This document shows, in pieces, positions 1 to 64,000 of a stretch of DNA of 64,000 bases. The position numbers were made by a program, and so were the translations under genes. Within the stretch, counting starts at the first letter, position 1. Each line of letters starts with the position of its first letter. The notes beneath the pieces are model-generated. The model made no database searches. It saw nothing but the letters and a program-made list of their open reading frames with translations, and was not told the DNA's origin. The DNA is from a virus (taxonomy: Duplodnaviria; Caudoviricetes), in the IMG/VR virus record IMGVR_UViG_3300036798_000278, positions 1,546 to 65,545 of that record. The stretch is one strand, 5' to 3'.

Positions 1-534
1 CAGCGCTGGCCGCGAGAGTATGAGGCATTCAAGCGGGGCGAAGAAGCGCCCATCGAGGGTACGCCTCTTGAGGAATGGCCGGCCGTTAATAAGGCGAACG
101 TCAAGGAACTGAAATACCTCGAAATCCACACAATCGAAGATCTCGCGACCTTGAGCGATCTTGGGACGCAGCGCGGGACGGGCCTGATGGGCCTGCGCAC
201 AATGGCGCGGGCATATCTTGACGACGCCAATAAGATGGCATTGACGCAGGAGTTAACTAAGGAAAACGATACGCTGAAGTCGCAGGTCGCCGCGCTCGAA
301 AATCAGGTGAAAGAGCTCGGCGATATCACTACGCGGCTACATGCCCAAATGATGGGGTTGCAGAACGCTCCGAACGCCGTCGCCAGTGCAATTCCAGGGC
401 TTGCCGATCCGTTGCAAGCCGCAGCGCAGCATTCCGTGCGGGAAGCGCCGGAATCGTCTCTGGCGCGCTTTGCCGAGCGACGCGCCAGACGCCAACAGCA
501 ACGGGAACAGGGGCAGGAAAACACGGAGGCATAG
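1..534 (+). CDS. Conserved podovirus hypothetical protein, 5'-truncated by the window edge
   Basis: Frame 1 is open from base 1 (QRWPREYEAFKRGEEAPIEGTPLEEWP...KELKYLEIHTIEDLATLSD) into ORF 151..534; C-terminal coiled coil. Confidence 0.7.
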   Translation, partial: QRWPREYEAFKRGEEAPIEGTPLEEWPAVNKANVKELKYLEIHTIEDLATLSDLGTQRGTGLMGLRTMARAYLDDANKMALTQELTKENDTLKSQVAALENQVKELGDITTRLHAQMMGLQNAPNAVASAIPGLADPLQAAAQHSVREAPESSLARFAERRARRQQQREQGQENTEA

Positions 535-536
535 GT

Positions 537-752
537 GTGGCAAAACTCTCGACTAAGGCTCGTAAAGCGCTTCCAAAAGGCGAATTCGCGGGGCCGGATC
601 GTTCGTATCCGGTTCCTGACCGATCTCACGCGGCAAACGCCAAGGCCAGAGCATCGCAAGCTGAGAACGCCGGACGGATCTCCAAAGCCGTAGAGGAGCG
701 GATCGACGCCAAGGCCAATCGCGTCCTCGGACGCGGCAAAAAGGGCAAATAG
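537..752 (+). CDS. Small basic conserved phage protein
   Basis: 71 aa, [39 protein letters not shown]; GGAGG RBS upstream. Confidence 0.75.
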
Positions 753-753
753 C

Positions 754-900
754 ATGCCGTTGAAGAAAGGCAAAAGCAAAGCCGCATTCTCGCAGAACAT
801 CAAAACCGAGATCGCGGCTGGGAAGCCGCAGAAACAAGCTGTGGCAATAGCCTATAGCGTCGCCGGCAAGGGCAAGAAGGCGCCCAGCAAGCGCAAATGA
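754..900 (+). CDS. Small basic conserved phage protein (48 aa, not in the ORF track)
   Basis: Translated by hand: [48 protein letters not shown]; ATGA overlap with the next gene. Confidence 0.75.
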
Positions 901-1922
901 CCAATAACCTACTGCAGATATGTCAAAATGCGGCAAACGATGCGGGAGTGACTATACCGGCAGCGATCATTAACAATTTTGATCCGGCCGCCGCTCGTCT
1001 ATTGCAGATGGCACGCCGCGAAGCGCGCGGCTTGGCGGAGCGGGTCAACTGGACGGCCCTGACCGTCGAAAACGTCTTTATCGCGAACGGCACTTCCGAT
1101 TATCTGTTGCCGCCTGACTATCGGTCGATCGTGAATGATACGCTGTGGGACCGCTCGCGCTTCTGGCGTATGCGCGGCGCGCTGTCGCCGCAGCAATGGC
1201 AGATGTACAAGTCCAGCGTCATCGGCCGGGCCTCAATTGAGCGCCGCTGGCGTATCCGCCTGCCGGCCGGCGATCCGGGCGGCGCGGCAGTACAGTTCGA
1301 GATCGACCCGCCGATCACCGGCGATGTCACGTCAACCTTCGTCTACGAGTATGTTTCGAAGAATTGGTGTGCCTCCACGACGCTCAAGCAGGCAGCCAAT
1401 GCCGCGCTGGTTACCGGAGGAACAAACTATGCGGTCGGGGATACAATAACATTAGCGGGCGGCACATCGACGGCGCCAGCCATTCTGACCGTGATCCATG
1501 CGCCGGGCGGGATAATCAGTTCAAACGCGCCGGGCACACCCATTACCCCCGTCGAGGTCACGACGCCGGGGAATTACACTGCCGTTCCGGCCAATCCGGT
1601 GAGCCAGCTTTCGACGAGCGGTTCCGGCTCCGGCGCGACCTTCACGATGATGTGGGGGAATCTGACGCAGCCGGATTGGACGGCGGATACCGATGTGCCG
1701 CTGCTCGATGACGATGTGATCGAGCTTGGCATAATCTGGCGGCTCCTGCGGCGTTTGGGGTTGGCGTATGACGAGGAAAAGGATGAGTACGACCGCCGTG
1801 CGGATCTACTGATTGCTCGGGATGGCGGGACGGCTACACTGGATCTCGCGCCGGTTGATCGGTATGCGCTTATCGGTCCCTACAACCTGCCGGAAACCGG
1901 CTTCGGACCCGTCACGCCCTAA
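897..1922 (+). CDS. Head-to-tail adaptor (tail tubular A / P22 gp4-like) with an inserted beta-rich domain
   Basis: N-terminal LLQICQNAA...[12 protein letters not shown] and C-terminal [24 protein letters not shown] adaptor-type motifs; upstream of the nozzle. Confidence 0.7.
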
Positions 1923-2192
1923 ATGGAAAGCCTGGCTTCGATCCTTGCGGGCGGCGGCGCGAACCCATATCAGCACCCGACGCAAGGAATAAGCCCATTG
2001 CTGAGCCAATTATTGCTTGCTCAGCAAATGGCGCCGGGACAGCTCGGGCAAGGGCAGCCGCAGCCGGGAGGCGTCATCCCTGGCCTCGCCGCCGCACCAC
2101 AAGCGCAGGGCCTCGGCGGCATGGGAGCGGCCGCGCAAATGCCGCAAGGCGTGCCTGGAGCTGCGGCATTGCCGTTCTTGCTGGGCGGGTAG
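1923..2192 (+). CDS. Gln/Gly/Pro-rich small hypothetical protein
   Basis: 89 aa ORF directly after the adaptor stop codon. Confidence 0.5.
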   Translation: MESLASILAGGGANPYQHPTQGISPLLSQLLLAQQMAPGQLGQGQPQPGGVIPGLAAAPQAQGLGGMGAAAQMPQGVPGAAALPFLLGG

Positions 2193-2214
2193 CTGAGATC
2201 ACCGGCGGCCAGCC

Positions 2215-3225
2215 GTGACCGTCGTTTTTCTGACTTCGGGCACGACATGGACGGTGCCCGCCGATTGGAACGATGCCGCCAACACGATCGAGTGTATCGG
2301 CGGCGGGGGTGCCGGCAGAACTCCGGCTGCTGGATTTGATGAGGTTACCACTGGCGGCGGCGGCGGCGGGTACAGTAAGGTCGCGAACGTATCAGCCGCT
2401 ACGCTGGGCGGTCGCGGCGCTATTGTGGCGCTTGCTATTGGCGCTGGAGGCACTCCCGGAAACGCCGGCGGTGCGACCTGGTTTAACGGCACTGGCTCTG
2501 GCGCGGGGCTGTCGACGGTATCTGCCACGGGCGGCGCCGTTGGGGCGGAAGGGCTGCCTAACAGCGGCCCGATCGCCGGTGGTTCCGGCGGCGCAGGGGT
2601 TAACGGCACAACCACATTCACCGGCGGCACCGGCGGCGGTGTGCCAAGCGGCATCGCCGATGACGGCACGGGCGGCGGCGGCGGGGGCGGCGGCGGTGCA
2701 GCTGGTCCTAACGGCAATGGTTCTGCGGGCGGTCCGCTTAACTCCGCTGGGCGGAATTGCAGCGGCGGCGGCGGAGGAAACGGCGGGGGGAGCTCAACAG
2801 CCGGCTCAGCGCCGGCTAATCCGGTTGGCGGCGCTGGAGGCACTGCGCAGGATGGTACAGCGGGCGGCGCGGGAGGCGCCAGTGGAGGCGGAACCGGAAG
2901 CGCAGGTTCGCATGGTTCTGGCGGCGGCGGCGGTGGGACCAGCGGCTCGTCGGGCGGCGGCGGGGTTGGCGGCAACGGTATTGAGTGGGACGCCTCGCAC
3001 GGCTCAGGCGGCGGCGGCGGCGGAGCTGCGGGCTACGTGCCGCTGACGGCTCACCCTGCGGGCGGCGGCGGCAGTTACGGCGGCGGCGGCGGGGGCGGCG
3101 GCGCGTCCACCGACGGCACCAGTACGGGCGGCAGCGGCGCGCAAGGCATCATCGTCATTACCTATACTTCGACGGCGCGGCTCTACAACCCTTGGCCGCA
3201 GTGGGCGCCGCTTCTGGCAACGTAA
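2215..3225 (+). CDS. Glycine-rich domain virion accessory protein
   Basis: VFLTSGTTWTVPADW...IECIGGGG...GGSGAQGIIVITY pattern typical of phage glycine-rich domains. Confidence 0.75.
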   Translation: MTVVFLTSGTTWTVPADWNDAANTIECIGGGGAGRTPAAGFDEVTTGGGGGGYSKVANVSAATLGGRGAIVALAIGAGGTPGNAGGATWFNGTGSGAGLSTVSATGGAVGAEGLPNSGPIAGGSGGAGVNGTTTFTGGTGGGVPSGIADDGTGGGGGGGGGAAGPNGNGSAGGPLNSAGRNCSGGGGGNGGGSSTAGSAPANPVGGAGGTAQDGTAGGAGGASGGGTGSAGSHGSGGGGGGTSGSSGGGGVGGNGIEWDASHGSGGGGGGAAGYVPLTAHPAGGGGSYGGGGGGGGASTDGTSTGGSGAQGIIVITYTSTARLYNPWPQWAPLLAT

Positions 3226-3536
3226 TGAGGCAAAGGTTCATGTTTCGTGACAGCGCGCTGCTCACCGGCACGGTCAACGGCGCTCGCTACGAGCGCGAAA
3301 ACCGCAGCGAGAATTACGTCGAGATCCCGCCGGCGCTGTTGATCACCGACGAGCGCGGCGGGATGTGGACGCTGGGAACCGAGTACGTAGTGCACAACGG
3401 GGAATTCGAGTTCAATGTGCTGCGCAACGACGTCGACACGGGCGAGACCGCCAAGCGGATCGTCTGCCGCCGCGGCAAGGTGGCGATTTTTGGCCAGAAC
3501 GGCTGGCGAATCTGGAACGGGAAGTCGTTTGTCTGA
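3225..3536 (+). CDS. Hypothetical protein (103 aa)
   Basis: ATG at 3225 overlaps the upstream TAA (TAATG); MRQRFMFRDSALL... Confidence 0.65.
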   Translation: MRQRFMFRDSALLTGTVNGARYERENRSENYVEIPPALLITDERGGMWTLGTEYVVHNGEFEFNVLRNDVDTGETAKRIVCRRGKVAIFGQNGWRIWNGKSFV

Positions 3537-3548
3537 GAGGAGCCTCTA

Positions 3549-4046
3549 ATGTCAAAAGAGTATACGGTCGGCGGCGACGGATTGACGCTCGTCAATGCGG
3601 TCGTAACGCTGGTCACGATCCATCCTGCGGCGACGGTGTCGCCGATGCTCAATATCCTGCGCATGTGGGCCTCGCAACAAGGTTCAGCGGTCAGCGCGCA
3701 GCAGCGTATCCAGGCGGTGACCCAGGTGACGGCTTTCCCGACGGTCACCTCTGCCACGCCGCAGAGCTTGAGGCGTTCCGACACCGTGGCGTCGATCATT
3801 GCCGGGGGCACCGCGGGTGCGGCCGGGACTAGCGGCATCAACGCCACGGTCGAGGGGGCCGGCGCCAAGACGGTCATGTTCGGCGATAATTTCAATGTGC
3901 TGAACGGCTATCTTTGGGTTGCGACGCCGCGCGAGGTTATCGAGCTGGTGTACGGCGACGCCAGCACTTTCAGCCTCTATTTGCCGGCGGCAGCCGCCAC
4001 GCTGGGCAATTGGGCGGTCGGGCTGAACTTCGGCCAGGGCTCATAA
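3549..4046 (+). CDS. Putative beta-sandwich virion accessory protein
   Basis: 165 aa, GAGGAG RBS, beta-rich composition, structural region. Confidence 0.65.
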   Translation: MSKEYTVGGDGLTLVNAVVTLVTIHPAATVSPMLNILRMWASQQGSAVSAQQRIQAVTQVTAFPTVTSATPQSLRRSDTVASIIAGGTAGAAGTSGINATVEGAGAKTVMFGDNFNVLNGYLWVATPREVIELVYGDASTFSLYLPAAAATLGNWAVGLNFGQGS

Positions 4047-4066
4047 GCCCATTTCTCGCCTAAATA

Positions 4067-5710
4067 ATGGGGCTGTATTACCAACCGCCGCCGCCGCACA
4101 TAGGCGCGGCGCAGCCCCTCACACCGAAGAAACTAACCCCGCCCAGCGGGCCGCTGCCGAGCAATCCGGTATTTGGCCGGCCCTCGCTCGCCGCGACACT
4201 CGTTGCGGCGTGGAGCGTCGCTGCGGTTCCGTTGCCGCAGCAAAGCCCACGCGCCGCGGCGATTGTACCGGCGCCGATCGCGCAACGCCTGGGGCCGTCG
4301 CCGCCGCAGCCTTATGTGTGGGCGCAAGCCGACTGGCCGCAGCCGCCGCGCCGATTCCTCACACAATCGGGTCCGGCACCAACAAACCCGCCGATAAACG
4401 GCGGCGCGGCTGTCCCGCAAGCGGTTCTGGCGGCGTGGATTCCGCCGCCGCCGCTGCCGATTGTCGTGGACAATATCAGTCCGCCGATCACGGGTCCGGT
4501 ACCGCAGGCGCCTCCCGTCCGGGTGCAATCGGTACCAACCGAAGTCCTGATCGGCTGGATACCGCCGCCGCCCTCTCCGATCGTCGCGGTCAACCTCGAT
4601 CCGCCGATCGCCGGACCGGCGCCGCAGAACCCGCCCTTCATGGGCGGCGCCGAAATACCGCCGGGCTTGCTGGTCTCGTGGATACCGGGGCCGCCGTCGC
4701 CGATTGTTGCGGTCAATCTCAGTCCGCCGATCAGTGGGCCGACGACGCCGCAGGCGCCTCCGCCGCGCTCGCAGACGACGCCGCTGGAAGTGCTGATTGG
4801 ATGGCAACAAGCCCCGCCGCCGCTGCCTCTGCCGCCGTTGATCGCGGCGACCGCGACCTTCCAGGCGCCGCCCTTTCAGCCGGCGCCGAACGGATGGAAT
4901 GCCGTCGCCGCCGTGGTATGGGCGAAGACCGATTGGCCGCTCCCGACACAAGCTCCAAGGCTAACCGCCTCGGGGCCGCTGCCGCAACCGCCGCCGGTCC
5001 GGATACAGTCGGTACTGACCGAGATCCTGATCGGCTGGCTGTCGCCGGCGCAAGCGCCGGTCATCGCCGGATCGCGCGTGCCGTTCGGCGTTGCGCCGCC
5101 GGCCTTTCTGGCGCGCACACGACCCGGCGCGGCGGAGATCCTGATATCATGGACGCCGGTCACTTGGTCGCAACCAGGGCCGCGAAAACTTACCGCATCG
5201 GGTCCGGCGCCCACAGCGCCTCCGGGTCGAATCTGGTCCGTACCGCGCGAAGTACTGATCGGTTGGCTGCCGGCCCCGCCGCAACCTGCGCTCCCGTGGA
5301 AAGTTACCGCATCCGGGGCGCCGACGACGGCTCGTTGGGGGGGGAATGTCTGGTGGATAACGGCTTCGGGAAATCCTGGGGATAGGGCATGGGTATCCAT
5401 CGGGATCGGGCCAAACCCGGCTTACCAAGCCCGGCTAAGATCATTGTATCTCGTTCTCTCGGGAAGCGCTGCCGGATCCGCGACAATGGTTGTGAGAGAC
5501 GGCCCAACCGGGACAGGCGCGGTGATATTCGAGGCTGATCTCTACACCGCAGCTAACAGCTGGGATTTTCTCGATTTCAACGAGGTCGATCTGCGCGCGT
5601 CTGTCGGGAATGTGCTGACGGTCGAGTTTGTCGCCGGGACGCCTGGGGACGTCCAGGAAATCAATGCCGGAGGTGATTACGTGGCTCCCGGCACATTGTA
5701 TGGCGTGTAA
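4067..5710 (+). CDS. Proline-rich repeat protein with a C-terminal globular domain
   Basis: 547 aa; recurring (L/I)(I/V)(G/A/S)W..PP and LT.SGP.P..PP units; the last ~120 aa are paralogous to the next gene. Confidence 0.75.
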   Translation: MGLYYQPPPPHIGAAQPLTPKKLTPPSGPLPSNPVFGRPSLAATLVAAWSVAAVPLPQQSPRAAAIVPAPIAQRLGPSPPQPYVWAQADWPQPPRRFLTQSGPAPTNPPINGGAAVPQAVLAAWIPPPPLPIVVDNISPPITGPVPQAPPVRVQSVPTEVLIGWIPPPPSPIVAVNLDPPIAGPAPQNPPFMGGAEIPPGLLVSWIPGPPSPIVAVNLSPPISGPTTPQAPPPRSQTTPLEVLIGWQQAPPPLPLPPLIAATATFQAPPFQPAPNGWNAVAAVVWAKTDWPLPTQAPRLTASGPLPQPPPVRIQSVLTEILIGWLSPAQAPVIAGSRVPFGVAPPAFLARTRPGAAEILISWTPVTWSQPGPRKLTASGPAPTAPPGRIWSVPREVLIGWLPAPPQPALPWKVTASGAPTTARWGGNVWWITASGNPGDRAWVSIGIGPNPAYQARLRSLYLVLSGSAAGSATMVVRDGPTGTGAVIFEADLYTAANSWDFLDFNEVDLRASVGNVLTVEFVAGTPGDVQEINAGGDYVAPGTLYGV

Positions 5711-6087
5711 TGTGGCAAGTGACGATCCGGGGCACGGCCGGCACGGCGGCTACGATATCGGTTCCGGGAGGTCCAAACCTCACCTATCAGACGAGACTTC
5801 GCGCGCTCTACTGTACTTTGGACGGCCCGGCGGCGGGAAGCGGTACGGTGGTCGTGCGGGACGGCGCAACAGGGGTCGGAACGGTCATTTTTCATTCCAC
5901 CCTCAGTCTGCCGGGGGGCGGGATCGACGTTCTCAATCGCACCGACATCGATCTCCGCGCAACGGCAGGGAACAGCTTGACGATAGAATTTCTTGCCGGG
6001 ACGGCAAGCGACTTCCAATCCGTCAACGCTCAAGGAGATTATGCCCCGCCTGGAACGCCCTACGGCGCGACTCTAACGGGTGAGTAA
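5710..6087 (+). CDS. Stand-alone paralogue of the C-terminal domain of 4067..5710
   Basis: YQTRLRALY..L.G.AAGSGTVVVRDG.TG.G.VIF...DLRA..GN.LT.EF.AGT...Q..NA.GDY..PGT.YG shared with the upstream protein; TAATG coupling. Confidence 0.75.
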   Translation: MWQVTIRGTAGTAATISVPGGPNLTYQTRLRALYCTLDGPAAGSGTVVVRDGATGVGTVIFHSTLSLPGGGIDVLNRTDIDLRATAGNSLTIEFLAGTASDFQSVNAQGDYAPPGTPYGATLTGE

Positions 6088-7608
6088 GTGAACCAGCAAG
6101 AGCGGCAAAGGGCGGCCCGCAGACGCTCAACGCCGCAGGAAGCATCTGCCCCGCTGCTCGGATGGAACACACGCGACCCGTTCGAGGCGATGGACCCGAA
6201 AGATGCTGTCGTGCTGGATAACTGGTTTCCCGACTTTGCCGGATTGACCAGCCGCAGCGGTACGCAAAATTTCGTGACTGGGCTCGGCGTTACGCCGGTG
6301 CAGTCGCTCGCCACCTATCGTGCCGGCAACAATACGTTTTTCCTGGCCGCCTGCGACGGGAAGATCTTCAATATATCGGGCGGATCGAGCAGTCTGCTGG
6401 GCAGCGGGTTTCAATCGGACATTTGGCAGACGTGCAACTTCAATCAGAAATTGTTCCTGGCCAACGGGGTCGACCCGGTTCAAATCTACGACGGCACGAC
6501 GCTCTCGGCGGCGGGTTTTACCGGGACCGCGATGAACACGCTGAGCGGGGTCGGGGGATTCAATAACCGGATGTATTTTTGGACCGGCAATGATCCGAGT
6601 TTCTGGTATGGGCCGGTCCAGGGCATAGCCGGAGTTCTCGCCAACTTTCCCCTTAGCATGGTGACGTCCTATGGCGGAAATCTAATCGCTGTCGAGGTGC
6701 TGTCTTACGACGGCGGAACAGGGATCGACGATTACACCTGTTTTTTCATGAGTTCCGGCGAAGTGCTGATGTATCAAGGCACCGACCCGTCAAATCCGAA
6801 CAATTGGGCATTGGTCGGCCGCTATCAGATTCCGGCGCCGGTGGCGCAGCGGGGCATCACGCGGTACGGCGGGGACGTCTATATTATTACGGAGAACGAC
6901 CACCAGCAGTTATCCAAACTATTTATCGCGCTGAAGCTGGGAGAAACGGCGCCCCGCACTAAGATTTCCGGAGCGGCCAAGCAAGCCTTTTTGATGGGTT
7001 CTTTCCTGCCCGGCTGGCAAGCACTCTATTATCCGCGCGGGACGCGGATGATTTACAATATACCCAATCCCGACGGCACCTTTTCGCAGCATATTTTCAA
7101 CACCAGCACTCAGGCATGGTGTCGGTTCCGCAGTAATAATGCCTACTGCTTCGGCATCTACAATGAAGCGCTTTATTTCGGGGCCGCAAAGGGCACCGTC
7201 CTGCAAGCCGATGTGGGAGTAAACGATAACGGTGCGCCAATTCTGACGCAGGGCCAGCAAGCATGGCAAACCTTCGGGACGCCGCTAAAAAAGCGCGTGG
7301 CGGCGTTACGCCCTATCGTGCAGAGCGCCGGGGTCGCGATGTTCAACCTTGGGCTCGGCTTTGATTATCAGGCATCGGGACTGCAGTTTCCCGGCGACAC
7401 GATCGGGCCGCTCAACGCACTGACATACGGAGCCAATAATTGGGGAGCGCCGCGGGTCTGGGGCAGCAGCGTAGGGATCACGGACCCGCGCTGGCACATA
7501 GGCGGCGGCGAAGGCGCTGCCGTCGGGATAAGCCTGGCGTCGAATGCTGCGGTGGGTACGACGTGGATACGCACGGACCTGTTGATCGAGCCCGGCAGCG
7601 CGCTATGA
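6088..7608 (+). CDS. Tail nozzle / packaged-DNA stabilization protein (P22 gp10-like)
   Basis: 506 aa, APLLGWNTRDPFEAMDPKDAVVLDNWFP N-terminus and beta-propeller-like repeats; synteny adaptor-nozzle-GNAT-ejection. Confidence 0.8.
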   Translation: MNQQERQRAARRRSTPQEASAPLLGWNTRDPFEAMDPKDAVVLDNWFPDFAGLTSRSGTQNFVTGLGVTPVQSLATYRAGNNTFFLAACDGKIFNISGGSSSLLGSGFQSDIWQTCNFNQKLFLANGVDPVQIYDGTTLSAAGFTGTAMNTLSGVGGFNNRMYFWTGNDPSFWYGPVQGIAGVLANFPLSMVTSYGGNLIAVEVLSYDGGTGIDDYTCFFMSSGEVLMYQGTDPSNPNNWALVGRYQIPAPVAQRGITRYGGDVYIITENDHQQLSKLFIALKLGETAPRTKISGAAKQAFLMGSFLPGWQALYYPRGTRMIYNIPNPDGTFSQHIFNTSTQAWCRFRSNNAYCFGIYNEALYFGAAKGTVLQADVGVNDNGAPILTQGQQAWQTFGTPLKKRVAALRPIVQSAGVAMFNLGLGFDYQASGLQFPGDTIGPLNALTYGANNWGAPRVWGSSVGITDPRWHIGGGEGAAVGISLASNAAVGTTWIRTDLLIEPGSAL

Positions 7609-8063
7609 ATGACGGCGAGCCGATTCGGCTACTCGTGCCCACTACTGGCGGCACAATGTCGTTGGTAGTGGGACTCAACAGATTCGTTAGCGGCTGGGTC
7701 GGAAGAAAGGTAGGAATTGATGATTTTGGCCCGTGCGTAGCGCTCGGGGTGGAGCGCGACCAAGAATTGGTGGCAGGCATCGTCTACAATAATTTACGAG
7801 AGGCAAATATCGAAGCAACAATCGCCAGCAGCACGCCGAAGTGGTGCACGCGCAGCGTCCTGCGCGCTATCTTTTGGTATCCGTTTGAGCAACTCGGCGT
7901 GGGTCGGCTGACCGCAATCACCGAGTTAGAGAACGATCACGTCAGGACGTTTCTTTCCCGCCTCGGCTTTCAGCAAGAGGGCATCATGCGCCGGGGATTT
8001 CGTACCGGGGCCGACGCCGCTGTCTACGGGATGCTCCGCGAGGAATGCCGATGGCTGGACTGA
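7605..8063 (+). CDS. GNAT-family acetyltransferase-like virion assembly protein
   Basis: IFWYPFEQLGVGRLTAIT...N...RTFLSRLGFQQEGIMR...YGMLREEC RimJ/RimL-type motifs; ATGA overlap with the nozzle. Confidence 0.8.
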   Translation: MNDGEPIRLLVPTTGGTMSLVVGLNRFVSGWVGRKVGIDDFGPCVALGVERDQELVAGIVYNNLREANIEATIASSTPKWCTRSVLRAIFWYPFEQLGVGRLTAITELENDHVRTFLSRLGFQQEGIMRRGFRTGADAAVYGMLREECRWLD

Positions 8064-8239
8064 CTGGGATGATTGTTGGGTTAATAATATTCTGGATCGG
8101 GACATGCTTTTGCATTCCTACCACTGGACTTAGCTATTTTGTCAATCCCAATGAGCCGGAATGGCGGTTTATCGTGGGTGTCTCGCTCATGGTTATTGGG
8201 GCTATCGCCGGGCTTGCGGCTCCTTTCTTTATAGAGTGA
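8045..8239 (+). CDS. Small two-TM membrane protein
   Basis: Two hydrophobic stretches; visibly lower GC than its neighbours. Confidence 0.5.
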   Translation: MPMAGLTGMIVGLIIFWIGTCFCIPTTGLSYFVNPNEPEWRFIVGVSLMVIGAIAGLAAPFFIE

Positions 8240-8240
8240 A

Positions 8241-9437
8241 ATGCTAGATAGGGCGCGCGGACATCATCGAGCGGGCGTTCGGTGGGCCGCTCCCTGGCTG
8301 CCGTCCGAGAGGCGCTTCAAATCAGGCGGCTCGTCAGCGCCGCCGGCAGTTAATCCGTTTGATCTAGCTAACGCTCAGGGACAAGCGAACAACGCGTCCG
8401 CGCAGTTTCAATCAACCCTAAACAATGTCGATACAGCATCGCCGCTCGGCACCAGCTACTTCACGCAGACGCCAAGCGGACAATGGAATTTGGCACAGAC
8501 GCTTACGCCGCCGGCTCAGGGCGTGCTTGGCGCGCAACAAAACTTGGCTACCCAGGGCGCGGTCGGGGCTACTCAGCAGATACCCTATAACGTGCAGGCT
8601 GGGGCGGCCGCCTCCCCCTTACTCGGTAACGTAGCAAATCTCGCCAATTCTTTACCAGGGGGGCCGCTCAACTTTAGCGGAGTAGCGCCACTCCAGACGA
8701 ATTTTGGCGATCAAGTCAGCCAAGCTCAAAATGCCGCGTACAATACGCAGGAAGGATACCTCAAACCACAGCAAGCCGAGCAGACGTCGGATTTCGCCCA
8801 GCAGATGGCGGATCAGGGCATTAATCAAGGCTCGGCGGCCTATGACCGCGCGCAAGGCGACCTTACACGGCAGCAGACATTTGCTAATCAGCAGGCCCAA
8901 AACTCGGCAGTGACTGCGGGGAACCAAGAACAGCAGGCTCTATTCGGGGAAAGCCTGCAGGGCCGTCAGGAAGGCGTAAACGAAGCGCTGCAGCAATACC
9001 AGTCTGTTCCTAATGCCATCGGCTCGCTTGCCGGGTCGGCTGGTGGGTTGCTCGGCACAGGCGCCAGCGATCTCGCCAACTTAGGGGGGCTCGGAAACTT
9101 CAATTGGGCAGGCGGAGTGCCGACATTTGGCAGCAGCCAGACCGCGGTGCAGCCGCCAAATGTCGTGGGCGCGGGTCAAGTCGCGGCGAATGCGAACAAC
9201 CAACGCTCCGTGCAGGGAATGGCGCTGAACAATCAGCTCGGCAGCGGCATCGGCTCCCTTGCTACCGGGCTGGGCGGCAGTCAGGCGCTATTCGGATCTC
9301 AGGGCTTGGGCGGATTACTTGGCATTAACCCGACTACAGGATTGCTAGGGGGACTGTTTGGCCCCGCTGCAGATACGCTAGGCGGCGGAGCGACGGCCGC
9401 GTCTGGTCTCCCATTGGGTCTCGCGGCGTTGGGATAG
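8241..9437 (+). CDS. DNA ejection/transfer (pilot) protein
   Basis: Gln/Ala/Gly-rich; FKSGGSSAPPAVNPFDLANAQGQAN...NNVDTASPLGT pattern; first gene after GNAT. Confidence 0.7.
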   Translation: MLDRARGHHRAGVRWAAPWLPSERRFKSGGSSAPPAVNPFDLANAQGQANNASAQFQSTLNNVDTASPLGTSYFTQTPSGQWNLAQTLTPPAQGVLGAQQNLATQGAVGATQQIPYNVQAGAAASPLLGNVANLANSLPGGPLNFSGVAPLQTNFGDQVSQAQNAAYNTQEGYLKPQQAEQTSDFAQQMADQGINQGSAAYDRAQGDLTRQQTFANQQAQNSAVTAGNQEQQALFGESLQGRQEGVNEALQQYQSVPNAIGSLAGSAGGLLGTGASDLANLGGLGNFNWAGGVPTFGSSQTAVQPPNVVGAGQVAANANNQRSVQGMALNNQLGSGIGSLATGLGGSQALFGSQGLGGLLGINPTTGLLGGLFGPAADTLGGGATAASGLPLGLAALG

Positions 9438-9442
9438 CATAG

Positions 9443-11599
9443 GTGGCCGACTCAAGCCTTCTCTCAATCCTCTCGGGCCAAGACCCGCTCGCGGCGCAGA
9501 TGGTGCCGGGATATCAAATCGCGCAACGCACACAGGCGGCACTCAATCCGGAAAATCCCGGAGGGATCTTAGGGGGGCTGGGGAAGGCGCTGATGGGCCT
9601 CGACAGCGGCGGCCTGCAGCCTGCGGTGCAGAATGTCGTCAATCAGCGGGTCGGCAACCAACAGAACCTCGCGAGCTTGCTATCTCAGCCTGACCCGTTC
9701 AGTGCGCTCGCCAATGCCCGACCAGGCCAGTATTCGCCGCTCTCGGGCGGGACATTGTTGGCAGGCGCGACGCCTGAAAATGTCGCAGACGCGCGACTGA
9801 AGGCGGCTCAAGGGGCGTTGTTTGGAGCCAAGGCCAATTATGCACAGTATCTGATGAGTCATCCGGCGGGCACGGCCGCATTGGGCGCGCTTGGTACTGG
9901 CGCCGGCGCTGGCGGAAGCCCGCCCGGCATGCCGCCGGGAGGCGCCCCGGCCGGTAAAGCGTCTGATCCGCGCGGACTAATTCCGTATATTACGCAGAGC
10001 GCCCAACTGAATAATATTGATCCGGCCACCGCGATAAAGGTTGCCTCAAATGAGGGGCTTGGTACCCCGATCGGAGATGGCGGCACATCCGGCGGTGCGT
10101 TTCAGCTTCACCTTACGCCGGGAGGGAAGGGGGGCGCGGTCGGTGATCAATTCCTGGCGGACACCGGAATGAATCCGCTCGATCCCGCCAACGAAAAAGC
10201 CACAATAGATTACGCGATGCACCATGTTGCGCAGAATGGATGGGGCGCTTTCAACGGCGCCAAGAATGCCGGGATTGGTGAGTTCGAGGGCGTCGCGCGG
10301 CCGAATACGGCTGGTGGGGCAGGAGCCGCGTCGCCGCCGGCGGCAGGGTCGATCACGCCGGCAGAAGCTCAGCGGCGCGCCGATGTAGCCTCTGTGCTGG
10401 GTGAGACGCCGCCAGCGTATATTAATGAGGCGGCGGGACTTCCTTTCGTAGGGCCGAAAGCAGAGGCGACGGCCCGAGGCGAGACTGCAGGGAAGCCTCT
10501 GATTCTTCGGCAGGGAGCCTCGGCATGGATGCAAAATCCACAAACCGGCCATTGGAGTTTGGAGGCGCAAAGTCCAGTGTTGCCGTCTGGCACTGAGCTT
10601 GTGGCCGGCGCCGGTGGAGGCCCCCCGGTGGCTAGAGAAGTACCAGGTGCCAATCAGGCAATCCAAAACCAAGCTCAAGCGACACATACAGGGCAGTACC
10701 GGGCTGAATTAGGCGGCATCCCAGGGGTGAATATCGGGGGTGGCCCACCGCCGGCCGCCGGCCAACAGCCAGCTCAGCAGCCTGCGGTCCCCGGTCAACC
10801 GCCTGGGCAGCCGCCCGCTGCCGCGCCACCGTCTCAACCGGCAAATCAGCCAGTTACAACGCCGCGCGGCACAAAACTCCCCGCGTTAAGCGAGCAGGCT
10901 CTCCCGCAAAGTCCGGAAGAATTGAAGAACGATCTCCCCGAATGGAGAAAAACGACTCAGGAATGGACCAACGCGATTGTTCCCGCAAGACAAGCTGAAA
11001 TGCGGCTGTCAACAATAGCGCAAGCCTTCAAGCTGACGGAGAGCGGGGCGTATGAGACGAATAAGGCACAGTTGGCTGCCCTCGTAAAATCGTTAGGGAT
11101 CAATCCGGCAATTGTCACACAAACCAATCCGGCCGCGGTACAAGAAGCATTGCATGACAACATCTTAACGACGCTTCCGCTGCTGAAGGCGGCAACGCCG
11201 CGTCCTTCACAGACAGAATTTTTGGTCACCAGTGAAAATCGAGAGCATCCAAACATTCAACCGGAAGCAAACCTACGCATGCTATCCGAAGATCTCGCTT
11301 TAGTTCGTCAGGCGCAACAATTACCTCTAGACTGGAATGATGCATTCAAGTCCGGCTGGCGGAATCCGGATTCGTTTTTGGCTCATTGGAACGGCTTAAA
11401 CCCGCTTGAAGATACCCGCTCACAGGTCGAGAAGGAAATTGGGCCACTCAAGGGAATGCCTGGGTTCCAAGCTCCCGGCCAATCGGGGGCGCAATCAGGA
11501 AAACAGAACCTCGACGTGACCGAGGAAGAGTACAATAAGCTGCCGCCCAACGCGGCCTATACAGTGCCGGGCGATCCCAAAGTAATGTATAAGCGCTAA
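9443..11599 (+). CDS. DNA ejection protein with an internal lysozyme/SLT-like muralytic domain
   Basis: ITQSAQLNNIDPATAIKVASNEGL...GDGGTSGGAFQLH...NPLDP...GWGAF segment (~9960-10275). Confidence 0.75.
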   Translation: MADSSLLSILSGQDPLAAQMVPGYQIAQRTQAALNPENPGGILGGLGKALMGLDSGGLQPAVQNVVNQRVGNQQNLASLLSQPDPFSALANARPGQYSPLSGGTLLAGATPENVADARLKAAQGALFGAKANYAQYLMSHPAGTAALGALGTGAGAGGSPPGMPPGGAPAGKASDPRGLIPYITQSAQLNNIDPATAIKVASNEGLGTPIGDGGTSGGAFQLHLTPGGKGGAVGDQFLADTGMNPLDPANEKATIDYAMHHVAQNGWGAFNGAKNAGIGEFEGVARPNTAGGAGAASPPAAGSITPAEAQRRADVASVLGETPPAYINEAAGLPFVGPKAEATARGETAGKPLILRQGASAWMQNPQTGHWSLEAQSPVLPSGTELVAGAGGGPPVAREVPGANQAIQNQAQATHTGQYRAELGGIPGVNIGGGPPPAAGQQPAQQPAVPGQPPGQPPAAAPPSQPANQPVTTPRGTKLPALSEQALPQSPEELKNDLPEWRKTTQEWTNAIVPARQAEMRLSTIAQAFKLTESGAYETNKAQLAALVKSLGINPAIVTQTNPAAVQEALHDNILTTLPLLKAATPRPSQTEFLVTSENREHPNIQPEANLRMLSEDLALVRQAQQLPLDWNDAFKSGWRNPDSFLAHWNGLNPLEDTRSQVEKEIGPLKGMPGFQAPGQSGAQSGKQNLDVTEEEYNKLPPNAAYTVPGDPKVMYKR

Positions 11600-13206
11600 T
11601 GCCGTACGGCGTGGACCCGACCGAGCTGCCAGGTGGGTACGGCGTAGACCCGACCGAGGCACCGCCTGGACCGGCTGCGGTACAGACGGGCTCACCGTCG
11701 TTGATGACGAATTTCCTCTATGGAATGAGGCAGCCGATAGATCAGGCCGCGACTTTGTTGGCAAAGGCGTTTCCGTCGCAAGCGCCCAGCGTTGCCGCCG
11801 CAAATCAGGCGGGGGCTGATGCCGAGAAAGAGTCCGGACTTCCTGGGGTTGCCGGGAAGGTGGCGGAGTTTGCGGGATCTATGGTGCCTCTTGCCGCTGC
11901 GACGCCAGGAGCGATCGGCACGTCGATGTTGGCCCGCCTGGGGTCGGGAGCCGCCACGGGAGCAGTCTCCGGCGCGCTCAATCCGGTCGATCCGAATGAC
12001 CCCAACTTTTGGTCTCAAACTGGTCACAATGCGTTGGTGGGCGGCCTCGCGGGGGGCGCTACTCCTATCGCGTTGGGAGCTGCCGCTCGCGTGGTTAACC
12101 CGAACGCGGTAGATCGCACCGCGCTGCTTCGGGAGGCAGGAGTCTCGCCGACAGTTGGCCAGACTCTCGGCGGCACAGCCGGAAGCATTGAACAGAAATT
12201 GAGTAGCTGGCCGATTGTCGGCGACCTCATTCGATCCGGCCAGTCGAGAGCGCTGGACCAGTTTGACCGCGGCGCCTTGAATCAGGCATTGCAGCCCATA
12301 GGAGAGCAGTTAGAAACGAACAAAATGGGCCGCGACGCTCTGCTTGAGATGAGCAATAAAATTGACAATGCATGGACCGCCGCCATCCCACAAACGGCCG
12401 GGCAATTCGATCCGCAACTGATGAGCGAGATACAGAACCTGCGGACCATGGCGCAATCCACCGCGCGTGGGCCGCAATTTGACAACGTCCTGAAAAGCCA
12501 GATCTTTGATAACATATCGCCCGCAGGGGTGATGAGCGGAGACGCGTTCAAGAACGCCGACAGCGCATTCGGGCAGATCATCCGAGATAACGTCTATGGT
12601 CACGGCGTCCCCTGGGAGGATCGGCAATTCGGTAATGGTGTCAGGACCCTCCAAGCATCAATGCGCGACTGGTTAGGGCGCGTCAATCCGCAGGCGTCAG
12701 AAGATTTAGGAAATGCCAGAACCGCTTATCTGCGTATGCTGCCTATTGAGCGAGCGTCGACAGCGCTGGGCGGCGAACCTGGGGTATTCAGTGCAGCGCA
12801 ACTTCAGGCAGGATCGAAAGCTGTCTCGCCGTCTTTGAAGCAATTCATGACGGGTCAAGCCGTCATGCAGCCATATGCGGAGGCCGGAAAAGCAGTTCTA
12901 GGAAATACCGTGCCGGACTCCGGGACGGCTGGGCGTAGCTTGCTGGCGATGCTTGGGTCTGGCCTCGCGGGGGGAATGGCCGGCCATCAACTGGCGCCGG
13001 AAACGATGGGATACCTAGCCGCGACGGGCATGGGTACCGGCCTCGCTGCGGGCGCCTATTCACCGATTGGCCAACGCTTGGCGACGTTGTTGGCGGCGTC
13101 TCGCCCAGCCGGCGCCCAGCCGGTAGCCAACGCTGTGCGGAATTTCGGCCCGCTCGCCAGCGCTCTCGTCCCGCGGGTCGGGGGCGGATCGAATGCTCCG
13201 CCGTAA
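11599..13206 (+). CDS. DNA ejection/transfer protein
   Basis: 535 aa, Ala/Gly-rich helical protein; third gene of the ejection module; TAATG coupling. Confidence 0.7.
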   Translation: MPYGVDPTELPGGYGVDPTEAPPGPAAVQTGSPSLMTNFLYGMRQPIDQAATLLAKAFPSQAPSVAAANQAGADAEKESGLPGVAGKVAEFAGSMVPLAAATPGAIGTSMLARLGSGAATGAVSGALNPVDPNDPNFWSQTGHNALVGGLAGGATPIALGAAARVVNPNAVDRTALLREAGVSPTVGQTLGGTAGSIEQKLSSWPIVGDLIRSGQSRALDQFDRGALNQALQPIGEQLETNKMGRDALLEMSNKIDNAWTAAIPQTAGQFDPQLMSEIQNLRTMAQSTARGPQFDNVLKSQIFDNISPAGVMSGDAFKNADSAFGQIIRDNVYGHGVPWEDRQFGNGVRTLQASMRDWLGRVNPQASEDLGNARTAYLRMLPIERASTALGGEPGVFSAAQLQAGSKAVSPSLKQFMTGQAVMQPYAEAGKAVLGNTVPDSGTAGRSLLAMLGSGLAGGMAGHQLAPETMGYLAATGMGTGLAAGAYSPIGQRLATLLAASRPAGAQPVANAVRNFGPLASALVPRVGGGSNAPP

Positions 13207-13284
13207 TCGAGCTATGCCTTGGCCTACAGCGACAACCAAGAACGAAGCCAATATCTTCAGCCAGGCCGGATCATCCGGAGCCAT
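13060..13284 (-). CDS. Small membrane-anchored protein, antisense-overlapping the ejection gene
   Basis: MAPDDPAWLKILASFLVVAVGQGIARL...GYRLGAGWARRR; its ATG overlaps the TAA of 13284..13478 (TAATG). Confidence 0.5.
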   Translation of the reverse strand: MAPDDPAWLKILASFLVVAVGQGIARLRRSIRSAPDPRDESAGERAEIPHSVGYRLGAGWARRRQQRRQALANR

Positions 13285-13478
13285 TAGCGCAAGCCTCCGG
13301 TGAAGACAAAATCGATCCCGCGCAGGAACAGCCACGGGATACCAACAAGGATTGCGAATGCGTGCCAGGCCCGAGGATCGGCCAATGCCGCCGACCCTAG
13401 CGGCCCCATCAGAAAGACGATTACCCAGAGCGCCCACCACACCAGCGCGATTCGATCAGCCCAAATGAGAGTTTTCAT
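13284..13478 (-). CDS. Small two-TM membrane protein (superinfection-exclusion candidate)
   Basis: 64 aa, two hydrophobic helices; opposite strand, downstream of the ejection genes. Confidence 0.6.
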   Translation of the reverse strand: MKTLIWADRIALVWWALWVIVFLMGPLGSAALADPRAWHAFAILVGIPWLFLRGIDFVFTGGLR

Positions 13479-13542
13479 GACGCAACCATAAATCGGTTGC
13501 GCAAGCGCCTCGTCAACTAGCCCAAAACAGGAACACCAACAA

Positions 13543-13917
13543 ATGCTTTTACGCGCGCTTCTCGCGGCGCTCGCGCTGTCGTGGCTGATCTCAACTGCGG
13601 CCGATGCGCAGCAAGTCTATGGGCCGCTGTCAAACTGTTCCGGCACAGTAGGCACTACAGCTGCGCCAGTAGCGTTCCCATCATCCGGAAACGGAGGCGC
13701 GGCGCCACAAGTATATTTGATAATGCAGAACAATAATGCAACGGCTGATATCTGGATTAACGCATTGCCTAGCGGCGTAGCCACAACGACGCAACCGTCA
13801 CTTCATATCTTTCCCGGCTCGTCATTTATCTGGAATGGACCAATCGAGCCCGTGCCGCTTAGCCTCTCGATTATCGCGAGCGCGGCGAGTTCGACCTATA
13901 CCTGTTGGTATCGCTGA
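13543..13917 (+). CDS. Secreted beta-sandwich protein (signal peptide, 2 Cys)
   Basis: MLLRALLAALALSWLISTAADA|QQVY, AxA cleavage site. Confidence 0.8.
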   Translation: MLLRALLAALALSWLISTAADAQQVYGPLSNCSGTVGTTAAPVAFPSSGNGGAAPQVYLIMQNNNATADIWINALPSGVATTTQPSLHIFPGSSFIWNGPIEPVPLSLSIIASAASSTYTCWYR

Positions 13918-16900
13918 TTCACGTGAAACGCAAGTCGCTCGCCCCGATCTGGGCCGCTTTGGCGGCCCTTTTCTTTTGCGGCATCGCGAATGCCGGCCAG
14001 GTGGTCACACCGCCGCCGCCGCAGGCGGCGCCCTCTTGCGGCGGCGGCAACTCGGCTCTCGGATACCCGACCTACGGCGGCCCGCTGCAGTGCGGCACGG
14101 CAACGGCGACGGCATCGATCGCCAACGGATCAAACCAACTCGGCGTATACACTGGGCTCAACACGATCGGCCCCCTTACCCCGGTCAATAACGGTCTGCT
14201 GACGTTTTCCGCCACCGGCGTCCCAACGCCGAGCACGACATTGCCGGGCGGCCTCGCTATCCCCGGATTTGCGCCGCTCGCCTCCCCAGCGTTTACCGGC
14301 ACGCCAACGGCACCTACGCCGGCCACGGCGGACAGCAGCACCACAGTCGCCACGACAGCCTTCGTAAAGGCGCAGGCGCTGGGCTTTACGCCGCTTAATC
14401 CTGCCAACAACCTCTCCGACCTCACCAACGCCGCGACGGCCCGCACCAATCTTGGGCTCGGCTCGGCGGCAACCTTCCCAATCGGGCAGAGCGGCTCGGT
14501 CGTACCATTACTCAGCGCGTCGAATACCTTCTCCGGCGCCGCCCTGTTCTCCAGCAGCGTAACCTTCTCCGGCCTATTGGTCGGGACTCAAGTCTCTTGC
14601 TTGGGCCTCAACAGCAGCAACGTCGTCGTCCTGTCGACCCCCGGATGCGGGACCGGGGGAGGCGGCGGCGGTTCCGGGACGGTGGTCAGCGGTACGGGCC
14701 CTGCCGTCGCGCAATATCTTGCGGGCACCGGAACCGTAGTCGGTGCCGTTACGATTAGCGGCGACGCCACCTTGGCTCAAGGCGGCTCGCTGACCGTCAT
14801 CGGGACAGGTGGCGTACCCTTCGCCGCATCCGCCACAACAAACACCACGGTCGCCTCGAACATCACCAGCGGCACCCTGCCCAACGCCCGCATCGTCGCG
14901 CTGCCGAACGCGAACCTTGCCAATTCGACCGTGAGTTTCGCCGGACATTCAGTCTCGCTGGGCGGCGCCAACCAAGCCGTCGCGATCGGCGATCTGTCGA
15001 GCATCTCAAACAACACGATCGTCGGGAACAACAGCGGCGGCTCCGGAGCGCCCTTGGCGCTAACGTCGGCGCAAGTCTCGACGCTGCTGGGGCTTGGCAC
15101 GATTGCCACACAGAACACGAGCGCTGTGTCGTTCAGCGGCGGCACGATTACCGGTGTGACGTTGACTGGCCTTCCGAGTTGTTCCGGCGGGACGGACGCC
15201 TGTCCGAAATCCTACATCGACGCGGTCTCGGGCGGGCAGCCGCCGCATACCCCGGTAGCGGTTTCGACCGCCGCCGTGCTGCCCAACACCCCGGCCTATT
15301 CGAATGGTCCGGGGACCCTGACCTCGGCGAGTAACACGGCCCTGGTGGTTGACGGCACAACCGTATCCACACTCACAACCCGCGTCCTGGTCGACCAACA
15401 AGCCAGTGGCTTGCAAAACGGCATTTACACGCTGACGCAAGCCGGGACCGGCTCGGTGCCCTGGATACTCACTCGCGCCACCGACTTCAACACTGCCGCA
15501 TCGGGCAACATCGCAACCGGCGCTACCGTGCTGGTCACAGGCGGCAGCACACTGGCGAACAGCTCGTGGTCTTTGTCGAACACAGGGACGATCACCGTCG
15601 GCACGACGGCGCTTACCTTCGTGCAGGTCGGGGCGGCGAACTCTTACACCGCCGACGGCACGACGCTGCAGTTGGTCGGCAGTCAGTTCTCGGCACTCCC
15701 TTCTGGAGTGCTCAACGGGATAACCTCGACACCGAATTCATTGCTTTATCGGGGTTCATCGGCGTGGCTGGGTATTTCTCCGGTCAACAGTGCCGTGGTG
15801 ATCACAAGCGGAGCGGGGCTGCCGAGCGAGAGCACGACATTGCCTTCCGGGTTGACGATCCCCGGATATGCTGCCGCATCAGGCATGACGACCGGGCAAC
15901 TCGCGGTCGCAGGCGGGTCGGCGTCCGTCACATCGAGTCAGCCGTTCGGCCCCACGGGGACTTCGACGGTGGTCGAGACCGATAGCGGCGGCCACATTTC
16001 GAATACCCTGATCACCGGACTTCCCGTCGCGAACTTGGCAAGTTCCTCGGTCATCATCGGCTCCACCAGCGTAGCGTTGGGCGCGACTGCGGCGACCGTC
16101 GCCGGCCTCACACTAACGGCGCCGATTATAAATGGCGGGACTCTGTCGGGGACATTCTCAGGCAATTTTACGTCAACCGCAACTGCGCCAATCTTTTCCG
16201 GGCTCGTAGCGGGGACCGTGATCTCGAATGTTGGCATTGATTCGGGCAATCATCTCGTGCTTGGGCCAGCTCCGCTGACTGTGACTGACGGCACGAATCC
16301 TGTCGCCAACACGGCGTCGATTACGGTCGGCAACTGTTTCGCGGTAGGCGGCAGCGCGGGCGCGGCGACCATCAATTCGACGGTCGTGCTCGACACGCAA
16401 AGCGCAAATGCGGCGTTTGCCGTCCCTAGCGCCGACGCCTGCAAGAATGTCGTGCGAACCAATACGACGACACAGTCCGACACGATTGCTGCGGCAGGGA
16501 GCGCGGGCTTCGGAGTCGGGTTTGGGCTTAGTTACGTCACATCCACGGTGGGCAATACGATCACCCCGGCATTGGGCACCATCGGCGGGCTGTCGTCACT
16601 GACCGTTGGCGTAAATCAATATGTCAGCCTTTTTGCCGACAACGCCAACAATTACCGCGTCGCGCTCGGCGTAGCCGCCCCGCCGTCGCAAACCGGGGCG
16701 ACCTGCTACAAGGACAATTTCACATGGGGTCCCTGCGCGCTCGACACCATCGCGACCGGCGTTACGGCGGCGGGCACCACGCAGGGCGGCGCGACCACGC
16801 TGAGCGCGCAAGCCAACGCCGTCGGCACGGCGGCCGGCAGCTGCCCGGTGGGCGGCCCCTACACGTCCTGCAACGGCGTGGTGCTCGCGTCCTCCGTAGC

Positions 16901-17084
16901 GGTCGGCGATCGGCAGACGGTGTGCGCCGACGGCGCGGCCAACGGCTTCCTAACCTATCCCAGCGGCACCGGCACGATCATGAACGGGTCCGCCAGCGCG
17001 GCGGCGCGCGTTGAAGTCAACAGCTGCAACACGTTCGAGAAGGTTACGACAGGTACAAATGGTCATTGGATCGTCGTTCATTAG
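13905..17084 (+). CDS. Tail-fibre protein with an N-terminal signal peptide
   Basis: KRKSLAPIWAALAALFFCGIANA|GQ; fibre motifs APLASPAFTGTPTAPT, NNLSDLTNAATARTNLGLG, KSYIDAV...RVLVDQQASGLQNGIY...WILTRATDFN. Confidence 0.85.
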   Translation: MVSLIHVKRKSLAPIWAALAALFFCGIANAGQVVTPPPPQAAPSCGGGNSALGYPTYGGPLQCGTATATASIANGSNQLGVYTGLNTIGPLTPVNNGLLTFSATGVPTPSTTLPGGLAIPGFAPLASPAFTGTPTAPTPATADSSTTVATTAFVKAQALGFTPLNPANNLSDLTNAATARTNLGLGSAATFPIGQSGSVVPLLSASNTFSGAALFSSSVTFSGLLVGTQVSCLGLNSSNVVVLSTPGCGTGGGGGGSGTVVSGTGPAVAQYLAGTGTVVGAVTISGDATLAQGGSLTVIGTGGVPFAASATTNTTVASNITSGTLPNARIVALPNANLANSTVSFAGHSVSLGGANQAVAIGDLSSISNNTIVGNNSGGSGAPLALTSAQVSTLLGLGTIATQNTSAVSFSGGTITGVTLTGLPSCSGGTDACPKSYIDAVSGGQPPHTPVAVSTAAVLPNTPAYSNGPGTLTSASNTALVVDGTTVSTLTTRVLVDQQASGLQNGIYTLTQAGTGSVPWILTRATDFNTAASGNIATGATVLVTGGSTLANSSWSLSNTGTITVGTTALTFVQVGAANSYTADGTTLQLVGSQFSALPSGVLNGITSTPNSLLYRGSSAWLGISPVNSAVVITSGAGLPSESTTLPSGLTIPGYAAASGMTTGQLAVAGGSASVTSSQPFGPTGTSTVVETDSGGHISNTLITGLPVANLASSSVIIGSTSVALGATAATVAGLTLTAPIINGGTLSGTFSGNFTSTATAPIFSGLVAGTVISNVGIDSGNHLVLGPAPLTVTDGTNPVANTASITVGNCFAVGGSAGAATINSTVVLDTQSANAAFAVPSADACKNVVRTNTTTQSDTIAAAGSAGFGVGFGLSYVTSTVGNTITPALGTIGGLSSLTVGVNQYVSLFADNANNYRVALGVAAPPSQTGATCYKDNFTWGPCALDTIATGVTAAGTTQGGATTLSAQANAVGTAAGSCPVGGPYTSCNGVVLASSVAVGDRQTVCADGAANGFLTYPSGTGTIMNGSASAAARVEVNSCNTFEKVTTGTNGHWIVVH

Positions 17085-17676
17085 GCGCGTCCTCGCTGCG
17101 CTAATCGTAGGCGCGTCGAGTTCTGCTGCTCTGGCGCAAACCGAAGCACCGCACCCGTATCGCGGCGCGGCCAGTGCCCCGGTCTTCATCTCGACTATAA
17201 ACCTCGCGTCGACCGCTCAGTTCTTCCCATTGCCGACTAACTACAATACCCTGTTTGTTAATTGTCAGGGAATGCTTAACGGTACCGGAAACGGTTACAA
17301 TGTGCTCGTCGGTGAAGGCGGCACCCCGACTTGGGAGACCGGCGCTCATTACACAATTGTCAGGTCCGAAATAAGTGCTGTCGGAGGTCAGACAATTTCG
17401 GGAGGGACCGTCCAGACGAGCATCGAAACCCCGCCATTATCGACAGTAACCGCCGGATCTTTATCGCTATACATTGGAAATGTCGCATCGACATCTTTAG
17501 CAAAGATAGTCACCTTTACTAGCACCAGTATCTATGATCCGGACGGCAGATGGTACTATGAAAACGGATCGGGTTATTGGAATAATGACACAAATCCAAT
17601 AACGGGAATCCAGCTAGTACCTACCCCCAGCGGGGGGTTTGCGGGAGGTACGTGCAGCCTCTATGGGATGAACTGA
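17059..17676 (+). CDS. Secreted fibre-tip/lectin-like beta-sandwich protein
   Basis: Start 17059 gives MVIGSSFIRRVLAALIVGASSSAALA|QT; C-terminal ITGIQLVP..G.F.GGTCSLYG resembles phage fibre terminal domains. Confidence 0.75.
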   Translation: MVIGSSFIRRVLAALIVGASSSAALAQTEAPHPYRGAASAPVFISTINLASTAQFFPLPTNYNTLFVNCQGMLNGTGNGYNVLVGEGGTPTWETGAHYTIVRSEISAVGGQTISGGTVQTSIETPPLSTVTAGSLSLYIGNVASTSLAKIVTFTSTSIYDPDGRWYYENGSGYWNNDTNPITGIQLVPTPSGGFAGGTCSLYGMN

Positions 17677-17678
17677 AG

Positions 17679-18242
17679 ATGATGAGATTCGCAGCCATGC
17701 TTGTGCTTGCGCTGATATCGACGGCAGCGCATGGGCAGACCTACTTTGGCGTGCTTACCTCGTCCCCCAATGCCGGGCCGGGCGGGTCGTGCTGCTCGGA
17801 TGTGAAGACGGCGACCGCCAGCAATGTCCCGGTTCCAACGGATGGTTCGTGCGCCGGATGCTCAGTGATTACGAGCGCGCAAGCCAGCGCCTACTTTGCC
17901 GGCGCAGCGGCCCTCCAGCCAGGGATGGCAACTAACCTGTTGGCTGCCGGGGTAGCAATGACGTTTACGTCGACAACGACGGCAAATGATCATTACGCGG
18001 CGACGGACGCGGCTATACAGACCTTATTGAATTTACAGACCGGTAAGGTCGGCATCGGCGCGGCATCGACCGTCACTGTGCCGGGAATTTCTGGTCCGCA
18101 CGTAATGGGTATGCCGGCGTTCCATGATGTCTACAACGCCGTATCCTCATACCATGATGCCGTGCTGGCGGCGCAGGCAACGGCGCTGACAAACAATACT
18201 GCGCCGGTGTTTCCGGTCGCGACGGCAACGAGTTCACACTGA
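17679..18242 (+). CDS. Secreted protein resembling tail-fibre assembly / DUF4376-like proteins
   Basis: MMRFAAMLVLALISTAAHG|QT; LAAGVAMTFTST...YAATD...PH.M...F..V.NAV..Y pattern recalled from fibre-adjacent proteins. Confidence 0.6.
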   Translation: MMRFAAMLVLALISTAAHGQTYFGVLTSSPNAGPGGSCCSDVKTATASNVPVPTDGSCAGCSVITSAQASAYFAGAAALQPGMATNLLAAGVAMTFTSTTTANDHYAATDAAIQTLLNLQTGKVGIGAASTVTVPGISGPHVMGMPAFHDVYNAVSSYHDAVLAAQATALTNNTAPVFPVATATSSH

Positions 18243-18820
18243 TGATGATGTTACGGGCGAGCCTTCTCCTCATCCTCGTTGCTGTGTGGCCTGCGCACGC
18301 TCAGGTCTCGGCAGACGGCACCGTCTCGCCAAATCCGAAAGGGGTGACAGCGCTCACCAACGCGGCGGGCACATGGACCTGGGGCGCAGCCGCGCCGGGG
18401 CGGGCGGGAGAGTATTACATCAACCTGAACGGCTCGCCCTCGGGGGGGGTGGGGATACTCATGGAGGTTGCCAACGGCGGGAAACTCTATGTCGCTACCG
18501 CCACCCAAGGCTGGTACTTGCGGCAGGGTAACGTGTGGGTCCAAAGCGCCCCGCCGCTCACCGGCCCCACAGGCCCCACAGGCCCTCCCGGTCCAGCCGG
18601 AGCGACTGGAGCGACTGGAGCCACTGGTGCGACGGGCGCACCGGGCGCGGCTGGGCCGCCCGCTTCGCTGACGCTCGGCACTCCGGTCGTCGGCGCGACC
18701 TGTAGCCCCGGCGGCAATAGCGAGTTTGCGACCGACCGCACGGTCACCCCGATAGTTATTAAAATCTGGGTCTGCGATCAGACGCTCAAATGGACGGGCC
18801 CCTTCCTGGTGGCGCAATGA
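18242..18820 (+). CDS. Secreted collagen-like protein
   Basis: MMMLRASLLLILVAVWPAHA|QV; 11 consecutive Gly-X-Y triplets. Confidence 0.8.
   Translation: MMMLRASLLLILVAVWPAHAQVSADGTVSPNPKGVTALTNAAGTWTWGAAAPGRAGEYYINLNGSPSGGVGILMEVANGGKLYVATATQGWYLRQGNVWVQSAPPLTGPTGPTGPPGPAGATGATGATGATGAPGAAGPPASLTLGTPVVGATCSPGGNSEFATDRTVTPIVIKIWVCDQTLKWTGPFLVAQ
18563..18661 (+). repeat. Collagen-like (Gly-X-Y)11 repeat
   Basis: GPT GPT GPP GPA GAT GAT GAT GAT GAP GAA GPP. Confidence 0.9.
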
Positions 18821-21702
18821 GGCGTCGCCTCATCCTCATCCTTTCGCTGCTGCTCGTCTCCGGCGCGGCGGCTGCGGGGTTCTTCCGCGGCGGTCTTCAG
18901 CCGAGTTCCGTCGCGACAATCACGTCCGTCACGGTTACCCCAGGCAACTTCCTTGGCGGCTCGGCGGACGGCACATCTGCCGGGGCAATCGCGGTCAATC
19001 TTTCGATGGGGTCTTTCACCGGGACCATCGCCATCGGCTCAGGCGGGCAGGGAACTGACTTCCGCCTGTCCTCTACCACGCCGCCGGCCAATCTCCTACT
19101 CAACGGGACGCAGGCGGCGGGCAGCTACACGGCAAACATCGTGCCCACCCAGGCGGGTCTAGGCAACAGCGGGACGGCATTCCCGGTCACCATCACCGGC
19201 ACAGCCGGGCAAACCATAGCTTCGATCACCCCGACCAGCTGTTCCTTCACTTCCGGGGCGCAGAACGGCGCAGTCTGCAATCTCGCCGTTACGATGTCGC
19301 CGACCTCGCCCGCCTCGACGGCGGCGCTGTCCCTTACGGGAGCCAATTCCGGCGGCTTCCACCTATCCGGAGCCGGGTGTTCGAATATCTCGTTAGGGAC
19401 CTGCACGATCGAGCAGAGCACGGCGGCCGGCGGGACGCCATCCGGAAATTATTCAGATGTCAGCGCGGTCGCGACACAGGGGGTTTTTGTCGGGCTCCCG
19501 GCCGGCCGGGATGCCAGTACGAATTGGCGGACGGCAGGACTGCAATCGATAGCCGGCATCCCGGCCCGCAATACCCAGTGCGGCTCGACCGTCAACCCGA
19601 TCGGTAGCGGCTCCGACGATACTGCTGCTATCAACAGCGCGATTAGTTCCTGTACGGCAGGGGATTTTGTAAACCTGGGCTCAGGCACCTTCACGATCGC
19701 CGAGGGCCATTTCCCCACTATTAACAAAGGTATAACGGTTCGTGGCCAGGGAGCGGGGGTTACAATCCTGAACCGGCCGACCGGAGTCGGTACTTGGCAA
19801 ACCAACAACGCTACCTTCAGCGGCAGCATCTCAGGCACGACGCTCACCATAGACGCCTCTCCTACGCCGTTCGGCACGATCGTTTGCGGGGGCGCGCACC
19901 CGTCATTTATCGGTGGGGGCGGAGTTACCGCCGGGACGACATGCTCGGCGATTATCTCAGGCTCGGGAGCGGCCGGGACTTACACCGTCAATCACTCGCA
20001 GACCGTTGCTGACGAAGCCCTGACGGGAACACAGTGCGATCAATCTCAAGCATGGGGCGCGACCATTGGGTGTGGCATTCCCGGCAACAATGCAACTCCG
20101 GTTGTGCTTCTAGGAAAGGGGCTTCCTACAGCCTCAGCGACGACGACATTGGCGGCCAATGGAAACCACGGGGCCACCACGATTCAGTTGACCAGCACGA
20201 CCGGCTTCCAGGTTGGGGGTCTCGCGCACATAGACCAGCTTGCATTCGGACAAAACACATCCGACCCGGCGTTTAACAGTGGCACTGGACATGTTTGGAT
20301 GGCTGCGGACGCGTCGGTCACGTGGAATGATCACAACCCGGCGGTTTCGTTCTACGACTCCTCGTGCCTCGGGTACGGCCTGGAGGCGGGGGTGGCGTGC
20401 AGTCCAAACCTGTTCGCGTCGGCTCCCGCGGGCGGTGACGAATGCGCCTACTCCATCCGTTGCGGCGGCGTCCAAGAAGAGGACCACCTGATCACAGCTA
20501 TCGGTGCCGGCCCGTGCCCTGGCGCTGCATGTACGATAACCTTTGATAGCCCCTTGATGAATACATACACAACCGCAAACAGTGCTGGGGCTGTGTCTTG
20601 GCAGACCACTGCGTTTGCTCAACAGGCGGGTCTGGAGAACCTCACGGTCCAGAACGGTGACAATAACAATGTCGAAGTGCAGGGGTGTGTATACTGCTGG
20701 TCGACGGGGGTCGAGGACACCAATTGGCTCGGGCATGGTTTTTCTCTAGATCAGGCGGCATTCCGTTTCGAGCTTGATAACTTCTGGAGCCACAATGCCG
20801 CGTGGCCGTCACCAGGCGGTGGAGGCTATTCTATCGCGCTGACGTTCGGGGTGTCTGAGTGCCTGATCCAAAACGGCATCTCGATGCTGGCGAACAAGGT
20901 AATGGTTGTTCGTGCAAGCGGCGCCGGCTGTGTAGCCGCCTACAACTACATGGACGACAGCTATATATTCTACGATTTGCAATGGCAGGAAATTGGCATG
21001 AACGCCAGCCACCTTGCTGGTTCTCAGTTCATGCTTTTCGAGGGTAACTACTCTGTCAACTACGATGAAGACTCGACCCACGGCAGCGTGGGCCATCACA
21101 CTCTGCTGCGCAACTATGCGACTGGTTATCGTGCGCCGTTTACCGCGATCACCGGGGCTTCGGTCGACGACAAGGCCAACGTCCCCGGCGGCAATGCGGT
21201 GAAGCGCTGTTTCGCCGCCAATATGTATACGGGCTGGATGAGCTACATCGGGAATATCTGCGGCAGCTCGGCGAGTGACAGCAACACTTGGACGCTTAGC
21301 AGCAATCTCGGCGGCAGCAACCCGATTGTCTTCTCCTACGGTTGGAACCCTACATCCGTCGGCGGATCCGGCCCTGATAACGTGGTTGGAACGGTTTATC
21401 CTGGAACTCCGACGGGCACTTACGCGGCCTCGTGCCTGACCGACGCCGATCCCTGCACGACAATTTCAACCGGGAACTACGAGTACCACCCAAACGGCAC
21501 GATCCATTGGGACACACGCGGACCGATGACAATCCCGAATTCCTTCTATCTCGGGAGCAAGCCGTCGTTCTTTGGCGCCAACGCCTGGCCTCCGATTGAT
21601 CCAACCGGCCCGACGGTTGGTGTAATCCCGGCTCAAGCCCGGTGGGCCGCGTGCGTCGCTGCCGGAACGATTACCGCTCACTGTATCTTCAACTTGCCAT
21701 GA
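18817..21702 (+). CDS. Secreted tailspike-like beta-helix (pectate-lyase-like) protein with N-terminal cadherin/Ig-like repeats
   Basis: MRRRLILILSLLLVSGAAAA|GF; GSDDTAAINSAI...V.LGSGTFTI...I..GITVRGQGAG.TIL beta-helix start; ATGA overlap. Confidence 0.8.
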   Translation: MRRRLILILSLLLVSGAAAAGFFRGGLQPSSVATITSVTVTPGNFLGGSADGTSAGAIAVNLSMGSFTGTIAIGSGGQGTDFRLSSTTPPANLLLNGTQAAGSYTANIVPTQAGLGNSGTAFPVTITGTAGQTIASITPTSCSFTSGAQNGAVCNLAVTMSPTSPASTAALSLTGANSGGFHLSGAGCSNISLGTCTIEQSTAAGGTPSGNYSDVSAVATQGVFVGLPAGRDASTNWRTAGLQSIAGIPARNTQCGSTVNPIGSGSDDTAAINSAISSCTAGDFVNLGSGTFTIAEGHFPTINKGITVRGQGAGVTILNRPTGVGTWQTNNATFSGSISGTTLTIDASPTPFGTIVCGGAHPSFIGGGGVTAGTTCSAIISGSGAAGTYTVNHSQTVADEALTGTQCDQSQAWGATIGCGIPGNNATPVVLLGKGLPTASATTTLAANGNHGATTIQLTSTTGFQVGGLAHIDQLAFGQNTSDPAFNSGTGHVWMAADASVTWNDHNPAVSFYDSSCLGYGLEAGVACSPNLFASAPAGGDECAYSIRCGGVQEEDHLITAIGAGPCPGAACTITFDSPLMNTYTTANSAGAVSWQTTAFAQQAGLENLTVQNGDNNNVEVQGCVYCWSTGVEDTNWLGHGFSLDQAAFRFELDNFWSHNAAWPSPGGGGYSIALTFGVSECLIQNGISMLANKVMVVRASGAGCVAAYNYMDDSYIFYDLQWQEIGMNASHLAGSQFMLFEGNYSVNYDEDSTHGSVGHHTLLRNYATGYRAPFTAITGASVDDKANVPGGNAVKRCFAANMYTGWMSYIGNICGSSASDSNTWTLSSNLGGSNPIVFSYGWNPTSVGGSGPDNVVGTVYPGTPTGTYAASCLTDADPCTTISTGNYEYHPNGTIHWDTRGPMTIPNSFYLGSKPSFFGANAWPPIDPTGPTVGVIPAQARWAACVAAGTITAHCIFNLP

Positions 21703-24700
21703 TGATGCGCAGTAATCAGTTACTTTTCGCCGCCTTTGTTCTGCTGTGGGCCTTTGGCGCAAGTGCGCAAATCTCCAATTCACCCTTCACCCAGAGCCTC
21801 AACCTCAATGGCAGCGGGACGCCGCCCACGATCTCATCGGTTGGCTCGACGAACTACACCTTCGCGGCGCAGGCGGGCAATGCCAACTCGACGATCGGCG
21901 CGCTCTCCGTTGCGGTGTCGAGCGGGGCGTTCGGGGGCGCGCTGGCGCTGGCGACGTCAGGCGCATGCACCGGCACGAACAATGGGCTGTTCGCGATCAG
22001 CGGATCGACTCTGCAGATTGGCGCGAGCGATATCACGACGCCGGCCACGTACAGCATTTGCGTGCGCGCGACCGATGCAACCTTCACCAACTCGCCCTAC
22101 TATCAGGCTCTCACGCTGACCGGGACCGGCGCGGGTCTGGTGGTTACAACCTTCACGTTCACGAATGATACCGCAAGCACGCTCCCGGCCGGAACGCCCG
22201 TCAGCTTCGGTCAGGGGTTCCGCTACGGCGATATCATGCCGGGCACCTATCCGCTGATTGTTGACCCGGCCAACAGCAACGCGCCGTTAGCGGGTCAGCA
22301 ATGGGACGAGATCGCGACCTTCAACGAGAACGGCGGCAACGGCTCGTGGCGTCATGCGGTGTGGGCGGCGTGGCTGCCCGCCAGCCTTGCGGCCGGAGCG
22401 ACGAAGCAGCTCGGGTTCCTCACTACGACAGGAACCTATTCGGAGAGCTCGCGCCAGCCTCTCTCCGCATTGTGCAGTGGCGCTGCGTCTCATGACCTGA
22501 AGATCCACTTGACCGACGTGCGCAACCAGAACGACACCGTGCGCGACTCGGGCAATGCAACATTCGATATTTGCAGCAACATCGGCAACACTGGGCGCGA
22601 TGCTCCCCGTCACGTCCGCGCCGGCAATGTTTATGACGAATACATCGTCTCAGGAATGCCCCTCTACACCAGCGGGCACTATGACCCGCTGCTCTATGTG
22701 CAGTGCAACGTTGACATCTTCACCAAAGCCTCCGACGGCGCTTCGGCGGGCGATGTGCGGTGGGTCTGCCACATGCACAATTCTTGGGAGAACGTCACGT
22801 CCGGCAGCACCGGAAATGCCGGCAATCCCGGTCCCGTCGGGTTCGCCAACGATCCGCAGGCCGTCTCCTACCGTGCCGAAATCGACGACGGCGCGAGCGA
22901 CGTGCTGGATTGGAGCAATCTCGACGCGACGGTTGCGAGCACCAGTAACCCGGTCGTGAATGCCGCGAGCAACGGCTGCAATCACCAAGGCGAAACGGTG
23001 TGCTTGTACGTGCCGTCCTCGCTCGGCGCAAACACCTGGTACACCGGGCAGGCGACGCGGGTATCCTCGACCGGAACCCCGGTGGCCGGGCTCACCAACG
23101 GTCAGCTCTACTATGTCTGGCCGTCGAGCAGTGCGACCATTGCGCCCCCCAACACGCAGTACGTGTCATTGGGGACCACGCCCTATGTGGACCAGTTCCC
23201 GATGACTTCCTCGCAAGGCAGCGGCACCACGACGTTCTCGACGCGGGTGCAGCATTATCATTTCGAGACGTGGCAGACGCTCGACTGGACCGGGCAGGAC
23301 AATTGGGCGCCCTTCGGCACGACGACGCGGGTCACGCGGAAGGTCTATCCCGCCCTCACTCCAACGGAGATGCGCTACTGGGAGCAGAGCGGGCTCGTCA
23401 TCCCGATGAACCTGTCGCAGCCGACCCCTAATTTCGCAACGATCTGGGGCGACGGGTTGGGTACGAATTACGAGCCTTTCGGTCGGCTGAACGTGATCGG
23501 AGGCGGCGCGGTCGGTCCGCGGCCCGATTTGGGGATCGTCAACGAGTGGTCGAACAAGGCATTCATCACCCAGGCGCAGGCGGATTGGGACAATGCCCGC
23601 CTGTTCACGCTCGGCACGTCGATGCACGGGTACAGCACCTTGCTCGATGAGTCCACCGGACGCATTTCGCCGCTCAACAACGGCCCTCCCACGGGGGCCG
23701 GCGGCAACGGCAACGGCGGCACCTATGCCGGGCTCGGCGCCCTGCGGAACCAGATAAATTGGATCGGGGTGCCGGCGACGGTGACCGGTATCGCCAACCC
23801 CGACCACAATGACCCGTCGACGTCGGTGGCCGACATTGCCGGCGGCACGATGAATTACGGCACCCAGCTCGACCACATGCCGGCATTCGACGGTTTTACC
23901 TACATGATATTTGGGGATCGGCATTTTCTGGACATGATGCAGTGGCACGGCAACCGCGACTTCGCGCAACAGCGAGTCGGGCCGGGACCGGAGTTGGGGC
24001 AAGGGTATTACCGGGACAACAATGCGAAGTACACCGACGGCAACACATATCACTACTACGGCCTCACGACGGTCTGCTTCCAGGGAAGCGGGTGCGCGTG
24101 GCTTACCCGCGACGTGCTCAATGCTGCCGCCTTCGGGGCCGACAACAGTCCCGAGCGGCAATTGTTCAACGATATGATCACCGAGACGGGTAATTATTGG
24201 CCGCTGTTCCTGGCCTACCGCGACGGGCCCGGCAGCGCAGGTTATAGTCTCTCGATCTATCCGCCCGGCGAGCCCGACACGAGCGGCGCGGGCATCTTGA
24301 ATTCAACTCAGGCGATGACCTACGACGCCAGTGTGGCCTATGAAGGGGCCGCGTGGCTTCATACTCCTGTCTTCAATACGTGGAATTCAAAATTACAACG
24401 ATACATGGAGGGAGTGTGCGGCCAGCAACTCCCCGGCACGATCTCGGATTTTTACTGTACCGACCAAATGACGCAGCCGCAGATCGCCAACGGCAACGGC
24501 GTGCAGACGGGATTTGGCGGCAATGTCGGTCAGTATATGAACGGCACCGACGCTTCCGAGTTTGGAAATTACAGCCTCGGCAGCTCCGGAATGCCAATCA
24601 AGTCCAATGGACAGATGGAGTTTAACGGTTATCCGCCGCTCCAGAGCGGCGATACGATGAAATTTATTTACAATGGGTGGTCTGGTTCCGCGGACGTACC

Positions 24701-27700
24701 CATCGACCAACTCGCCGGCTCCCGCTGGTTCCCGATTATCAATATAGACAATTCCGGCAGTTCCGGGTGGTCGCACACCTTTTCCTTACAGTGCAACACG
24801 GCGGATCACACGACATGGCCGACGCAATGCCCGACGGCCGGCGGACCATTCACGGGCTTTACGCGCGGCGGCGTCCCGTTATCGGGGGTTAGCGCGCCAT
24901 ACTTCCCTAAGCTCCGGCTCACTTTCGATCCCGGCGCCGGGGTTGGCTATGTCAACAACAACTATTCGCAATACGCCGGACAGACCATCAACGGCCTCGC
25001 GATTCTTGGGTACTCGGTTCCGCATGCGCAAGCCAGTCTCGCAAATCGCTGCACGGCCAGCCCAGGAGCGGTCTGCTACAGCTCCACAATGCCGAGCTTC
25101 TGGTGGGACTCCTCGATCGTGGTTCCCGGACTGCCGCTGCCGATCAATACGGCGGAGTGGAAGCTGACGTCGGGGAGCGTGTCAGGGACCACCGTCGCGG
25201 ATTATTCGGCTGGAGACAATCCCGCCACGGTAACCAACGGCCCGCTGACCTTTGGGGCCTTGGGCGCCAACTTCAACGGCACTTCGCAGTATCTAGACAA
25301 CTCGACACTGAAGCCGAACACATCAGCCCTGACGGTCTCGGCGTGGTTCAGTCCCGCCAGCCTTAGCGGCAACCCGAGGCTCGTCGCCAATTCTCAGACC
25401 GACGTTGACCATAAGGGCTTCCAGCTCATGTTCAACGTCGGTGACGGTCCCAACACGGGGTTTTGCGATGTCGGCAACGGCACCGCGGAGGGCAAAGCAA
25501 CCTGGTCGCAGCAGATCTCCATTGGAGCTTGGTATCACTACGCCTGCGTCTATGACGGCGCGACCGTAAAAGCGTACATCAATGGGGTTCAGGTGGCGTC
25601 CACGGCGTTTGCCGGAGGAGCCATCGCTGCGGGCACCGGTCCGGACATCAATGTTGGGCGCAACCCGGCCTACGCCGGCGACTACTTCAACGGCGCCATC
25701 TACGATGTGCAGATCAAAGAGCAAGCCCTCTCGGCCAACCAGGTCCTGGCGCTATACAATGGGACGACGCCGCCGGCGCCCGCCGCCATGGCCTGCGACA
25801 TCGGACCGCCCTACACCGGACCGATCCCTGCCGCCGCACAGCAGGCCGGCTTTACGCACTGCGGCGCCAACTACGATTTCACGTACACCGGAAATTTCAC
25901 CAACACTATCGCGGGCACCGCGTACACGTATAATTGGGGCAATATGTCCACGTGGTTTACCTGCAACAGCGGCGGCGGCGCCCCGTACCTCATGATTTAC
26001 GGCGAGAACACAAATGTCGGATGCGACCAGAGCCATCAACACATTGCCACTGATAGTGGAGTCCAAACATTTGCCCTGACCTATCTGCAATCGGATGCGG
26101 CGGCGGGTCATTATATAGCTAGACTTGAGACACAGGGCAATGGTGCCACCGCCACCTTTAATATGGCGCCGGAGTATTACATAGAATATGTGAAGAGACA
26201 GGACCAGACTACCAGCTGTGCAGGTAATTTCTGCGGGATCAACGCGCTCAGCACTTTCACTAGGGTAGGGGGGGCGCCGTGCTTCATCGGGACCGACATG
26301 GAGTGGGACAGCGGCGCGTCCGGCACCGGCGTTGGGCAAAGCTGGTGGAATATCAGCTGCCCCGGTGGCGCGAGCTACAACGGCACAGTTGCCCCCGGCG
26401 CCACAAGTGCCTCGCCCGTTAACGGGGCCATCGATACGAACGTGCAAACCTGGGGAAATTTGACGACCGGAGACGGTGTCAGCGTAATGGCGTCGTGTAA
26501 CTACTCCGCAGACGGCGCGATCAATGGCCTTACGGCTTCGTCATTTCATAGTTGTTTCTCGAATACTGTTGTGCCGCCGTTTGCCGGCGCTGGTGTGTTT
26601 TCGCAAGGCCAGCCACTGTATATGTATATGTTTGGGGGAGAGGATAATAATCAAGTTCCTTTGAGCGTTCCGTCAGTAACGACATACATGCAGCGTATTA
26701 CCGTGTGGGAATGTCCCGGCTATAAAACCGGCGCGTGCATTACCAACCCGGCGGTAACGACCGCGCCGCCAAGCGGCGGTTCCTCTGTCTGTAATAGCCC
26801 CGCCGTACCTCATCCGGCACAGGCGGTCGGCTTCACGACGCTCGCGTACTGCGCCGACTTCACCCAGCAGGCGGCCACGAACAACGTGATCAACGGGGCC
26901 GCCCAAACAATGAACTGGACCGCCACGACAGGCGGTAATTTAAATTGGATGGACTGCAATGGGGCAACAAATTCGCCCCGTGTAGGGCCAATCGCCGGTA
27001 AGCAGTGGATCCCCTTCTCCCTCGGTATAGGTCCAGCAAGCATACCTTGCGGCGCCTTTTCGGTGGCTCCCGATACGGCATCCGGCGTCAATGCCTTGCA
27101 GCTAACGGCGATTCCTTCCTACGGAAATACCCTCGTTCAAATGAGCACGGGGATTGACTCTTGCAGCACGTCCACAAATCCCTGCTATGAGGTCTTTCCC
27201 ACTACTAATCTTTACGCCGAGATCAGCTGGCGGCTAGGCTCGACCAACCTCAGCAACTTCACCAGCACCGGCAATGTCGTGGCTGATTTTTGGTCGTGGT
27301 ATGCCAACACGACAACAAATGCCGGGTGTCTTGAAATCGACTTTATTGAATACTTTAACTTTGCTCCCAAAGGGCCAGGGTATGCCGTAGGATGCAAGCC
27401 GACGATAGCCGGCGGAACCGCAAGCGATACATATACCCTCGACGCTAATTACCACACACTAGGAACTCTGGTATCCTCAAATGGCACAAACTTTTCAACG
27501 GCGTGCGTGTATAAGGACGGCGTTGAAACGATGACTAGCAACCAGTGTACCACAGCGTCTGGGGGCAGCAGTGAAGTTTACACCCAGCAGGGTTATTTGG
27601 TGCTAATGAATGCCGCAGATTGGCCCACCGCCTTGAGTAGCGGATCATACAATGTTGATATAGCGTGGATAAGAATCTGGTCGTGCGCCGGGTGGAACAC

Positions 27701-27767
27701 TACGGGGAATCCGGCGACGACCAGCAATACCTGCTCTGTGGCATCGCCCCCCACGACGCCGCCATGA
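21699..27767 (+). CDS. Giant (2022 aa) secreted multi-domain glycan-binding/degrading protein: cadherin-like, PcRGLX-like, LamG and two GH16-like domains
   Basis: MMMRSNQLLFAAFVLLWAFGASA|QI; TPVSFGQGFRYGDI...GSWRHAV (lyase N-domain-like); WYHYACVYDG..VKAYINGVQ...FNGAIYDVQI (LamG); EIDFIE GH16 motif at 27333-27350. Confidence 0.8.
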   Translation: MMMRSNQLLFAAFVLLWAFGASAQISNSPFTQSLNLNGSGTPPTISSVGSTNYTFAAQAGNANSTIGALSVAVSSGAFGGALALATSGACTGTNNGLFAISGSTLQIGASDITTPATYSICVRATDATFTNSPYYQALTLTGTGAGLVVTTFTFTNDTASTLPAGTPVSFGQGFRYGDIMPGTYPLIVDPANSNAPLAGQQWDEIATFNENGGNGSWRHAVWAAWLPASLAAGATKQLGFLTTTGTYSESSRQPLSALCSGAASHDLKIHLTDVRNQNDTVRDSGNATFDICSNIGNTGRDAPRHVRAGNVYDEYIVSGMPLYTSGHYDPLLYVQCNVDIFTKASDGASAGDVRWVCHMHNSWENVTSGSTGNAGNPGPVGFANDPQAVSYRAEIDDGASDVLDWSNLDATVASTSNPVVNAASNGCNHQGETVCLYVPSSLGANTWYTGQATRVSSTGTPVAGLTNGQLYYVWPSSSATIAPPNTQYVSLGTTPYVDQFPMTSSQGSGTTTFSTRVQHYHFETWQTLDWTGQDNWAPFGTTTRVTRKVYPALTPTEMRYWEQSGLVIPMNLSQPTPNFATIWGDGLGTNYEPFGRLNVIGGGAVGPRPDLGIVNEWSNKAFITQAQADWDNARLFTLGTSMHGYSTLLDESTGRISPLNNGPPTGAGGNGNGGTYAGLGALRNQINWIGVPATVTGIANPDHNDPSTSVADIAGGTMNYGTQLDHMPAFDGFTYMIFGDRHFLDMMQWHGNRDFAQQRVGPGPELGQGYYRDNNAKYTDGNTYHYYGLTTVCFQGSGCAWLTRDVLNAAAFGADNSPERQLFNDMITETGNYWPLFLAYRDGPGSAGYSLSIYPPGEPDTSGAGILNSTQAMTYDASVAYEGAAWLHTPVFNTWNSKLQRYMEGVCGQQLPGTISDFYCTDQMTQPQIANGNGVQTGFGGNVGQYMNGTDASEFGNYSLGSSGMPIKSNGQMEFNGYPPLQSGDTMKFIYNGWSGSADVPIDQLAGSRWFPIINIDNSGSSGWSHTFSLQCNTADHTTWPTQCPTAGGPFTGFTRGGVPLSGVSAPYFPKLRLTFDPGAGVGYVNNNYSQYAGQTINGLAILGYSVPHAQASLANRCTASPGAVCYSSTMPSFWWDSSIVVPGLPLPINTAEWKLTSGSVSGTTVADYSAGDNPATVTNGPLTFGALGANFNGTSQYLDNSTLKPNTSALTVSAWFSPASLSGNPRLVANSQTDVDHKGFQLMFNVGDGPNTGFCDVGNGTAEGKATWSQQISIGAWYHYACVYDGATVKAYINGVQVASTAFAGGAIAAGTGPDINVGRNPAYAGDYFNGAIYDVQIKEQALSANQVLALYNGTTPPAPAAMACDIGPPYTGPIPAAAQQAGFTHCGANYDFTYTGNFTNTIAGTAYTYNWGNMSTWFTCNSGGGAPYLMIYGENTNVGCDQSHQHIATDSGVQTFALTYLQSDAAAGHYIARLETQGNGATATFNMAPEYYIEYVKRQDQTTSCAGNFCGINALSTFTRVGGAPCFIGTDMEWDSGASGTGVGQSWWNISCPGGASYNGTVAPGATSASPVNGAIDTNVQTWGNLTTGDGVSVMASCNYSADGAINGLTASSFHSCFSNTVVPPFAGAGVFSQGQPLYMYMFGGEDNNQVPLSVPSVTTYMQRITVWECPGYKTGACITNPAVTTAPPSGGSSVCNSPAVPHPAQAVGFTTLAYCADFTQQAATNNVINGAAQTMNWTATTGGNLNWMDCNGATNSPRVGPIAGKQWIPFSLGIGPASIPCGAFSVAPDTASGVNALQLTAIPSYGNTLVQMSTGIDSCSTSTNPCYEVFPTTNLYAEISWRLGSTNLSNFTSTGNVVADFWSWYANTTTNAGCLEIDFIEYFNFAPKGPGYAVGCKPTIAGGTASDTYTLDANYHTLGTLVSSNGTNFSTACVYKDGVETMTSNQCTTASGGSSEVYTQQGYLVLMNAADWPTALSSGSYNVDIAWIRIWSCAGWNTTGNPATTSNTCSVASPPTTPP

Positions 27768-28651
27768 CAAGGAGTTTCGTAGGATGGCTGTGGCTGTTGA
27801 GCGGCTTGCCCGTCGGAATCGCCCTCATATTCCTACCACCCTCGGCACAGCTTCTTTGTTTCGTCCTCTTCGTGCCGCTGGAGACCGGGCACTCGCTCTC
27901 GCCGATCGTGCTGGCATGGACGCACGGCGGCTTCCGCCGGCAGGTGATTTACGCACGCCCGCGTAAATATATCCTGCTTCCGACGCTGGCGTTTCTAGCC
28001 GCCGTCGCGATCGGCGCGGCGGCGCAGGCCGGGGTTACATCCTATGCGGCAGGGGATTCGATCCGCCGCGTTCCGACCTTCAGCGATTGGTCTAACCCGT
28101 TTCTCCTATTGGGGTGGTTCTACTCGACCTGCAACCTCTACCACTTCGGGATGCAGAACTTCGGGGTATGGCGACTGTGGAGCAATACAAATGGACGAGG
28201 ACAAGGCGCGCGGCTGGATAATTGCCGTCGCGATTTCTATGCAGGTAATTGGCGCATCGCTAGTCATGATCGGGCTGTACGGTGGGTTCAGCTAACGATT
28301 GTGGCGGGCGGCACGGTCGCTGTCTATCTCACGCTGCCGCGGCTGTTCCACGACCCTTGGGTATTCTTTCTGCTTACCGGCATAGTATCGGTCAATCACT
28401 GGGTGGTCGACCTCGGGCTCTCGTGCCGCGTCGCGAAGCGCGGCGGCGTGTTCATCGCGGGTGTTCTCGCGGCCGGCTTAGTGGGGTTTGTGTGGGTAGT
28501 GCCGACTCCGGGCGGCATGATGATTCGGATAATCCCGGTCATCATCTGCGCGCGGCTGGGGTTGGGCTTCGTCCACTTCCTCTACTCGCGCTGGGTTTGG
28601 CGGCTAAGCGATCCGCTGGTGCGGGGAACCATAGGTAGGAGTTTTGTATGA
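27764..28651 (+). CDS. Polytopic membrane protein with four His-containing motifs (putative membrane metalloenzyme)
   Basis: Multiple TM helices; ETGHS, YHFGMQNFG, VNHWVVD, VHFLYSRWVWRL; ATGA overlap with the giant gene. Confidence 0.75.
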   Translation: MTRSFVGWLWLLSGLPVGIALIFLPPSAQLLCFVLFVPLETGHSLSPIVLAWTHGGFRRQVIYARPRKYILLPTLAFLAAVAIGAAAQAGVTSYAAGDSIRRVPTFSDWSNPFLLLGWFYSTCNLYHFGMQNFGVWRLWSNTNGRGQGARLDNCRRDFYAGNWRIASHDRAVRWVQLTIVAGGTVAVYLTLPRLFHDPWVFFLLTGIVSVNHWVVDLGLSCRVAKRGGVFIAGVLAAGLVGFVWVVPTPGGMMIRIIPVIICARLGLGFVHFLYSRWVWRLSDPLVRGTIGRSFV

Positions 28652-28812
28652 AATCCGAAATTGTACGCGCAGTATTGATACTACGCGATAAGTTCACTGG
28701 CAAGACCCCGATGTGGCCTACTGGCAAAGACGCGGTGATTGATATAACGCAAGCCATAGGAATACTGCTTTTCGGTTTTGTGATAGCGTATCTTATAGCG
28801 CTCATGCCATGA
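28648..28812 (+). CDS. Small single-TM protein (54 aa)
   Basis: Hand translation MKSEIVRAVLIL...IGILLFGFVIAYLIALMP; ATGA overlaps at both ends. Confidence 0.6.
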   Translation: MKSEIVRAVLILRDKFTGKTPMWPTGKDAVIDITQAIGILLFGFVIAYLIALMP

Positions 28813-28934
28813 GCGACCCGCAGGTGCGCGCGACCATCGGGCGCGATCTGTTGGGGCGGCGGCAGGTATCTGATTTCACGCATTTTCCACGTGCAATGGA
28901 ATGCCAAAATTGGAGTATGGAAAACAGAGAATGA
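28809..28934 (+). pseudogene. 41-codon ORF starting with a relic copy of the 3' end of 27764..28651
   Basis: MSDPQVRATIGRDLL versus upstream SDPLVRGTIGRSFV; ATGA overlaps at both ends. Confidence 0.5.
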
Positions 28935-29392
28935 TGCTCGCAGCTACCTCCGCCATTCAATGGATAGGCTCGTTTGGGGTCAAGCGAGACATTGTAGGTT
29001 CCGACATCATAATTGTTGTGGCCCTTGCGATTCATGCCGGAGAGGGTCTTACCCTCGCTCTCACGAGCAAGGCCGACTGGCCGATCCCTATGCATATGCT
29101 GCTTTGGCGCGGACACACTGTTGCTGCGATAGCCTTGTTTGTTTCGGTCGCATTGGGCGTGGTTGGCCAGTGGACAGGTCGAATGCCGCTTCTGTTGCGG
29201 ATTAGTTTCCTTTTCCCTCAATGGACGCTGCTGCTTATGACGGCTGGGGCGGCATTGTGGGCAAGTATTATGGGATCTTATGTCAACTTTACGCCGCCGT
29301 CCGGTCTAGGAATTTTTTGGGATCAGGCGTGGCGGATAGGCATGCCCGTCATGTATTTTTTTGCAGCATGGGCAAGAGTGCAGGCAAAGTAG
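28931..29392 (+). CDS. Multi-TM membrane protein (lysis region)
   Basis: About four hydrophobic helices; ATGA overlap at 28931. Confidence 0.65.
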   Translation: MMLAATSAIQWIGSFGVKRDIVGSDIIIVVALAIHAGEGLTLALTSKADWPIPMHMLLWRGHTVAAIALFVSVALGVVGQWTGRMPLLLRISFLFPQWTLLLMTAGAALWASIMGSYVNFTPPSGLGIFWDQAWRIGMPVMYFFAAWARVQAK

Positions 29393-29662
29393 TTGGACTT
29401 GTCCACACTCATCATCACCGTTACGTCGTTGAGCCTAACTGCGTTAGGGGCGCTCTTCGTTTATCGGCAGACCTCTCTTACCTTCGTTAGAGACGAGAGG
29501 GATGAATATCGGCGGAAGTGCAAAGAGTGCGAGCAGGCAATGAGTGGCTTAATGAGGGAGAACAGGTGGTTGGCGAATCGACTTAGTCAATACGAAGATC
29601 CTGGTCAGATCCGTCGCTCGCGCCGGTCCGGCAGCCAAGATCAAGACCCCGAGGAAACATGA
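29393..29662 (+). CDS. N-terminal TM plus coiled-coil protein (holin/antiholin-like)
   Basis: One TM followed by a charged coiled coil; lysis region. Confidence 0.6.
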   Translation: MDLSTLIITVTSLSLTALGALFVYRQTSLTFVRDERDEYRRKCKECEQAMSGLMRENRWLANRLSQYEDPGQIRRSRRSGSQDQDPEET

Positions 29663-29943
29663 CGGAAAAAGCTCCAATGACCTCACTGGCCGCGGCCGTC
29701 AAGAATGCCTCTCGCGAGGATTGGGTATGGCTCGCTTACCTGGCTGCGGTGGCCGGCACATTCGGCGTGCTGGAGGCCCGCGCGCTCAATCGGAAGCATG
29801 ACACGCTCAGCGCCTTCGTCTGGCGGCTCAGCCGCGCATGGCCTCCATTTGGCGTGGCGCTTGGGCTTGGTGTTGGTGGTCTGATTACACATTTTTTCTG
29901 GCCAGACCAGGGCCTGAAAGAGACTGACGAGCGGGAGCAATGA
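29659..29943 (+). CDS. Two-TM membrane protein
   Basis: WVWLAYLAAVAGTFGVLEA...HDTLS..VW...FGVALGLGVGGLITHFFW; ATGA overlap. Confidence 0.65.
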   Translation: MTEKAPMTSLAAAVKNASREDWVWLAYLAAVAGTFGVLEARALNRKHDTLSAFVWRLSRAWPPFGVALGLGVGGLITHFFWPDQGLKETDEREQ

Positions 29944-30080
29944 GCTACGGCTGGTGGGAGGAGTGGGTCGGGATGATTTTTGGTAGCCGGGACGCGTGGC
30001 GTAGATGGGCTATGGCCGCGATCAGAAAGCAAGAGACCGATAAGCGCGACAATGAACATGCAATCGTCCTGCAGACGTGA
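29940..30080 (+). CDS. Small hypothetical protein (46 aa)
   Basis: Hand translation MSYGWWEEWVGMIFGSRDAWRRWAMAA...; ATGA overlap. Confidence 0.45.
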   Translation: MSYGWWEEWVGMIFGSRDAWRRWAMAAIRKQETDKRDNEHAIVLQT

Positions 30081-30092
30081 TATACAGTAGGC

Positions 30093-30350
30093 ATGCAGAG
30101 TTTGTTCGTGACCAACTCTACCCTGTATTCGCTTCTGCAAACGGTTCACGCGAACCAGACGCAAGAGATCATCCCCAAGCTCAGCACCGTCGTCACGCTG
30201 CGATCGGACATCGCGGCTCTGCGATCGGAGTTGACGGCGATTTTGGCGAGCCTGGACGCCAAGCTCGATCAAATCAGCCTCCAGGTAACTCCTCCAGAAA
30301 CGGTGGATCTAAACCTCGATACCGCTATCATCACCCAAACCAAGGAGTGA
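30093..30350 (+). CDS. Coiled-coil hypothetical protein
   Basis: 85 aa, heptad pattern, AGTAGG RBS-like sequence. Confidence 0.6.
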   Translation: MQSLFVTNSTLYSLLQTVHANQTQEIIPKLSTVVTLRSDIAALRSELTAILASLDAKLDQISLQVTPPETVDLNLDTAIITQTKE

Positions 30351-30354
30351 CTTC

Positions 30355-30681
30355 ATGAGTGACTTAAATATGATTGTTGGACAAACGGCAAAGTTCGTGT
30401 TGACCGCGAGCGAGATTACACTGCCTCCGGACGGCGCGCTGCATAGTGACACGCCCGCTTTCGTGACAGTGTCGCTGGCTGCGGACCTGATGACCGGCAC
30501 CGCTTTTGCGGTGAGCGCGCCCTCGGACGGAAGTGCGGCGGTGGTGACCATCACCTACACCGGGACAAGCGTGGCGCCCGACGTCGGATCCGCAGTTGCC
30601 CTTCCTGGCACTATATCGGTGATGAATGCTCCGGTAGCCGAGACGGTCAACCTCAACCTCGCCGGCGCTGTCCTCAGCTAA
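30355..30681 (+). CDS. Small Ig-like beta-sandwich protein
   Basis: 108 aa, beta-rich; AAGGAG RBS. Confidence 0.65.
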   Translation: MSDLNMIVGQTAKFVLTASEITLPPDGALHSDTPAFVTVSLAADLMTGTAFAVSAPSDGSAAVVTITYTGTSVAPDVGSAVALPGTISVMNAPVAETVNLNLAGAVLS

Positions 30682-30694
30682 GGGAGCGGCACAA

Positions 30695-30985
30695 ATGTCA
30701 TCAGGCGCGATCGACCCTGCAACACCGGTCGCGCCGAGCTCCCCGGACCCGGCGACCGTGACGCTGGTGGCAGCGTTGCTGCGCCATTTCCTGACCACGC
30801 TCGCGGGCGCCGGGTTCCTCAGCGGGCTTGTCGTCACCGACAGCACGCTCATGACGATCGCTAGTGCGCTCATCTGGACCGGGACGGTCATGTGGAGCTG
30901 GGGTCAGAAATACCGGGCAGCTAAGGCCGACCATCTCGGAAGCGTGATGTCTGCCGACCTGCATAGGCCGGTGCAGCCCGCGTGA
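30695..30985 (+). CDS. Putative holin (two TM)
   Basis: LLRHFLTTLAGAGFL...IASALIWTGTVMWSWGQK resembles Pam3-gp28-type holins; upstream of the endolysin. Confidence 0.65.
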   Translation: MSSGAIDPATPVAPSSPDPATVTLVAALLRHFLTTLAGAGFLSGLVVTDSTLMTIASALIWTGTVMWSWGQKYRAAKADHLGSVMSADLHRPVQPA

Positions 30986-30996
30986 CGAGAGAGAAC

Positions 30997-31208
30997 ATGA
31001 TCAAACAGATAATCATAGGGCTCGGGCTGACTCTGTGCCAGCGAGCGCCCAGACGCCGTACTATCAGACATGGTCCTATCCCACTTATCCGCCGTCCTAT
31101 GAATGGCGGGCTCCCGGCGAGCACCCACGCTGGCATGAGCGCCGGGAGGAACGGGAAAGATGGCGGCATGAGGAATGGTGCCGGTATCATCCGAGGGAGT
31201 GTCGATGA
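30997..31208 (+). pseudogene. Frameshifted small secreted peptide gene
   Basis: MIKQIIIGLGLTL in one frame continues as VPASA|QTPYYQTWSYP...RHEEWCRYHPRECR in another; that frame's stop forms an ATGA overlap with the next gene. Confidence 0.55.
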
Positions 31209-31780
31209 GACATCCGATTGAGACGCTGCGGCGGGCCGTGTGCCTCCGGCTCGCGGTAGTCGGATCATCAGCCCAGGTCCGGCCTCCCCGTCACATTGGG
31301 GATATATTTTGTCCCGTATTCACCGCCGCCGCCGCGCTGGTGAGTATAGCACTTCTTTCGGGATGCGCGGCAACCGGCGGCATCAGCGCGCTCGGTCTCG
31401 CCAACGGCGCGCTGACCGGCGCGCTTGCCGGTGTCGCGCCTACGATCTCGGTAGATCAAATCCTTGAGACGTACGCGGTCTATCACAATCTCAAGGTGCA
31501 GCTGGAGACGATCGACTCTATGGGCATCGTGACGACTACGACGCAGACGCCGGTCGTAGTCACGGGCACGCCGATGACGCCGCCGCCCGTTGTGGTGTCT
31601 CCAGCTCCGCCAGTCACTACCGCTCCGCCTCCGCCCTCATCCGGCCCGGTCGTGACGCCCAACACTCGATATAGGCGCCGAGTGCAGAGCATCGGCAGAA
31701 TCCCGCCGGATACAATTCATGCGAACGAGGGGTCGATCGGCAATTTGTCGGCCGCGATGGGCGAGCTGGTGGCTGAATGA
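31205..31780 (+). CDS. Putative lipoprotein with a Pro/Thr-rich linker (spanin candidate)
   Basis: LSGC lipobox after a hydrophobic stretch; lies between holin and endolysin. Confidence 0.55.
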   Translation: MRHPIETLRRAVCLRLAVVGSSAQVRPPRHIGDIFCPVFTAAAALVSIALLSGCAATGGISALGLANGALTGALAGVAPTISVDQILETYAVYHNLKVQLETIDSMGIVTTTTQTPVVVTGTPMTPPPVVVSPAPPVTTAPPPPSSGPVVTPNTRYRRRVQSIGRIPPDTIHANEGSIGNLSAAMGELVAE

Positions 31781-31914
31781 CCGGCGCGTCATGGTCTTAC
31801 GCCAGCGGCAAGCTAGGGCCGCTTCATTGGTGGAGAACCCGAGATCCGCACTGGTATTGGATGCTTCATCTTATGATCGGCGGCGCCGATTTAAGGATCG
31901 GACGGCATCGATGA
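31777..31914 (+). CDS. Trp-rich micro-ORF (45 aa)
   Basis: MTGASWSYASGKLGPLHWWRTRDPHWYWMLHLMIGGADLRIGRHR; ATGA overlap. Confidence 0.45.
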   Translation: MTGASWSYASGKLGPLHWWRTRDPHWYWMLHLMIGGADLRIGRHR

Positions 31915-31921
31915 GCGACCG

Positions 31922-32056
31922 ATGCGCTACCGCATTAAGATAGGGTCGGAACGGTCACACCTGTATTTTACCTTACATTGGTATTTCTGGTGGGGCTGGT
32001 ACGGAGCGCCGAGTTGGTGGTGGAAATTGCGAGACAGGAGAAAGGTTAGTCAATGA
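31922..32056 (+). CDS. Trp-rich micro-ORF (44 aa)
   Basis: MRYRIKIGSERSHLYFTLHWYFWWGWYGAPSWWWKLRDRRKVSQ; ATGA overlap with 32053. Confidence 0.45.
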   Translation: MRYRIKIGSERSHLYFTLHWYFWWGWYGAPSWWWKLRDRRKVSQ

Positions 32057-32241
32057 CCGGCCTCTCGTCCTCACAACCGACCGGGAAGCGTCGATTAACC
32101 TATGATCTTGACAGCGATTTAGTCAGTTTCGATCCACCCCTACCGCTGCCGATGGGGAGGGAGATTGGCCGCGCCTTCGATAAGATGATGAGCGCGATGG
32201 AGGAATTTAGAGAGGCGATGCAGACGGGGGAGCCCTCTTGA
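32053..32241 (+). CDS. Small hypothetical protein sharing its first 8 codons with the endolysin
   Basis: MTGLSSSQ start duplicated. Confidence 0.55.
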   Translation: MTGLSSSQPTGKRRLTYDLDSDLVSFDPPLPLPMGREIGRAFDKMMSAMEEFREAMQTGEPS

Positions 32242-32771
32242 CCGGCCTCTCGTCCTCGCAGCGCACATATTTGACGATGGTCATGCAGGCGCTCGCCGCG
32301 CATCCGAAGTGGACCTATCTCGATCCGGCGTGGATTCTCGCAATAATGGACATCGAGAGCGGTTATCGGCCGCTCGTGGTAAATCCAACAGGCAGGCAGG
32401 ACGGGTTAATGCAAGTGATCCCGCCAACTGCCGCGCAGATGGCCTCGGTCTACGGCATTCCCGCAGGACCTCAAACGGACCCGATGACGAGCATCCTCTC
32501 CGGGACCGCCTATCTAGACTACAGCGCCCGCGACATCATCAAAAAGCGCAACGCCGCTTCGCTGCCGTTATGGGATCTCGCTCAAGCATACAACGAGGGT
32601 ATGGGCGCGTTGGAGGCGGGGAAACTTGACCCGATCTATCTCGCTAGGTTCGAGGTTGAGTTGCCGATCGTTGAGCAACAGATGGCGGGAACTGCCAAGC
32701 TAATGCCGAGCCGCGCCAATTGGGCACCGCTGCGCAGGCGCAGTGTCATGCCGTTACTTACGGAGAGCTGA
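32238..32771 (+). CDS. Endolysin, lytic transglycosylase (SLT) family
   Basis: ILAIMDIESGY (catalytic Glu), GLMQV, AYNEG motifs. Confidence 0.88.
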   Translation: MTGLSSSQRTYLTMVMQALAAHPKWTYLDPAWILAIMDIESGYRPLVVNPTGRQDGLMQVIPPTAAQMASVYGIPAGPQTDPMTSILSGTAYLDYSARDIIKKRNAASLPLWDLAQAYNEGMGALEAGKLDPIYLARFEVELPIVEQQMAGTAKLMPSRANWAPLRRRSVMPLLTES

Positions 32772-32986
32772 TGATGATTTTCTCTCTTGGTCACCTGATT
32801 CCAAGCGCTCGGAATGGCGCTCAAATCGAAACTGGCCAATGGGTGCGGTCAATGCACGAGCCTTTCTGTGGTGGTCTGATTGATCGATTGCGAGATGCGG
32901 CTGCCGTTGTGAGAGGCGAAGCGTTTGCGGTTCGCTGGCCAAAGGATGGCGAGTTCGAGCGGGCGCTTACGGAGAGCGGACGATGA
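32771..32986 (+). CDS. Small hypothetical protein (array gene 1)
   Basis: 71 aa ending LTESGR; coupled to the endolysin stop. Confidence 0.6.
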   Translation: MMIFSLGHLIPSARNGAQIETGQWVRSMHEPFCGGLIDRLRDAAAVVRGEAFAVRWPKDGEFERALTESGR

Positions 32987-33177
32987 TCGACTTGCGTCGC
33001 GAATCCCAGATGGATATCCGAGTCGCTCAAGCCGCCGCGGTGTCGGCGGAGCGCGAACGCTGCCGTAGGATAGTAGTAGACATCCTTTCCGAAGAGGGTT
33101 GGGTGGGCAGGTCGTTCGAGAGAATCGTGGATGCAATCCAAAATGGCCGAAAACCGCTTACGGAGAGCGGACGATGA
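32983..33177 (+). CDS. Small hypothetical protein (array gene 2)
   Basis: 64 aa ending LTESGR; ATGA overlaps. Confidence 0.6.
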   Translation: MIDLRRESQMDIRVAQAAAVSAERERCRRIVVDILSEEGWVGRSFERIVDAIQNGRKPLTESGR

Positions 33178-33389
33178 GCATTGCCGAGCTGTCGTTGTCG
33201 ACGAGAGTCGCTCTCGGATCTCTGGCCGTTATTGTATTTGCTTTGTTTGTGACCGGTTGGTTTGGATATTGGCATTCGCTGGCGTACCCGGAGTTGCCCT
33301 CTGGACTAACATGCCGAGGGAGTGACGCTCTGGGCCTTGACTCGTCTGGGCATGAGGTTTGTGGGCAACCTATCGGGAGCGGACGATGA
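33174..33389 (+). CDS. Small single-TM protein (array gene 3)
   Basis: 71 aa, N-terminal TM, two Cys, ends IGSGR. Confidence 0.6.
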   Translation: MSIAELSLSTRVALGSLAVIVFALFVTGWFGYWHSLAYPELPSGLTCRGSDALGLDSSGHEVCGQPIGSGR

Positions 33390-33574
33390 TCAAAGACGAG
33401 ACCTATCTTGACGTCTACAATCAAGATCCCGGCCCGATACAGGACCAAGCCATCCGAGCCGCGAGGGACGCGCTAGTTGTTCTCCCGACCGGCGATGCCG
33501 TGAAAGCCCTGCGGCGCGCGGTAAAGTTTGTGAAGGAATGGGGTCCGAATCGGCCTCATCCGCATTCGTCATGA
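33386..33574 (+). CDS. Small hypothetical protein (array gene 4)
   Basis: MIKDETYLDVYNQ...; ATGA overlap. Confidence 0.55.
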   Translation: MIKDETYLDVYNQDPGPIQDQAIRAARDALVVLPTGDAVKALRRAVKFVKEWGPNRPHPHSS

Positions 33575-33589
33575 GAAAGGGATGGAGAG

Positions 33590-33790
33590 ATGTCCATAGC
33601 TGATAGCTTCCGCACCATGCCTGACTTCGTGGCGAAGCGTCCGGTGATGGTGGTCGCGGCACCGTTGCGGCACGAGATAAACGAGGGAATGAAGCGGGTA
33701 AAAGACTCGATGAACGGCTCCTCCGGGATCATTGATCACCTCCACGAGGAGCTTGATGTAATTTTCCCCGGCACCACCCGCGATACCTAA
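33590..33790 (+). CDS. Small hypothetical protein
   Basis: 66 aa, GGAGAG RBS. Confidence 0.55.
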   Translation: MSIADSFRTMPDFVAKRPVMVVAAPLRHEINEGMKRVKDSMNGSSGIIDHLHEELDVIFPGTTRDT

Positions 33791-33803
33791 TTTGAGGCCA
33801 GCG

Positions 33804-34034
33804 ATGCTTAGCATCGAAATCGAGCGCGAAGTGGATGGCCGATGGATCGGCGAAGTTCCGGAACTTCCGGGCGTCCTGGCTTATGGTGCCGCCGCGTCCG
33901 AAGCAAAGGCCAAGGCGATGGCGCTCGCCTTTCACGTCATCGCGGATCGGATTGAGCACGGCGAACAGGCGCCCATTCACCTTCTGCGGATAAGAAAAAA
34001 AAGCATCAGAACCATAAGACCAAGCGCCCCGTAA
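33804..34034 (+). CDS. hicB: Orphan HicB-family antitoxin domain
   Basis: IEIEREVDGRWIGEVPELPGVLAYG...EA...A.ALA...IADRIEHGE motif; no hicA adjacent. Confidence 0.75.
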   Translation: MLSIEIEREVDGRWIGEVPELPGVLAYGAAASEAKAKAMALAFHVIADRIEHGEQAPIHLLRIRKKSIRTIRPSAP

Positions 34035-34078
34035 ACCATGATCACCTCGTACCAATCGTGAGCGGTCTGTTCGGTCAT
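33977..34078 (-). CDS. Membrane micro-peptide (33 aa)
   Basis: MTEQTAHDWYEVIMVYGALGLMVLMLFFLIRRR. Confidence 0.45.
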   Translation of the reverse strand: MTEQTAHDWYEVIMVYGALGLMVLMLFFLIRRR

Positions 34079-34101
34079 CCAGGAGCTCCATCGCTGCGCG
34101 C

Positions 34102-34305
34102 TTACATTCTTCCCGTAAGCATTCCATAGGCGGTTACCCCGGCTAAGCAGAACATGAGTATAAAGAAGCCGCCAAACACCACGATGACCATGGCCTCCAC
34201 TCCAGCGACCAGCAACGTAATGCCGGTTGCTATTATCCAAATCATCACGGCGATGAGAATAACGGGGAAGGCAAGTTCGAACTTATCGTCATCCAGATCG
34301 CTCAT
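34102..34305 (-). CDS. Two-TM membrane protein (67 aa)
   Basis: ATG lies inside a GAGTCCAAATG repeat; strongly hydrophobic. Confidence 0.65.
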   Translation of the reverse strand: MSDLDDDKFELAFPVILIAVMIWIIATGITLLVAGVEAMVIVVFGGFFILMFCLAGVTAYGMLTGRM

Positions 34306-34736
34306 TTGGACTCCTTCCGTAACCCCATGCACACATAGTTATCGGCGAGCCATGGTTTGCCGGCGAGTAGATACGTGACCTGCTTCCGTAACTCTCGACC
34401 GCTGTATCCTGTTTGCTTTGACCATTCGCGCAAAAGCAGGATATCGCCAGCGCAGAACCCACGATCGTCAAAGCGAAGCTCGAAAGTTTTGTCTCCACTC
34501 TCCAATGCCGACCAGAACTCGGGCCAGACCTTCAGGTCATGCTCGGTCATTTGGACTCGCTCCGTAAGCCGTTGATATCCCCACTGATTGCGGGCGCTCT
34601 CAAGATCTCTCTCGGCTTTGTCAGCCCTGGCGTTCGCCCATTCCAGCTCTTGCCGCAGGCGCGCAATCTCGGCGTCCACGGGTAGGTTGCCGGCTATGAT
34701 TCGGCGCAGCCAAGGGATAAGCGCCTCATTCCTCAT
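34302..34736 (-). CDS. Coiled-coil segment fused in frame to a DUF3850/ASCH-like domain (internal start at 34550)
   Basis: MTEHDLKVWPEFW.AL.SGDKTFELRFDDRGF..GD.L.LREW motif from 34550; both ATGs sit in GAGTCCAAATG repeats. Confidence 0.75.
   Translation of the reverse strand: MRNEALIPWLRRIIAGNLPVDAEIARLRQELEWANARADKAERDLESARNQWGYQRLTERVQMTEHDLKVWPEFWSALESGDKTFELRFDDRGFCAGDILLLREWSKQTGYSGRELRKQVTYLLAGKPWLADNYVCMGLRKESK
34303..34580. repeat. Extra copies of the attP left-arm motif at gene starts
   Basis: CATTTGGACTC at 34303-34313 and 34548-34558; the latter is followed by TAAGCCGTTGATATCC, matching TAACCCCTTGATATCC in attP. Confidence 0.85.
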
Positions 34737-34940
34737 TTGGACTCACCGTGTAACCCCTTGATATCCAGTACCAGAACATCGGCCGAACGAGTCCAAATGC
34801 CCGCAGATTTCCGCCATTCTCTAGTTACTTTTAATCAGTAGGCCGTCGGTTCAAATCCGACCGGGCTCACCATCATTTCAATGACTTAGGCGTTCCGTTC
34901 AGGGTCCATTTGGACTCCGTTTGGAATCGCATTTGGACTC
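34734..34940. other. attP site: tRNA-Lys 3' core with integrase arm-type sites
   Basis: Arms CATTTGGACTC at 34734 (direct), 34789 (inverted), 34907, 34918 (2 mismatches), 34930; inverted TAAnnnnTTGAnAT motifs at 34751-34764 and 34875-34888; core at 34827-34872. Confidence 0.85.
34827..34872 (+). other. att core: 3' half of tRNA-Lys(UUU), not a full tRNA
   Basis: ACTTTTAATCAGTAGGCCGTCGGTTCAAATCCGACCGGGCTCACCA: anticodon loop, T-arm, acceptor strand and CCA; 5' half absent. Confidence 0.88.
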
Positions 34941-34942
34941 GA

Positions 34943-35158
34943 TCACTTTCCGGTCACGTGACCGTTAGGAAGATAGGCGGCTACAATCGCATAGATCACA
35001 CTAAGGCACACCGTCAAAAACGCCACAAAGCAGAGAGAGCGAGGTGATACAGTCACCGCCATCGCACCTTGCGCGGCGCCCATCGCGTAGGCCCATCTTT
35101 CTTTCCAGGTCATGTCAGGCGCGACCCTGCCGCTCACGAACTTCGGAAGTCGGCGCAA
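34943..35158 (-). CDS. Small single-TM protein
   Basis: 71 aa with a C-terminal hydrophobic helix. Confidence 0.5.
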   Translation of the reverse strand: MRRLPKFVSGRVAPDMTWKERWAYAMGAAQGAMAVTVSPRSLCFVAFLTVCLSVIYAIVAAYLPNGHVTGK

Positions 35159-35540
35159 GCCGGTTTACCTCATCGATTCGAAGCGGCTTTCGCCAGTGTA
35201 CGGCAACCGCGCGCTCGCCGATTTCTGACGTCATCTCTTCCATGAACCACGGGTCCTTCGTGCCGACCCCGCGCATAAGCTGATCGCGGGCCGATTCCAT
35301 CTTGCGCCACGTCGCTGGGCCCCAACGGAGCACCGGCACCGGCCTCGGATCGCTTCGGCTCCACAGCGCTACGCTGATGTGCCACAGCGGCCGTCCGCCG
35401 GCATAGCGCTGTCATTCCATGCCGATGTTGACTGTGAGCATGACGCTGACGCGGCCGATGCGCCAGCCGTGGCCGGTAGTGATTTGACGATCCGGATCAA
35501 AGACCGGGTGAGCTAAAGCGTAGGAAACATGTGTATTCAT
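35115..35540 (-). pseudogene. 141-codon gene interrupted by one in-frame TGA (codon 43)
   Basis: ATG 35540 overlaps the integrase stop (ATGA); the frame is open on both sides of TGA 35412-35414 (...NIGME*QRYAGGRPLWHISVALW...). Confidence 0.6.
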
Positions 35541-36727
35541 TTCGTGCTCCTATGAATTCGCCGTTTCGCCAATGCATTAGCCGCCTTTTTCCGGGTGTGC
35601 CGGCTGTACGGATCAAGGCTGTTCCGGTTCCGGTGACCCGATAACGACAGCAGCTCGTCCTCGGTCGCCTCGGCATCTCCGGCTTCCGTAAGACCGGCAC
35701 GGCGCATGTCCCGAGCTTGGTATTCGGCCGGCAATCCGGCCGCATCTCGAATTGCGTTGAAGGCTTTGCTCAGGTTGAAGATCGTGAACGGCTTCCGCGT
35801 CCGCTCGTCGATGACGATGACCGGCGACACGCGCTCGGTCGCGTCGAGCATCGCTTTGAGCTCCGGCAGAGCGGGCAGCAGGGGGGCCCACACCATCGCC
35901 CCGGTCTTGCTCTGCTTGACCTGGACTTCGTGGCCGTTGTAGCGGCTCCAGGCCAGCGTGCGGGCGTCGCCTGCCCTCTGACACAACTCATAGGACAGGC
36001 GAGCCCACAGCGCCAGCGAACGGCGTCCCAGCCTTCCTGCAACGGCGCAGAATACATCAACGTGCTCGCGAGGGATAACGGTTTCGCGGGACGGCGTCCC
36101 GATCATCCCCATCGCGGAAAAGGGGTTATCGGCGACGTCGCCCCAACGCACCGCGAGCGCGTACATCCGCCGCGCCGACCTCATGATCGCGTTCGCCCAC
36201 GGCAGCTGCGTCGGCTCATCCGTTGTAGGATCGATTTTCTGCAGGCGCAGGTAAATGAGATCGACGTGCTTGCGGGTTAGCTTTTTCGCCGGTATCTCGC
36301 CGAGCGTCGTGGTTTCGAGCGGGAACTCGCGTAGCGCCTTGAGCGCGCCGCTGTAGAATTTCTGTGTCGCCGGACGCTTGGATTTGAACTGGCGGCTGGC
36401 CTCGAACCGCTCGATCATGTCGGCGATTGATACTTCGGCGGGCCCGGCGATGCCTCCGGGTTCTCGTCCGGCGCGCCAGTCATCGAGTTGCTTGTTATAT
36501 TGCTCTGCACGGCGCGCAGCCTCGATAGGATCTCGGCCAAGAGCAGTAGCGCTAATCCCACCAGCGAGATGAGCACGCCGAGGAGGACAATAATAGTATC
36601 CAACCGATCCATCAGCGAGCCGTCGCGTTTCGAGATACCGGATTTTGATCACCCCCAAGGCCGAACTCCCGGTCAAGGTCGATTCCGGCGGGATGATTGA
36701 CCCGGCCCGACAGGCGGTCAACGGCAT
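35537..36727 (-). CDS. int: Tyrosine integrase (true start may be GTG at 36652)
   Basis: QRAGD (R), KQSKTG (K), RDMRR, SGH, PYSR (Y) catalytic motifs; next to attP. Confidence 0.92.
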   Translation of the reverse strand: MPLTACRAGSIIPPESTLTGSSALGVIKIRYLETRRLADGSVGYYYCPPRRAHLAGGISATALGRDPIEAARRAEQYNKQLDDWRAGREPGGIAGPAEVSIADMIERFEASRQFKSKRPATQKFYSGALKALREFPLETTTLGEIPAKKLTRKHVDLIYLRLQKIDPTTDEPTQLPWANAIMRSARRMYALAVRWGDVADNPFSAMGMIGTPSRETVIPREHVDVFCAVAGRLGRRSLALWARLSYELCQRAGDARTLAWSRYNGHEVQVKQSKTGAMVWAPLLPALPELKAMLDATERVSPVIVIDERTRKPFTIFNLSKAFNAIRDAAGLPAEYQARDMRRAGLTEAGDAEATEDELLSLSGHRNRNSLDPYSRHTRKKAANALAKRRIHRSTK

Positions 36728-36899
36728 CGTCCAAAGCCTTGCGATCGTAAGTGTTTACCTTCGCGCCGCGCTCGACCGGCATAGGCCACATCCCACGATC
36801 CCGCTCTCGCCGGAACTGCGACAGGGAGATCCCGACGTAGGCAGCGGCAAGATTCTCGGGCATTAGCCGCGGCCAGTTGGGGAGCGGGCGCTCAGCCAT
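36612..36899 (-). CDS. Excisionase/AlpA-like HTH protein
   Basis: WPRLMPENLAAAYVGIS...WP.P...YDRKALD.AVDRL; immediately upstream of int. Confidence 0.75.
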   Translation of the reverse strand: MAERPLPNWPRLMPENLAAAYVGISLSQFRRERDRGMWPMPVERGAKVNTYDRKALDDAVDRLSGRVNHPAGIDLDREFGLGGDQNPVSRNATAR

Positions 36900-37007
36900 T
36901 CCTTCTACGGCCCTAGATAGCCAAGATGATCGACGGCTGCTCCCCACAAGAACGCGGCGGCAAGCGCGGCCAGAATAACCATCACCTTCATGCCGGTCGA
37001 CATGCGC

Positions 37008-37337
37008 TCAGCAGGCATCACTCAGGCACCAACACCCGTCGCAATCGTATTTGAGCCGGATGAGGCCACGCGCCAAAGCTTCGTCAACCGCTTCCCGCGA
37101 TGCTTCGCCGCCGCCAAAGGTGACGTAGAAACGTCCGGTCGGGAGGATGCTGTGCTCGTAACCCTCGTACACATCACGCCGATCGCCGAGCGGAAATCTT
37201 TTGTTTCCGCTAGGCGGCGGCGGTACGTGCATCGCGGCCACAAGGGCCTTGGCAGTCTGGATCAGCACTGGCGCAATCGGCTGTATGCCAAACCACGGTA
37301 TTACTTGTCCGCAACAGTGACAGCGCTTCTCGGTCAT
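37008..37337 (-). CDS. Hypothetical protein
   Basis: 109 aa in the leftward early operon; ATGA overlap. Confidence 0.6.
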   Translation of the reverse strand: MTEKRCHCCGQVIPWFGIQPIAPVLIQTAKALVAAMHVPPPPSGNKRFPLGDRRDVYEGYEHSILPTGRFYVTFGGGEASREAVDEALARGLIRLKYDCDGCWCLSDAC

Positions 37338-37747
37338 GTCATCCCCGCTGTCGGCAACCCCGGCCTGGCGTGCTGGATTGCCCGATAGCCGGCCTCTATG
37401 TCACCGCTAACCTTGTATAATCTCTCGGCGATGCGCCAAGGATCGGTGATCCCACAATTCATTCTGTTGGCCCAGAATGTATCTTCACCAAAATCGTGCT
37501 GCACTGCGTGACAACGAACACACAACGGAACGGCGTAGAGATCGCCTGGCTTTCGCCCGGCCGCCCCATCGGTCCCGAGTCGCACATGCGCCGCTTCGCA
37601 GGGGGCGCGCCGCCCGCACGCCAGACACGGCAGGGCGCGGACAAATCCCAAGTGGTTCTTGTCGCGCAACCACGGTTGCGGCTTACGGGCGTGCGCCGGG
37701 AGGTCTTTGGCGATGCGCGGGGCGCGATTCATTTGAGCAGACCCCAA
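37334..37747 (-). CDS. DUF968/Ref-like Zn-binding HNH-type nuclease
   Basis: HL.FVRALPCLACG...EAAHVR...RKPGD..AVPLC..CH..QH. Confidence 0.8.
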   Translation of the reverse strand: MGSAQMNRAPRIAKDLPAHARKPQPWLRDKNHLGFVRALPCLACGRRAPCEAAHVRLGTDGAAGRKPGDLYAVPLCVRCHAVQHDFGEDTFWANRMNCGITDPWRIAERLYKVSGDIEAGYRAIQHARPGLPTAGMT

Positions 37748-37800
37748 AACAACCAGGCCAGACCCACAAAGCCGGCGAGTATTATAACGTCAGTCATGGC

Positions 37801-38109
37801 TCATCGGTGGGTTCGGACGGGGCCGGTGGGGGAGGGGGTTCCGTCTATGACGGGGCGCGCAGTCCTGGCCCCGACTTTTTGGCCCATCAGTTCCTGAAAT
37901 TTCAGAGCTCGCTCGTGGTCAATAAAGAACACACACATCGAACCTCCGAAGACCTGGGCGGCAATAAACCCTGGCACGCCTGCATCTGCTGCGGCTTTGG
38001 CCTCCAGCATAATCGGCTCAAGCTCTGCGGCTTGCTCCTCGTAGAGATCGATCCTGATAGCGGGAATTCGAGGACGGTCGGCTTTAGTCATCGCCACAGC
38101 CTCTCTCAT
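37801..38109 (-). CDS. Hypothetical protein
   Basis: 102 aa in the operon. Confidence 0.55.
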   Translation of the reverse strand: MREAVAMTKADRPRIPAIRIDLYEEQAAELEPIMLEAKAAADAGVPGFIAAQVFGGSMCVFFIDHERALKFQELMGQKVGARTARPVIDGTPSPTGPVRTHR

Positions 38110-38309
38110 TGCTCCAATACTCTGCGTCCTTTGTCCGTAATTCGGACCGTCCCGTCCTCAATGACGATTAGACCGTCATCTTCCAGACGCTTACGCGTAG
38201 ATTGACGGAATGGATGAATCAGTACGCGCCACTCATAATAACCAATCCGGCGACTGAAATTAAGCAGAACAGCGAGCGCCGCTCGTTGTTGAGGCGATAA
38301 CGCTTTCAC
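38106..38309 (-). CDS. Small winged-helix-like hypothetical protein
   Basis: LEDDGLIVIEDGTVRITDKGRRVL C-terminus. Confidence 0.55.
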   Translation of the reverse strand: MKALSPQQRAALAVLLNFSRRIGYYEWRVLIHPFRQSTRKRLEDDGLIVIEDGTVRITDKGRRVLEQ

Positions 38310-38800
38310 GCCCGCAGCTCAGCCGCGCGGCCGGCCCAAACCAGGAATTCCCGTTCCATGCGCATAAACGCATGAAAGGCGTTCTCGTCCGTCGCTATTT
38401 CGGAACGCGATTCCACATCGCACTCATTGCGGATGAAGTCGACAGCCGACAACTCGCTTTTACGGCTTACCCAGTCAATGAATTGGGGATCGTTCGGCAG
38501 CATTCCAGCACGCATGACGGCTCGTTTCATCTCATCAGCCTCCGCGTAGCGCTGCTTTCCGACTAGCGAGAGGTTGGCGTGGCGCTCCGGTCCCGTCGCT
38601 TTGCCTTCGGCGATCTCAAGGAGCTTGTCGCGCAATCCAATGCAGACGTGCCGCTCTTTACCGGGCACGGGGATGCCCAGGCTCTCGATAACCTGCTCAG
38701 CTTCCTCGATTGGGAATTCGATGACTGCTTGGCAGACACTGCGTGTCTTGACGAGCTTGAAGTCAGAGTAAGTGCCGGAGAGCCCGCGATATTCGGTCAT
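38306..38800 (-). CDS. Conserved phage hypothetical protein
   Basis: 164 aa; coupled at both ends. Confidence 0.65.
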   Translation of the reverse strand: MTEYRGLSGTYSDFKLVKTRSVCQAVIEFPIEEAEQVIESLGIPVPGKERHVCIGLRDKLLEIAEGKATGPERHANLSLVGKQRYAEADEMKRAVMRAGMLPNDPQFIDWVSRKSELSAVDFIRNECDVESRSEIATDENAFHAFMRMEREFLVWAGRAAELRA

Positions 38801-39600
38801 GCCCCGAGCCTTTCAGCAACCTTCCACCGCAATGGCCCCGGGCGCGGCGCCGTTACGAGTTCCGCCTTTCGCTGCTCGGCATAAGCGAGCAGATTATTGT
38901 AAGTCTTCTCTGACGCCTCTTTGATAAGAGCTAGATCGTCTTCGTTGGTCTGTAGAACCAGGTCCGGGGTAAGCTTCTCATTGGCCAGCGTCAGCGCGCG
39001 GTGGATGCGGTCACGGATTTGCGACAGCGTCTCGGGGTCACCAGGAGATGGGGGGTCGGGGGACGCGCCCTTATTTCTCTCTGCGAGTTTCCAATTGCCG
39101 CGCGGTATCTCTGCCAAGGCAGATGTAGCGTCGCGGGTCGCCGCAGGAGTAGGGCGCATCAATATCGCCCGCAGCCGCGCCAGTTCATTGTCCGGAATGA
39201 AAACGCCGCCGCCCCGCTCCCGCTTCTCTAACGCGACCCAGGGCGCGTCGACATCGTAGAGATATCGGCCGATGCCCCACCTGACCGCAGCTCTTTTGAA
39301 TGCATCGCTGAACGCGCCCTTTTCCGCCTCAACATCCGAGTCGCCGGCCCCGTCGCCGCGCCAAATCCACTCGGCATCAATTTTAATGCCGATCTCGCAT
39401 GTCATCTTGCCGGGGATCGCCCACGGAAAGCGAACCTGCCAATCGGTGCCACAGACGTCGTTAAGTCGGTCCTGCACATCGCGCGAGTCGATGTAGGCGA
39501 GCGGCAGGCCGCGGGTCTTGTCGGCATTGGTCGGCCCTAGCCGCCACGATACCGTAGCGGGGGCAAATGGTGCGCTCAGCTTCTCCAGAAGCTCGCTCAT
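38797..39600 (-). CDS. Rad52/Rad22-family single-strand annealing protein (Sak-like)
   Basis: LAYIDSRDVQDRLNDVCG..W...EKGAFSDAFKRAAVRWGIGRYLY. Confidence 0.9.
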   Translation of the reverse strand: MSELLEKLSAPFAPATVSWRLGPTNADKTRGLPLAYIDSRDVQDRLNDVCGTDWQVRFPWAIPGKMTCEIGIKIDAEWIWRGDGAGDSDVEAEKGAFSDAFKRAAVRWGIGRYLYDVDAPWVALEKRERGGGVFIPDNELARLRAILMRPTPAATRDATSALAEIPRGNWKLAERNKGASPDPPSPGDPETLSQIRDRIHRALTLANEKLTPDLVLQTNEDDLALIKEASEKTYNNLLAYAEQRKAELVTAPRPGPLRWKVAERLGA

Positions 39601-39601
39601 C

Positions 39602-40114
39602 TCAACTGTCCTTCACGATGATCGTCGGCTGCGGGTTGCTGAGACTGGCCCACGGCACATCCTTACCGTCTCGCAGTGCCGCGCCAATCCGCTTCTTGTC
39701 TGGTTTGTATTTAACCCGCATGTAATCCATGGGCACAGCGCCCTCGTTAGGGATGATCACCTTGGCTTGGCTCATCCCGAGATAAGCGATGAAATCGGGC
39801 ACGTTGATGCGACGTTCGCCGGATTCCTGTAGCGCCCAGAACGCCAGCGCCTTCTTGCGCTCGGCTCGCTCGATAAGGCGTCTCTTGCGTGCTTCCATGC
39901 GCCCCACCTGCTCGCCGAGCGCCTTGGCGACGGCCTTGTCCTCGCGCCCCGAGCGCAGCACAGCCGCAATCGCTTCCGGTAGTGTGGATGCGCCCTCAAG
40001 CGTGTCGGTCAAAGCCACGGGATCTTCTTCGATCCCTGGGAACCGCGAGACCAACTCGTCGCGCAAGCGCTTGTGCTTGTCGATCTCAAGATGGAGGTTG
40101 GGTTGGTGGTTCAT
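39602..40114 (-). CDS. Siphovirus Gp157-family protein
   Basis: DTLEG...coiled coil...PMDYMR.KY.PDKKRI.AALRDG..VP.A.L. Confidence 0.85.
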   Translation of the reverse strand: MNHQPNLHLEIDKHKRLRDELVSRFPGIEEDPVALTDTLEGASTLPEAIAAVLRSGREDKAVAKALGEQVGRMEARKRRLIERAERKKALAFWALQESGERRINVPDFIAYLGMSQAKVIIPNEGAVPMDYMRVKYKPDKKRIGAALRDGKDVPWASLSNPQPTIIVKDS

Positions 40115-40437
40115 TCCGGCTCATCCACTACGGCGGTTGCGAAGATCTCATCGATCATGCGGACAGCGCCATTGCGCATCTGTTCTCTGGGATCGCCCGC
40201 AAGCCACGGACACCGCGTGACATGCAGCGGCGTCCCTGATTGAGCCCGGTCCCGCACTATTGTCAGCACCCTAAGTATCCAGCCCCAATCTATCTGCTGT
40301 AGGTCCGCCTGATGAAGGCGCGGGGCATCAATAGATGGCGGGGAGGGAAGTTGGCCGGGGATGGCCTCCCTCCCCGCCGCCTCACGCGCGACTGGGGGCG
40401 TCGCGGTGAGCTCGTTGAGACGCGGAGCTTCGCTCAT
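40111..40437 (-). CDS. Hypothetical protein (108 aa)
   Basis: Start 40437 by ATGA overlap with the upstream gene. Confidence 0.55.
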   Translation of the reverse strand: MSEAPRLNELTATPPVAREAAGREAIPGQLPSPPSIDAPRLHQADLQQIDWGWILRVLTIVRDRAQSGTPLHVTRCPWLAGDPREQMRNGAVRMIDEIFATAVVDEPE

Positions 40438-40751
40438 ATACGTCGCCCCATCAGATCGCTGGTCCTGTACGTGCGGTTTCCGATCTGCCAGCGATCGTCC
40501 CATGCCCGCTGGCAGACTGCCGCTGAATCTGAATAGGCATATCTGGAGCACCACCAATCATCCGGCGCATCGGTATATGCACCATGAAAATAAATAGCTG
40601 CCGAAGTATTCGGTACCCGCCACGGCTTTAATTCCAGCAAGGACAGCACGACTACGATTGTTATTGCCGTCGCGGCAACCGCCAGGGTTATGGCGGCAAT
40701 AATATTAGAGACATGCCGGTCTTCGTTAATCACTTCAATCTCGTCGGTCAT
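40434..40751 (-). CDS. Single-TM membrane protein
   Basis: N-terminal TM; Cys pair in the C-terminal domain. Confidence 0.55.
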   Translation of the reverse strand: MTDEIEVINEDRHVSNIIAAITLAVAATAITIVVVLSLLELKPWRVPNTSAAIYFHGAYTDAPDDWWCSRYAYSDSAAVCQRAWDDRWQIGNRTYRTSDLMGRRI

Positions 40752-40882
40752 CGGGAGTGCTGCTCATGGATCGCAGTTGCGGCGGTGCTCCACATGTCAT
40801 GCCACATGACACCGAGCATGATCATGGGCAGACCAATCAGCAGAACCGCTGCGATTACAAGGACGATTAGACACTTGGTCAT
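40748..40882 (-). CDS. Small single-TM protein (44 aa)
   Basis: MTKCLIVLVIAAVLLIGLPMIMLGVMW; ATGA overlap. Confidence 0.55.
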   Translation of the reverse strand: MTKCLIVLVIAAVLLIGLPMIMLGVMWHDMWSTAATAIHEQHSR

Positions 40883-41262
40883 TGGAAATCCGTCGGCAAG
40901 CACTGAAGGACCGCCTTGTTTTCCTCGGAATCGACAGGGGGACATTCTTTGCCGGGATGCGATGTCCGCCACTCGTTCAGCGCGCATCTGAAATAATAGT
41001 CGGAATGCTCTTTGTATTTAGCCAAGGCTGCGCGACAGACTCGCCCGATGTTTTGGCACTCTATTGATCGCTCCGATGTTACTGTACATCGATAGTTTTC
41101 GACCTCTAACGATGTGCCGACCGGCGATACGGAGGTTGGTGGGTCTGGCGGACACTGCGCCCCGCTGATCACTTTGCAATCGGCGTCCGATACGGCGGGG
41201 AGGGGTGCAGCAAGACCAAGGCCGACGACAAAGGCCAGCGTGCGGTTGAGCGCCAAACTCAT
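40879..41262 (-). CDS. Exported Cys-rich protein (127 aa)
   Basis: MSLALNRTLAFVVGLGLAAPLPAVS signal-like N-terminus; many Cys; ATGA overlap. Confidence 0.55.
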   Translation of the reverse strand: MSLALNRTLAFVVGLGLAAPLPAVSDADCKVISGAQCPPDPPTSVSPVGTSLEVENYRCTVTSERSIECQNIGRVCRAALAKYKEHSDYYFRCALNEWRTSHPGKECPPVDSEENKAVLQCLPTDFQ

Positions 41263-41630
41263 GACGCGGCGCCCTCGATGCAGCGTTGCTGCGCGGCACG
41301 AGTGGCGAGATACTGATTGCGGGCCTGCAACGCCTGCACCTCGACTCCGGCAGCACCCTGAAAGTCCATGGCAAACCATAGCGGCCAAATAAATAGGCCG
41401 GCAATACCCGCCGCGACGTTCTGCGCAACCTTGGCGCCCTGTTCGCCGGCCAATACCTGCATGCGTTGGTTGTTGGCGTTAGCCTCCAACATAAGAGCGG
41501 TGCAATCGGCGTAAACATCTTGCGGTTGGACGATCGCCACCGGGTTGGGTGGCCGTCCTGCGCAATCGGTGAGGAACGCGAGCGCGAGGCCAGCGATCAG
41601 TGCCGCCTCCGCCTTAGCTACCGCTCTCAC
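41259..41630 (-). CDS. Putative lipoprotein
   Basis: LAFLTDC|AGRPPNPV lipobox-like site; NVAAGIAGLFIWPLWFAMDF hydrophobic hairpin. Confidence 0.7.
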   Translation of the reverse strand: MRAVAKAEAALIAGLALAFLTDCAGRPPNPVAIVQPQDVYADCTALMLEANANNQRMQVLAGEQGAKVAQNVAAGIAGLFIWPLWFAMDFQGAAGVEVQALQARNQYLATRAAQQRCIEGAAS

Positions 41631-41905
41631 GGCATCCTCCCGCCAACCGGATGATCTTCCAGGAATTCCCGACGGGAAATACGGCCCTCGACCAGATGAA
41701 GCAGAGACCTTCCGACCCCGAGCTTGCCGGAGATCTCATCGATCTCACCGCAGATGTCCTGAAGATCCGTGGCGATGCGGTTGGCCTCGTCCTCATTCTC
41801 CTCTGCCATGAAGGCAGCATGGAGCCGGGTCTCGTCCGCCATCAATTCGAAGCGGCGCGCTTCCAGGGCGGCGATCGTGGCGGTTAATTCTTCGCGCTCG
41901 GTCAT
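41627..41905 (-). CDS. Coiled-coil hypothetical protein
   Basis: 92 aa; ATGA overlaps. Confidence 0.6.
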   Translation of the reverse strand: MTEREELTATIAALEARRFELMADETRLHAAFMAEENEDEANRIATDLQDICGEIDEISGKLGVGRSLLHLVEGRISRREFLEDHPVGGRMP

Positions 41906-42168
41906 TGGCGCGTATCCTCCGGCCGCTGCGGATTTACAGTGAGGCTGTCAAGCGTGGCGCGCATTGCTAAGATATGTGACTCGACGAGCGCTCTGCGTGC
42001 CTCGATCGGGATGGCCAGAAAGGCGAGCGTCAGCGCGGCGCCCAGTACTGGAACCTGCAAAAACGCCGATATCCCCTCATGATCGAGTTGGTCGCTTAGC
42101 TCGACGCCGAGTCTCGCAATGCGAATCAGTTCGGCCCGGCTTAGCATAAGGTCTTCGTGCTCGGCCAT
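41902..42168 (-). CDS. Hypothetical protein, first gene of the leftward early operon (start uncertain)
   Basis: MAEHEDLMLSRAELIRIA...; GGGGG upstream; downstream of a consensus promoter. Confidence 0.55.
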   Translation of the reverse strand: MAEHEDLMLSRAELIRIARLGVELSDQLDHEGISAFLQVPVLGAALTLAFLAIPIEARRALVESHILAMRATLDSLTVNPQRPEDTRQ

Positions 42169-42207
42169 CCCCCATTTCCCTCTGTCCCGCATCATCGCTA
42201 CGAGTGG

Positions 42208-42250
42208 ATTATATGTGAAAGAAATCACCCCGTGTCAACTGATTTCTTTC
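42208..42250 (-). promoter_or_regulatory. Leftward sigma70-type promoter overlapped by an 11-bp palindromic operator
   Basis: TTGACA (42238-42233), N19, TATAAT (42213-42208); GAAAGAAATCA-N12-TGATTTCTTTC at 42217-42250. Confidence 0.65.
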
Positions 42251-42329
42251 AGATGGACGCGGCGAACACGTCATAATATGAATGCGGCTTAAGCCGCATG
42301 GCTACAGGGTCAGCAAAAAGGTGAGGGTA

Positions 42330-42794
42330 ATGGACGATTCGTCCGAAGCCGAAGCACGTTTGTTCCGCGAGGCGGAGAGGCTAAATCGCCAAGCCCGGTG
42401 CCGGCAGAGGGCCGAGGCGCCGCGGCGATACGGCCTTGCTGCGCTGTGGGTTTTCCTGGCGTTCGTGTACTGCTCGCAATGGGATGACATGATCCACCTC
42501 CCAGCGGGTTCCGCGACGGTCTTTATAGCCGCCGTCGCGCTCGCCGTTCGGCGTGGCGGCACGGGGCCGGGCTGGCTTGCCTTTGCCCTATCTCTCGGGT
42601 GTGTGTGGCTGCGCTTTTGTGAGCCGGCGATACCGGGGCGATTCTGCTGGTTGGCGGTGGCGTTGCTGGCGCCGCTGATCGTCGGCGCTCCACATGTCCG
42701 CATGCGGCGCGTTCGCGAGAGTAAGCGTCGGCTTTCCCAGGCTCGTTCCGAGCCCCCGCATTACCCCATCTGGTCCGACAGACCGTCGAGATAG
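42330..42794 (+). CDS. Membrane protein with a DUF4118/KdpD-TM-like segment
   Basis: RYGLAALWVFLA...VFIAAVALAVRRGGTGPGWLAFALS; about four TM helices. Confidence 0.55.
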   Translation: MDDSSEAEARLFREAERLNRQARCRQRAEAPRRYGLAALWVFLAFVYCSQWDDMIHLPAGSATVFIAAVALAVRRGGTGPGWLAFALSLGCVWLRFCEPAIPGRFCWLAVALLAPLIVGAPHVRMRRVRESKRRLSQARSEPPHYPIWSDRPSR

Positions 42795-43141
42795 GATTCG
42801 TCGGCCGGCTTGCCTTCGCGTTCGCGGGCCAGGATCGTTTCATAAACGCGCACTACCAGCGCGGCGCGCTCAGGGGTCAAGCCTGACCGGCTCTGAGTGA
42901 CCGCGCGCACCGCGCGCTCAAGTTGCGGGAGCGATATCCCGCAACCCAAAATCTCGCACAGCGACCAATCGAGCGCCTTAGCGATATTCTCAAGCGTATT
43001 AGTCAGACGTCCCCCCGACCCGGCGTGCGATATGGTCGACGGATGGACCCCGGCCTCATCGGCCACTTGCGGCCAGGACTTGCCGAGCTGCTTGGCGCGA
43101 GCCCTGACCCTGGCGCGGAAATCTGTCTCTGACCAAGGCAT
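42761..43141 (-). CDS. CI-like repressor (XRE HTH, no S24 peptidase domain)
   Basis: SWPQVADEAGVHPSTISH...TLENIAKALDWSLCEIL; divergent from the Cro-like gene. Confidence 0.75.
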   Translation of the reverse strand: MPWSETDFRARVRARAKQLGKSWPQVADEAGVHPSTISHAGSGGRLTNTLENIAKALDWSLCEILGCGISLPQLERAVRAVTQSRSGLTPERAALVVRVYETILAREREGKPADESYLDGLSDQMG

Positions 43142-43287
43142 CGCGTTAACTATCTCCCAACTTCTGATTTTATTCAGCAGGAAAGCCCATATAGCCTGCC
43201 TCGTGATTTTTTTCACCCATTTTTAACACACCCTCACAACTTTTTCACGATGCGAGCCCCTTGCGTCGCTGAAACCTTTCATTCTAT

Positions 43288-43557
43288 ATGATGAGAATGT
43301 TGTACGCGTACCGCCTACCTCAGCTCAAACGGCTCGCCGAGGTTTACCTCGCGGCCACGAAAACTCCGCCGACGACGCTTGGTGATCGGATCAGCCCCGG
43401 CAACAACCGCCTGATCCTGCAAATCATCGCCGGGAAGAGCGTCGGCGCCCCCAGCGCGGCACTGGCGACTGACTATTTTATCATGAATTGGCCGGCCGAT
43501 ACGGAGTGGCCCGCCGACGTGCCCAAGCCGCGGCATGAGAGGAGCGCAGCAGAATGA
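43288..43557 (+). CDS. Cro-like regulator (alphaproteobacterial phage type)
   Basis: LKRLAEVYLAAT...TLG.RI...YF..NWP.D.EWPADVP.P. Confidence 0.75.
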   Translation: MMRMLYAYRLPQLKRLAEVYLAATKTPPTTLGDRISPGNNRLILQIIAGKSVGAPSAALATDYFIMNWPADTEWPADVPKPRHERSAAE

Positions 43558-43718
43558 TCGACGATCTACACCGCGAGGCGGACGCGCTGCCGACTCTGCG
43601 GACCCGCAGCTGGGTGATCCTGGGATTGCTCATTAGCGGAATTGGGCTGTGGGCGGTGCTCCACGTAGTCGTCCAGTGCATGGTCGACGTGGCTATTGCT
43701 GTCGGTTGGCCGGTCTAG
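43554..43718 (+). CDS. Small membrane protein (54 aa)
   Basis: Hand translation MIDDLHREADALPTLRTRSWVILGLLISGIGLWAVLHVVV...; ATGA overlap. Confidence 0.5.
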   Translation: MIDDLHREADALPTLRTRSWVILGLLISGIGLWAVLHVVVQCMVDVAIAVGWPV

Positions 43719-43855
43719 AATACCCCCAGTGGCCTCCCAGGTTCGGGCAGCGGCGGGCTCGGCATGGACAAAGACGCGATCGAGGACTTCGCGCTGGGGG
43801 AAGGTGGTCTCGTCTGTAATCGCGTCATCCGCCGCACCTTGAATGAGGGATTGAG

Positions 43856-44086
43856 ATGTCAGCATGGGTGCTTGTTCTGGTCGTAATGGCGACTTCACTG
43901 AACTACGACCTCGGTCAGGGTTCGAAGCGAGCGGATACGTTCGTTGGAGTCCAGACGAATACCTACTCGCCAACCGTCGTAACGATCGACTTCAGCGATA
44001 AAGCTGCGTGCGAGACCGCCGCTAAATCACTACAGGACGCGGATGGCTTTGGAACCACCAAAGCACTCTGCATCGCGCGCCAGTAA
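43856..44086 (+). CDS. Small hypothetical (possibly exported) protein
   Basis: MSAWVLVLVVM...IDFSDKAACETAA...ALCIA. Confidence 0.6.
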   Translation: MSAWVLVLVVMATSLNYDLGQGSKRADTFVGVQTNTYSPTVVTIDFSDKAACETAAKSLQDADGFGTTKALCIARQ

Positions 44087-44099
44087 TGGAGGGAGTGTG

Positions 44100-45251
44100 A
44101 TGAGCAAGTCCGACATATCGGTCGAGTCGAAAGGCTGGCGAGTATTGGTGCTTTCGGAGATCCGCACGGATGCCGGCTGTCAGCCCCGGAGCGGCATCTC
44201 CGACTATGTTGTTTCAGAGTACCACGCGCATCTTAGCCGCGGCGGCGACCTGCCCCCGGTAGCCGTGTTTTATGACGGCTCTGAATATTATTTAGCCGAC
44301 GGCTATCATCGATTCCACGCTCATGACCGCGCCGGATTAAAGAGGATCAATGCCGTCATCAGTCAGGGCACCTTGCGCGAAGCGGTGCTCTATTCTCTCG
44401 GCGCCAACCAGACGCACGGGCTGCGGCGGTCGAATGAGGACAAGCGCCGGGCTGTCGAGAGGATGTTCGGTGACGATGAATGGCGGAATTGGTCGGATGC
44501 AAAGATTGCCGAGCATATCGGCGTCTCCCAAACATTCGTGCGTGACCTGCGGCCCAAGATTGCGCCAACTTCACATAAACTAAGTTCGGACGAGTCGGAG
44601 CGGCGGCTTGGTCGCGACGGCAAGATGCGTTCCGCGTCCCGGAAACTCAAGGCGTCAGGCGTCACTCGCACGTCTGAACATTCCCAATCCGAACCGGAAT
44701 ACGAAGAGCCGGCTCGTCAGGTCGAAGAATCCGCGGGTGTTCTACTCCCGCGGGTAGCGGTCCCCGCAAAAGACAGCAGCGACCGGCAATCGCCCGCTCC
44801 TGCTGATGCGCTGTCGCCGCACGACGCTCCCGAAGGCAGGGACAGGGACGTCACCGAATCCCCGGACCCCCGGATAGCGGTCTCCGATCGAGCGCCAGCG
44901 GATGATGTTGGCGTTGACGCTGCCGGAAGTGCGCCGCTCGACGATCGCGAAGGCGGAGACAGCGTCGTCACCCATCCCGAGCGGGCGGCGGTCGCTGACC
45001 CCAATGCCCGGCCAACCGACGGTATGGTCCCCTATTGGGTAGACCTGAATGACCCCGTGAGCTTCTTCGCCAATGGGCTTGCGATGGCGATGAAAGCGAG
45101 CCGGGTATTGCAACCAGAAACGTTCGCAAGGTACTGGCCCAAGAACATGCCGCTGCGGTCCGAGGAGTTGAACGAATTCTGCAACTGGCTGTCAGAGTTT
45201 CGGGCGCGGTACAAACGTGGGAACGACGCTGCGCTGCGGGCAGCGGAATGA
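44100..45251 (+). CDS. ParB/Srx-domain plus HTH protein
   Basis: LPPVAVFYDGSEYYLADGYHRFHA...GANQTHGLRRSNEDKRRAV...WSDAKIAEHIGVS. Confidence 0.85.
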   Translation: MSKSDISVESKGWRVLVLSEIRTDAGCQPRSGISDYVVSEYHAHLSRGGDLPPVAVFYDGSEYYLADGYHRFHAHDRAGLKRINAVISQGTLREAVLYSLGANQTHGLRRSNEDKRRAVERMFGDDEWRNWSDAKIAEHIGVSQTFVRDLRPKIAPTSHKLSSDESERRLGRDGKMRSASRKLKASGVTRTSEHSQSEPEYEEPARQVEESAGVLLPRVAVPAKDSSDRQSPAPADALSPHDAPEGRDRDVTESPDPRIAVSDRAPADDVGVDAAGSAPLDDREGGDSVVTHPERAAVADPNARPTDGMVPYWVDLNDPVSFFANGLAMAMKASRVLQPETFARYWPKNMPLRSEELNEFCNWLSEFRARYKRGNDAALRAAE

Positions 45252-45475
45252 TCGAGCACGAACGAATCTGGCTACAGCCGTGGTGCGCTGAGTGCGAGCG
45301 GCATTGCACCTCAGATGAAGGGCGGCTGTGGTGCCAGGATGACGTTTGGGGCAAATGCGACGAGTGCGGCGCGCCGGCAGTCGCATATATCCGCGACGTC
45401 TCGGCGCCCCCGAAGAGTGCGGCAGGAATAAAATCCGCGCGCAGCGGCACTGCGCAAAACTGCAAAGGCGAGTAA
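45248..45475 (+). CDS. Small Cys-rich (zinc-finger-like) protein
   Basis: CxxC...WC...CxxC. Confidence 0.6.
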   Translation: MIEHERIWLQPWCAECERHCTSDEGRLWCQDDVWGKCDECGAPAVAYIRDVSAPPKSAAGIKSARSGTAQNCKGE

Positions 45476-45477
45476 GT

Positions 45478-45639
45478 ATGAAAACCCTCACCATCGCTCT
45501 CATCGTCGCCGCTGGACTGGCATGGGGTTCGCCCACTGCCCATGCCGATTGGTTCTCCGACTTTTTCAGCAATATCAGTTCGTTCGTGGACGGCGCCGTC
45601 GACAACGGCGTCACAATTGGTTTGGTATTGGGTTCGTAG
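45478..45639 (+). CDS. Small secreted peptide (53 aa)
   Basis: MKTLTIALIVAAGLAWGSPTAHA|DW. Confidence 0.55.
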   Translation: MKTLTIALIVAAGLAWGSPTAHADWFSDFFSNISSFVDGAVDNGVTIGLVLGS

Positions 45640-45728
45640 CAGTTAAGGAGTCGGCGCGGGGTGAAAGCCCCGCGTCCTATTGGACAGGCACTTAAGGTCG
45701 CCAAACATATGGCGGAAATTGAGTAAAC

Positions 45729-46139
45729 GTGGCAAGCGACCCCGTCACTATAACACTGCTCGGGAAGCCGGTTCCCGGCAGTCGAGCACAATCGAAATAC
45801 CGCTGGATACCCAAGAACCAGCAGCATGCAATGGACCAAATCAAGCTGGCCGCGTCAGATGCGATGCAAGGCCGGGAAATGCTCGACGGCCCACTGAGAT
45901 TATGGTTGACTGCCGAAATGCCGATCCCCAATAGCTGGTCAAAGAAAAAACAACACGACGCCATGATCGGGAATGTCTGGCCTACAACTGCTCCAGACCT
46001 CAAAAATATATTATGGCTAGCGGAAGATGCTATAAAATCAGTGGTTTACAGAGACGACGCGATCGTGTGCCAGCACTATACGGTGAAGCGCTACAGTGTG
46101 CAACCGAAGATAATTCTGACAATTGAGACGATCCAATGA
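45729..46139 (+). CDS. rusA: RusA-family Holliday junction resolvase
   Basis: GKPVP..R...MPIPNSWSKKK...PTTAPDLKNI...EDAI..VVYRDDA.VC. Confidence 0.85.
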   Translation: MASDPVTITLLGKPVPGSRAQSKYRWIPKNQQHAMDQIKLAASDAMQGREMLDGPLRLWLTAEMPIPNSWSKKKQHDAMIGNVWPTTAPDLKNILWLAEDAIKSVVYRDDAIVCQHYTVKRYSVQPKIILTIETIQ

Positions 46140-46444
46140 CTGGGAAGGTGTCGAAGACTGCGATCGTGTGGGATCTACAGCCAGAGAAGTGGCGCAGGAT
46201 CGGGCTAGAGTTCGCCGCGGAGTGTGCGGCAATTGCGGCCGGCGCGCCGACACAAGTCCCGCCGTTTAGGGCAAGTCCCAGTGAGCCGACGAACGATCTG
46301 CGGCGACTCCGCCTCAGGAGAGGGTTGTCTCAGAGAGCGGTCGCGGCTCTTGTCGGATGCAATCAGACGAGCATCAGTGATGCCGAGCTCGGCAGGGCCA
46401 GCGCCACAATGGCAACTCTGATTCGCAGGGCGTTAGAGGGATGA
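46136..46444 (+). CDS. XRE-family HTH protein
   Basis: LRRLRLRRGLSQRAVAALVGCNQTSISDAELG. Confidence 0.75.
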   Translation: MTGKVSKTAIVWDLQPEKWRRIGLEFAAECAAIAAGAPTQVPPFRASPSEPTNDLRRLRLRRGLSQRAVAALVGCNQTSISDAELGRASATMATLIRRALEG

Positions 46445-47244
46445 GCTTCTATCGGATGCAGCGGGGATGGCTGGACAATGTAGTTCTGGCAGGAGAGCCT
46501 TACTGTCGGCGGGCGGCCTGGATATGGCTAATCGAAAATGCAGCGTGGAGGGATACGGTCGTCAAGATAGACGGCAAGCCGGTCACGTTAGAACGTGGCG
46601 AGTTATCGTTTTCCGAGCGCTATCTCGCCGAGGCTTGGCGGTGGCCACGCAGTCGGGTGCATCGCTTTCTGACCGAACTTGCAACCTGGGGTATGATTCG
46701 ACCGCGTTCTGCCCGTGACCAAAATTCGGACCATCACACAGACCGTCTACAGAACATTCTAGCGCTATGTAATTACAGGAAATATCAGGATGGTGTAACC
46801 GTCTCCGCGCCACAACTTGAACCATCTCCGAACCATCTCCGAACCATCTCCGAACCAAAGAAGAAAGAAGTTAAGAAAGAAGAAGAAGACTCCTCCGCTG
46901 TCGCTACGGAGTCTGGCGCGCGCGCGAAGCGCGCAGGCAAGCCATCGCTAGAAGTTCGATTGGAAGAATGGAAACCGGCAGAGAAGCACTACCAGCTCGC
47001 CGAGCAGAAAGGGCGTGACTATGAGTGGGTCGCATTCGAGGCCGAGCGCTACCGCAATTGGAACAGGAACGCCAAGCATGCCCACAAAAATTTCAACGCT
47101 GGTTTCAGCAACTGGATTACATCCGAGCATCAAAACGGCAATGGCGAAGCACGATCCGGCCGCAACCATGCGCGCGGTGACAGCGTCGCTTCCGCCTACC
47201 GTGAGCTTCGCCTGGAAGCGATCGACGGACGCTTACGTCATTGA
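46441..47244 (+). CDS. Replication initiator (replisome organizer)
   Basis: AAWIWLIENAAW...LERGELSFSERYLAEAWRW...V.RFL..L...NY.KYQ; internal iteron-like repeats. Confidence 0.8.
   Translation: MSFYRMQRGWLDNVVLAGEPYCRRAAWIWLIENAAWRDTVVKIDGKPVTLERGELSFSERYLAEAWRWPRSRVHRFLTELATWGMIRPRSARDQNSDHHTDRLQNILALCNYRKYQDGVTVSAPQLEPSPNHLRTISEPKKKEVKKEEEDSSAVATESGARAKRAGKPSLEVRLEEWKPAEKHYQLAEQKGRDYEWVAFEAERYRNWNRNAKHAHKNFNAGFSNWITSEHQNGNGEARSGRNHARGDSVASAYRELRLEAIDGRLRH
46819..46856 (+). repeat. 11-bp tandem repeat (GAACCATCTCC x3.5), putative replication-origin iterons
   Basis: Exact tandem copies followed by an A-rich tract inside the initiator gene. Confidence 0.7.
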
Positions 47245-47623
47245 TCCCGAATACGGCTTCACGCCTCTCGGCGCCAGGGTTCTCGTCATGAATGCCTGTA
47301 GCGCTTCGCCGTCCGATATCGACCGAGCGCGGGACATTGTGCTGCAGAGCCTCGCCGCGACCGATAGCGCAACGGTGCTCAACGAGTTGGCGCGACTGCG
47401 GTTATGCACGGTCTCCCGCAACACCGACGGCGAAGATTTCAAGCTGATGTTGCGGGTTTACACCGATCGCATCGCGCAATTTCCCGAAGACGTTGCCGTG
47501 AAGGCGATGCGCGACTGGTCGGAGCGCAAGAAATGGTGGCCGGCGCTGGGCGAGCTGGTCACCGAAATGAACGACTGGATGGCCGATCGCCGGGCGATGC
47601 TGGCAGAACTGGAGCAGCTATGA
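47141..47623 (+). CDS. Putative helicase loader / replication protein
   Basis: Follows the initiator; Y.DRIAQFPED.A.KA.RDW....KWWPALGEL. Confidence 0.6.
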   Translation: MAKHDPAATMRAVTASLPPTVSFAWKRSTDAYVIDPEYGFTPLGARVLVMNACSASPSDIDRARDIVLQSLAATDSATVLNELARLRLCTVSRNTDGEDFKLMLRVYTDRIAQFPEDVAVKAMRDWSERKKWWPALGELVTEMNDWMADRRAMLAELEQL

Positions 47624-47823
47624 CGGGGGAGCAAACGGACGCCTACATTGCCGGTCGATTGCATATTCGCGGCCAGCGAGAATTGACCCGAGAGGAGTCC
47701 GATGCCGCTCTCGCAAACCTTCGAATGAGTTTAGGAATGCCTGCCGAAGAGCCCGATGCACTGCGGCGAGGCAGGGTTGCGCTGGGATTGGAGGAAGATC
47801 CTGCAGGGGAGTTGGGAATATGA
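47620..47823 (+). CDS. Small hypothetical protein
   Basis: 67 aa; ATGA overlaps. Confidence 0.55.
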   Translation: MTGEQTDAYIAGRLHIRGQRELTREESDAALANLRMSLGMPAEEPDALRRGRVALGLEEDPAGELGI

Positions 47824-48116
47824 GCGGTGGTTGGGCAAATTTGCATGGCGGGCCGTCCCCGTGGACGTCGGAACTGCAAGAGACTGTTCGCCGGTTGTTT
47901 GCTGAAGGCATAAACACCAAGGAAATCGGCCGCCGGGTCGGCCTGACCAAAAACCAGATCGTCGGGTGGCTTGATCGGCATGATCTAAAGTACAGAGAGT
48001 ACGACGGCCCCACCACCCTTGACCGACTGCGCGCTTATCACGACAAGCTGGACGCTGCGCTTGCCGAGGACAAATCTATCCCGCGCATAGCGCCCGATCG
48101 CACACATGCCGGATAA
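47820..48116 (+). CDS. GcrA-like cell-cycle regulator N-terminal HTH
   Basis: WTSELQETVRRLFAEGINTKEIGRRVGLTKNQIVGWLDRHDL. Confidence 0.75.
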   Translation: MSGGWANLHGGPSPWTSELQETVRRLFAEGINTKEIGRRVGLTKNQIVGWLDRHDLKYREYDGPTTLDRLRAYHDKLDAALAEDKSIPRIAPDRTHAG

Positions 48117-48322
48117 GCGCGTCTTGCGGTCGCGCTACAGTGTGGTCCCGAGCTGAACCGGTGATGTGGTCGGGACATTCAGTGATGACAGTAAGGGTGC
48201 CGGCCGCGCGGCTGAAGAAAGGGAGTAGTGTGGCCGCCGCCGGCTGACGGGGTTTTTAGGGCATGGAAACCTGGGCACTATCCGTCTGATCCCACCGCAT
48301 TAAAGGCGCGGCAACCTATAAC

Positions 48323-48460
48323 TCATTCGTGCTCAATTGTTCGCGTTTCGGCAAACCGAGCTTTTTCCATTTCCCGCCGGAAATTCCGCGGGTAATTGTC
48401 GAAGTAGCAGAGTATTTTCCACCAACGCCAGATGTGATGCCACCTGATGTATTGGGTCAT
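48323..48460 (-). CDS. Trp-rich micro-ORF (45 aa)
   Basis: MTQYIRWHHIWRWWKILCY...; TGATG-coupled to a 22-aa ORF at 48460..48528. Confidence 0.45.
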   Translation of the reverse strand: MTQYIRWHHIWRWWKILCYFDNYPRNFRREMEKARFAETRTIEHE

Positions 48461-48545
48461 CACCCGATCCTCCGGGCACTTGTCGCCGTAATCGTCCACC
48501 AATGTTTGCCGTCCCAATGATAGGTCATCGGTTTCTCCTCAGCCT

Positions 48546-48731
48546 CTACAGTAGGGCATATGAATTAGCTTGCACGCAGACTCCGTGATCCCGCGCTGTG
48601 TCCGCGAGCACTTCCCATTTGCGCTCGTCTTCCTCCGACCACGCGAGTTCGCTGATCGGCAATTCATATTCGATCGCGACGCTCGGCGTGATGACGCTGT
48701 AGAATTTGTGACCATCTTTCGCGTATCTCAT
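48546..48731 (-). CDS. Small hypothetical protein
   Basis: 61 aa; GAAGGA RBS. Confidence 0.55.
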   Translation of the reverse strand: MRYAKDGHKFYSVITPSVAIEYELPISELAWSEEDERKWEVLADTARDHGVCVQANSYALL

Positions 48732-48781
48732 CGGGTTCCTTCTCAGCCTCTACACCTGGCTTGCGCCATGCAGCGGAGCGG

Positions 48782-48979
48782 CTAAGCTGCCCGCTCGATT
48801 ACGCGTAGTTGATGATTCGGGAAGTTCCGCTTCGCCAACGCGACAGCGCCGGCTTTTGTCTTGCGCGAGTTTAGCGCATAACCATTCGAGCCGTATACCT
48901 TCCACACTTGCCCATTGAACTTCACGGTAACGACAGGCTGTGGATCGCTGGCGAAGGAGAATTTGATCAGGTTTGTCAT
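48782..48979 (-). CDS. Small hypothetical protein
   Basis: 65 aa; GGAG RBS. Confidence 0.6.
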   Translation of the reverse strand: MTNLIKFSFASDPQPVVTVKFNGQVWKVYGSNGYALNSRKTKAGAVALAKRNFPNHQLRVIERAA

Positions 48980-49104
48980 CGGGTTTCGCTCCAGCTCATT
49001 CAGGTCCGGACTTTTACCGGACGACCCTCTCTCCTGCCGTCTGCATTGGATTGCCGGCCTTCCAGTTCGTTTTGCGGGTTCAACATCTCCGCCTTACAGA
49101 TGGG

Positions 49105-49192
49105 AATATAGCGCGATTTTCCGCGCCGTCAAGAGAAATTGTGCGAGGAACGAATAAAATATCTTGACGTGACGTTTTCCGCCGCTTATGTA
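49105..49192. promoter_or_regulatory. Divergent sigma70-type promoter pair
   Basis: Rightward TTGACG(49164)-N17-TATGTA; leftward TTGACG(49132)-N16-TATATT. Confidence 0.55.
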
Positions 49193-49216
49193 AGGAGCGT
49201 GAGAACGGAGGAACCG

Positions 49217-49411
49217 ATGACCAGTAAGCCCGGCGATATCGATTACCCCTACGCGACCCCCGAGGAAATGAAGGCGCGGCTTGGCCCCAGGTGGGCAGTT
49301 ACACGCCGTACACCGAACATGGTCGCTCGTTACGGCGAAAATTGCAGATTTCTGTCTCTGAAGGCTTATAAGCGGATCGAGGCTGAGTGCATCGCGGCGC
49401 GAGTGACATGA
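49217..49411 (+). CDS. Small hypothetical protein
   Basis: 64 aa; GGAGG RBS. Confidence 0.6.
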   Translation: MTSKPGDIDYPYATPEEMKARLGPRWAVTRRTPNMVARYGENCRFLSLKAYKRIEAECIAARVT

Positions 49412-49635
49412 TCACAGCCGCTCAATGCCGCGCCGCTCGCGCCTGGCTCGGCATGACCCAAGCCGAGCTCGGTCTTGTGATTGGCCGCAGCCATCACGCC
49501 ATCCGAAGTTTCGAGAACGGCAGACTTGATCCGCTCATAATGTTTGCTTTGCAGCATGTCTTGGAGGATCGCGGAATTACATTCGCCTTCGTGGACGGGC
49601 GACGCGGCATTGCGGGCCCCGAAGAGGACTGCTAA
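49408..49635 (+). CDS. XRE-family HTH regulator
   Basis: MITAAQCRAARAWLGMTQAELG...IRSFENG...LEDRGITF. Confidence 0.85.
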   Translation: MITAAQCRAARAWLGMTQAELGLVIGRSHHAIRSFENGRLDPLIMFALQHVLEDRGITFAFVDGRRGIAGPEEDC

Positions 49636-49646
49636 AATACTGAGGC

Positions 49647-50147
49647 ATGCAACGCCGGTCCGACCACATAACACCCACTCCGGAGCGCCGCCGGCACTCG
49701 GGCATTGAGATCCTCGACCGCGCCATAGCTGACGACGCTGGGCGGCCTTCCCAGCCTTACCGATCCATCGACATACTCGCGGCCCTTGAACGGCGCGGCG
49801 CAATCACGCACGAAATGTGGGCTGCCGGCGATCGTTTCAGGTCGACTTTCCGCCGCGCTCAAATCGACCCGCTTAAAGCTGCGAACTGGCTGCATATTCG
49901 CGGCGGAGAGACGGAGCCCGCAGCCAGCCGGGCCGAAAATGCCCAGCGATCGATTCGTCACGCGATCCATGCGCTAGGCCCGCAAGGCGGCTCCTGCCTA
50001 TGGCACGTCCTCGGCTGGGAGCAATCTGTCTCCCAATGGGCTATGCAGCAAAGCTGGAGCCGGCGTCGCGTTTCGATTGATGTGGCGACGGGCATTTTTA
50101 TTGCCGCACTCGGCGTGCTGGTAGCGCACTACGAACGGGGATCATAG
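49647..50147 (+). CDS. DUF6456-like putative late-gene transcription regulator
   Basis: L.RRGAIT..MW.AGDRFR..F...LW.VLG...S...W...A.GI..AALGVL..HY; upstream of terS. Confidence 0.7.
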   Translation: MQRRSDHITPTPERRRHSGIEILDRAIADDAGRPSQPYRSIDILAALERRGAITHEMWAAGDRFRSTFRRAQIDPLKAANWLHIRGGETEPAASRAENAQRSIRHAIHALGPQGGSCLWHVLGWEQSVSQWAMQQSWSRRRVSIDVATGIFIAALGVLVAHYERGS

Positions 50148-50148
50148 C

Positions 50149-50379
50149 ATGACGTCAGGACTACTCGACGCGCTCGGTCTGAGTTTTCTCGACAGGCCTG
50201 ACCTGAGTAATCCGCTCAACGCCATCCAGCAGGCAAACCCCTATTACGGGCTCAACGTCTGCCGGCAGGCAACTCCCTCAGATATCGCCTATTACGAAAG
50301 GCTCGAACGCGAGAGGCTCTATCGCTCGGTCTCGCAAAATTGGCTCAACGCTATGATCGACATCGAAATCGGCGCTTGA
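50149..50379 (+). CDS. Small hypothetical protein
   Basis: 76 aa ORF in the late operon. Confidence 0.5.
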   Translation: MTSGLLDALGLSFLDRPDLSNPLNAIQQANPYYGLNVCRQATPSDIAYYERLERERLYRSVSQNWLNAMIDIEIGA

Positions 50380-50454
50380 CAAACTCAGATTTATAGCGCT
50401 CCGCATAGATAGCTTCCCGAAACAATCCACGGCGATCGTTTCCAAATTTTTGCG

Positions 50455-50646
50455 ATGACCAACCGTGAAACAGCGGAGATGATCGCCAAATTCCGTACAC
50501 CACCAGGGTTCAGCTGGCAAGATTTAGCCAATGATATCGAAACAGCGCTCGACATGCGGTCAAACAAGCCGACAGCCGAAATAGAGCCCCGGCTCAAAAC
50601 AACCTACCGTATGATGCGGGTTTATAACGCTCACTGGGTAAGGTGA
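50455..50646 (+). CDS. Small hypothetical protein
   Basis: 63 aa; GTGA overlap with terS. Confidence 0.5.
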   Translation: MTNRETAEMIAKFRTPPGFSWQDLANDIETALDMRSNKPTAEIEPRLKTTYRMMRVYNAHWVR

Positions 50647-51146
50647 GCACCAAGCGCCGCCACGGCGCCGATACCTACACACCGGAAATAGCAGAAGCTA
50701 TATGCGAGCGCATAGCTAACGGCACCGGCTTGGTAGCAGTATGCCGGGAGCCCACCATGCCACCCGAAACCACCGTGCTGTCATGGATTGAGCGTGAGCC
50801 TGCATTTGCTGAGAAATACGCGCGCGCGAGACAGCGGCAATATCAGCGTTGGGCTGAGGAAATCCTTGAGATCAGCGACGACGTCGCGCTCGATCCCAAC
50901 GACCGTCGCATCCGGGTCGACAGCCGCAAATGGCTGCTTTCCAAGCTCTTACCAAAGCAGTACGGCGACAAGATCGAGGTCAACACAACGATCAGCAAGC
51001 GCGCCCCGATCGAGCTTACGGACGCTGAGATACTCGCGGAACTGGGCGCGGCGGAGGCCGCCTCCGCACACAACCCAGGCAATCCGCCGCTCTTAGAGCA
51101 CGAGCCCGATCCGTCCCATACTCCGCCCTATACTAAAGACTCGTAA
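50643..51146 (+). CDS. terS: Terminase small subunit (Sf6 gp1-like)
   Basis: YTPEIAEAICERIANG...TVLSW...FAEKYARAR...RVDSRKWLLSKLLPKQYGDK. Confidence 0.92.
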   Translation: MSTKRRHGADTYTPEIAEAICERIANGTGLVAVCREPTMPPETTVLSWIEREPAFAEKYARARQRQYQRWAEEILEISDDVALDPNDRRIRVDSRKWLLSKLLPKQYGDKIEVNTTISKRAPIELTDAEILAELGAAEAASAHNPGNPPLLEHEPDPSHTPPYTKDS

Positions 51147-52675
51147 TGGGCTTCGACGTCGTTGACCGAAAGTTCCGCCCGGAGCTTTCGCCGCGGCGCC
51201 GTGAGCTGTTGCTGGAGACGATGGTGCGGAGGGGCGCACGGCAGAGCCTTGAGAGCTTCATTGAGGCAGTTTCGCCGGAGACCAAACCGGCTCGTCATCA
51301 CCGGCTGTTGTTAAAACACCTGGAGGATGTTGATAACGGTGTTATAACGCGGCTGATGATCTTCATGCCTCCGGGCAGTGCAAAGAGCACCTATGCGAGC
51401 ATCCTGTTCCCGCCCTGGTTCCTCGGGCGCAACCCTGAGCGATCGGTAATCGGAGCATCGCATGCCGGAGATCTTGCCGAGCGATTTGGTAGACGGGTCC
51501 GTAATATCGTTGGATCAACTGACTTTAGGCGAGTTTTTGGCTTTGGCCTATCCGGCGATAACGCTGCTGCTGGACGATGGGAAACAGAGCGCGGCGGAGA
51601 GTATTACGCTGTCGGCGTGGATGCGTCTGTTACCGGTCGCCGCGCGGATCTCGGGATCATTGACGATCCGGTTAAGGGACGAGCCGAGTCCGACAGCCTC
51701 ACGATCCGAGACCGCATCTGGGACTGGTACAAGTCGGACTTCTGGCCCCGGCTGAAGCCTGGGGGCCGTATAGTATTAATAATGACTCGGTGGCACGAGG
51801 ATGATCTCGCGGGACGTCTCATAGCTGAGCAGGGGAGCGGCGGAGAGCGCTGGAAGGTGCTCTCGCTGCCGGCTGAGGCTGGGGTTGATGATCCTCTTGG
51901 GCGGGCTCCGGGCGAGCTTCTATGGCCGGAATGGTTCAGGCCCGAGATGTTCGCCGAGGCCAAGCGCGACATGCGGAACTGGTCCGCGCTGTATCAGCAG
52001 GAGCCGACACCGGAAAGCGGCGACTACTTCGAGTCCAACTGGTTGCGCTGGTACGATCACGCTCCTCCGCTGGAGCACATGCGCATTTACGGCGCGAGCG
52101 ACTATGCGGTGACCGCTCAGGGCGGTGACTACACGGTACACGGGATCGCGGGCGTAGATCCTAACGATGACCTCTACCTACTCGATCTGTGGCGCAAGCA
52201 GACGTCATCGGATGTCTGGGTCGAGAATGGGCTTGACCTAATGGAACGCTGGCGGCCAATTATGTGGGCCGAGGAGAATGCGCAGATCGAGAAGGGTGTT
52301 GGACCCTTCATCAATAAACGTCAGGCCGAACGGCGACTATTCTTCTGTTACCGCAAACAATTCTCCTCGGCCCTGAATAAGGCGACCAAGGCGCAGTCGA
52401 TCCGCGGTCGGATGGCGATGGGGAAGGTGTACTTTCCTCGCAGGGCATCGTGGTCGGCTGATCTTGTATCGGAATTGTTACGGTTTCCGGCAGGCAAGAA
52501 CGATGATCAAGTCGATGTGCTTAGCCTGTTCGGGCGTATGCTGGACAGCCTTATACCGGGTCAGGTGCCGAAGGATGCGGAGCCGATGCGGGGGATGTAT
52601 GAGATGACGATGGATGAAGCTTGGGAGAAGTTAAAGCCCAAGCGCGACGCGCGCGAGTCGGAGTACATCATGTAA
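51146..52675 (+). CDS. terL: Terminase large subunit
   Basis: IFMPPGSAKS (Walker A), GIIDDPVKG (Walker B), IMTRWHEDDL, ASDYA and DDQVD nuclease motifs. Confidence 0.96.
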   Translation: MGFDVVDRKFRPELSPRRRELLLETMVRRGARQSLESFIEAVSPETKPARHHRLLLKHLEDVDNGVITRLMIFMPPGSAKSTYASILFPPWFLGRNPERSVIGASHAGDLAERFGRRVRNIVGSTDFRRVFGFGLSGDNAAAGRWETERGGEYYAVGVDASVTGRRADLGIIDDPVKGRAESDSLTIRDRIWDWYKSDFWPRLKPGGRIVLIMTRWHEDDLAGRLIAEQGSGGERWKVLSLPAEAGVDDPLGRAPGELLWPEWFRPEMFAEAKRDMRNWSALYQQEPTPESGDYFESNWLRWYDHAPPLEHMRIYGASDYAVTAQGGDYTVHGIAGVDPNDDLYLLDLWRKQTSSDVWVENGLDLMERWRPIMWAEENAQIEKGVGPFINKRQAERRLFFCYRKQFSSALNKATKAQSIRGRMAMGKVYFPRRASWSADLVSELLRFPAGKNDDQVDVLSLFGRMLDSLIPGQVPKDAEPMRGMYEMTMDEAWEKLKPKRDARESEYIM

Positions 52676-52904
52676 GGCCAAGCCGTTCTTTGATCTCCTG
52701 CCGCGCCGCTTCCTCTCCCTCATGATAGCATGAGGTGAAGATCTCAAGACAGGCGGCTCGCCAGGCATTACGCTGGAGATCGGTCCACATATGGCTTCCG
52801 GCACGTTTGGCCAACCAATCTGCGCGTTCGAGGTCGCGTTGCAGTGAAGTCTCCGGGAAATCGTTCATTGTGCGGAGCATATCCGGGTTAGTACGAGACC
52901 GCAC
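52668..52904 (-). CDS. Small hypothetical protein (moron)
   Basis: 78 aa, opposite strand, after terL. Confidence 0.5.
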   Translation of the reverse strand: MRSRTNPDMLRTMNDFPETSLQRDLERADWLAKRAGSHMWTDLQRNAWRAACLEIFTSCYHEGEEAARQEIKERLGLT

Positions 52905-53077
52905 AGTTCATCTGCGTCCGGTCGATTATACCATGTGCCGTAAGTCACCAATCGATCGAACCGATTTCCAACGGCTTTGCTTACGCTGTCCACATGGACC
53001 GCTTGAGTAGGGTTAGTCTTCGTGGCCCGCAGCCAGACCTGATATTGCGCTTCATTGCCCGCGATTACCGCGATCAT
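52865..53077 (-). CDS. Small hypothetical protein (moron)
   Basis: MIAVIAGNEAQYQVWL...GTWYNRPD; GGAG RBS. Confidence 0.6.
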   Translation of the reverse strand: MIAVIAGNEAQYQVWLRATKTNPTQAVHVDSVSKAVGNRFDRLVTYGTWYNRPDADELCGLVLTRICSAQ

Positions 53078-53176
53078 GGATTGTGCTCCTTGTAGACTAG
53101 ATCAGCCGCAGACGTCTCAAGCATCGCTCGAACCAAAGGAAGGCGGCCAGCTTGGCTCGTTGTGGTCGGGTGAGTT

Positions 53177-53641
53177 TCATGGTTCGTCCTTTTGTTTGGC
53201 GCGGCGGAGCTTCATCCTGCGGCGCATCACTTCGTTGAAGTAGGGCTTCAGTTCGGTGTCGGTCATCTGTGTTACGGGGGTCTCGGGCGATGGCGCGGTG
53301 TCAGGCTTGTCAGGGGACGGGACGGCGCGAGGCGATGTGGCGGGCGGAGGTGCTTGGTATAGTGAATTGTCCGGCGTGTGACGGCTCGGGCTGGGAGCAT
53401 TGCTGCGAGGGGCTTCGCGAGCAATCGGGGCTTTCTTCGGCGGTTCCGACGGCGCGAAGAACTGAAACCGCTCGCCCTTCTCTACCGCCTCGACAGCTTC
53501 GGCCATCAGGCGTTGATGGGGGAGCGGGGCTGCCGGAGGCTGGCCGATATCAAACTGGGCCGGAATTGGAATGCTCTCCCACACATGGGGGTCGCGCGGC
53601 CAGTGGGGGTTATGACAAAGGCGACAAATAGGCGGTTTCAT
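53177..53641 (-). CDS. Hypothetical protein with N-terminal CxxC..HW and a Pro-rich linker
   Basis: MKPPICRLCHNPHWPRDPH...YFNEVMRRRMKLRRAK. Confidence 0.6.
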   Translation of the reverse strand: MKPPICRLCHNPHWPRDPHVWESIPIPAQFDIGQPPAAPLPHQRLMAEAVEAVEKGERFQFFAPSEPPKKAPIAREAPRSNAPSPSRHTPDNSLYQAPPPATSPRAVPSPDKPDTAPSPETPVTQMTDTELKPYFNEVMRRRMKLRRAKQKDEP

Positions 53642-53665
53642 GATGCGTGTTTATAACACAGGGCG

Positions 53666-53941
53666 ATGCCGATGACAATTGTGTCTCGCTGGTGTTTAGC
53701 GGCGGCGGCGTTGGCGCTCTGCGTCGGTCGGGCGGAGGCGCAGCAAACGGCGGTGTCTCCTGCGCCTGATGAGGCAATGGTTATTCTAAAGACGGATTTT
53801 GGCCGGCTTGGGGCGGACGTATCGGAAGTGCTTGCCGGCAAGGATCGGGAGATCGCCGCGCTAAAGAAGCATGACGCGGAGCTGGATATGTATCTGAAGG
53901 CGTGCAGCGACAAGCCGGGGTGTACGGTTCCGGCGCAGTGA
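53666..53941 (+). CDS. Small secreted coiled-coil protein with a C-terminal Cys pair
   Basis: RWCLAAAALALCVGRAEA|QQ; ...KACSDKPGC. Confidence 0.65.
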   Translation: MPMTIVSRWCLAAAALALCVGRAEAQQTAVSPAPDEAMVILKTDFGRLGADVSEVLAGKDREIAALKKHDAELDMYLKACSDKPGCTVPAQ

Positions 53942-54192
53942 ATAATAGATGCGACAACTGCCGGTGGTTCGAAAGAGACCGGATTATCGATATGTATGAT
54001 GTCGAGGGAGAATGCCACAGGCACGCACCCATGCCTCATGTAATGTTTCCTAACTTTCATTCGGACGGAGTCGCCGTCGAGCATGAGAATACATGGGCAG
54101 TAGCTTATTGGCCAATTGTCAGCGCGGATAACTGGTGTGGCGATTGGATGCCGGCCGCGGTCTCGCAAAATGATCATGAGCCGAGCCGGTAA
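53938..54192 (+). CDS. Cys-rich small protein (paralogue A)
   Basis: CDNCRWF...GECHRHAP.P...WPIV...WCGDW. Confidence 0.7.
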   Translation: MNNRCDNCRWFERDRIIDMYDVEGECHRHAPMPHVMFPNFHSDGVAVEHENTWAVAYWPIVSADNWCGDWMPAAVSQNDHEPSR

Positions 54193-54193
54193 A

Positions 54194-54523
54194 ATGACCT
54201 ACGAGGAAGCGGCGGTTCATCTCCGGGGAATGGAAGCTCTCCAGAAAGACGGCTCCCTTAACTCGCTCGGTTGGTATCTCCGTTGGTCCCCCGGCAGCGA
54301 CGAGGCGACGCTTGACGGCGAGTTCACGGCCCATGACTTACTCGCTGTCTCTGTCTTCATGCGGGGGCCGGATGCTTCTCGCGCAATGAGGGAGCGGTGT
54401 CGGACGTGTGGAGACAGCGAGCTTCCGGGGATGGTATCGGCTGCGATCTTCCCTTCGGAACGAGGCGATGGACATCCGAAGCTGTGGGTTCGCTGTCCGG
54501 ATTGTGAGGGATCGGGGGATTGA
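54194..54523 (+). CDS. Zinc-finger hypothetical protein
   Basis: CRTCG...CPDCEGSG. Confidence 0.55.
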   Translation: MTYEEAAVHLRGMEALQKDGSLNSLGWYLRWSPGSDEATLDGEFTAHDLLAVSVFMRGPDASRAMRERCRTCGDSELPGMVSAAIFPSERGDGHPKLWVRCPDCEGSGD

Positions 54524-54702
54524 TGGTGATCCGCAAACCGCCGGTCACAAAGAAAGCGATGATAGATTGGCTCCAGGACAATCTTGATTATGCCGGCGTT
54601 CCCTATGAGGGAATGGGCCTGGATGAAGTGCCGATCGTCGAGAAAATCCTGGAGTTGGTTAAACGTGAAGGAAGCAAAAAAGGGGAGTGTCCCGTAAGAT
54701 GA
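54520..54702 (+). CDS. Small hypothetical protein
   Basis: 60 aa; overlaps at both ends. Confidence 0.5.
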   Translation: MMVIRKPPVTKKAMIDWLQDNLDYAGVPYEGMGLDEVPIVEKILELVKREGSKKGECPVR

Positions 54703-55922
54703 TGCGCAGGGCTTTGATCCCCGCAATTCTGGGGATAGCGGCGGGTTGCCCGGCTTATGCGCAGATCACGCAATGCCCGGTCCCGTACCTCTTGCAGAAC
54801 GGCGCGATTGCCGACGCCAGCCAGGTCATGACCAATCTCAACACCTTGAGCGCCTGCGCGGGGACGGTGCCTTTGGTGGTCACGATGGCCGGGACGCCGG
54901 CGCAGGGGCACGGTCTTACGATCGATCTGCGGACGACGCTTTCCGGGGTCAATACCACCGGGCCCACGACGGCAAATCTCCTGCACGGCATCAACAACGG
55001 GGTTCAGGGCGGCAGCAGTCAATTCGCGAGCACCTTGCTGGTGGAGCACGAGTTCGGCGGATCGACGGTGACCGGGGGACAAAACTCCCTTGAGGTCGAC
55101 GGGTATTTCAACGGCGGTGCGACCAGCGTCGGAAACGGGAACCGCAACTATGTCGGCGGTTTCTTCCAGATGGTCGGGTTCAACGGCGACGGCGGAACAA
55201 GTCCCTCAAGCCTCAACACCACGGCAGGATCTTTGTTCGGCATTGGGACATTCGGCGACGCGAAGGTGGGGACGGCGTTTACGAACGTTACGGGCGGCGA
55301 GATCAACGTTGCGCTCGAAACCGGCACGACGGCCGCCGAGAAGACCGGACTGCAGATTGTCGATCACGCTCTCGACAAGGTGGCGGGAACGTTGATCGAC
55401 GCGGCTCTGGCGATCGGCGCTCAACCGGGCGCCATAGGGTTCCAAAATGCGATTCTGCTGTCGGACGACAACGGCGCGAAGCCTTTGACGATTACGGCGT
55501 GCGTGATTTGTACGACCCCAAACAACGAGACGATCGGGACGGGAATAGATTTGAGCCAATACGTCATCATGGGGAATTTTCTTAATTCTGCGGGATTTTT
55601 TGTCACCGGCGCAGGGGCGATCTCGGGCATTGCGCAGTTTCTGACGGGGGCTAATCCAGGCCCGAGTTTTCAGCCGTCCCAGGCGCACGGCAGTTTCATT
55701 TCGTCGAATTTCACCAACGGCAGCAACGAAGTTGATCTGTTCAATATGGTCAACAATGCGGCGGGGTTTAATTTCTATCAGAAGACCACGGCGACCACGG
55801 GTGTCCTGGTCGCGACTCTTACGCAACATACCATCGTCATTCCGAACGCATCCACTTCGTGCTCAGGTTTGCCGACTGGGGCGCTTATCAATAATGCCGG
55901 CGTAGCCAATTTCTGCCCCTGA
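54699..55922 (+). CDS. Tail fibre/spike-like protein with a signal peptide, outside the tail module
   Basis: MMRRALIPAILGIAAGCPAYA|QI; PYLLQNGAIADASQVMTNLN resembles podovirus fibre N-terminal anchors; beta-rich body. Confidence 0.75.
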   Translation: MMRRALIPAILGIAAGCPAYAQITQCPVPYLLQNGAIADASQVMTNLNTLSACAGTVPLVVTMAGTPAQGHGLTIDLRTTLSGVNTTGPTTANLLHGINNGVQGGSSQFASTLLVEHEFGGSTVTGGQNSLEVDGYFNGGATSVGNGNRNYVGGFFQMVGFNGDGGTSPSSLNTTAGSLFGIGTFGDAKVGTAFTNVTGGEINVALETGTTAAEKTGLQIVDHALDKVAGTLIDAALAIGAQPGAIGFQNAILLSDDNGAKPLTITACVICTTPNNETIGTGIDLSQYVIMGNFLNSAGFFVTGAGAISGIAQFLTGANPGPSFQPSQAHGSFISSNFTNGSNEVDLFNMVNNAAGFNFYQKTTATTGVLVATLTQHTIVIPNASTSCSGLPTGALINNAGVANFCP

Positions 55923-56143
55923 TGGCTGAAGACGAGCCGGAAATCTTTTGCGAGACTTGCCGTTTTTACAGTTCATTTACGGGCGAGTGTCGTCGCTATG
56001 CGCCCAAGCCTCGATACTGGGGGAGGGTAACACGAGACAGCAAACTCCTTATAGATGAAGATGGAGATGACGGGCGTCTTAACGATGCATGCTGGCCAAA
56101 AGTCAATCATAGGGATTGGTGCGGAGAATTCGAGGCATTCTGA
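55922..56143 (+). CDS. Cys-rich small protein (paralogue B)
   Basis: CETCRFY...GECRRYAP.P...WPKV...WCGEF. Confidence 0.7.
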   Translation: MAEDEPEIFCETCRFYSSFTGECRRYAPKPRYWGRVTRDSKLLIDEDGDDGRLNDACWPKVNHRDWCGEFEAF

Positions 56144-56146
56144 GTT

Positions 56147-56425
56147 ATGATGCTTAGCACCCTGGCCCGCGCTTTGCTGACGAGCAGGCGGCCGGAGTCC
56201 CGCTATTACGTCCGCCATGATGATTTCGTCGAATTAGCGCGCGCGGTTCGCGACGCGACAGCTAAGCGGGGCCGCGGCTATTATGCGGACAGCTCGGTGC
56301 GCCGCGACAATTTCTTATTTCGGGCGGTAGCGATTTGCTGTCGGCAGCATGCTGTTTGCTTGCCTGTGGACCTTACGCCGCGTTTGCTGATCGACGGAGA
56401 CAGCATCAGGGGGCGTAATGGCTGA
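56147..56425 (+). CDS. Small hypothetical protein
   Basis: 92 aa; stop lies within the ATGGCTGA junction repeat. Confidence 0.5.
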   Translation: MMLSTLARALLTSRRPESRYYVRHDDFVELARAVRDATAKRGRGYYADSSVRRDNFLFRAVAICCRQHAVCLPVDLTPRLLIDGDSIRGRNG

Positions 56426-56528
56426 TTATGCCGGCTTAAAGCGCATCGCAGTAGTGGCTAAAACATTGATTATTACCGCCGCAGTCGTGCTCGTTGCGGC
56501 TGTCGGTTGGCTGGCGGTAAATGGCTGA
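56418..56528 (+). CDS. Membrane micro-protein (36 aa) starting with a portal-like MADYA
   Basis: MADYAGLKRIAVVAKTLIITAAVVLVAAVGWLAVNG. Confidence 0.5.
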   Translation: MADYAGLKRIAVVAKTLIITAAVVLVAAVGWLAVNG

Positions 56529-56799
56529 TTGCGCCGCTCCCAAGTTGAGTGGTAGGGCGCAGACTATAATAAGCCTAATGAAAGGGGTTCGGCCTCATTG
56601 GACGGATTTTGATTTTGATCAGTATAAAAATGGGGAGTGGTGGCGTATTACGGATATACCGAATTTTGCTGTAAAGACCGCAAATGAATTAGTTGCCGCC
56701 AAATTAATAGAACGCGATCCGTTCTATCCGCGATATCGGCTGCTCCGGCGTCAGGATCAAGAGGCAGACTTTGGCGATCTCTGGATAAGCGATGGCTGA
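56521..56799 (+). CDS. Small hypothetical protein starting with a copy of the portal 5' end
   Basis: MADCAAP versus portal MADYAAP; AT-richer body. Confidence 0.6.
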   Translation: MADCAAPKLSGRAQTIISLMKGVRPHWTDFDFDQYKNGEWWRITDIPNFAVKTANELVAAKLIERDPFYPRYRLLRRQDQEADFGDLWISDG

Positions 56800-58390
56800 T
56801 TACGCCGCTCCCAACAATGCGATCGAGACGCGCGACGATCTTGGGAAAGACCCAGGTGGTGTCGTTGCGTTCTGGCTGCAGCAACTCAAGCTCGCCGAGC
56901 GCGAGGACCGCAAATTCGTCGAGCGCGGTCGCGCGATCGTGAAGCGCTATCGGAATGAGCAGCCGCGGGCGGCGACGACACGCCGGCCGGCGCGGTTCAA
57001 TGTATTTTGGAGCAATGTCGAGACCTTGAAGCCGATCCTGTACGGGCGCACGCCAAAACCTGATGTGGAGCGCCGGCATAAGAACAACGACGCGGTCGCC
57101 AGGCTCGGCGCGATGATCCTCGAACGGGCCCTAGCATGGGAAGATGACCTGGACGAGTTCGACGATGTCATGCAGTCGGTCGTGGAAGACCGTCTCATAC
57201 CCGGTCGTGGGGTCGCGCGGGTGTATTACGAGCCGAAATGGGGTGATCCCGAGGAAGATCCGGATGAGGAATCAGAAAAACCAGACGATGAATCTGAACC
57301 TGGAAGAACTAAACCGGGTGAGCGCCCGACTTTCCGCCCTGTTGAGAGCGAGCGAGCTCCAGTCCGCTATATCTTTTGGGAAGATTATCGAGAAAGCCCA
57401 GCCCGCAGTGAGCATGAAGTGTGGTGGAAAGCCTATCGGACCTACCTGACGCGGGATGAGCTGAGAGAGCGCTTCGGCAAGAAGATCGGCGACGCGATCA
57501 CGCTGGATTATACCCCGCGAGGGTTGGGGGATGACGGCGAGACCGGGCCGCAGGCCGATGCCTTCAAAAAGGCTCAGGTATGGGAGATTTGGGACAAGAA
57601 GAAAAAGCAGGTCGTGTGGATTGCGCCGTCCTACAAGGACAAGCCGTGCGACACCAAGGATGATCCGCTGGAATTGCCGGGGTTTTTCCCCTCTCCTCGG
57701 ACATTGACGGCGACGACTACGAACGAGACGCGCTCGGCGGTTGCTGATTACACGGAATATCAGGATCAGGCGCTCGAACTTGACGTGTTGACGTCGCGGA
57801 TCGACCGCCTGCAGCGCGCTCTGAAGGTGGCGGGCGTTTATGCGGGACCGCATAAGGCGACGATCGAACAATTGGTCGATGAAACGTCGGAAAATAGACT
57901 AATTCCGGTCGAGGATTGGGCGGCTTTCATGGATAAGGGCGGCGTCCAGAATATGATCCTATGGTTGCCGATCGAGCAGGTCGCCAAAGTGCTGGTATCG
58001 CTCTACCAGGCGCGCGACAAGGTATTGCAGACGCTCTACCAAACTACGGGAATGGCCGACATTCTGCGCGGCGAGACGAACCCGACCGAGACTTTGGGCG
58101 CGCAGCAATTGAAATCGCAGTTTGCGACGCGGCGCATCTCACGGGCGCAGAAGCAGGTGGCGCGGTTTGCGCGCGATTTGATGCGGTTACGGGGATTTGT
58201 GATTGCGCGGCACTTCGCGCCGGAAATGCTGATGAAAATGACGGGACTGCCGGAGCCGTTGCCGGAATTGCCGCCGACGCCGCCGATGATGGTGCCGGCG
58301 CCGCCGCAGCAACCGCAAGCACCGCCGCAACCTGGACCTCAACCTGGCGGTAATGTCGTGCCGCATCCGGCGATGACTGGGGCCGCATAG
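56792..58390 (+). CDS. Portal protein, N-terminal part
   Basis: RFNVFWSNVETLKP.LY.RTPKPDV.RR...DRL.PGRGVARV.Y...AQVWEIWDK...FFPSPR.L.AT.T...ETLGAQQLK.QF. Confidence 0.9.
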   Translation: MADYAAPNNAIETRDDLGKDPGGVVAFWLQQLKLAEREDRKFVERGRAIVKRYRNEQPRAATTRRPARFNVFWSNVETLKPILYGRTPKPDVERRHKNNDAVARLGAMILERALAWEDDLDEFDDVMQSVVEDRLIPGRGVARVYYEPKWGDPEEDPDEESEKPDDESEPGRTKPGERPTFRPVESERAPVRYIFWEDYRESPARSEHEVWWKAYRTYLTRDELRERFGKKIGDAITLDYTPRGLGDDGETGPQADAFKKAQVWEIWDKKKKQVVWIAPSYKDKPCDTKDDPLELPGFFPSPRTLTATTTNETRSAVADYTEYQDQALELDVLTSRIDRLQRALKVAGVYAGPHKATIEQLVDETSENRLIPVEDWAAFMDKGGVQNMILWLPIEQVAKVLVSLYQARDKVLQTLYQTTGMADILRGETNPTETLGAQQLKSQFATRRISRAQKQVARFARDLMRLRGFVIARHFAPEMLMKMTGLPEPLPELPPTPPMMVPAPPQQPQAPPQPGPQPGGNVVPHPAMTGAA

Positions 58391-58497
58391 TGCCGTGTCG
58401 GTGGTTTCATCGCTGGACGTTGGTGCGCTCTCACGGAGGAGAGTTGATTTATCGGTGCGCGAGATGCGGAGCGCATAAGACATTGCTCCTGCAATGA
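58390..58497 (+). CDS. 35-aa Zn-ribbon-like micro-ORF inside the portal locus
   Basis: GTG start overlaps the portal TAG; MPCRWFHRWTLVRSHGGELIYRCARCGAHKTLLLQ; TGA overlaps the next ATG. Confidence 0.55.
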   Translation: MPCRWFHRWTLVRSHGGELIYRCARCGAHKTLLLQ

Positions 58498-59291
58498 GCG
58501 AGCTCCGCGGTCCCGCGCCCCCAATGGGCGGACCGCCCCCCGGCATGATGCCGCCGCAACCGCCGCCGATGCAGGTCAACCCGGCCTATCTGCAGTGGAT
58601 GCAGCAAAAGCAGCAGTGGGACGCCGAGACACAGCGCCGGCAAAAGCAATTCACGGCGGCGTGTCAATTGATCAGCGAGGATGCGGCACAGTCGTTCAAG
58701 ATCGATATCGAGGCCGACAGCACGATTGCGGCGGACGAGCAGGAAGAAAAGAAGTCGCGCACCGAATTTTTGCAGGTCATGACGCCGTTCCTTGAAGCGA
58801 TGATCCCGATTGCGCAACAAAACCCGCCGCTTCTGCCGTTGGTTACGGAATTGGTTATGTTCGGGGTGCGCGCGTTCCCGACGTCACGGCAGTTGGAGGA
58901 CGCATTCGAGACGGCGTTGCAGAAATTGGCGCAGATGCCGCCCGCGCCCCCGCCGCAGCAAGGCGGCAAGTCCAAGTCGCCGATGGAGATCCAGGCTGAG
59001 GCGCAAACCGCAGCCGGGCAGCAGAAGGTTGATATGGCTGAGACCGCGGCGAAGGCGCAGAGCGAGCAACAATCGACGGCCGCCAAGGTGCAGACCGACC
59101 AGCAGGCGAATGCGATCAAACTCCAGCAGATTCAAGCTCAAATGCAGATCGAGCGTGAGCGGCTGGCGGCGGAACAAGATAAGAATGCGGCCGACTTGGC
59201 GATGCGGGGGCGCGAGGTTGAGGGGCGCGAGACGATGGAACAGGCCAAAATTCAGCATATGCAATCCAAGGAATTGACGGGGCTGGTATGA
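58494..59291 (+). CDS. Portal protein, C-terminal part (separate ORF)
   Basis: QLISEDAAQSFKIDIEADSTIAADEQEEKKSRTEFL...ELVMFGVRAF...LEDAF, then a Gln-rich barrel-type coiled coil. Confidence 0.8.
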   Translation: MSELRGPAPPMGGPPPGMMPPQPPPMQVNPAYLQWMQQKQQWDAETQRRQKQFTAACQLISEDAAQSFKIDIEADSTIAADEQEEKKSRTEFLQVMTPFLEAMIPIAQQNPPLLPLVTELVMFGVRAFPTSRQLEDAFETALQKLAQMPPAPPPQQGGKSKSPMEIQAEAQTAAGQQKVDMAETAAKAQSEQQSTAAKVQTDQQANAIKLQQIQAQMQIERERLAAEQDKNAADLAMRGREVEGRETMEQAKIQHMQSKELTGLV

Positions 59292-59479
59292 ACTTCACCA
59301 AACTAACACGACTGGACGGCGAGCCGGTCTATGTCGGCGACAGCGGTTCGGTGATCCAAGAGGCTGTCGCAGACCAGTCGACACCGAAAGCCAAGACCGA
59401 AATCTCGTGGGGCGGAACTACATTCTTTGTGACGGAGCCGCTTGATATCGTATTGCATAGACTGGAATCGATGAAATGA
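59288..59479 (+). CDS. Small hypothetical protein
   Basis: FTKLTRLDGEPVYV...TFFVTEPLDIV; ATGA overlap. Confidence 0.65.
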   Translation: MNFTKLTRLDGEPVYVGDSGSVIQEAVADQSTPKAKTEISWGGTTFFVTEPLDIVLHRLESMK

Positions 59480-59489
59480 ACGGTCTCCG

Positions 59490-59663
59490 ATGATGAATGA
59501 GCGGCAAATCTTGGAGATGCTTGGATATCTACGCTCGATCGACGAGAAGCTGGAAGGTATCCTTGGAATACTGCACCGCGGTTTACGACATTCGGATCAG
59601 CATTACCGGGCGGCGATCCGCGAAGGCGACCCTCGCGAGGGTGTGCCGGAGAGCGGGGCATGA
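59490..59663 (+). CDS. Small hypothetical protein (57 aa)
   Basis: Hand translation MMNERQILEMLGYLRSIDEKL...; ATGA overlap with the next gene. Confidence 0.5.
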   Translation: MMNERQILEMLGYLRSIDEKLEGILGILHRGLRHSDQHYRAAIREGDPREGVPESGA

Positions 59664-59986
59664 GGCGGCGTTTCGTAATGCGCCACGGCGAACTGGTCGA
59701 GCTTGATCTTGATGCTCCGTTGCCGCCACGCCGCGGACCTTACGTCATCTCTGATCTTCGCGAGTATCCTTCGATTATCACCGGCGAAATGATCACTTCG
59801 CGTTCCCAGCATCGCGAGCACCTAAAGGCGCACGGCTGCGTCGAGGTCGGTAATGAAATGCCTAGATCGACTCGCCGGCCGTCGCCGCCTGTGTCGGACG
59901 ATCTTTCGAGGGCATTGCAGGCATCGCCGGAAACTCATGCCGAAGCGCGAGCAGCATCCGAGCGCGGAAAAGGAGTATTGATATGA
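59660..59986 (+). CDS. Conserved podovirus head-region protein
   Basis: ISDL.EY.S.ITGEMITSRSQHREHLKAHGCVEVGNE. Confidence 0.8.
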   Translation: MRRRFVMRHGELVELDLDAPLPPRRGPYVISDLREYPSIITGEMITSRSQHREHLKAHGCVEVGNEMPRSTRRPSPPVSDDLSRALQASPETHAEARAASERGKGVLI

Positions 59987-60192
59987 GCAGCACTAAACAG
60001 ATTGCCGATGAAATAGGTAAATGTGCCGAGGCCGTAGAGGCCGGCGCTCCTATGGCGCAGATTATCATGGGAAATCTGCGCTTCACTATTCCTCTCGATG
60101 ATCCGCATGTCAGGGATACGATTGCGATTCGTTTAAGGGTTGCGGCGTGCGAGATCGAATTTGAGACATGGAATCTTCCCTCCGCAGCCTAG
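59983..60192 (+). CDS. Small hypothetical protein (inserted)
   Basis: 69 aa, between two copies of a 28-bp repeat. Confidence 0.55.
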   Translation: MSSTKQIADEIGKCAEAVEAGAPMAQIIMGNLRFTIPLDDPHVRDTIAIRLRVAACEIEFETWNLPSAA

Positions 60193-60233
60193 CCGAAGCG
60201 CGGGCGGCATCCGAGCGCGCGAAAGGGACTCGC

Positions 60234-60467
60234 ATGATGACGGAGAGCGTACCGCTGGGGCAGTTGGTATCTATTAGCGTAAGAAAATGGAATGTATTTC
60301 GCCCTTATCATTATGACACAAGCGATTTGGCCTCATGGTTCTTCTGTCGTTGCGAGTGCGGATATGAGCAGGCTGTGATCAATAACGGCAAAGGCAGATT
60401 GATTGATCACCTAGAAGAATGCCTCAGCGACTGTCCGCATGATGCAAGCGAGCGAAAGGAACTTTGA
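60234..60467 (+). CDS. Small Zn-finger-like protein (inserted)
   Basis: CRCECG...HLEEC; follows the second repeat copy. Confidence 0.55.
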   Translation: MMTESVPLGQLVSISVRKWNVFRPYHYDTSDLASWFFCRCECGYEQAVINNGKGRLIDHLEECLSDCPHDASERKEL

Positions 60468-60468
60468 C

Positions 60469-60882
60469 GTGAAAATGGCGGACATGAAGCGCGGCAAGTC
60501 CAAAGGCAAGGACGGGACTATGCCGGCGTGGGGCGGCGAAGAGGAAGGACCGCGCGTTCGCCTCGATCACGACAGAATGAAAAAGATCGGGATGGCGAAG
60601 CCGCCCGCGACAGGGGACGAATACCACGTCGAGGGTCATGCTCGTGTGGTCGGCTCGCGAGAGGAGCCGGCGAGCGACGGTAAAAGCGGTCCGATCCACT
60701 CAATCGAGATCGTAATTCATCACCTAGGCGCCGAGCCTCATAACGGCAAATCGGTGCGCGAAGATCTCAATGAGGCGATCGAAGGGCAGCCTGACCGCGC
60801 GGCCAAAGGCGCTGCACAAAGGACGCGGGAACCGACCGGCAGACCGGTCAAGCGAGACATCGAAACACCGGAGCGTAAATGA
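60469..60882 (+). CDS. Putative capsid staple/decoration-like protein
   Basis: RVRLDHDRMKKIGM..PP..GDEYH..G.ARVV...SIEI.I.HL pattern; between portal and scaffold. Confidence 0.5.
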   Translation: MKMADMKRGKSKGKDGTMPAWGGEEEGPRVRLDHDRMKKIGMAKPPATGDEYHVEGHARVVGSREEPASDGKSGPIHSIEIVIHHLGAEPHNGKSVREDLNEAIEGQPDRAAKGAAQRTREPTGRPVKRDIETPERK

Positions 60883-62042
60883 TGGCTGACGATCTTCATT
60901 CGCTGCTGACCGAAGCCGCGCTCAAATCGGATGCGGACGCCGCGGCGGCGGAGAAGCCCGTAGAGCGCGAGAGGCCCGAAGCCGCTACCCCAGCGCCCGA
61001 AACCGAGAAGCCGGCGTCAGGCGAGCGCGCGCGCGGCCCGGACGGCAAGTTTCTGCCAAAGGAAACCGACGAGGACGCGGAGACGGAAGTCGATGAGCCT
61101 GCCGAGGCTCCCGAGAGCGAGGAGACGCCGGAACCGGAAGAGACGCCCGCTGAGCCAAAGGTCGAGGTTCCCCAACATTGGGCGCAGGCCGACAAGGACA
61201 TGGTCGCGGCGCTGCCTCCCGAGCATCGCGCCAAGGTCGTCGAGCGCTATAAGGCGATCGAGGCCGGGTTTACACCGAAATTGATGCGAGCCGCCGAAAT
61301 CGAAAAACGGTACGGCGGTGCCGATGAGATTTTTGCGCCCCACGCCGACTGGATGAAACAACGCGGCATAGGGCCGGCGGACGTCATCCGAGCATGGTAT
61401 AGTGTCGAGCGGGACTTTCAATCCGGTCCCGAGAAAGGCGCGCAAGTCATCGCGCGGCTCATCCAGAACTATAAGATCGACCCAGGCGCGGTTGCCGCGA
61501 TCCTACAAGGTCAGATCGCCGCTGCGCCTCCGCCCGCAGTCAGCGCCGACCATCCGAACGGCGAATTGCCTCCCGCTGTAGCGGCGCGCATCCAGGCGTT
61601 GGAAGAGCGAGAGAATGCACGAGCCGCCGCGCAGCAAAATCAAGCGACGGCGGCGACGCAGGCTCGTCTCGATACATTCGCGGCCGAAAAGGACGGCGCC
61701 GGCAACTTGGCGCATCCCTATTTCGCCGAATTGGAATCTGATATGACGGCGCTCGCCCGGCTGGATTTAGCCCAGGGCAAAACGCCTGATTTGGCCGATC
61801 TCTACGAAAGAGCGGCCTACGCGAACCGCGAGACCCGCCAGAAGCTCCTCTCCGCGCAAGCGGATGAGCAAAAGCGACAGGCGCTAGCCGACCGGAAAGC
61901 GAAGGCAGTGGCGGCTCAGAAAGCAGCTTCGAGCATCACCGGCTCTCCCGGAACCGGTCAGTCGCCGTCGGAGCAGCGCGGCAGGGCGCGTTCACTGCGT
62001 GAGGAACTAGACGCCGCTGCGGCAGATATCGACGCCGCCTAG
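60879..62042 (+). CDS. Head scaffolding protein
   Basis: Acidic N-terminus, RARGPDGKF, P.HW motif, HPYFAEL, DL.DLYERA.YAN, SLREEL C-terminus; upstream of the capsid gene. Confidence 0.85.
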   Translation: MMADDLHSLLTEAALKSDADAAAAEKPVERERPEAATPAPETEKPASGERARGPDGKFLPKETDEDAETEVDEPAEAPESEETPEPEETPAEPKVEVPQHWAQADKDMVAALPPEHRAKVVERYKAIEAGFTPKLMRAAEIEKRYGGADEIFAPHADWMKQRGIGPADVIRAWYSVERDFQSGPEKGAQVIARLIQNYKIDPGAVAAILQGQIAAAPPPAVSADHPNGELPPAVAARIQALEERENARAAAQQNQATAATQARLDTFAAEKDGAGNLAHPYFAELESDMTALARLDLAQGKTPDLADLYERAAYANRETRQKLLSAQADEQKRQALADRKAKAVAAQKAASSITGSPGTGQSPSEQRGRARSLREELDAAAADIDAA

Positions 62043-62127
62043 CGTCATCCGCAATCCGGAGCGTCGAGAGACGCCCCTTTCCCAGTGCGGCCGGTTTCAT
62101 CAGCCGGTCGCCTGATGGAGCACCCAG

Positions 62128-63165
62128 ATGGCAAGTCCGAATACCAATTGGTCGGAAATCACGACCACGACCCTCTATAACCGCTCGCGCAAGCTGGCGG
62201 ACAACGTCACGAAAAACAATGCTTTGCTCGCTCGATTGTCCGAGAAGGGCAAGGTTAAGACCTTCGACGGCGGTCAAGCGATCGTCCAAGAGCTGGAATA
62301 CTCGGAAAACGGCACTTACAAGCGCTATTCCGGGTATGACATCCTGAATATTACGCCGTCCGACGTTTTCACTGCGGCGCAATACCCGATCGCGCAAGCC
62401 GCGGTAGCAGTTTCCATTTCCGGCCTGGAAATGCTGCAAAACGCCGGCCGCGAGCAGATGATCAATCTGCTGGAGGCCCGCATCGGCAATGCCGAACGCA
62501 CTTTCGAGAACAACCTGTCGAGTGACTGCTACAGCAACGGCACCGCAGACGGCGGGAAGCAGGTTGGCGGACTTCAGCTATTGGTGGCTGATGTTCCGAC
62601 CTCCGGTACTGTCGGCGGGATCAGCCGCAGCCAATGGCCGTTCTGGCAAAACAATGTCGGATCGTTTGCCACAGCCGGCCTGACGCCGGGAGCGGCGACG
62701 ATGCAGACGATGATGAATCGCACATGGTTGGCTCAGGTGCGGCAGGCGGATCGCCCGGACATCGCCATCGCCGACAATGTGTTCTTCCGGTTTTACTGGG
62801 AATCGCTGCAGGCAATTCAGCGCATCACGAACGAGCGTTTAGGTGAGGCGGGATACGCCAATCTCAAATTCATGGATTGCGATGTGGTGTTCGACGGCGG
62901 CTTCCAAGGCGTCGCGGCCGGTCAGGGAACGGGCGTCATCGACGGCGCGGGCCACACGTGGACATCGGGCTCCGGCGCCCCGGCCAACCATATGTACTTC
63001 CTCAATACGGAGTACATTTTCTTCCGGCCGCACCGCGAACGCGACATGGTCCCGCTCGATCCGGACCGTTTCAGCGTCAATCAGGACGCAATGGTCAAGC
63101 TGATCGGCTGGGCCGGAAACCTTTGCATGTCCAATGCGTTCCTTCAAGGCGTTTTGACAAACTGA
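62128..63165 (+). CDS. Major capsid protein
   Basis: EITTTTLYNRSRKLADNVTKNNALL.RL..KG..KTFDGG..IVQELEY.EN...YSGYD.L...WAGNL..SN. Confidence 0.93.
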   Translation: MASPNTNWSEITTTTLYNRSRKLADNVTKNNALLARLSEKGKVKTFDGGQAIVQELEYSENGTYKRYSGYDILNITPSDVFTAAQYPIAQAAVAVSISGLEMLQNAGREQMINLLEARIGNAERTFENNLSSDCYSNGTADGGKQVGGLQLLVADVPTSGTVGGISRSQWPFWQNNVGSFATAGLTPGAATMQTMMNRTWLAQVRQADRPDIAIADNVFFRFYWESLQAIQRITNERLGEAGYANLKFMDCDVVFDGGFQGVAAGQGTGVIDGAGHTWTSGSGAPANHMYFLNTEYIFFRPHRERDMVPLDPDRFSVNQDAMVKLIGWAGNLCMSNAFLQGVLTN

Positions 63166-63251
63166 GGATGGCTGAATAGTTTGGGTTTGACTTAGCTGGC
63201 AATGAATGTCAAATTGGGCGCTCCGATGACTTTTTATCAGGAGCCGATAAT

Positions 63252-63845
63252 ATGGCGCTCAATCTCGAAGGCAAGCGGTTCGGCAAACTTCTTGTGGTCC
63301 GTCGATTGCGGGGCGGGATATGGATTTGCCAATGCGATTGCGGCGGTGTCTCGTTTCCGTCCACGAGCAATCTGCAGACGGGAAACAGCAAGTCTTGCGG
63401 CTGTTCCCGCGATCTTGCTCGACATAAGCACGGCAAAGCTAACACGCCGGAGCATCGCGTGTGGATGTCGATGCGGGTTCGGTGTCTCAATCCGGACAAT
63501 GACGCCTACCGGAATTATGGCGGCAGAGGCATCACAATCGCCCCGGAATGGGACGATTTTCGCGCGTTCTTGCGAGATATGGGACCAAAGCCGACGCCGA
63601 AGCATCAGCTCGACCGGGTCGATAACAGCAAAGGCTACAGCAAAGAAAATTGTCGCTGGACGAGTCGCGTCGAAAACCTCAACAACAAGCGTACCAACCG
63701 CTCGCTTACCTTCAACGGCAAGGCCCAAACTATCGCCCAATGGGCCGCAGAAGCCGGCATGAACTATCGCACTCTAAACAACCGCATCAACCGTGGCTGG
63801 CCGGTCGAGCGCGCGTTAACCGAGCCAGTGCTGAAGGAAATCTAA
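63252..63845 (+). CDS. Free-standing HNH homing endonuclease
   Basis: WICQCDCG, SCGC, YGGRGI, LDRVDNSKGYSKENCRW...NNKR. Confidence 0.9.
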   Translation: MALNLEGKRFGKLLVVRRLRGGIWICQCDCGGVSFPSTSNLQTGNSKSCGCSRDLARHKHGKANTPEHRVWMSMRVRCLNPDNDAYRNYGGRGITIAPEWDDFRAFLRDMGPKPTPKHQLDRVDNSKGYSKENCRWTSRVENLNNKRTNRSLTFNGKAQTIAQWAAEAGMNYRTLNNRINRGWPVERALTEPVLKEI

Positions 63846-63846
63846 C

Positions 63847-64000
63847 ATGTTTGTTCCAGTAGAATCCCGCTTCGGCATTCAGCCGATTGCGTTTGTCAAT
63901 GTCCCGAACACCACGCTGCAGTCGGGACAGACGCCGCTCGCCAATCAGGAGCATCCGCTCGGTTCCATCATCCGGGCCTATGACCCGGTTTACGGCGAGG
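63847..64000 (+). CDS. Capsid decoration/cement protein, 3'-truncated by the window edge
   Basis: MFVPVESRFGIQPIA...HPLGSIIRAYDPVYGE; follows the capsid gene. Confidence 0.65.
   Translation, partial: MFVPVESRFGIQPIAFVNVPNTTLQSGQTPLANQEHPLGSIIRAYDPVYGE

Follow-up and report, generated by a model that had tools for sequence, protein, structure and literature searches.

Fibre-like and depolymerase-like phage proteins with predicted Sec signals in the slot behind the ejection genes

Can the host-recognition proteins of a tailed phage be made in exported form? The question is raised by seven tandem genes in a caudoviral DNA of 64,000 nucleotides (the window), which a preliminary description, made from the sequence alone, had presented as a tail-fibre/tailspike locus encoding proteins with Sec signal peptides. 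Textbook tailed-phage assembly does not allow for export of fibres outside the cytoplasm; our literature search found no paper on exported tail fibres, and virions with exported parts are not known from any tailed phage.

Table 1 Features of the window. Cleavage sites are predicted; Cys, cysteines in the mature protein.
Feature	Position	Strand	Cleavage site	Cys	Remark
Tail adaptor	897-1922	+			Pfam SU10_adaptor, PHROG 6013
Signal-less fibre-like ORFs	2215-6087	+			between adaptor and nozzle genes
336-aa protein	2215-3225	+			signal-less; 36% Gly
547-aa Pro-rich repeat protein	4067-5710	+			signal-less; 0 Cys in total
125-aa protein	5710-6087	+			signal-less; paralogue of C-terminal domain of 547-aa protein
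Nozzle-like protein	6088-7608	+			first gene of stretch 6088-13206
Acyltransferase and three ejection-type proteins	within 6088-13206	+			ejection-type proteins with 0 Cys; context for the slot
124-aa protein	13543-13917	+	ADA|Q	2	opens coupled block
1059-aa fibre protein	13905-17084	+	ANA|G	14	
205-aa protein	17059-17676	+	ALA|Q	2	
187-aa protein	17679-18242	+	AHG|Q	4	
192-aa collagen-like protein	18242-18820	+	AHA|Q	2	
961-aa beta-helix depolymerase-like protein	18817-21702	+	AAA|G	26	
2022-aa lyase-like protein	21699-27767	+	ASA|Q	42	
295-aa polytopic membrane protein	27764-28651	+			ATG overlaps stop of 2022-aa gene (ATGA)
Lysis region	28901-33389	+			membrane proteins, lipoprotein, transglycosylase; downstream of block
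Lipoprotein	31175-31780	+			LLSGC; lysis region
SLT transglycosylase	32238-32771	+			lysis region
411-aa protein	54687-55922	+	AYA|Q	6	eighth signal-bearing protein; between terminase and portal genes

All seven genes proved to be real, with the coordinates and lengths first given for them, and the six junctions between them measure -13, -26, +2, -1, -4 and -4 nt, so that all seven are coupled. Each N-terminus has, as claimed before, K or R, an uncharged hydrophobic core and a small-x-small site. Signals were called with a home-made strict rule and by inspection by eye. Over all loci the rule was positive for 64 of 1361 greedy ORFs (4.7%); in the window it selected eight, namely six of the seven block genes, the gene for the 411-aa protein and one small membrane ORF, and missed the 187-aa gene, whose signal is plain by eye. 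Seven signals in a row would arise by chance with a probability <1e-9. Gln would be exposed by six of the eight predicted cuts. A survey of related contigs, as suggested in the preliminary description, revealed that orthologues in L004 and L005 keep signals, unalignable in sequence yet still signal-like; the full-length homologues P0002-P0004 of the 1059-aa fibre all have one.

Mature cysteine counts are even in all eight signal-bearing proteins (Table 1), and the ejection, portal and terminase proteins of the window have 0-1 cysteines. The same even pattern was found in about two dozen signal-bearing proteins from L004, L005, L007, L008 and L010, with one clear exception (17 Cys). Between the 1059-aa fibre and P0002-P0004, five cysteine pairs are constant, and two others occur or are missing as whole pairs; among homologues of the 961-aa protein, both partners of a pair occur in 97 cases, one in 32 and none in 125 (shifted-register control, 5/85/102). 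Signals and cysteines go together as well: of 120 homologues collected for the 1059-aa fibre, the 14 with a signal have a median of 10 cysteines (13 of 14 even) and the 106 without one a median of 2 (47% even), and the cultured-phage fibres sharing its module are signal-less with 0-1 cysteines. Even counts, co-variation of pairs, the link between signal and cysteines and the signals of orthologues thus strongly support the premise common to both fates proposed earlier for these proteins, and Sec export with oxidative folding of the block proteins is very likely.

Fibre repeats, a fibre-tip domain and collagen had been reported in the block. The 1059-aa protein consists of its signal, a conserved N-domain of ~135 aa directly thereafter (with one cysteine pair), fibre repeats, a shaft module and a Cys-rich C-domain; the repeats were confirmed, as the motif NLxDLxNxxxARxNLGL and residues 417-575 match fibres resolved in virions (PDB 9efk orf22, E 3e-10; repeat of 9zd7 gp92). 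The tip domain was weakly confirmed: the C-terminal ~120 aa of the 205-aa protein resemble the tip of the 401-aa canonical fibre of L042 (BLASTP, pairwise E 1e-5), in an alignment that extends to the C-terminus of both; the L005 orthologue of this protein, 38% identical, has a signal. Collagen is marginal, the 192-aa protein matching Pfam Collagen with E 1e-5 and 25.6 bits at a cut-off of 27.2; PHROG tail-fibre families match it via its Gly-X-Y stretch (residues 107-140), and its L005 orthologue is 63% identical across the N-terminal half. Family searches gave no match for the 124-aa protein, of which the L004 orthologue is 68% identical and keeps the signal; the 187-aa protein had no match in Pfam, PHROGs, NCBIfam or Atlas, and the syntenic gene of L005 encodes a signal-bearing protein of 196 aa.

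The beta-helix tailspike fold described for the 961-aa protein was recovered both in an AlphaFold2 model (pTM 0.72; confident at residues 221-961, the N-region up to ~220 poorly modelled) and in PDB fold matches, the best being the phage capsule depolymerases/tailspikes 7w1c, 9k4a, 4ru4 and 4y9v; the body is predicted to be a right-handed beta-helix, depolymerase-like. Signal-like N-termini are present in 64 of 82 sequence homologues, and PF12708 in several. The 2022-aa protein combines a multi-domain lyase-like core of ~1000 aa (residues 144-1150; its model, of pLDDT 85.5, comes closest in fold, at a modest TM of 0.33, to the PL26 rhamnogalacturonan lyase 5xq3), a ConA-like lectin domain (1194-1349; Pfam Laminin_G_3, E 3e-25) and a Cys-rich C-terminal third. 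All homologues of the core have a signal; on a further phage contig, a 61% relative fills the tailspike slot, and the stand-alone relatives P0207 and P0212 (~1000 aa) are located in bacterial EPS loci beside GT4, polysaccharide deacetylase and Wzy_C genes. Both large proteins are built like secreted enzymes of bacteria, and their stand-alone relatives are chromosomal.

Outside the block, the N-terminus of the 411-aa protein matches a signal-bearing L008 protein placed between adaptor and nozzle genes; no similarity to the canonical fibre anchor discussed below was detectable. The 295-aa membrane protein gave no match in family searches, and a homologue (33% identity) follows the last signal-bearing gene of L004. 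Stretch 6088-13206 matches PHROGs 5107, 4470 and 6121 and, by tblastn, Bradyrhizobium, Mx8, Brucella and Sulfitobacter podophages. In BLAST against relatives, a ~95-aa domain inserted in the tail adaptor (163-257) was common only to the window and its nearest relative, L008. The earlier statement that no signal-less tailspike is evident elsewhere was mostly right, but it overlooked the fibre-like ORFs without signals that lie between adaptor and nozzle, possibly stubs bound to the particle. These ORFs had no family matches, and the Gly-rich and Pro-rich ones have no recognisable receptor-binding domain; the C-domain of the 547-aa protein also forms the C-terminal end of a Gly-rich L007 protein of 1018 aa, which has no signal. 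Judging from a weak integrase match, a Rad52-like recombinase and an HTH repressor, the phage is temperate, so that expression of the block in lysogens is possible.

In relatives, the slot after the ejection genes holds a fibre that lacks a signal and has a conserved anchor at its N-terminus. This anchor was not found in the window, whose own proteins have no recognisable particle-docking domain. In more distant relatives, the canonical anchor also occurs behind a signal peptide. The ATG of such a fibre in L039 overlaps the stop of an ejection gene, and the same signal-like extension is present in 33 of the 114 homologues from databases. Cleavage as predicted would leave [A/S/G/T]-RDGSG, in register with the canonical M-[A/S/P]-RDGSG. 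Mapped on the tree, the signal changes state ~6 times, whereas shuffled labels need 29 transitions. In the 38.6-kb phage L101, the 21 kb examined contain a single fibre gene; it lies between the ejection and lysis genes, has a signal, and its product must reach the virion. Because this fibre has no cysteines, disulfide stability can at most be part of the reason for the predicted export. Cultured phages gave no signal-bearing example, the sole cultured relative with the anchor, BUCT555, being signal-less. Between the window and its relatives N-termini are conserved and C-termini swapped, as is typical for receptor-binding proteins.

Start codons of the block genes were picked by eye, the longest ORF of two window genes begins with TTG or GTG, and spurious long ORFs are common in high-GC DNA; translation might accordingly begin only behind the hydrophobic segments, or the ORFs might be no genes. 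Such an artefact is hardly credible, given that the picked starts yield tight stop/start coupling at six of six junctions, that signals recur in orthologues of differing sequence and in dozens of database homologues, that signal-type canonical fibres have no start codon at the canonical position, and that block proteins have strong homologues and confident folds. Improbable, to a lesser degree, is that the hydrophobic N-termini are genuine and unused for export, the fibres folding and docking in the cytoplasm with the N-terminal helix retained as a structural or membrane-active tail element and the cysteines oxidising only after release. The fibres could fold and trimerise too fast for Sec, the extension in one subgroup of the signal-type canonical fibres ends without a good cleavage box (...LMAP|RDG or ...LMGP|RDG), and the L101 fibre is cysteine-free; however, most extensions show classical n- and h-regions and an AxA c-region, with a predicted cut that restores the canonical mature N-terminus, and diverge freely, as signals do, and the homologous bacterial enzymes are signal-bearing too. 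The 42 cysteines of the 2022-aa protein fall into 21 sequence-adjacent, co-varying pairs, for which folding in the periplasm is far likelier than chance oxidation after release.

Two fates had been proposed for the exported proteins, attachment to virions or a secreted adhesin/glycanase complex; the data of the window settle neither, and the signal-bearing anchors of relatives favour attachment. The block is best read as a host-recognition apparatus made in exported form and attached to virions at lysis, a reading to which we give an even chance. The coupled genes would be translated late in infection; their products would cross the inner membrane via Sec, be cut by signal peptidase I and be locked with disulfides by the host Dsb system in the periplasm, where the fibre-like members (1059, 205, 192 and 411 aa) would fold and oligomerise, as would the two putative enzymes of polysaccharide degradation (961 and 2022 aa). 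Tailed heads would be assembled in the cytoplasm, and only when holin, endolysin and spanin action merged the compartments would fibres meet heads and dock. In P22, heads that lack spikes can be completed in vitro with purified tailspikes, which provides a model for docking at lysis.

A serious rival, somewhat doubtful in our judgement, is that the proteins are exported and never join virions, as free enzymes or adhesins held in the periplasm until lysis or made by the lysogen; they could strip exopolysaccharide or O-antigen around the burst, destroy or mask receptors on debris or lysogen, or form surface fibres, and the real particle-bound fibre would be a signal-less ORF between the adaptor and nozzle genes. 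Small opposite-strand genes do split the block from the ejection genes, but opposite-strand genes interrupt P22 at the equivalent place too. The phage being temperate agrees with free secretion, as does the presence of Gly-rich and Pro-rich signal-less ORFs, although their lack of a recognisable receptor-binding domain does not. The beta-helix and lyase-like enzymes belong to signal-bearing bacterial families with some members in EPS loci, release of free depolymerases by phages is known (PMC6116005), and the MAT fibres of Bdellovibrio are exported phage-fibre-like trimers that serve a cell (PMC10769870). Against this, spending 14 kb (22% of the genome) on accessory functions would be costly, nothing looks enzymatic about the 1059-, 205- and 192-aa members, with their fibre, tip and collagen modules, the mosaicism of conserved N-termini and variable C-termini is what receptor-binding proteins fixed to particles typically show, and relatives put the signal on the canonical anchor, L101 on the sole fibre gene found in the 21 kb covered.

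Among known systems, the fibres and tailspikes of P22-, T7- and Mx8-like podoviruses (including the signal-less fibre that this phage family has in Bradyrhizobium phage ppBjS10J-1 and Stenotrophomonas phage BUCT555) and the depolymerases 7w1c, 9k4a and 4ru4 share with the block the slot after the ejection genes, shaft/repeat modules, a collagen stretch, a tip domain, the beta-helix fold and the mosaicism. These known proteins have no signal peptide, 0-1 cysteines and cytoplasmic assembly, whereas every member of the block has a Sec-type signal and paired cysteines, and the canonical anchor is missing. Mosaic adhesive trimer (MAT) proteins of Bdellovibrio bacteriovorus (Caulton et al. 2024; PMC10769870) have a signal, a conserved ~130-aa beta-rich N-domain and then phage-fibre-like trimers with swappable tips, and act outside the cytoplasm; the 1059-aa protein likewise has its conserved N-domain of ~135 aa next to the signal. 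Unlike the block, which is part of a virus structural operon, MAT genes are chromosomal in a predatory bacterium and their products are displayed on the cell; disulfides are unmentioned for them (PMC10769870). Sec-exported/SAR endolysins (fOg44 Lys44, P1 Lyz) are late phage proteins with genuine signals, exported by host Sec before lysis and kept extracytoplasmic until the holin fires (PMC6116005), but they are single small lysis enzymes, not a 14-kb putative host-recognition block. The EPS-locus glycanases P0207 and P0212 share ~40% identity with the 2022-aa core, a signal peptide and paired cysteines; these are cellular, with a single domain set, whereas the phage version, located in the tailspike slot, is extended by a lectin domain and a long C-terminal region rich in cysteines.

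The full IMG/VR virus record behind the window (65.5 kb, of which the window covers bases 1546-65545) is rated complete by CheckV. Related loci were gathered with an alignment of the nozzle protein as query. This protein is 25–33% identical to those of podophages of Bradyrhizobium, Myxococcus (Mx8), Brucella, Sulfitobacter, and Stenotrophomonas, and from this distant kinship the window phage is short-tailed and temperate, with a diderm as host. The closest prophage relatives in a scan of genome contigs are at most 39% identical and lie mostly in MAGs of Alphaproteobacteria. Promoter and terminator scans round the fibre block gave nothing informative.

Features of the window; positions in nucleotides unless marked kb
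Feature	Position	Strand	Remark
SU10-type tail adaptor	897-1922	+	
547-aa repeat protein and the gene of its 125-aa paralogue	4067-6087	+	
Nozzle-like protein	6088-7608	+	PHROG 5107
Acyltransferase and three ejection-type proteins	8241-13206	+	ejection-type proteins cysteine-free
Small opposite-strand gene	13284-13478	-	
Block of seven signal-bearing genes	13543-27767	+	
Polytopic membrane protein	27764-28651	+	
Lysis region	28.9-33.4 kb		includes SLT transglycosylase and lipoprotein
Lipoprotein-like ORF	31175-31780	+	
411-aa signal-bearing protein	54687-55922	+	
Integrase-like protein, Rad52-like recombinase, HTH repressor, large terminase	in window		integrase-like protein a weak match

The preliminary description had read the fibre locus as a tandem array encoding Sec-signal proteins, and this was borne out. 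Seven signal-bearing genes fill the block, with junctions of -13, -26, +2, -1, -4, and -4 nt; their products (124, 1059, 205, 187, 192, 961, and 2022 aa) all begin with a Sec-type N-terminus, that is, lysine or arginine, an uncharged hydrophobic core, and a small-x-small box. The signals end, in gene order, in ADA↓Q, ANA↓G, ALA↓Q, AHG↓Q, AHA↓Q, AAA↓G, and ASA↓Q (arrow, predicted cut); an eighth, on the 411-aa protein (AYA↓Q), is encoded between the terminase and portal genes. Signals were called with a home-made rule and by inspection, against the Sec/signal peptidase I features of a positive n-region, an uncharged hydrophobic h-region of ~8–15 residues, and small residues at -3/-1. By eye all eight N-termini fit these features, and 7/8 pass the strict form of the rule, which flags 4.7% of 1361 greedy ORFs over all loci and hardly anything else within the window. 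Glutamine follows the predicted cut in six of the eight window sites, the only ones counted and read by eye; so high a Q value at that position has been described as a mark of Bacteroidetes and a handful of further lineages (PMC5837995), and the residue may be a clue to the host or a sign that exported proteins are capped with pyroglutamate. Export of the block proteins via Sec is very probable.

Even and co-varying cysteines suggest export independently of the signals, and disulfide bonds are predicted from them. Counts in the mature parts of the eight proteins (2, 14, 2, 4, 2, 26, 42, and 6) are all even; ejection, portal, and terminase proteins hold 0–1. In the family alignments of block members (A2, A4, A7), paired cysteines co-vary when compared with shifted-register controls: for sequence-adjacent cysteines, both, one, or neither is present in 97, 32, and 125 cases in the 961-aa family (shifted register 5, 85, and 102) and in 69, 31, and 54 cases in the 2022-aa family (shifted register 34, 73, and 19). 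The 1059-aa protein aligned with three full-length homologues has five invariant cysteine pairs, and within its family the pairs 426/433 and 811/846 are each present or absent jointly. Signal-bearing homologues of this fibre (14/120) have a median of 10 cysteines, the number being even in 13 of the 14; signal-less homologues (106/120) have a median of 2, with random parity. Cultured-phage fibres with the same shaft module carry no signal and 0–1 cysteines.

The survey of related contigs for conserved signals that the preliminary description had proposed came out in favor of its reading, every block gene in two syntenic metagenomic contigs being signal-bearing. The nozzle of L004/L007 is 72% identical to that of the window, and L005 holds orthologues of six block genes; between L004 or L005 and the window the signals are unalignable and the mature parts 38–77% identical. 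Mature cysteine counts in the related blocks are even, with one exception. Compared with their relatives, block proteins have conserved N-termini and swapped C-termini, as expected for receptor-binding proteins.

Further signal-bearing, cysteine-paired proteins occur in the closest relatives (L008, 6350-9998; L007, 335-2470 and 6109-6489). Their place is the interval from adaptor to nozzle gene, or upstream of it; exported-type genes are therefore scattered over the tail module, in more than one slot. L008 has signal-bearing genes adjoining its adaptor, and residues 163–257 of the window adaptor form an inserted domain of ~95 aa common only to L008. A different insertion is found in the adaptors of L009 and L010, and none in most relatives (~235 aa); the insertion is possibly a docking site that co-varies with fibre type. 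L087, a different phage-like contig that also has epimerase and glycosyltransferase-like genes, encodes a lone 774-aa signal-bearing fibre homologue with 16 Cys (10001-12325), directly ahead of a GH108 endolysin.

Several block proteins resemble known virion parts. Fibre repeats had been noticed among the block proteins, and the 1059-aa protein indeed has them (NLxDLxNxxxARxNLGL, as in 9zd7 gp92); residues 417–575 match 9efk orf22, a fibre resolved in the virion (E 3e-10), and the module is common to this protein and many fibres of cultured phages. As judged from these matches, the 1059-aa protein is a true fibre homologue. The fibre-tip domain claimed earlier stands in weaker form, the 205-aa protein having a C-terminal domain with weak homology to the canonical-fibre tip in a relative (E 1e-5). 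In the 192-aa protein residues 108–139 are a collagen-like run (Pfam Collagen, 25.6 bits against a cut-off of 27.2); the match of its L005 orthologue is also weak. The beta-helix tailspike fold of the 961-aa protein is upheld by the model: residues 221–961 are modelled confidently as a right-handed parallel beta-helix whose best matches are phage capsule depolymerases/tailspikes (7w1c, 9k4a, 4ru4, 4y9v, 8bke; Foldseek E 3e-11 to 1e-5), and residues 1–220 are modelled with low confidence. The 2022-aa protein contains a ConA-like lectin domain and a core of ~1000 residues (model pLDDT 85.5) most like a PL26 polysaccharide lyase; against 5xq3 (PL26) over the full length, Foldseek gives E 7e-7 with a TM of just 0.33 and about 10% identity, and a Pfam search of the core gave no match. 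No relatives of the 124- and 187-aa proteins were detected outside the lineage. Two candidate roles were discarded: the 187-aa protein as a chaperone of fibre assembly (backed by no family, Atlas, or structure evidence) and the 411-aa protein as carrier of the family's virion anchor (unsupported).

We see about an even prospect that the block is a host-recognition apparatus in exported form, matured in the periplasm and joining cytoplasm-built particles at lysis. Heads and tails would be built in the cytoplasm; receptor-binding fibres and depolymerases would be exported by Sec and processed by signal peptidase, their disulfides forming in the periplasm, and would be added to particles only once lysis merges the compartments. 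It is also quite possible, if doubtful, that the proteins are exported yet stay free enzymes or adhesins and that a signal-less ORF serves as the fibre. The 82 sequence homologues of the 961-aa protein are mostly signal-bearing, some of them on bacterial contigs of megabase size, and several bear pectate-lyase or GH28-like annotations; homologues of the 2022-aa core all have signals, two stand-alone members lie in bacterial exopolysaccharide loci, and in another phage contig a 61%-identical core relative takes the tailspike slot, directly ahead of the lysis genes. After the ejection proteins, relatives encode a signal-less fibre with the N-terminal anchor M-[A/S/P]-(R/W)-(D/N)GSG...LPMGG (canonical fibre), found in ppBjS10J-1, many IMG/VR loci, and prophages of Alphaproteobacteria MAGs; in L010 such a fibre is followed by two signal-bearing, cysteine-paired proteins. 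Searches of the window with tblastn, hmmsearch, and hhalign did not find this anchor (profile A3); a weak tblastn match at 29601-29798 lies within a small membrane-protein ORF and was judged spurious. The claim that no signal-less tailspike exists elsewhere is largely correct but has to be qualified, as fibre-like ORFs that lack signals had been overlooked in the interval from adaptor to nozzle gene: a 336-aa protein (36% glycine), a 547-aa protein with proline-rich repeats, and a 125-aa paralogue of the C-terminal domain of the latter. They could be a particle-bound stub or a true fibre. The repeats of the 547-aa protein resemble EVLIGWIPPPPxPIV, and the protein ends in a domain of ~100 aa, duplicated as the next gene; L007 (6526-9582) has a single Gly-rich counterpart of 1018 aa with the same terminal domain, then a stand-alone copy.

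Bearing on a virion role is the same anchor placed behind a signal (signal-type fibre). An anchor profile search found one such locus, L039 (nozzle 34% identical), with MKSYIKSS-MAALAVAAIGITWA↓S-RDGSG; its fibre ATG overlaps the ejection-gene stop and is preceded by GGAG. That the signals of the block are an annotation artefact is very unlikely. A search with the L039 fibre returned 3116 homologues, and among the 114 top matches with a recognisable anchor 33 have a signal-like extension of 22–27 residues (K/R, a hydrophobic core, mostly a perfect AxA box). After the predicted cut, [A/S/G/T]-RDGSG remains, the exact N-terminus of the canonical fibre once methionine is removed. Hydrophobic N-termini that stay uncleaved, with cytoplasmic assembly, are improbable for the block; a signal-type subgroup (P0356, P0363-P0366, P0395, P0398, P0405, P0433, P0441) ends in ...LM[AG][PSA]↓R(D/N)G, lacks a good AxA box, and often has Pro ahead of the anchor; these may be uncleaved signal anchors tethering the fibre to the inner membrane. 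On the anchor tree the signal trait makes about 6 transitions, versus 29 with shuffled labels. L101, a 38.6-kb temperate podovirus, has the order adaptor, nozzle, acyltransferase, four ejection genes, signal-type fibre, lysis genes, integrase, and no other fibre candidate in the 21 kb examined. A strongly conserved anchor behind a signal, on what is apparently the sole fibre of a phage, would be difficult to account for if exported fibres did not reach virions; that the anchor domain binds the particle is inferred from where it lies and how well it is conserved. The L101 fibre has no cysteines, and disulfide stability is therefore not the sole reason for export. BUCT555, the only cultured relative with the anchor, is canonical. 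Tentatively, and at somewhat under even chances, a tailed-phage lineage of diderm soil bacteria assembles its virions in two compartments, the anchor domain having switched several times between cytoplasmic and exported forms.

Among viruses, ordinary podovirus fibres and depolymerase tailspikes come nearest, but they lack the signals and paired cysteines of the block proteins. Closest in design are the Bdellovibrio MAT fibres, with a signal, a conserved N-domain of ~130 aa, a phage-fibre-like trimer, and swappable tips (PMC10769870); the likeness is architectural only. The MAT family is cellular. Sec-exported and SAR endolysins show that phage late proteins are already sent through Sec before lysis (PMC6116005). 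Our literature search turned up no account of tailed phages whose virion fibres bear signals.

In the textbook view, tailed-phage assembly is wholly cytoplasmic. If periplasmic maturation holds, the last, infectivity-giving assembly step would need host Sec, signal peptidase, Dsb, and lysis mechanics, each of them a new place at which the host could exert control or defend itself. Phages could then draw disulfide-dependent domains from bacterial secreted enzymes as receptor-binding or depolymerase modules, a recruitment that this block shows, and disulfide-stabilised fibres may account for the persistence of soil phages. In many uncultured phages the receptor-binding proteins would escape annotation pipelines that drop whatever bears a signal as non-structural, and host prediction would suffer. 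With its signal-type and canonical forms, one anchor domain offers a clean pair for testing.

Some neighboring genes deserve mention. The polytopic membrane protein, of no known family, is ATGA-coupled to the last signal-bearing gene and kept at the same position in the closest relative (L004, 21409-22146); it might be an enzyme that modifies surface polysaccharide, or it might assist the exported proteins. A DsbB/VKOR-like or exosortase-like helper was dropped, there being no CxxC, no PEP-CTERM ends on the fibres, and no family match. In the lysis region, the lipoprotein-like ORF (…LLSGC…, Pro/Thr-rich tail) is a candidate outer-membrane spanin subunit. Between the ejection genes and the fibre block lie one small opposite-strand gene in the window and three in L004 (8824-9571, -), one of these encoding a two-helix membrane protein; they recall P22, in which the sieA/immI insertion precedes the tailspike gene.

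Follow-up and report, generated by a model that had tools for sequence, protein, structure and literature searches.

A phage portal gene conserved in two pieces across a group of relatives, with a variable set of small genes at the break

Can a phage portal be encoded as two polypeptides? The question is raised by an uncultured short-tailed-type phage in which the portal frame stops and portal sequence resumes further on in another frame. To our knowledge the portal, the ring for DNA entry and exit at the capsid, is a single chain in every phage studied, and the structural, assembly and annotation work that we know of assumes invariably single-chain dodecameric portals. Here we analysed this locus in the 64-kb stretch of DNA that carries it (the window), together with its relatives.

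All coordinates of the split portal were re-derived from the sequence and confirmed; its parts, as listed here, all lie on the plus strand. As originally predicted, the portal frame (ORF1, 56792-58390, 532 aa) ends at a TAG stop (58388-58390) behind a Pro/Gln-rich stretch, and portal sequence resumes at ATG 58494 with ORF2 (58494-59291, 265 aa). The gap of about 103-106 nt between them is coding and is exactly filled by a Cys/His micro-ORF of 35 codons (58390-58497); ORF2 is in the third frame relative to both ORF1 and the micro-ORF. The stop of ORF1 overlaps the GTG start of the micro-ORF, sharing the G (TAGTG, 58388-58392), as it also does in the related locus L016, and the TGA stop of the micro-ORF overlaps the ATG of ORF2 (ATGA, 58494-58497). 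An ATGA or GTGA overlap is present at the same start in L002, L016, L017, L018, L014 and the Bradyrhizobium phage ppBjS10J-1. No Shine-Dalgarno-like purine run was found in the 20 nt upstream of ATG 58494.

In profile searches the portal family PHROG 12082 (715 profile positions) matched ORF1 over positions 9-473 (E 7.5e-148) and ORF2 over positions 509-705 (E 2.5e-29), the two jointly spanning the whole profile on two chains. Because these matches adjoin and are far above chance, ORF1 and ORF2 are successive pieces of one portal family; the possibility that the downstream ORF is unrelated to portal C termini, which would have told against the original prediction, is not borne out. Since the gene lies in two ORFs, the window phage lacks a single-chain portal at the level of the gene.

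According to the profile match, the N-only clusters described below and the model of a fused relative, the N half comprises the wing, the stem, the clip, the tunnel-loop region and a long wing helix, and closes with a Pro/Gln-rich tail (58253-58387, approximately residues 488-532). This tail ends in Ala-Ala, carries a conserved G-x-N-V-V-P-H-P motif (tabulated across relatives) and is disordered, judging by the pLDDT of the equivalent stretch in the fused relative P0175. The C half, assigned from PHROG 12082, its stand-alone relatives and an AlphaFold2 (AF2) model, has a Pro-rich head, a long helix, a wing strand motif (D-I-E-A-D-S-T, residues 71-77, 58704-58724), crown helices and a helix of about 100 residues (residues 163-262, 58980-59279) resembling the barrel of P22 and N4 portals.

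The split gene sits in the packaging/head module, downstream of the large terminase gene (51146-52675; PHROG 38, E 2.5e-115) and upstream of that for the major head protein (62128-63165; PHROG 9953, E 6.8e-112). A blastn search of the split-portal region against 50,697 phage records returned no match, a Pfam search of both halves gave nothing significant, and sequence searches of the PDB with either half found no relative. Between 56400 and 59600, predicted promoters and terminators were no more numerous than in shuffled sequence. We also tried ATGAGCGA as a cassette-junction repeat; its eight occurrences against 3.0 expected are suggestive at most, because Met-Ser-Asp/Glu starts are common anyway.

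Conservation and recurrence of the split

The window, L002 (89% identity) and L016 (98%, C half) all break at one and the same residue (..HPAMTGAA, then MSELRG..). All 67 of the protein clusters closest to the N half (59-100% identity to ORF1) are without the C part, and in the tree they form one clade with 100% support. The C half is represented by approximately 97 clusters of stand-alone proteins (156-404 aa, 36-98% identity) that begin at an aligned ATG or GTG throughout. Across 89 C halves the motif residues D71, I72, E73, D75, S76 and T77 never vary, and A74 is conserved in at least 90%. Both sets of clusters were drawn from JGI, ENA, NCBI and Logan assemblies. On these sequence comparisons, the portal appears as two genes conserved across a large group of relatives. 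A 4.8-kb contig, L012, has a C half directly after the large terminase gene and no N half on the contig.

Relatives about 50% identical to ORF1 include 34 fused proteins of 728-843 aa, and distant relatives are single chains of roughly 660-840 aa. Aligning the halves to these intact orthologues, a check that had been suggested at the outset, placed the cut in a disordered linker of the single-chain forms. Single-frame fused portals were found in L004/5, L007-9 and L013, in Mx8 (gp45), Rhizobium phage RHph_I3_18 and Brucella phages, and in nine prophages of bacterial genomes. Further split lineages comprise a sister clade and, as independent cases, prophages in isolates of Acetobacter okinawensis, A. 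lovaniensis and Asaia astilbis, and ppBjS10J-1; on the tree the fused or split state changes at least 6-7 times. Because ppBjS10J-1 was sequenced with long reads, its split may be an indel error; Bradyrhizobium japonicum S10J releases DNA-containing podophage particles from this single prophage (PMC10127595). Our search for literature on split or interrupted phage portals, with subscription journals mostly outside its reach, found nothing relevant.

The clade-wide break and the widespread stand-alone C half with its own start strongly support the two-chain portal of the original prediction. We propose, with a probability of about 85%, that the portal gene underwent fission in a Pro-rich loop and that two separately translated chains assemble non-covalently into the portal. 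The cut would lie inside the long disordered loop between the wing, stem and clip body and the elements that follow it (last wing strand, crown and barrel), giving a 532-aa N half and then a 265-aa C half from its own ATG. The stop-start overlaps and the conserved start codons point to separate translation, with the C half probably made by termination-reinitiation coupling, relayed in the window by the 35-codon ORF (TAGTG, then ATGA). The two chains would then associate 1:1 and non-covalently within each of the 12 subunits to form a 12+12 ring, to which the C half would contribute the DIEADST wing strand, the crown helices and the barrel helix. After the fission, the seam would have served as neutral ground that small genes enter and leave, and the micro-ORF would be one of these passengers.

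The seam as an insertion slot

The gap between the halves is empty in L014 and L018, holds one gene in the window, L034 and L035, two in L017, three in L016 (about 430 nt) and on the P0009 contig, and five small ORFs in L002 (about 700 nt), and reaches about 3 kb in L015, where it includes genes on the opposite strand. Because its content spans nothing to approximately 3 kb, the seam behaves as an insertion slot.

The micro-ORF of the window, with the pattern C-x3-H ... C-x2-C-x2-H, has a homologue in the L016 gap that is identical at 100 of 108 nt and another in the L002 gap (66 of 108 nt, with nine synonymous and 16 non-synonymous codon differences) in which the Cys/His ligands are kept. A profile search of representatives gave two convincing small homologues and no more, and the profile matches P0222 (E 2.6e-11), which lies between the small and large terminase genes of an unrelated phage. 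The exact fit of the micro-ORF had been read as selected insertion; it is indeed a real, conserved small gene, but not one specific to portals, as the homologue between terminase genes indicates. It is a member of a tiny Cys/His gene family, a small wandering gene of mini zinc-ribbon-like type whose product may bind zinc.

Neither Pfam nor PHROGs gave a match for the micro-ORF of the window. Ten gap proteins from L002, L015, L017, L034 and L035 had no Pfam match save one borderline LIM/zinc-finger, and four of them (from L002 and L015) had none in PHROGs. Some of the seam proteins of relatives contain PVDHDPF repeats. Insertion of a homing endonuclease was considered and rejected: no GIY-YIG, HNH or LAGLIDADG endonuclease was found in any gap examined, and the gaps of L014 and L018 are empty.

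A more elaborate reading, for which we see a small but real chance, takes the halves, the seam genes and the tails together. The cut would then be no mere tolerated accident. The crown and barrel would form a module that is both separately dosed and separately exchangeable, a detachable valve or pressure sensor whose amount, timing or allele need not follow that of the ring. The seam genes, among them those for the Cys/His micro-protein and the PVDHDPF-repeat proteins, may influence how the portal assembles or enter the virion with it, and the conserved tails flanking the seam may be docking peptides. These tails include C termini in ..VA or ..AA and, in one subgroup, a GRHYVPDP..KYLMVA tail, and the G-x-N-V-V-P motif occurs on either side of the cut.

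Fold of the two halves and other explanations of the break

The fold was compared on an AF2 model of P0175, a fused relative 51% identical to ORF1. This model superposes on solved portals (Z 21-27) with the wing-stem-clip-stem-wing-crown fold and barrel, aligning with P22 gp1 (8eao_B) over 343 residues (Z 23.4, rmsd 3.7 Å, model 23..671) and with the PaP3 and N4 portals across both parts (model 15..686); the SU10 and N4 alignments extend to residues 754-757, inside the barrel helix. The linker at the cut site spans about 75 residues (approximately 488-562) with pLDDT mostly under 50, while the equivalents of the DIEADST motif and the barrel helix are a strand (604-608) and a helix (703-796). 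Modelled alone, the C half of the window has a mean pLDDT of 81 and the same elements as the fused relative, including the helix at 163-262; Foldseek found no match for this isolated model at E up to 0.001, as expected of a helical fragment. The predicted complex of N(1-505) with C(25-265) scored 0.57, against 0.00 for the best control, and received the verdict 'weak support'. In the calibration of this score, 58 of the 80 solved complexes and 2 of the 110 mismatched pairs passed; among these passes, 7 solved complexes and both mismatched pairs scored 0.60 or under. At least 76% of the contacts agreed between runs and partner pLDDT was at least 69, figures to be read knowing that the model may reproduce solved portals that it has memorised.

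These models bear on the idea that the N half alone makes the working ring, with the C half an independent, non-stoichiometric protein (scaffold-like, plug or ejection). The clip, stem and tunnel-loop region all lie in the N half, and P22 portals without the barrel still assemble. Moreover, the C half evolves faster, since it shows 46-67% identity in the same genomes in which the N half shows 64-70%; it is unlinked from the N half in L012, and the predicted complex received weak support. Against this, roughly 120 residues at the start of the C part in fused relatives fit the canonical wing and crown when superposed on the solved P22, PaP3 and N4 portals, the DIEADST motif is invariant to the same degree whether the portal is fused or split, and the C half lies downstream on the same strand in all ten loci with both ends visible (the window and nine others). 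We consider a ring of the N half alone unlikely.

The original prediction had also offered ribosomal bypass of the T4 gene 60 type, and the analysis rejects it: we hold it very improbable that bypass or programmed frameshifting joins the ORFs into a chain of about 797 aa with the gap hopped. In its favour, the GCA codon before the stop (58385-58387) is repeated before the resumed ORF (58491-58493), with the stop directly after the take-off codon. This match is real but not conserved, the 'landing' codon being GAA in L002 and L017. The same break in L016 and L002 encloses far longer gaps with 3-5 conserved coding ORFs, that of L015 includes opposite-strand genes, and the gap of the window itself encodes a conserved protein. 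No significant take-off structure was evident, since the RNA has an MFE of -51.7 kcal/mol where shuffled sequences average -49.7 (z -0.51) and 59 of the 200 shuffles were as stable, and the C half has an aligned start of its own throughout. Where the halves abut, in L014, L018, the Acetobacter prophages and ppBjS10J-1, a programmed frameshift may fuse them.

Less credible still is that the break arose as an error of sequencing or assembly, or that the gene is a pseudogene decaying in a defective element. The window comes from one metagenomic assembly, and Pro-rich DNA of low complexity readily acquires indels, but the junction of the window rests on independent contigs, the same break occurring in those of other samples (L002 and L016), and the 67 N-only and approximately 97 C-only clusters come from four sources. 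Both halves show strong conservation, the stop-start coupling is exact, and CheckV gives the completeness of the record as 100%. Ligation of the halves after translation by split-intein trans-splicing, or RNA splicing by a group I/II intron, can practically be dismissed, for although there are precedents for split inteins in fractured genes and for introns in structural genes of phages (PMC2677866), we found no Hint/intein domain in ORF1 or ORF2 (Pfam E up to 0.1) and no Rfam intron family in 58000-58900 (E up to 1), both ends are Pro-rich low-complexity sequence, and the gap is coding in the window and holds several coupled ORFs in relatives.

Significance and comparison with known systems

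On the preferred reading of two separately translated chains, two-chain portals would make up a large natural clade and several independent lineages, and the loop that connects the wing body with the crown and barrel would be a universally permissive break point, useful for portal engineering (nanopores, tagging, display inside capsids). The clade would offer a natural experiment on the role of the crown and barrel, with culturable split-type material in B. japonicum S10J, A. lovaniensis DSM 4491 and Asaia astilbis JCM 15831. GenBank lists both halves as 'hypothetical protein' and places the start of the ppBjS10J-1 C half too late, a systematic failure of annotation that the split would explain. 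The seam also documents a hot spot of gene insertion inside a formerly single essential gene.

Podophage portals with a C-terminal barrel (P22 gp1, Sf6 gp3, N4, PaP3 and SU10; PDB 8eao, 7sfs, 9yf5, 7sya and 7z44) are one polypeptide each, as are the PHROG 12082 members of the same sequence family as the window halves (Mx8 gp45, the Brucella phage Tb and Pr portals, and that of Rhizobium phage RHph_I3_18). The window portal shares with the barrel portals its position between terminase and head genes, a long barrel helix and, in the fused-relative model, the fold; unlike them it is interrupted in the linker that precedes the last wing strand, the crown and the barrel, with other genes in between. 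With T4 gene 60 it shares a stop directly after the last sense codon and the same codon (GCA) before the resumed frame. It differs in that the gap is coding and, among relatives, extends to as much as 3 kb, the codon match is not conserved, no significant take-off structure was detected, and the downstream ORF has its own conserved start.

Close parallels are also offered by genes in pieces, as reviewed for T4-like phages (PMC2988022), where an essential gene lies in two separately translated ORFs with foreign ORFs between them, as in nrdA of Aeromonas phage Aeh1, split by mobE (PMC3045599), and the T4 topoisomerase genes 39/60. In those cases the product is reassembled non-covalently, as is probably true of the window portal. 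Unlike Aeh1 nrdA and mobE, the portal gaps contain no detected homing endonuclease and are empty in several lineages. Also in contrast to those genes in pieces, the portal split is ancient, clade-defining and recurrent, and it affects a structural 12-mer ring, not an enzyme.

Layout of the portal locus and nature of the break

The window covers nearly all of a 65.5-kb IMG/VR viral contig rated complete by CheckV, and in it the portal gene lies in two pieces. The N half, ORF1 (56792-58390, 532 aa), has a Pro/Gln-rich tail and ends at a TAG; a micro-ORF of 35 codons (58390-58497) follows, its GTG start sharing the G of this stop and its TGA overlapping the ATG of a 265-aa ORF in the third frame, the C half (58494-59291). 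When we re-read the sequence, all the coordinates of the original prediction for these three ORFs were correct. ORF1 matched positions 9-473 of the portal family PHROG 12082 (715 positions; E 7.5e-148) and the 265-aa ORF positions 509-705 (E 2.5e-29), bearing out the claim that portal-type sequence resumes at ATG 58494. Since these ranges are successive, the two ORFs are consecutive parts of one portal family, and the family positions absent from both matches are low-complexity linker. The flanks are as expected, with the large terminase at 51146-52675 and the major head protein at 62128-63165. About 4 kb (53177-56799), containing three opposite-strand ORFs and a 411-aa protein (54687-55922) with a signal-peptide-like N terminus, separates the terminase from the N half, whereas most relatives have the terminase, a few small genes and then the portal.

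The break had been read either as a two-chain portal or as a T4 gene 60-type ribosomal bypass. The two-chain reading is strongly supported, as the break residues (..HPAMTGAA stop; restart MSELRG..) are identical in two independent related contigs, L016 and L002, while the content of the gap differs. Bypass had been suggested by the GCA codons preceding both the stop and the resumed ORF, a geometry that does not hold up, as the second is GAA in L002 and L017. The hop itself is rejected because the gap reaches ~700 nt in L002 and ~3 kb in L015, too far for a ribosome, and shuffled sequence folds as well as the gap RNA (z -0.51). As for splicing, an Rfam search of the region, intron models included, gave no family match, and an intein domain was absent. 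A sequencing or assembly error is made very unlikely by the recurrence of the same broken residues in L016 and L002.

Cargo at the seam and the micro-ORF

Different relatives carry different genes between the two halves. The L016 gap, followed by a C half 98% identical to that of the window, holds the micro-ORF plus two more genes (56 and 54 aa), and that of L002 (89% identity) five small coupled ORFs, including a micro-ORF homologue, over ~700 nt. In L014 and L018 the gap is empty and the halves are joined by a GTGA overlap only; two small genes lie in the L017 gap and three in that of the 65-kb contig carrying P0009, and the ~3 kb of L015 include two opposite-strand genes and a 716-aa protein. 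None of the gap proteins examined resembled a homing endonuclease. This variety would be explained if fission turned the seam into a place where insertions no longer destroy any reading frame.

Several features of these genes deserve mention. The first six residues encoded by the 56-aa zinc-finger-like seam gene of L016 (L016:1799-1969), MSELRG, are also those of the C half (L016:2127-2924; start in the window, 58494-58501), so the C-half start region appears to have been duplicated upon insertion of the two-gene cassette. Most seam genes start with ATGAG[CT]GA, and the window contains 8 copies of ATGAGCGA where 3.0 are expected (a count reached by 0 of 100 shuffles), several of them at gene starts; the sequence may provide micro-homology for cassette shuffling, or merely reflect a common Met-Ser-Asp/Glu start. 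In one subgroup the N halves have a conserved C-terminal tail, ..G-R-H-Y-V-P-D-P-x-R-P-G-K-Y-L-M-V-A, and the product of the next gene, in the seam, repeats the motif [LI]-x-P-V-D-H-D-P-F (L015:2613-4763, 716 aa; L003:5959-6831, at least 290 aa; L017:5607-5789, 60 aa with three motif copies). The L015 and L017 repeat proteins had no match in Pfam, nor the L015 protein in PHROG. The co-occurrence of tail and repeats suggests a short-linear-motif interaction at the portal.

The micro-ORF had been proposed to be a selected insertion. It is identical at 100 of 108 nt between the window and L016 and at 66 of 108 between the window and L002, the latter pair differing by 9 synonymous and 16 non-synonymous codon changes, and Cys3, His7, Cys23, Cys26 and His29 are invariant in all three. 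The gene is thus conserved as a protein. Its product is probably a mini zinc ribbon. A profile search run exhaustively over 1.84 billion representatives returned just two convincing relatives, of 37-40 aa. The better one, P0222 (40 aa, E 2.6e-11; JGI 3300050821, a 6942-nt contig), is flanked by the genes for the small and large terminase in a phage whose portal is of the unrelated T7 type (Head-tail_con), and the second belongs to a string of small coupled genes. Next after P0222 comes a 56-aa gene, so a comparable run of tiny coupled genes is present in another kind of packaging module. Because its relatives sit at such other sites, the micro-ORF is a rare free-moving small gene of intergenic slots in packaging modules and not part of the portal; the proposal of a selected insertion is thus upheld, but the gene is not specific to the portal.

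Position of the cut and proposed origin

To place the cut we used an AF2 model of P0175, the closest fused relative (798 aa, 51% identical to ORF1), which has a confident body to about residue 487, a ~75-residue linker mostly with pLDDT <50, and then a 40-residue helix, a short DIEADST-type strand, three helices and a 94-residue terminal helix. In VIA-align this model superposes on solved portals across both parts: on P22 gp1 with Z 23.4 (343 residues, rmsd 3.7 A; model 23..671 on chain 1..511), and on PaP3 and N4 over model 15..686, with the SU10, Pan3, GP4 and N4 alignments extending into the barrel helix. A separate model of the window's C half (mean pLDDT 81) shows the same elements as the C part of P0175 (helix 30-66, motif loop, helices 79-147, helix 163-262). 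On these models, the clip, stem and tunnel-loop region belong to the N half together with most of the wing, and the C half has the last wing strand, crown and barrel, which are canonical portal parts rather than an accessory domain. Complex prediction of N(1-505) with C(25-265) gave a score of 0.57, the best control reaching 0.00, which the tool rates as 'weak support'; contact agreement between runs was at least 76% and partner pLDDT at least 69. Of 80 solved complexes, 58 reach the pass mark, as do 2 of 110 mismatched pairs; just 7 of the 80, but both mismatches, do so with a score at or below 0.60. A pass may also reflect solved portals already known to the model.

The linker codons are GC-rich and repetitive (Pro/Gln/Gly/Ala). 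A single indel there would make the N part terminate soon after, and the C part would be regained if translation reinitiated at an ATG or GTG close by. Seven loci have an overlapping stop and start at the C half (ATGA or GTGA), and no Shine-Dalgarno-like run lies upstream of the window's C-half start. We infer that the tight overlap is a signature of termination-reinitiation coupling, which would hold the two chains near 1:1. Function would be kept because the loop that is cut is disordered and lies at the surface, and because the two parts pack against each other in every subunit.

Within this otherwise variable linker one motif, G-x-N-V-[VTM]-P-[FH]-P, is conserved and likely functional. In the window it lies at 58340-58366, in the N-half tail, with its counterpart in C-half heads P0019-P0094; 13 of 67 N halves, those of the window's subgroup, carry the form G-x-N-V-V-P-[FH]-P at their end, and 18 of 94 C halves, from other subgroups, carry it at their start. 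Since the motif sits upstream of the cut in some subgroups and downstream in others, the cut position is not fixed, which reflects either a drifting seam or more than one origin of the cut.

Spread of split portals and comparison with known systems

Searching among proteins of similar length, we found ~97 clusters of stand-alone C-half homologues (156-404 aa, 36-98% identity), in which the initiator methionines align and the D-I-E-A-D-S-T motif and C-terminal G-L-V are nearly invariant. N-half clusters at 59% identity or more are all N-only (506-651 aa), including one of 735 aa also without the C part. In FastTree, 67 N-only rows form one clade with 100% support, whose sister clade contains 17 N-only proteins and 27 fused ones with lengths (728-843 aa) near the sum 532+265. 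For two of these N-only cases a separate C-half gene was confirmed downstream, L034 (N 537 aa, one small gene of 108 aa, C half 276 aa) and L035 (519, 56 and 251 aa, respectively).

Among distant relatives, single-chain portals occur in Mx8 gp45 (663 aa), Rhizobium phage RHph_I3_18 (783 aa), the Brucella Tb/Pr group, several viral contigs and nine prophages (Alphaproteobacteria, Terriglobales and Gemmatimonadaceae genomes); compared with these intact orthologues, the break maps to the linker between parts that they carry as one chain. Further split lineages are found in prophages of three isolate genomes (Acetobacter okinawensis, A. lovaniensis DSM 4491 and Asaia astilbis JCM 15831) and in Bradyrhizobium phage ppBjS10J-1 (OP596615.1; L019:2438-4713), where a GTG overlaps the TGA that ends the N CDS and another frame carries on with the C part, including R-I-D-V-E-T-D-S. 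At least four split lineages are well separated by fused relatives, and IQ-TREE on 41 representatives needs at least 6-7 split/fused state changes, the exact number being soft as its support values are SH-aLRT only; in both trees support comes from fast methods.

Strain S10J releases podophage particles whose DNA maps to a single prophage (PMC10127595, which does not mention the portal); therefore a split-type genome makes filled particles. GenBank annotates both ppBjS10J-1 halves as 'hypothetical protein' and starts the second (WAX24479.1) ~60 codons downstream of the overlapping GTG, thus omitting R-I-D-V-E-T-D-S.

Two other arrangements were seen. On L012 (982-3280; IMGVR_UViG_3300036833_000205, 4769 nt) a C half 71% identical to that of the window directly follows the large terminase and a 107-nt spacer, and no N half was detected on either strand of this 4.8-kb contig, which could mean that the halves are unlinked, that the contig derives from a deletion or that its assembly is chimeric. 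In a Stellaceae bacterium MAG the N and C halves (P0153 and P0042) have adjacent locus tags, VGF07_01955 and VGF07_01960; no other clue points to a host for the window's clade, and binning could have produced this one artificially.

Our literature search, with most subscription journals outside its reach, found no published description of a split phage portal. Phage structural biologists should find the case of real interest, and culturable strains allow it to be tested. The split portal is a case of gene fission, and the nearest described phenomenon is the genes-in-pieces of T4-like phages, such as Aeh1 nrdA cut by mobE (PMC3045599) and T4 genes 39/60 (reviewed in PMC2988022). Unlike these, it shows no endonuclease among the gap proteins examined, is ancient and clade-defining, has recurred independently, and affects the portal, a structural 12-mer.
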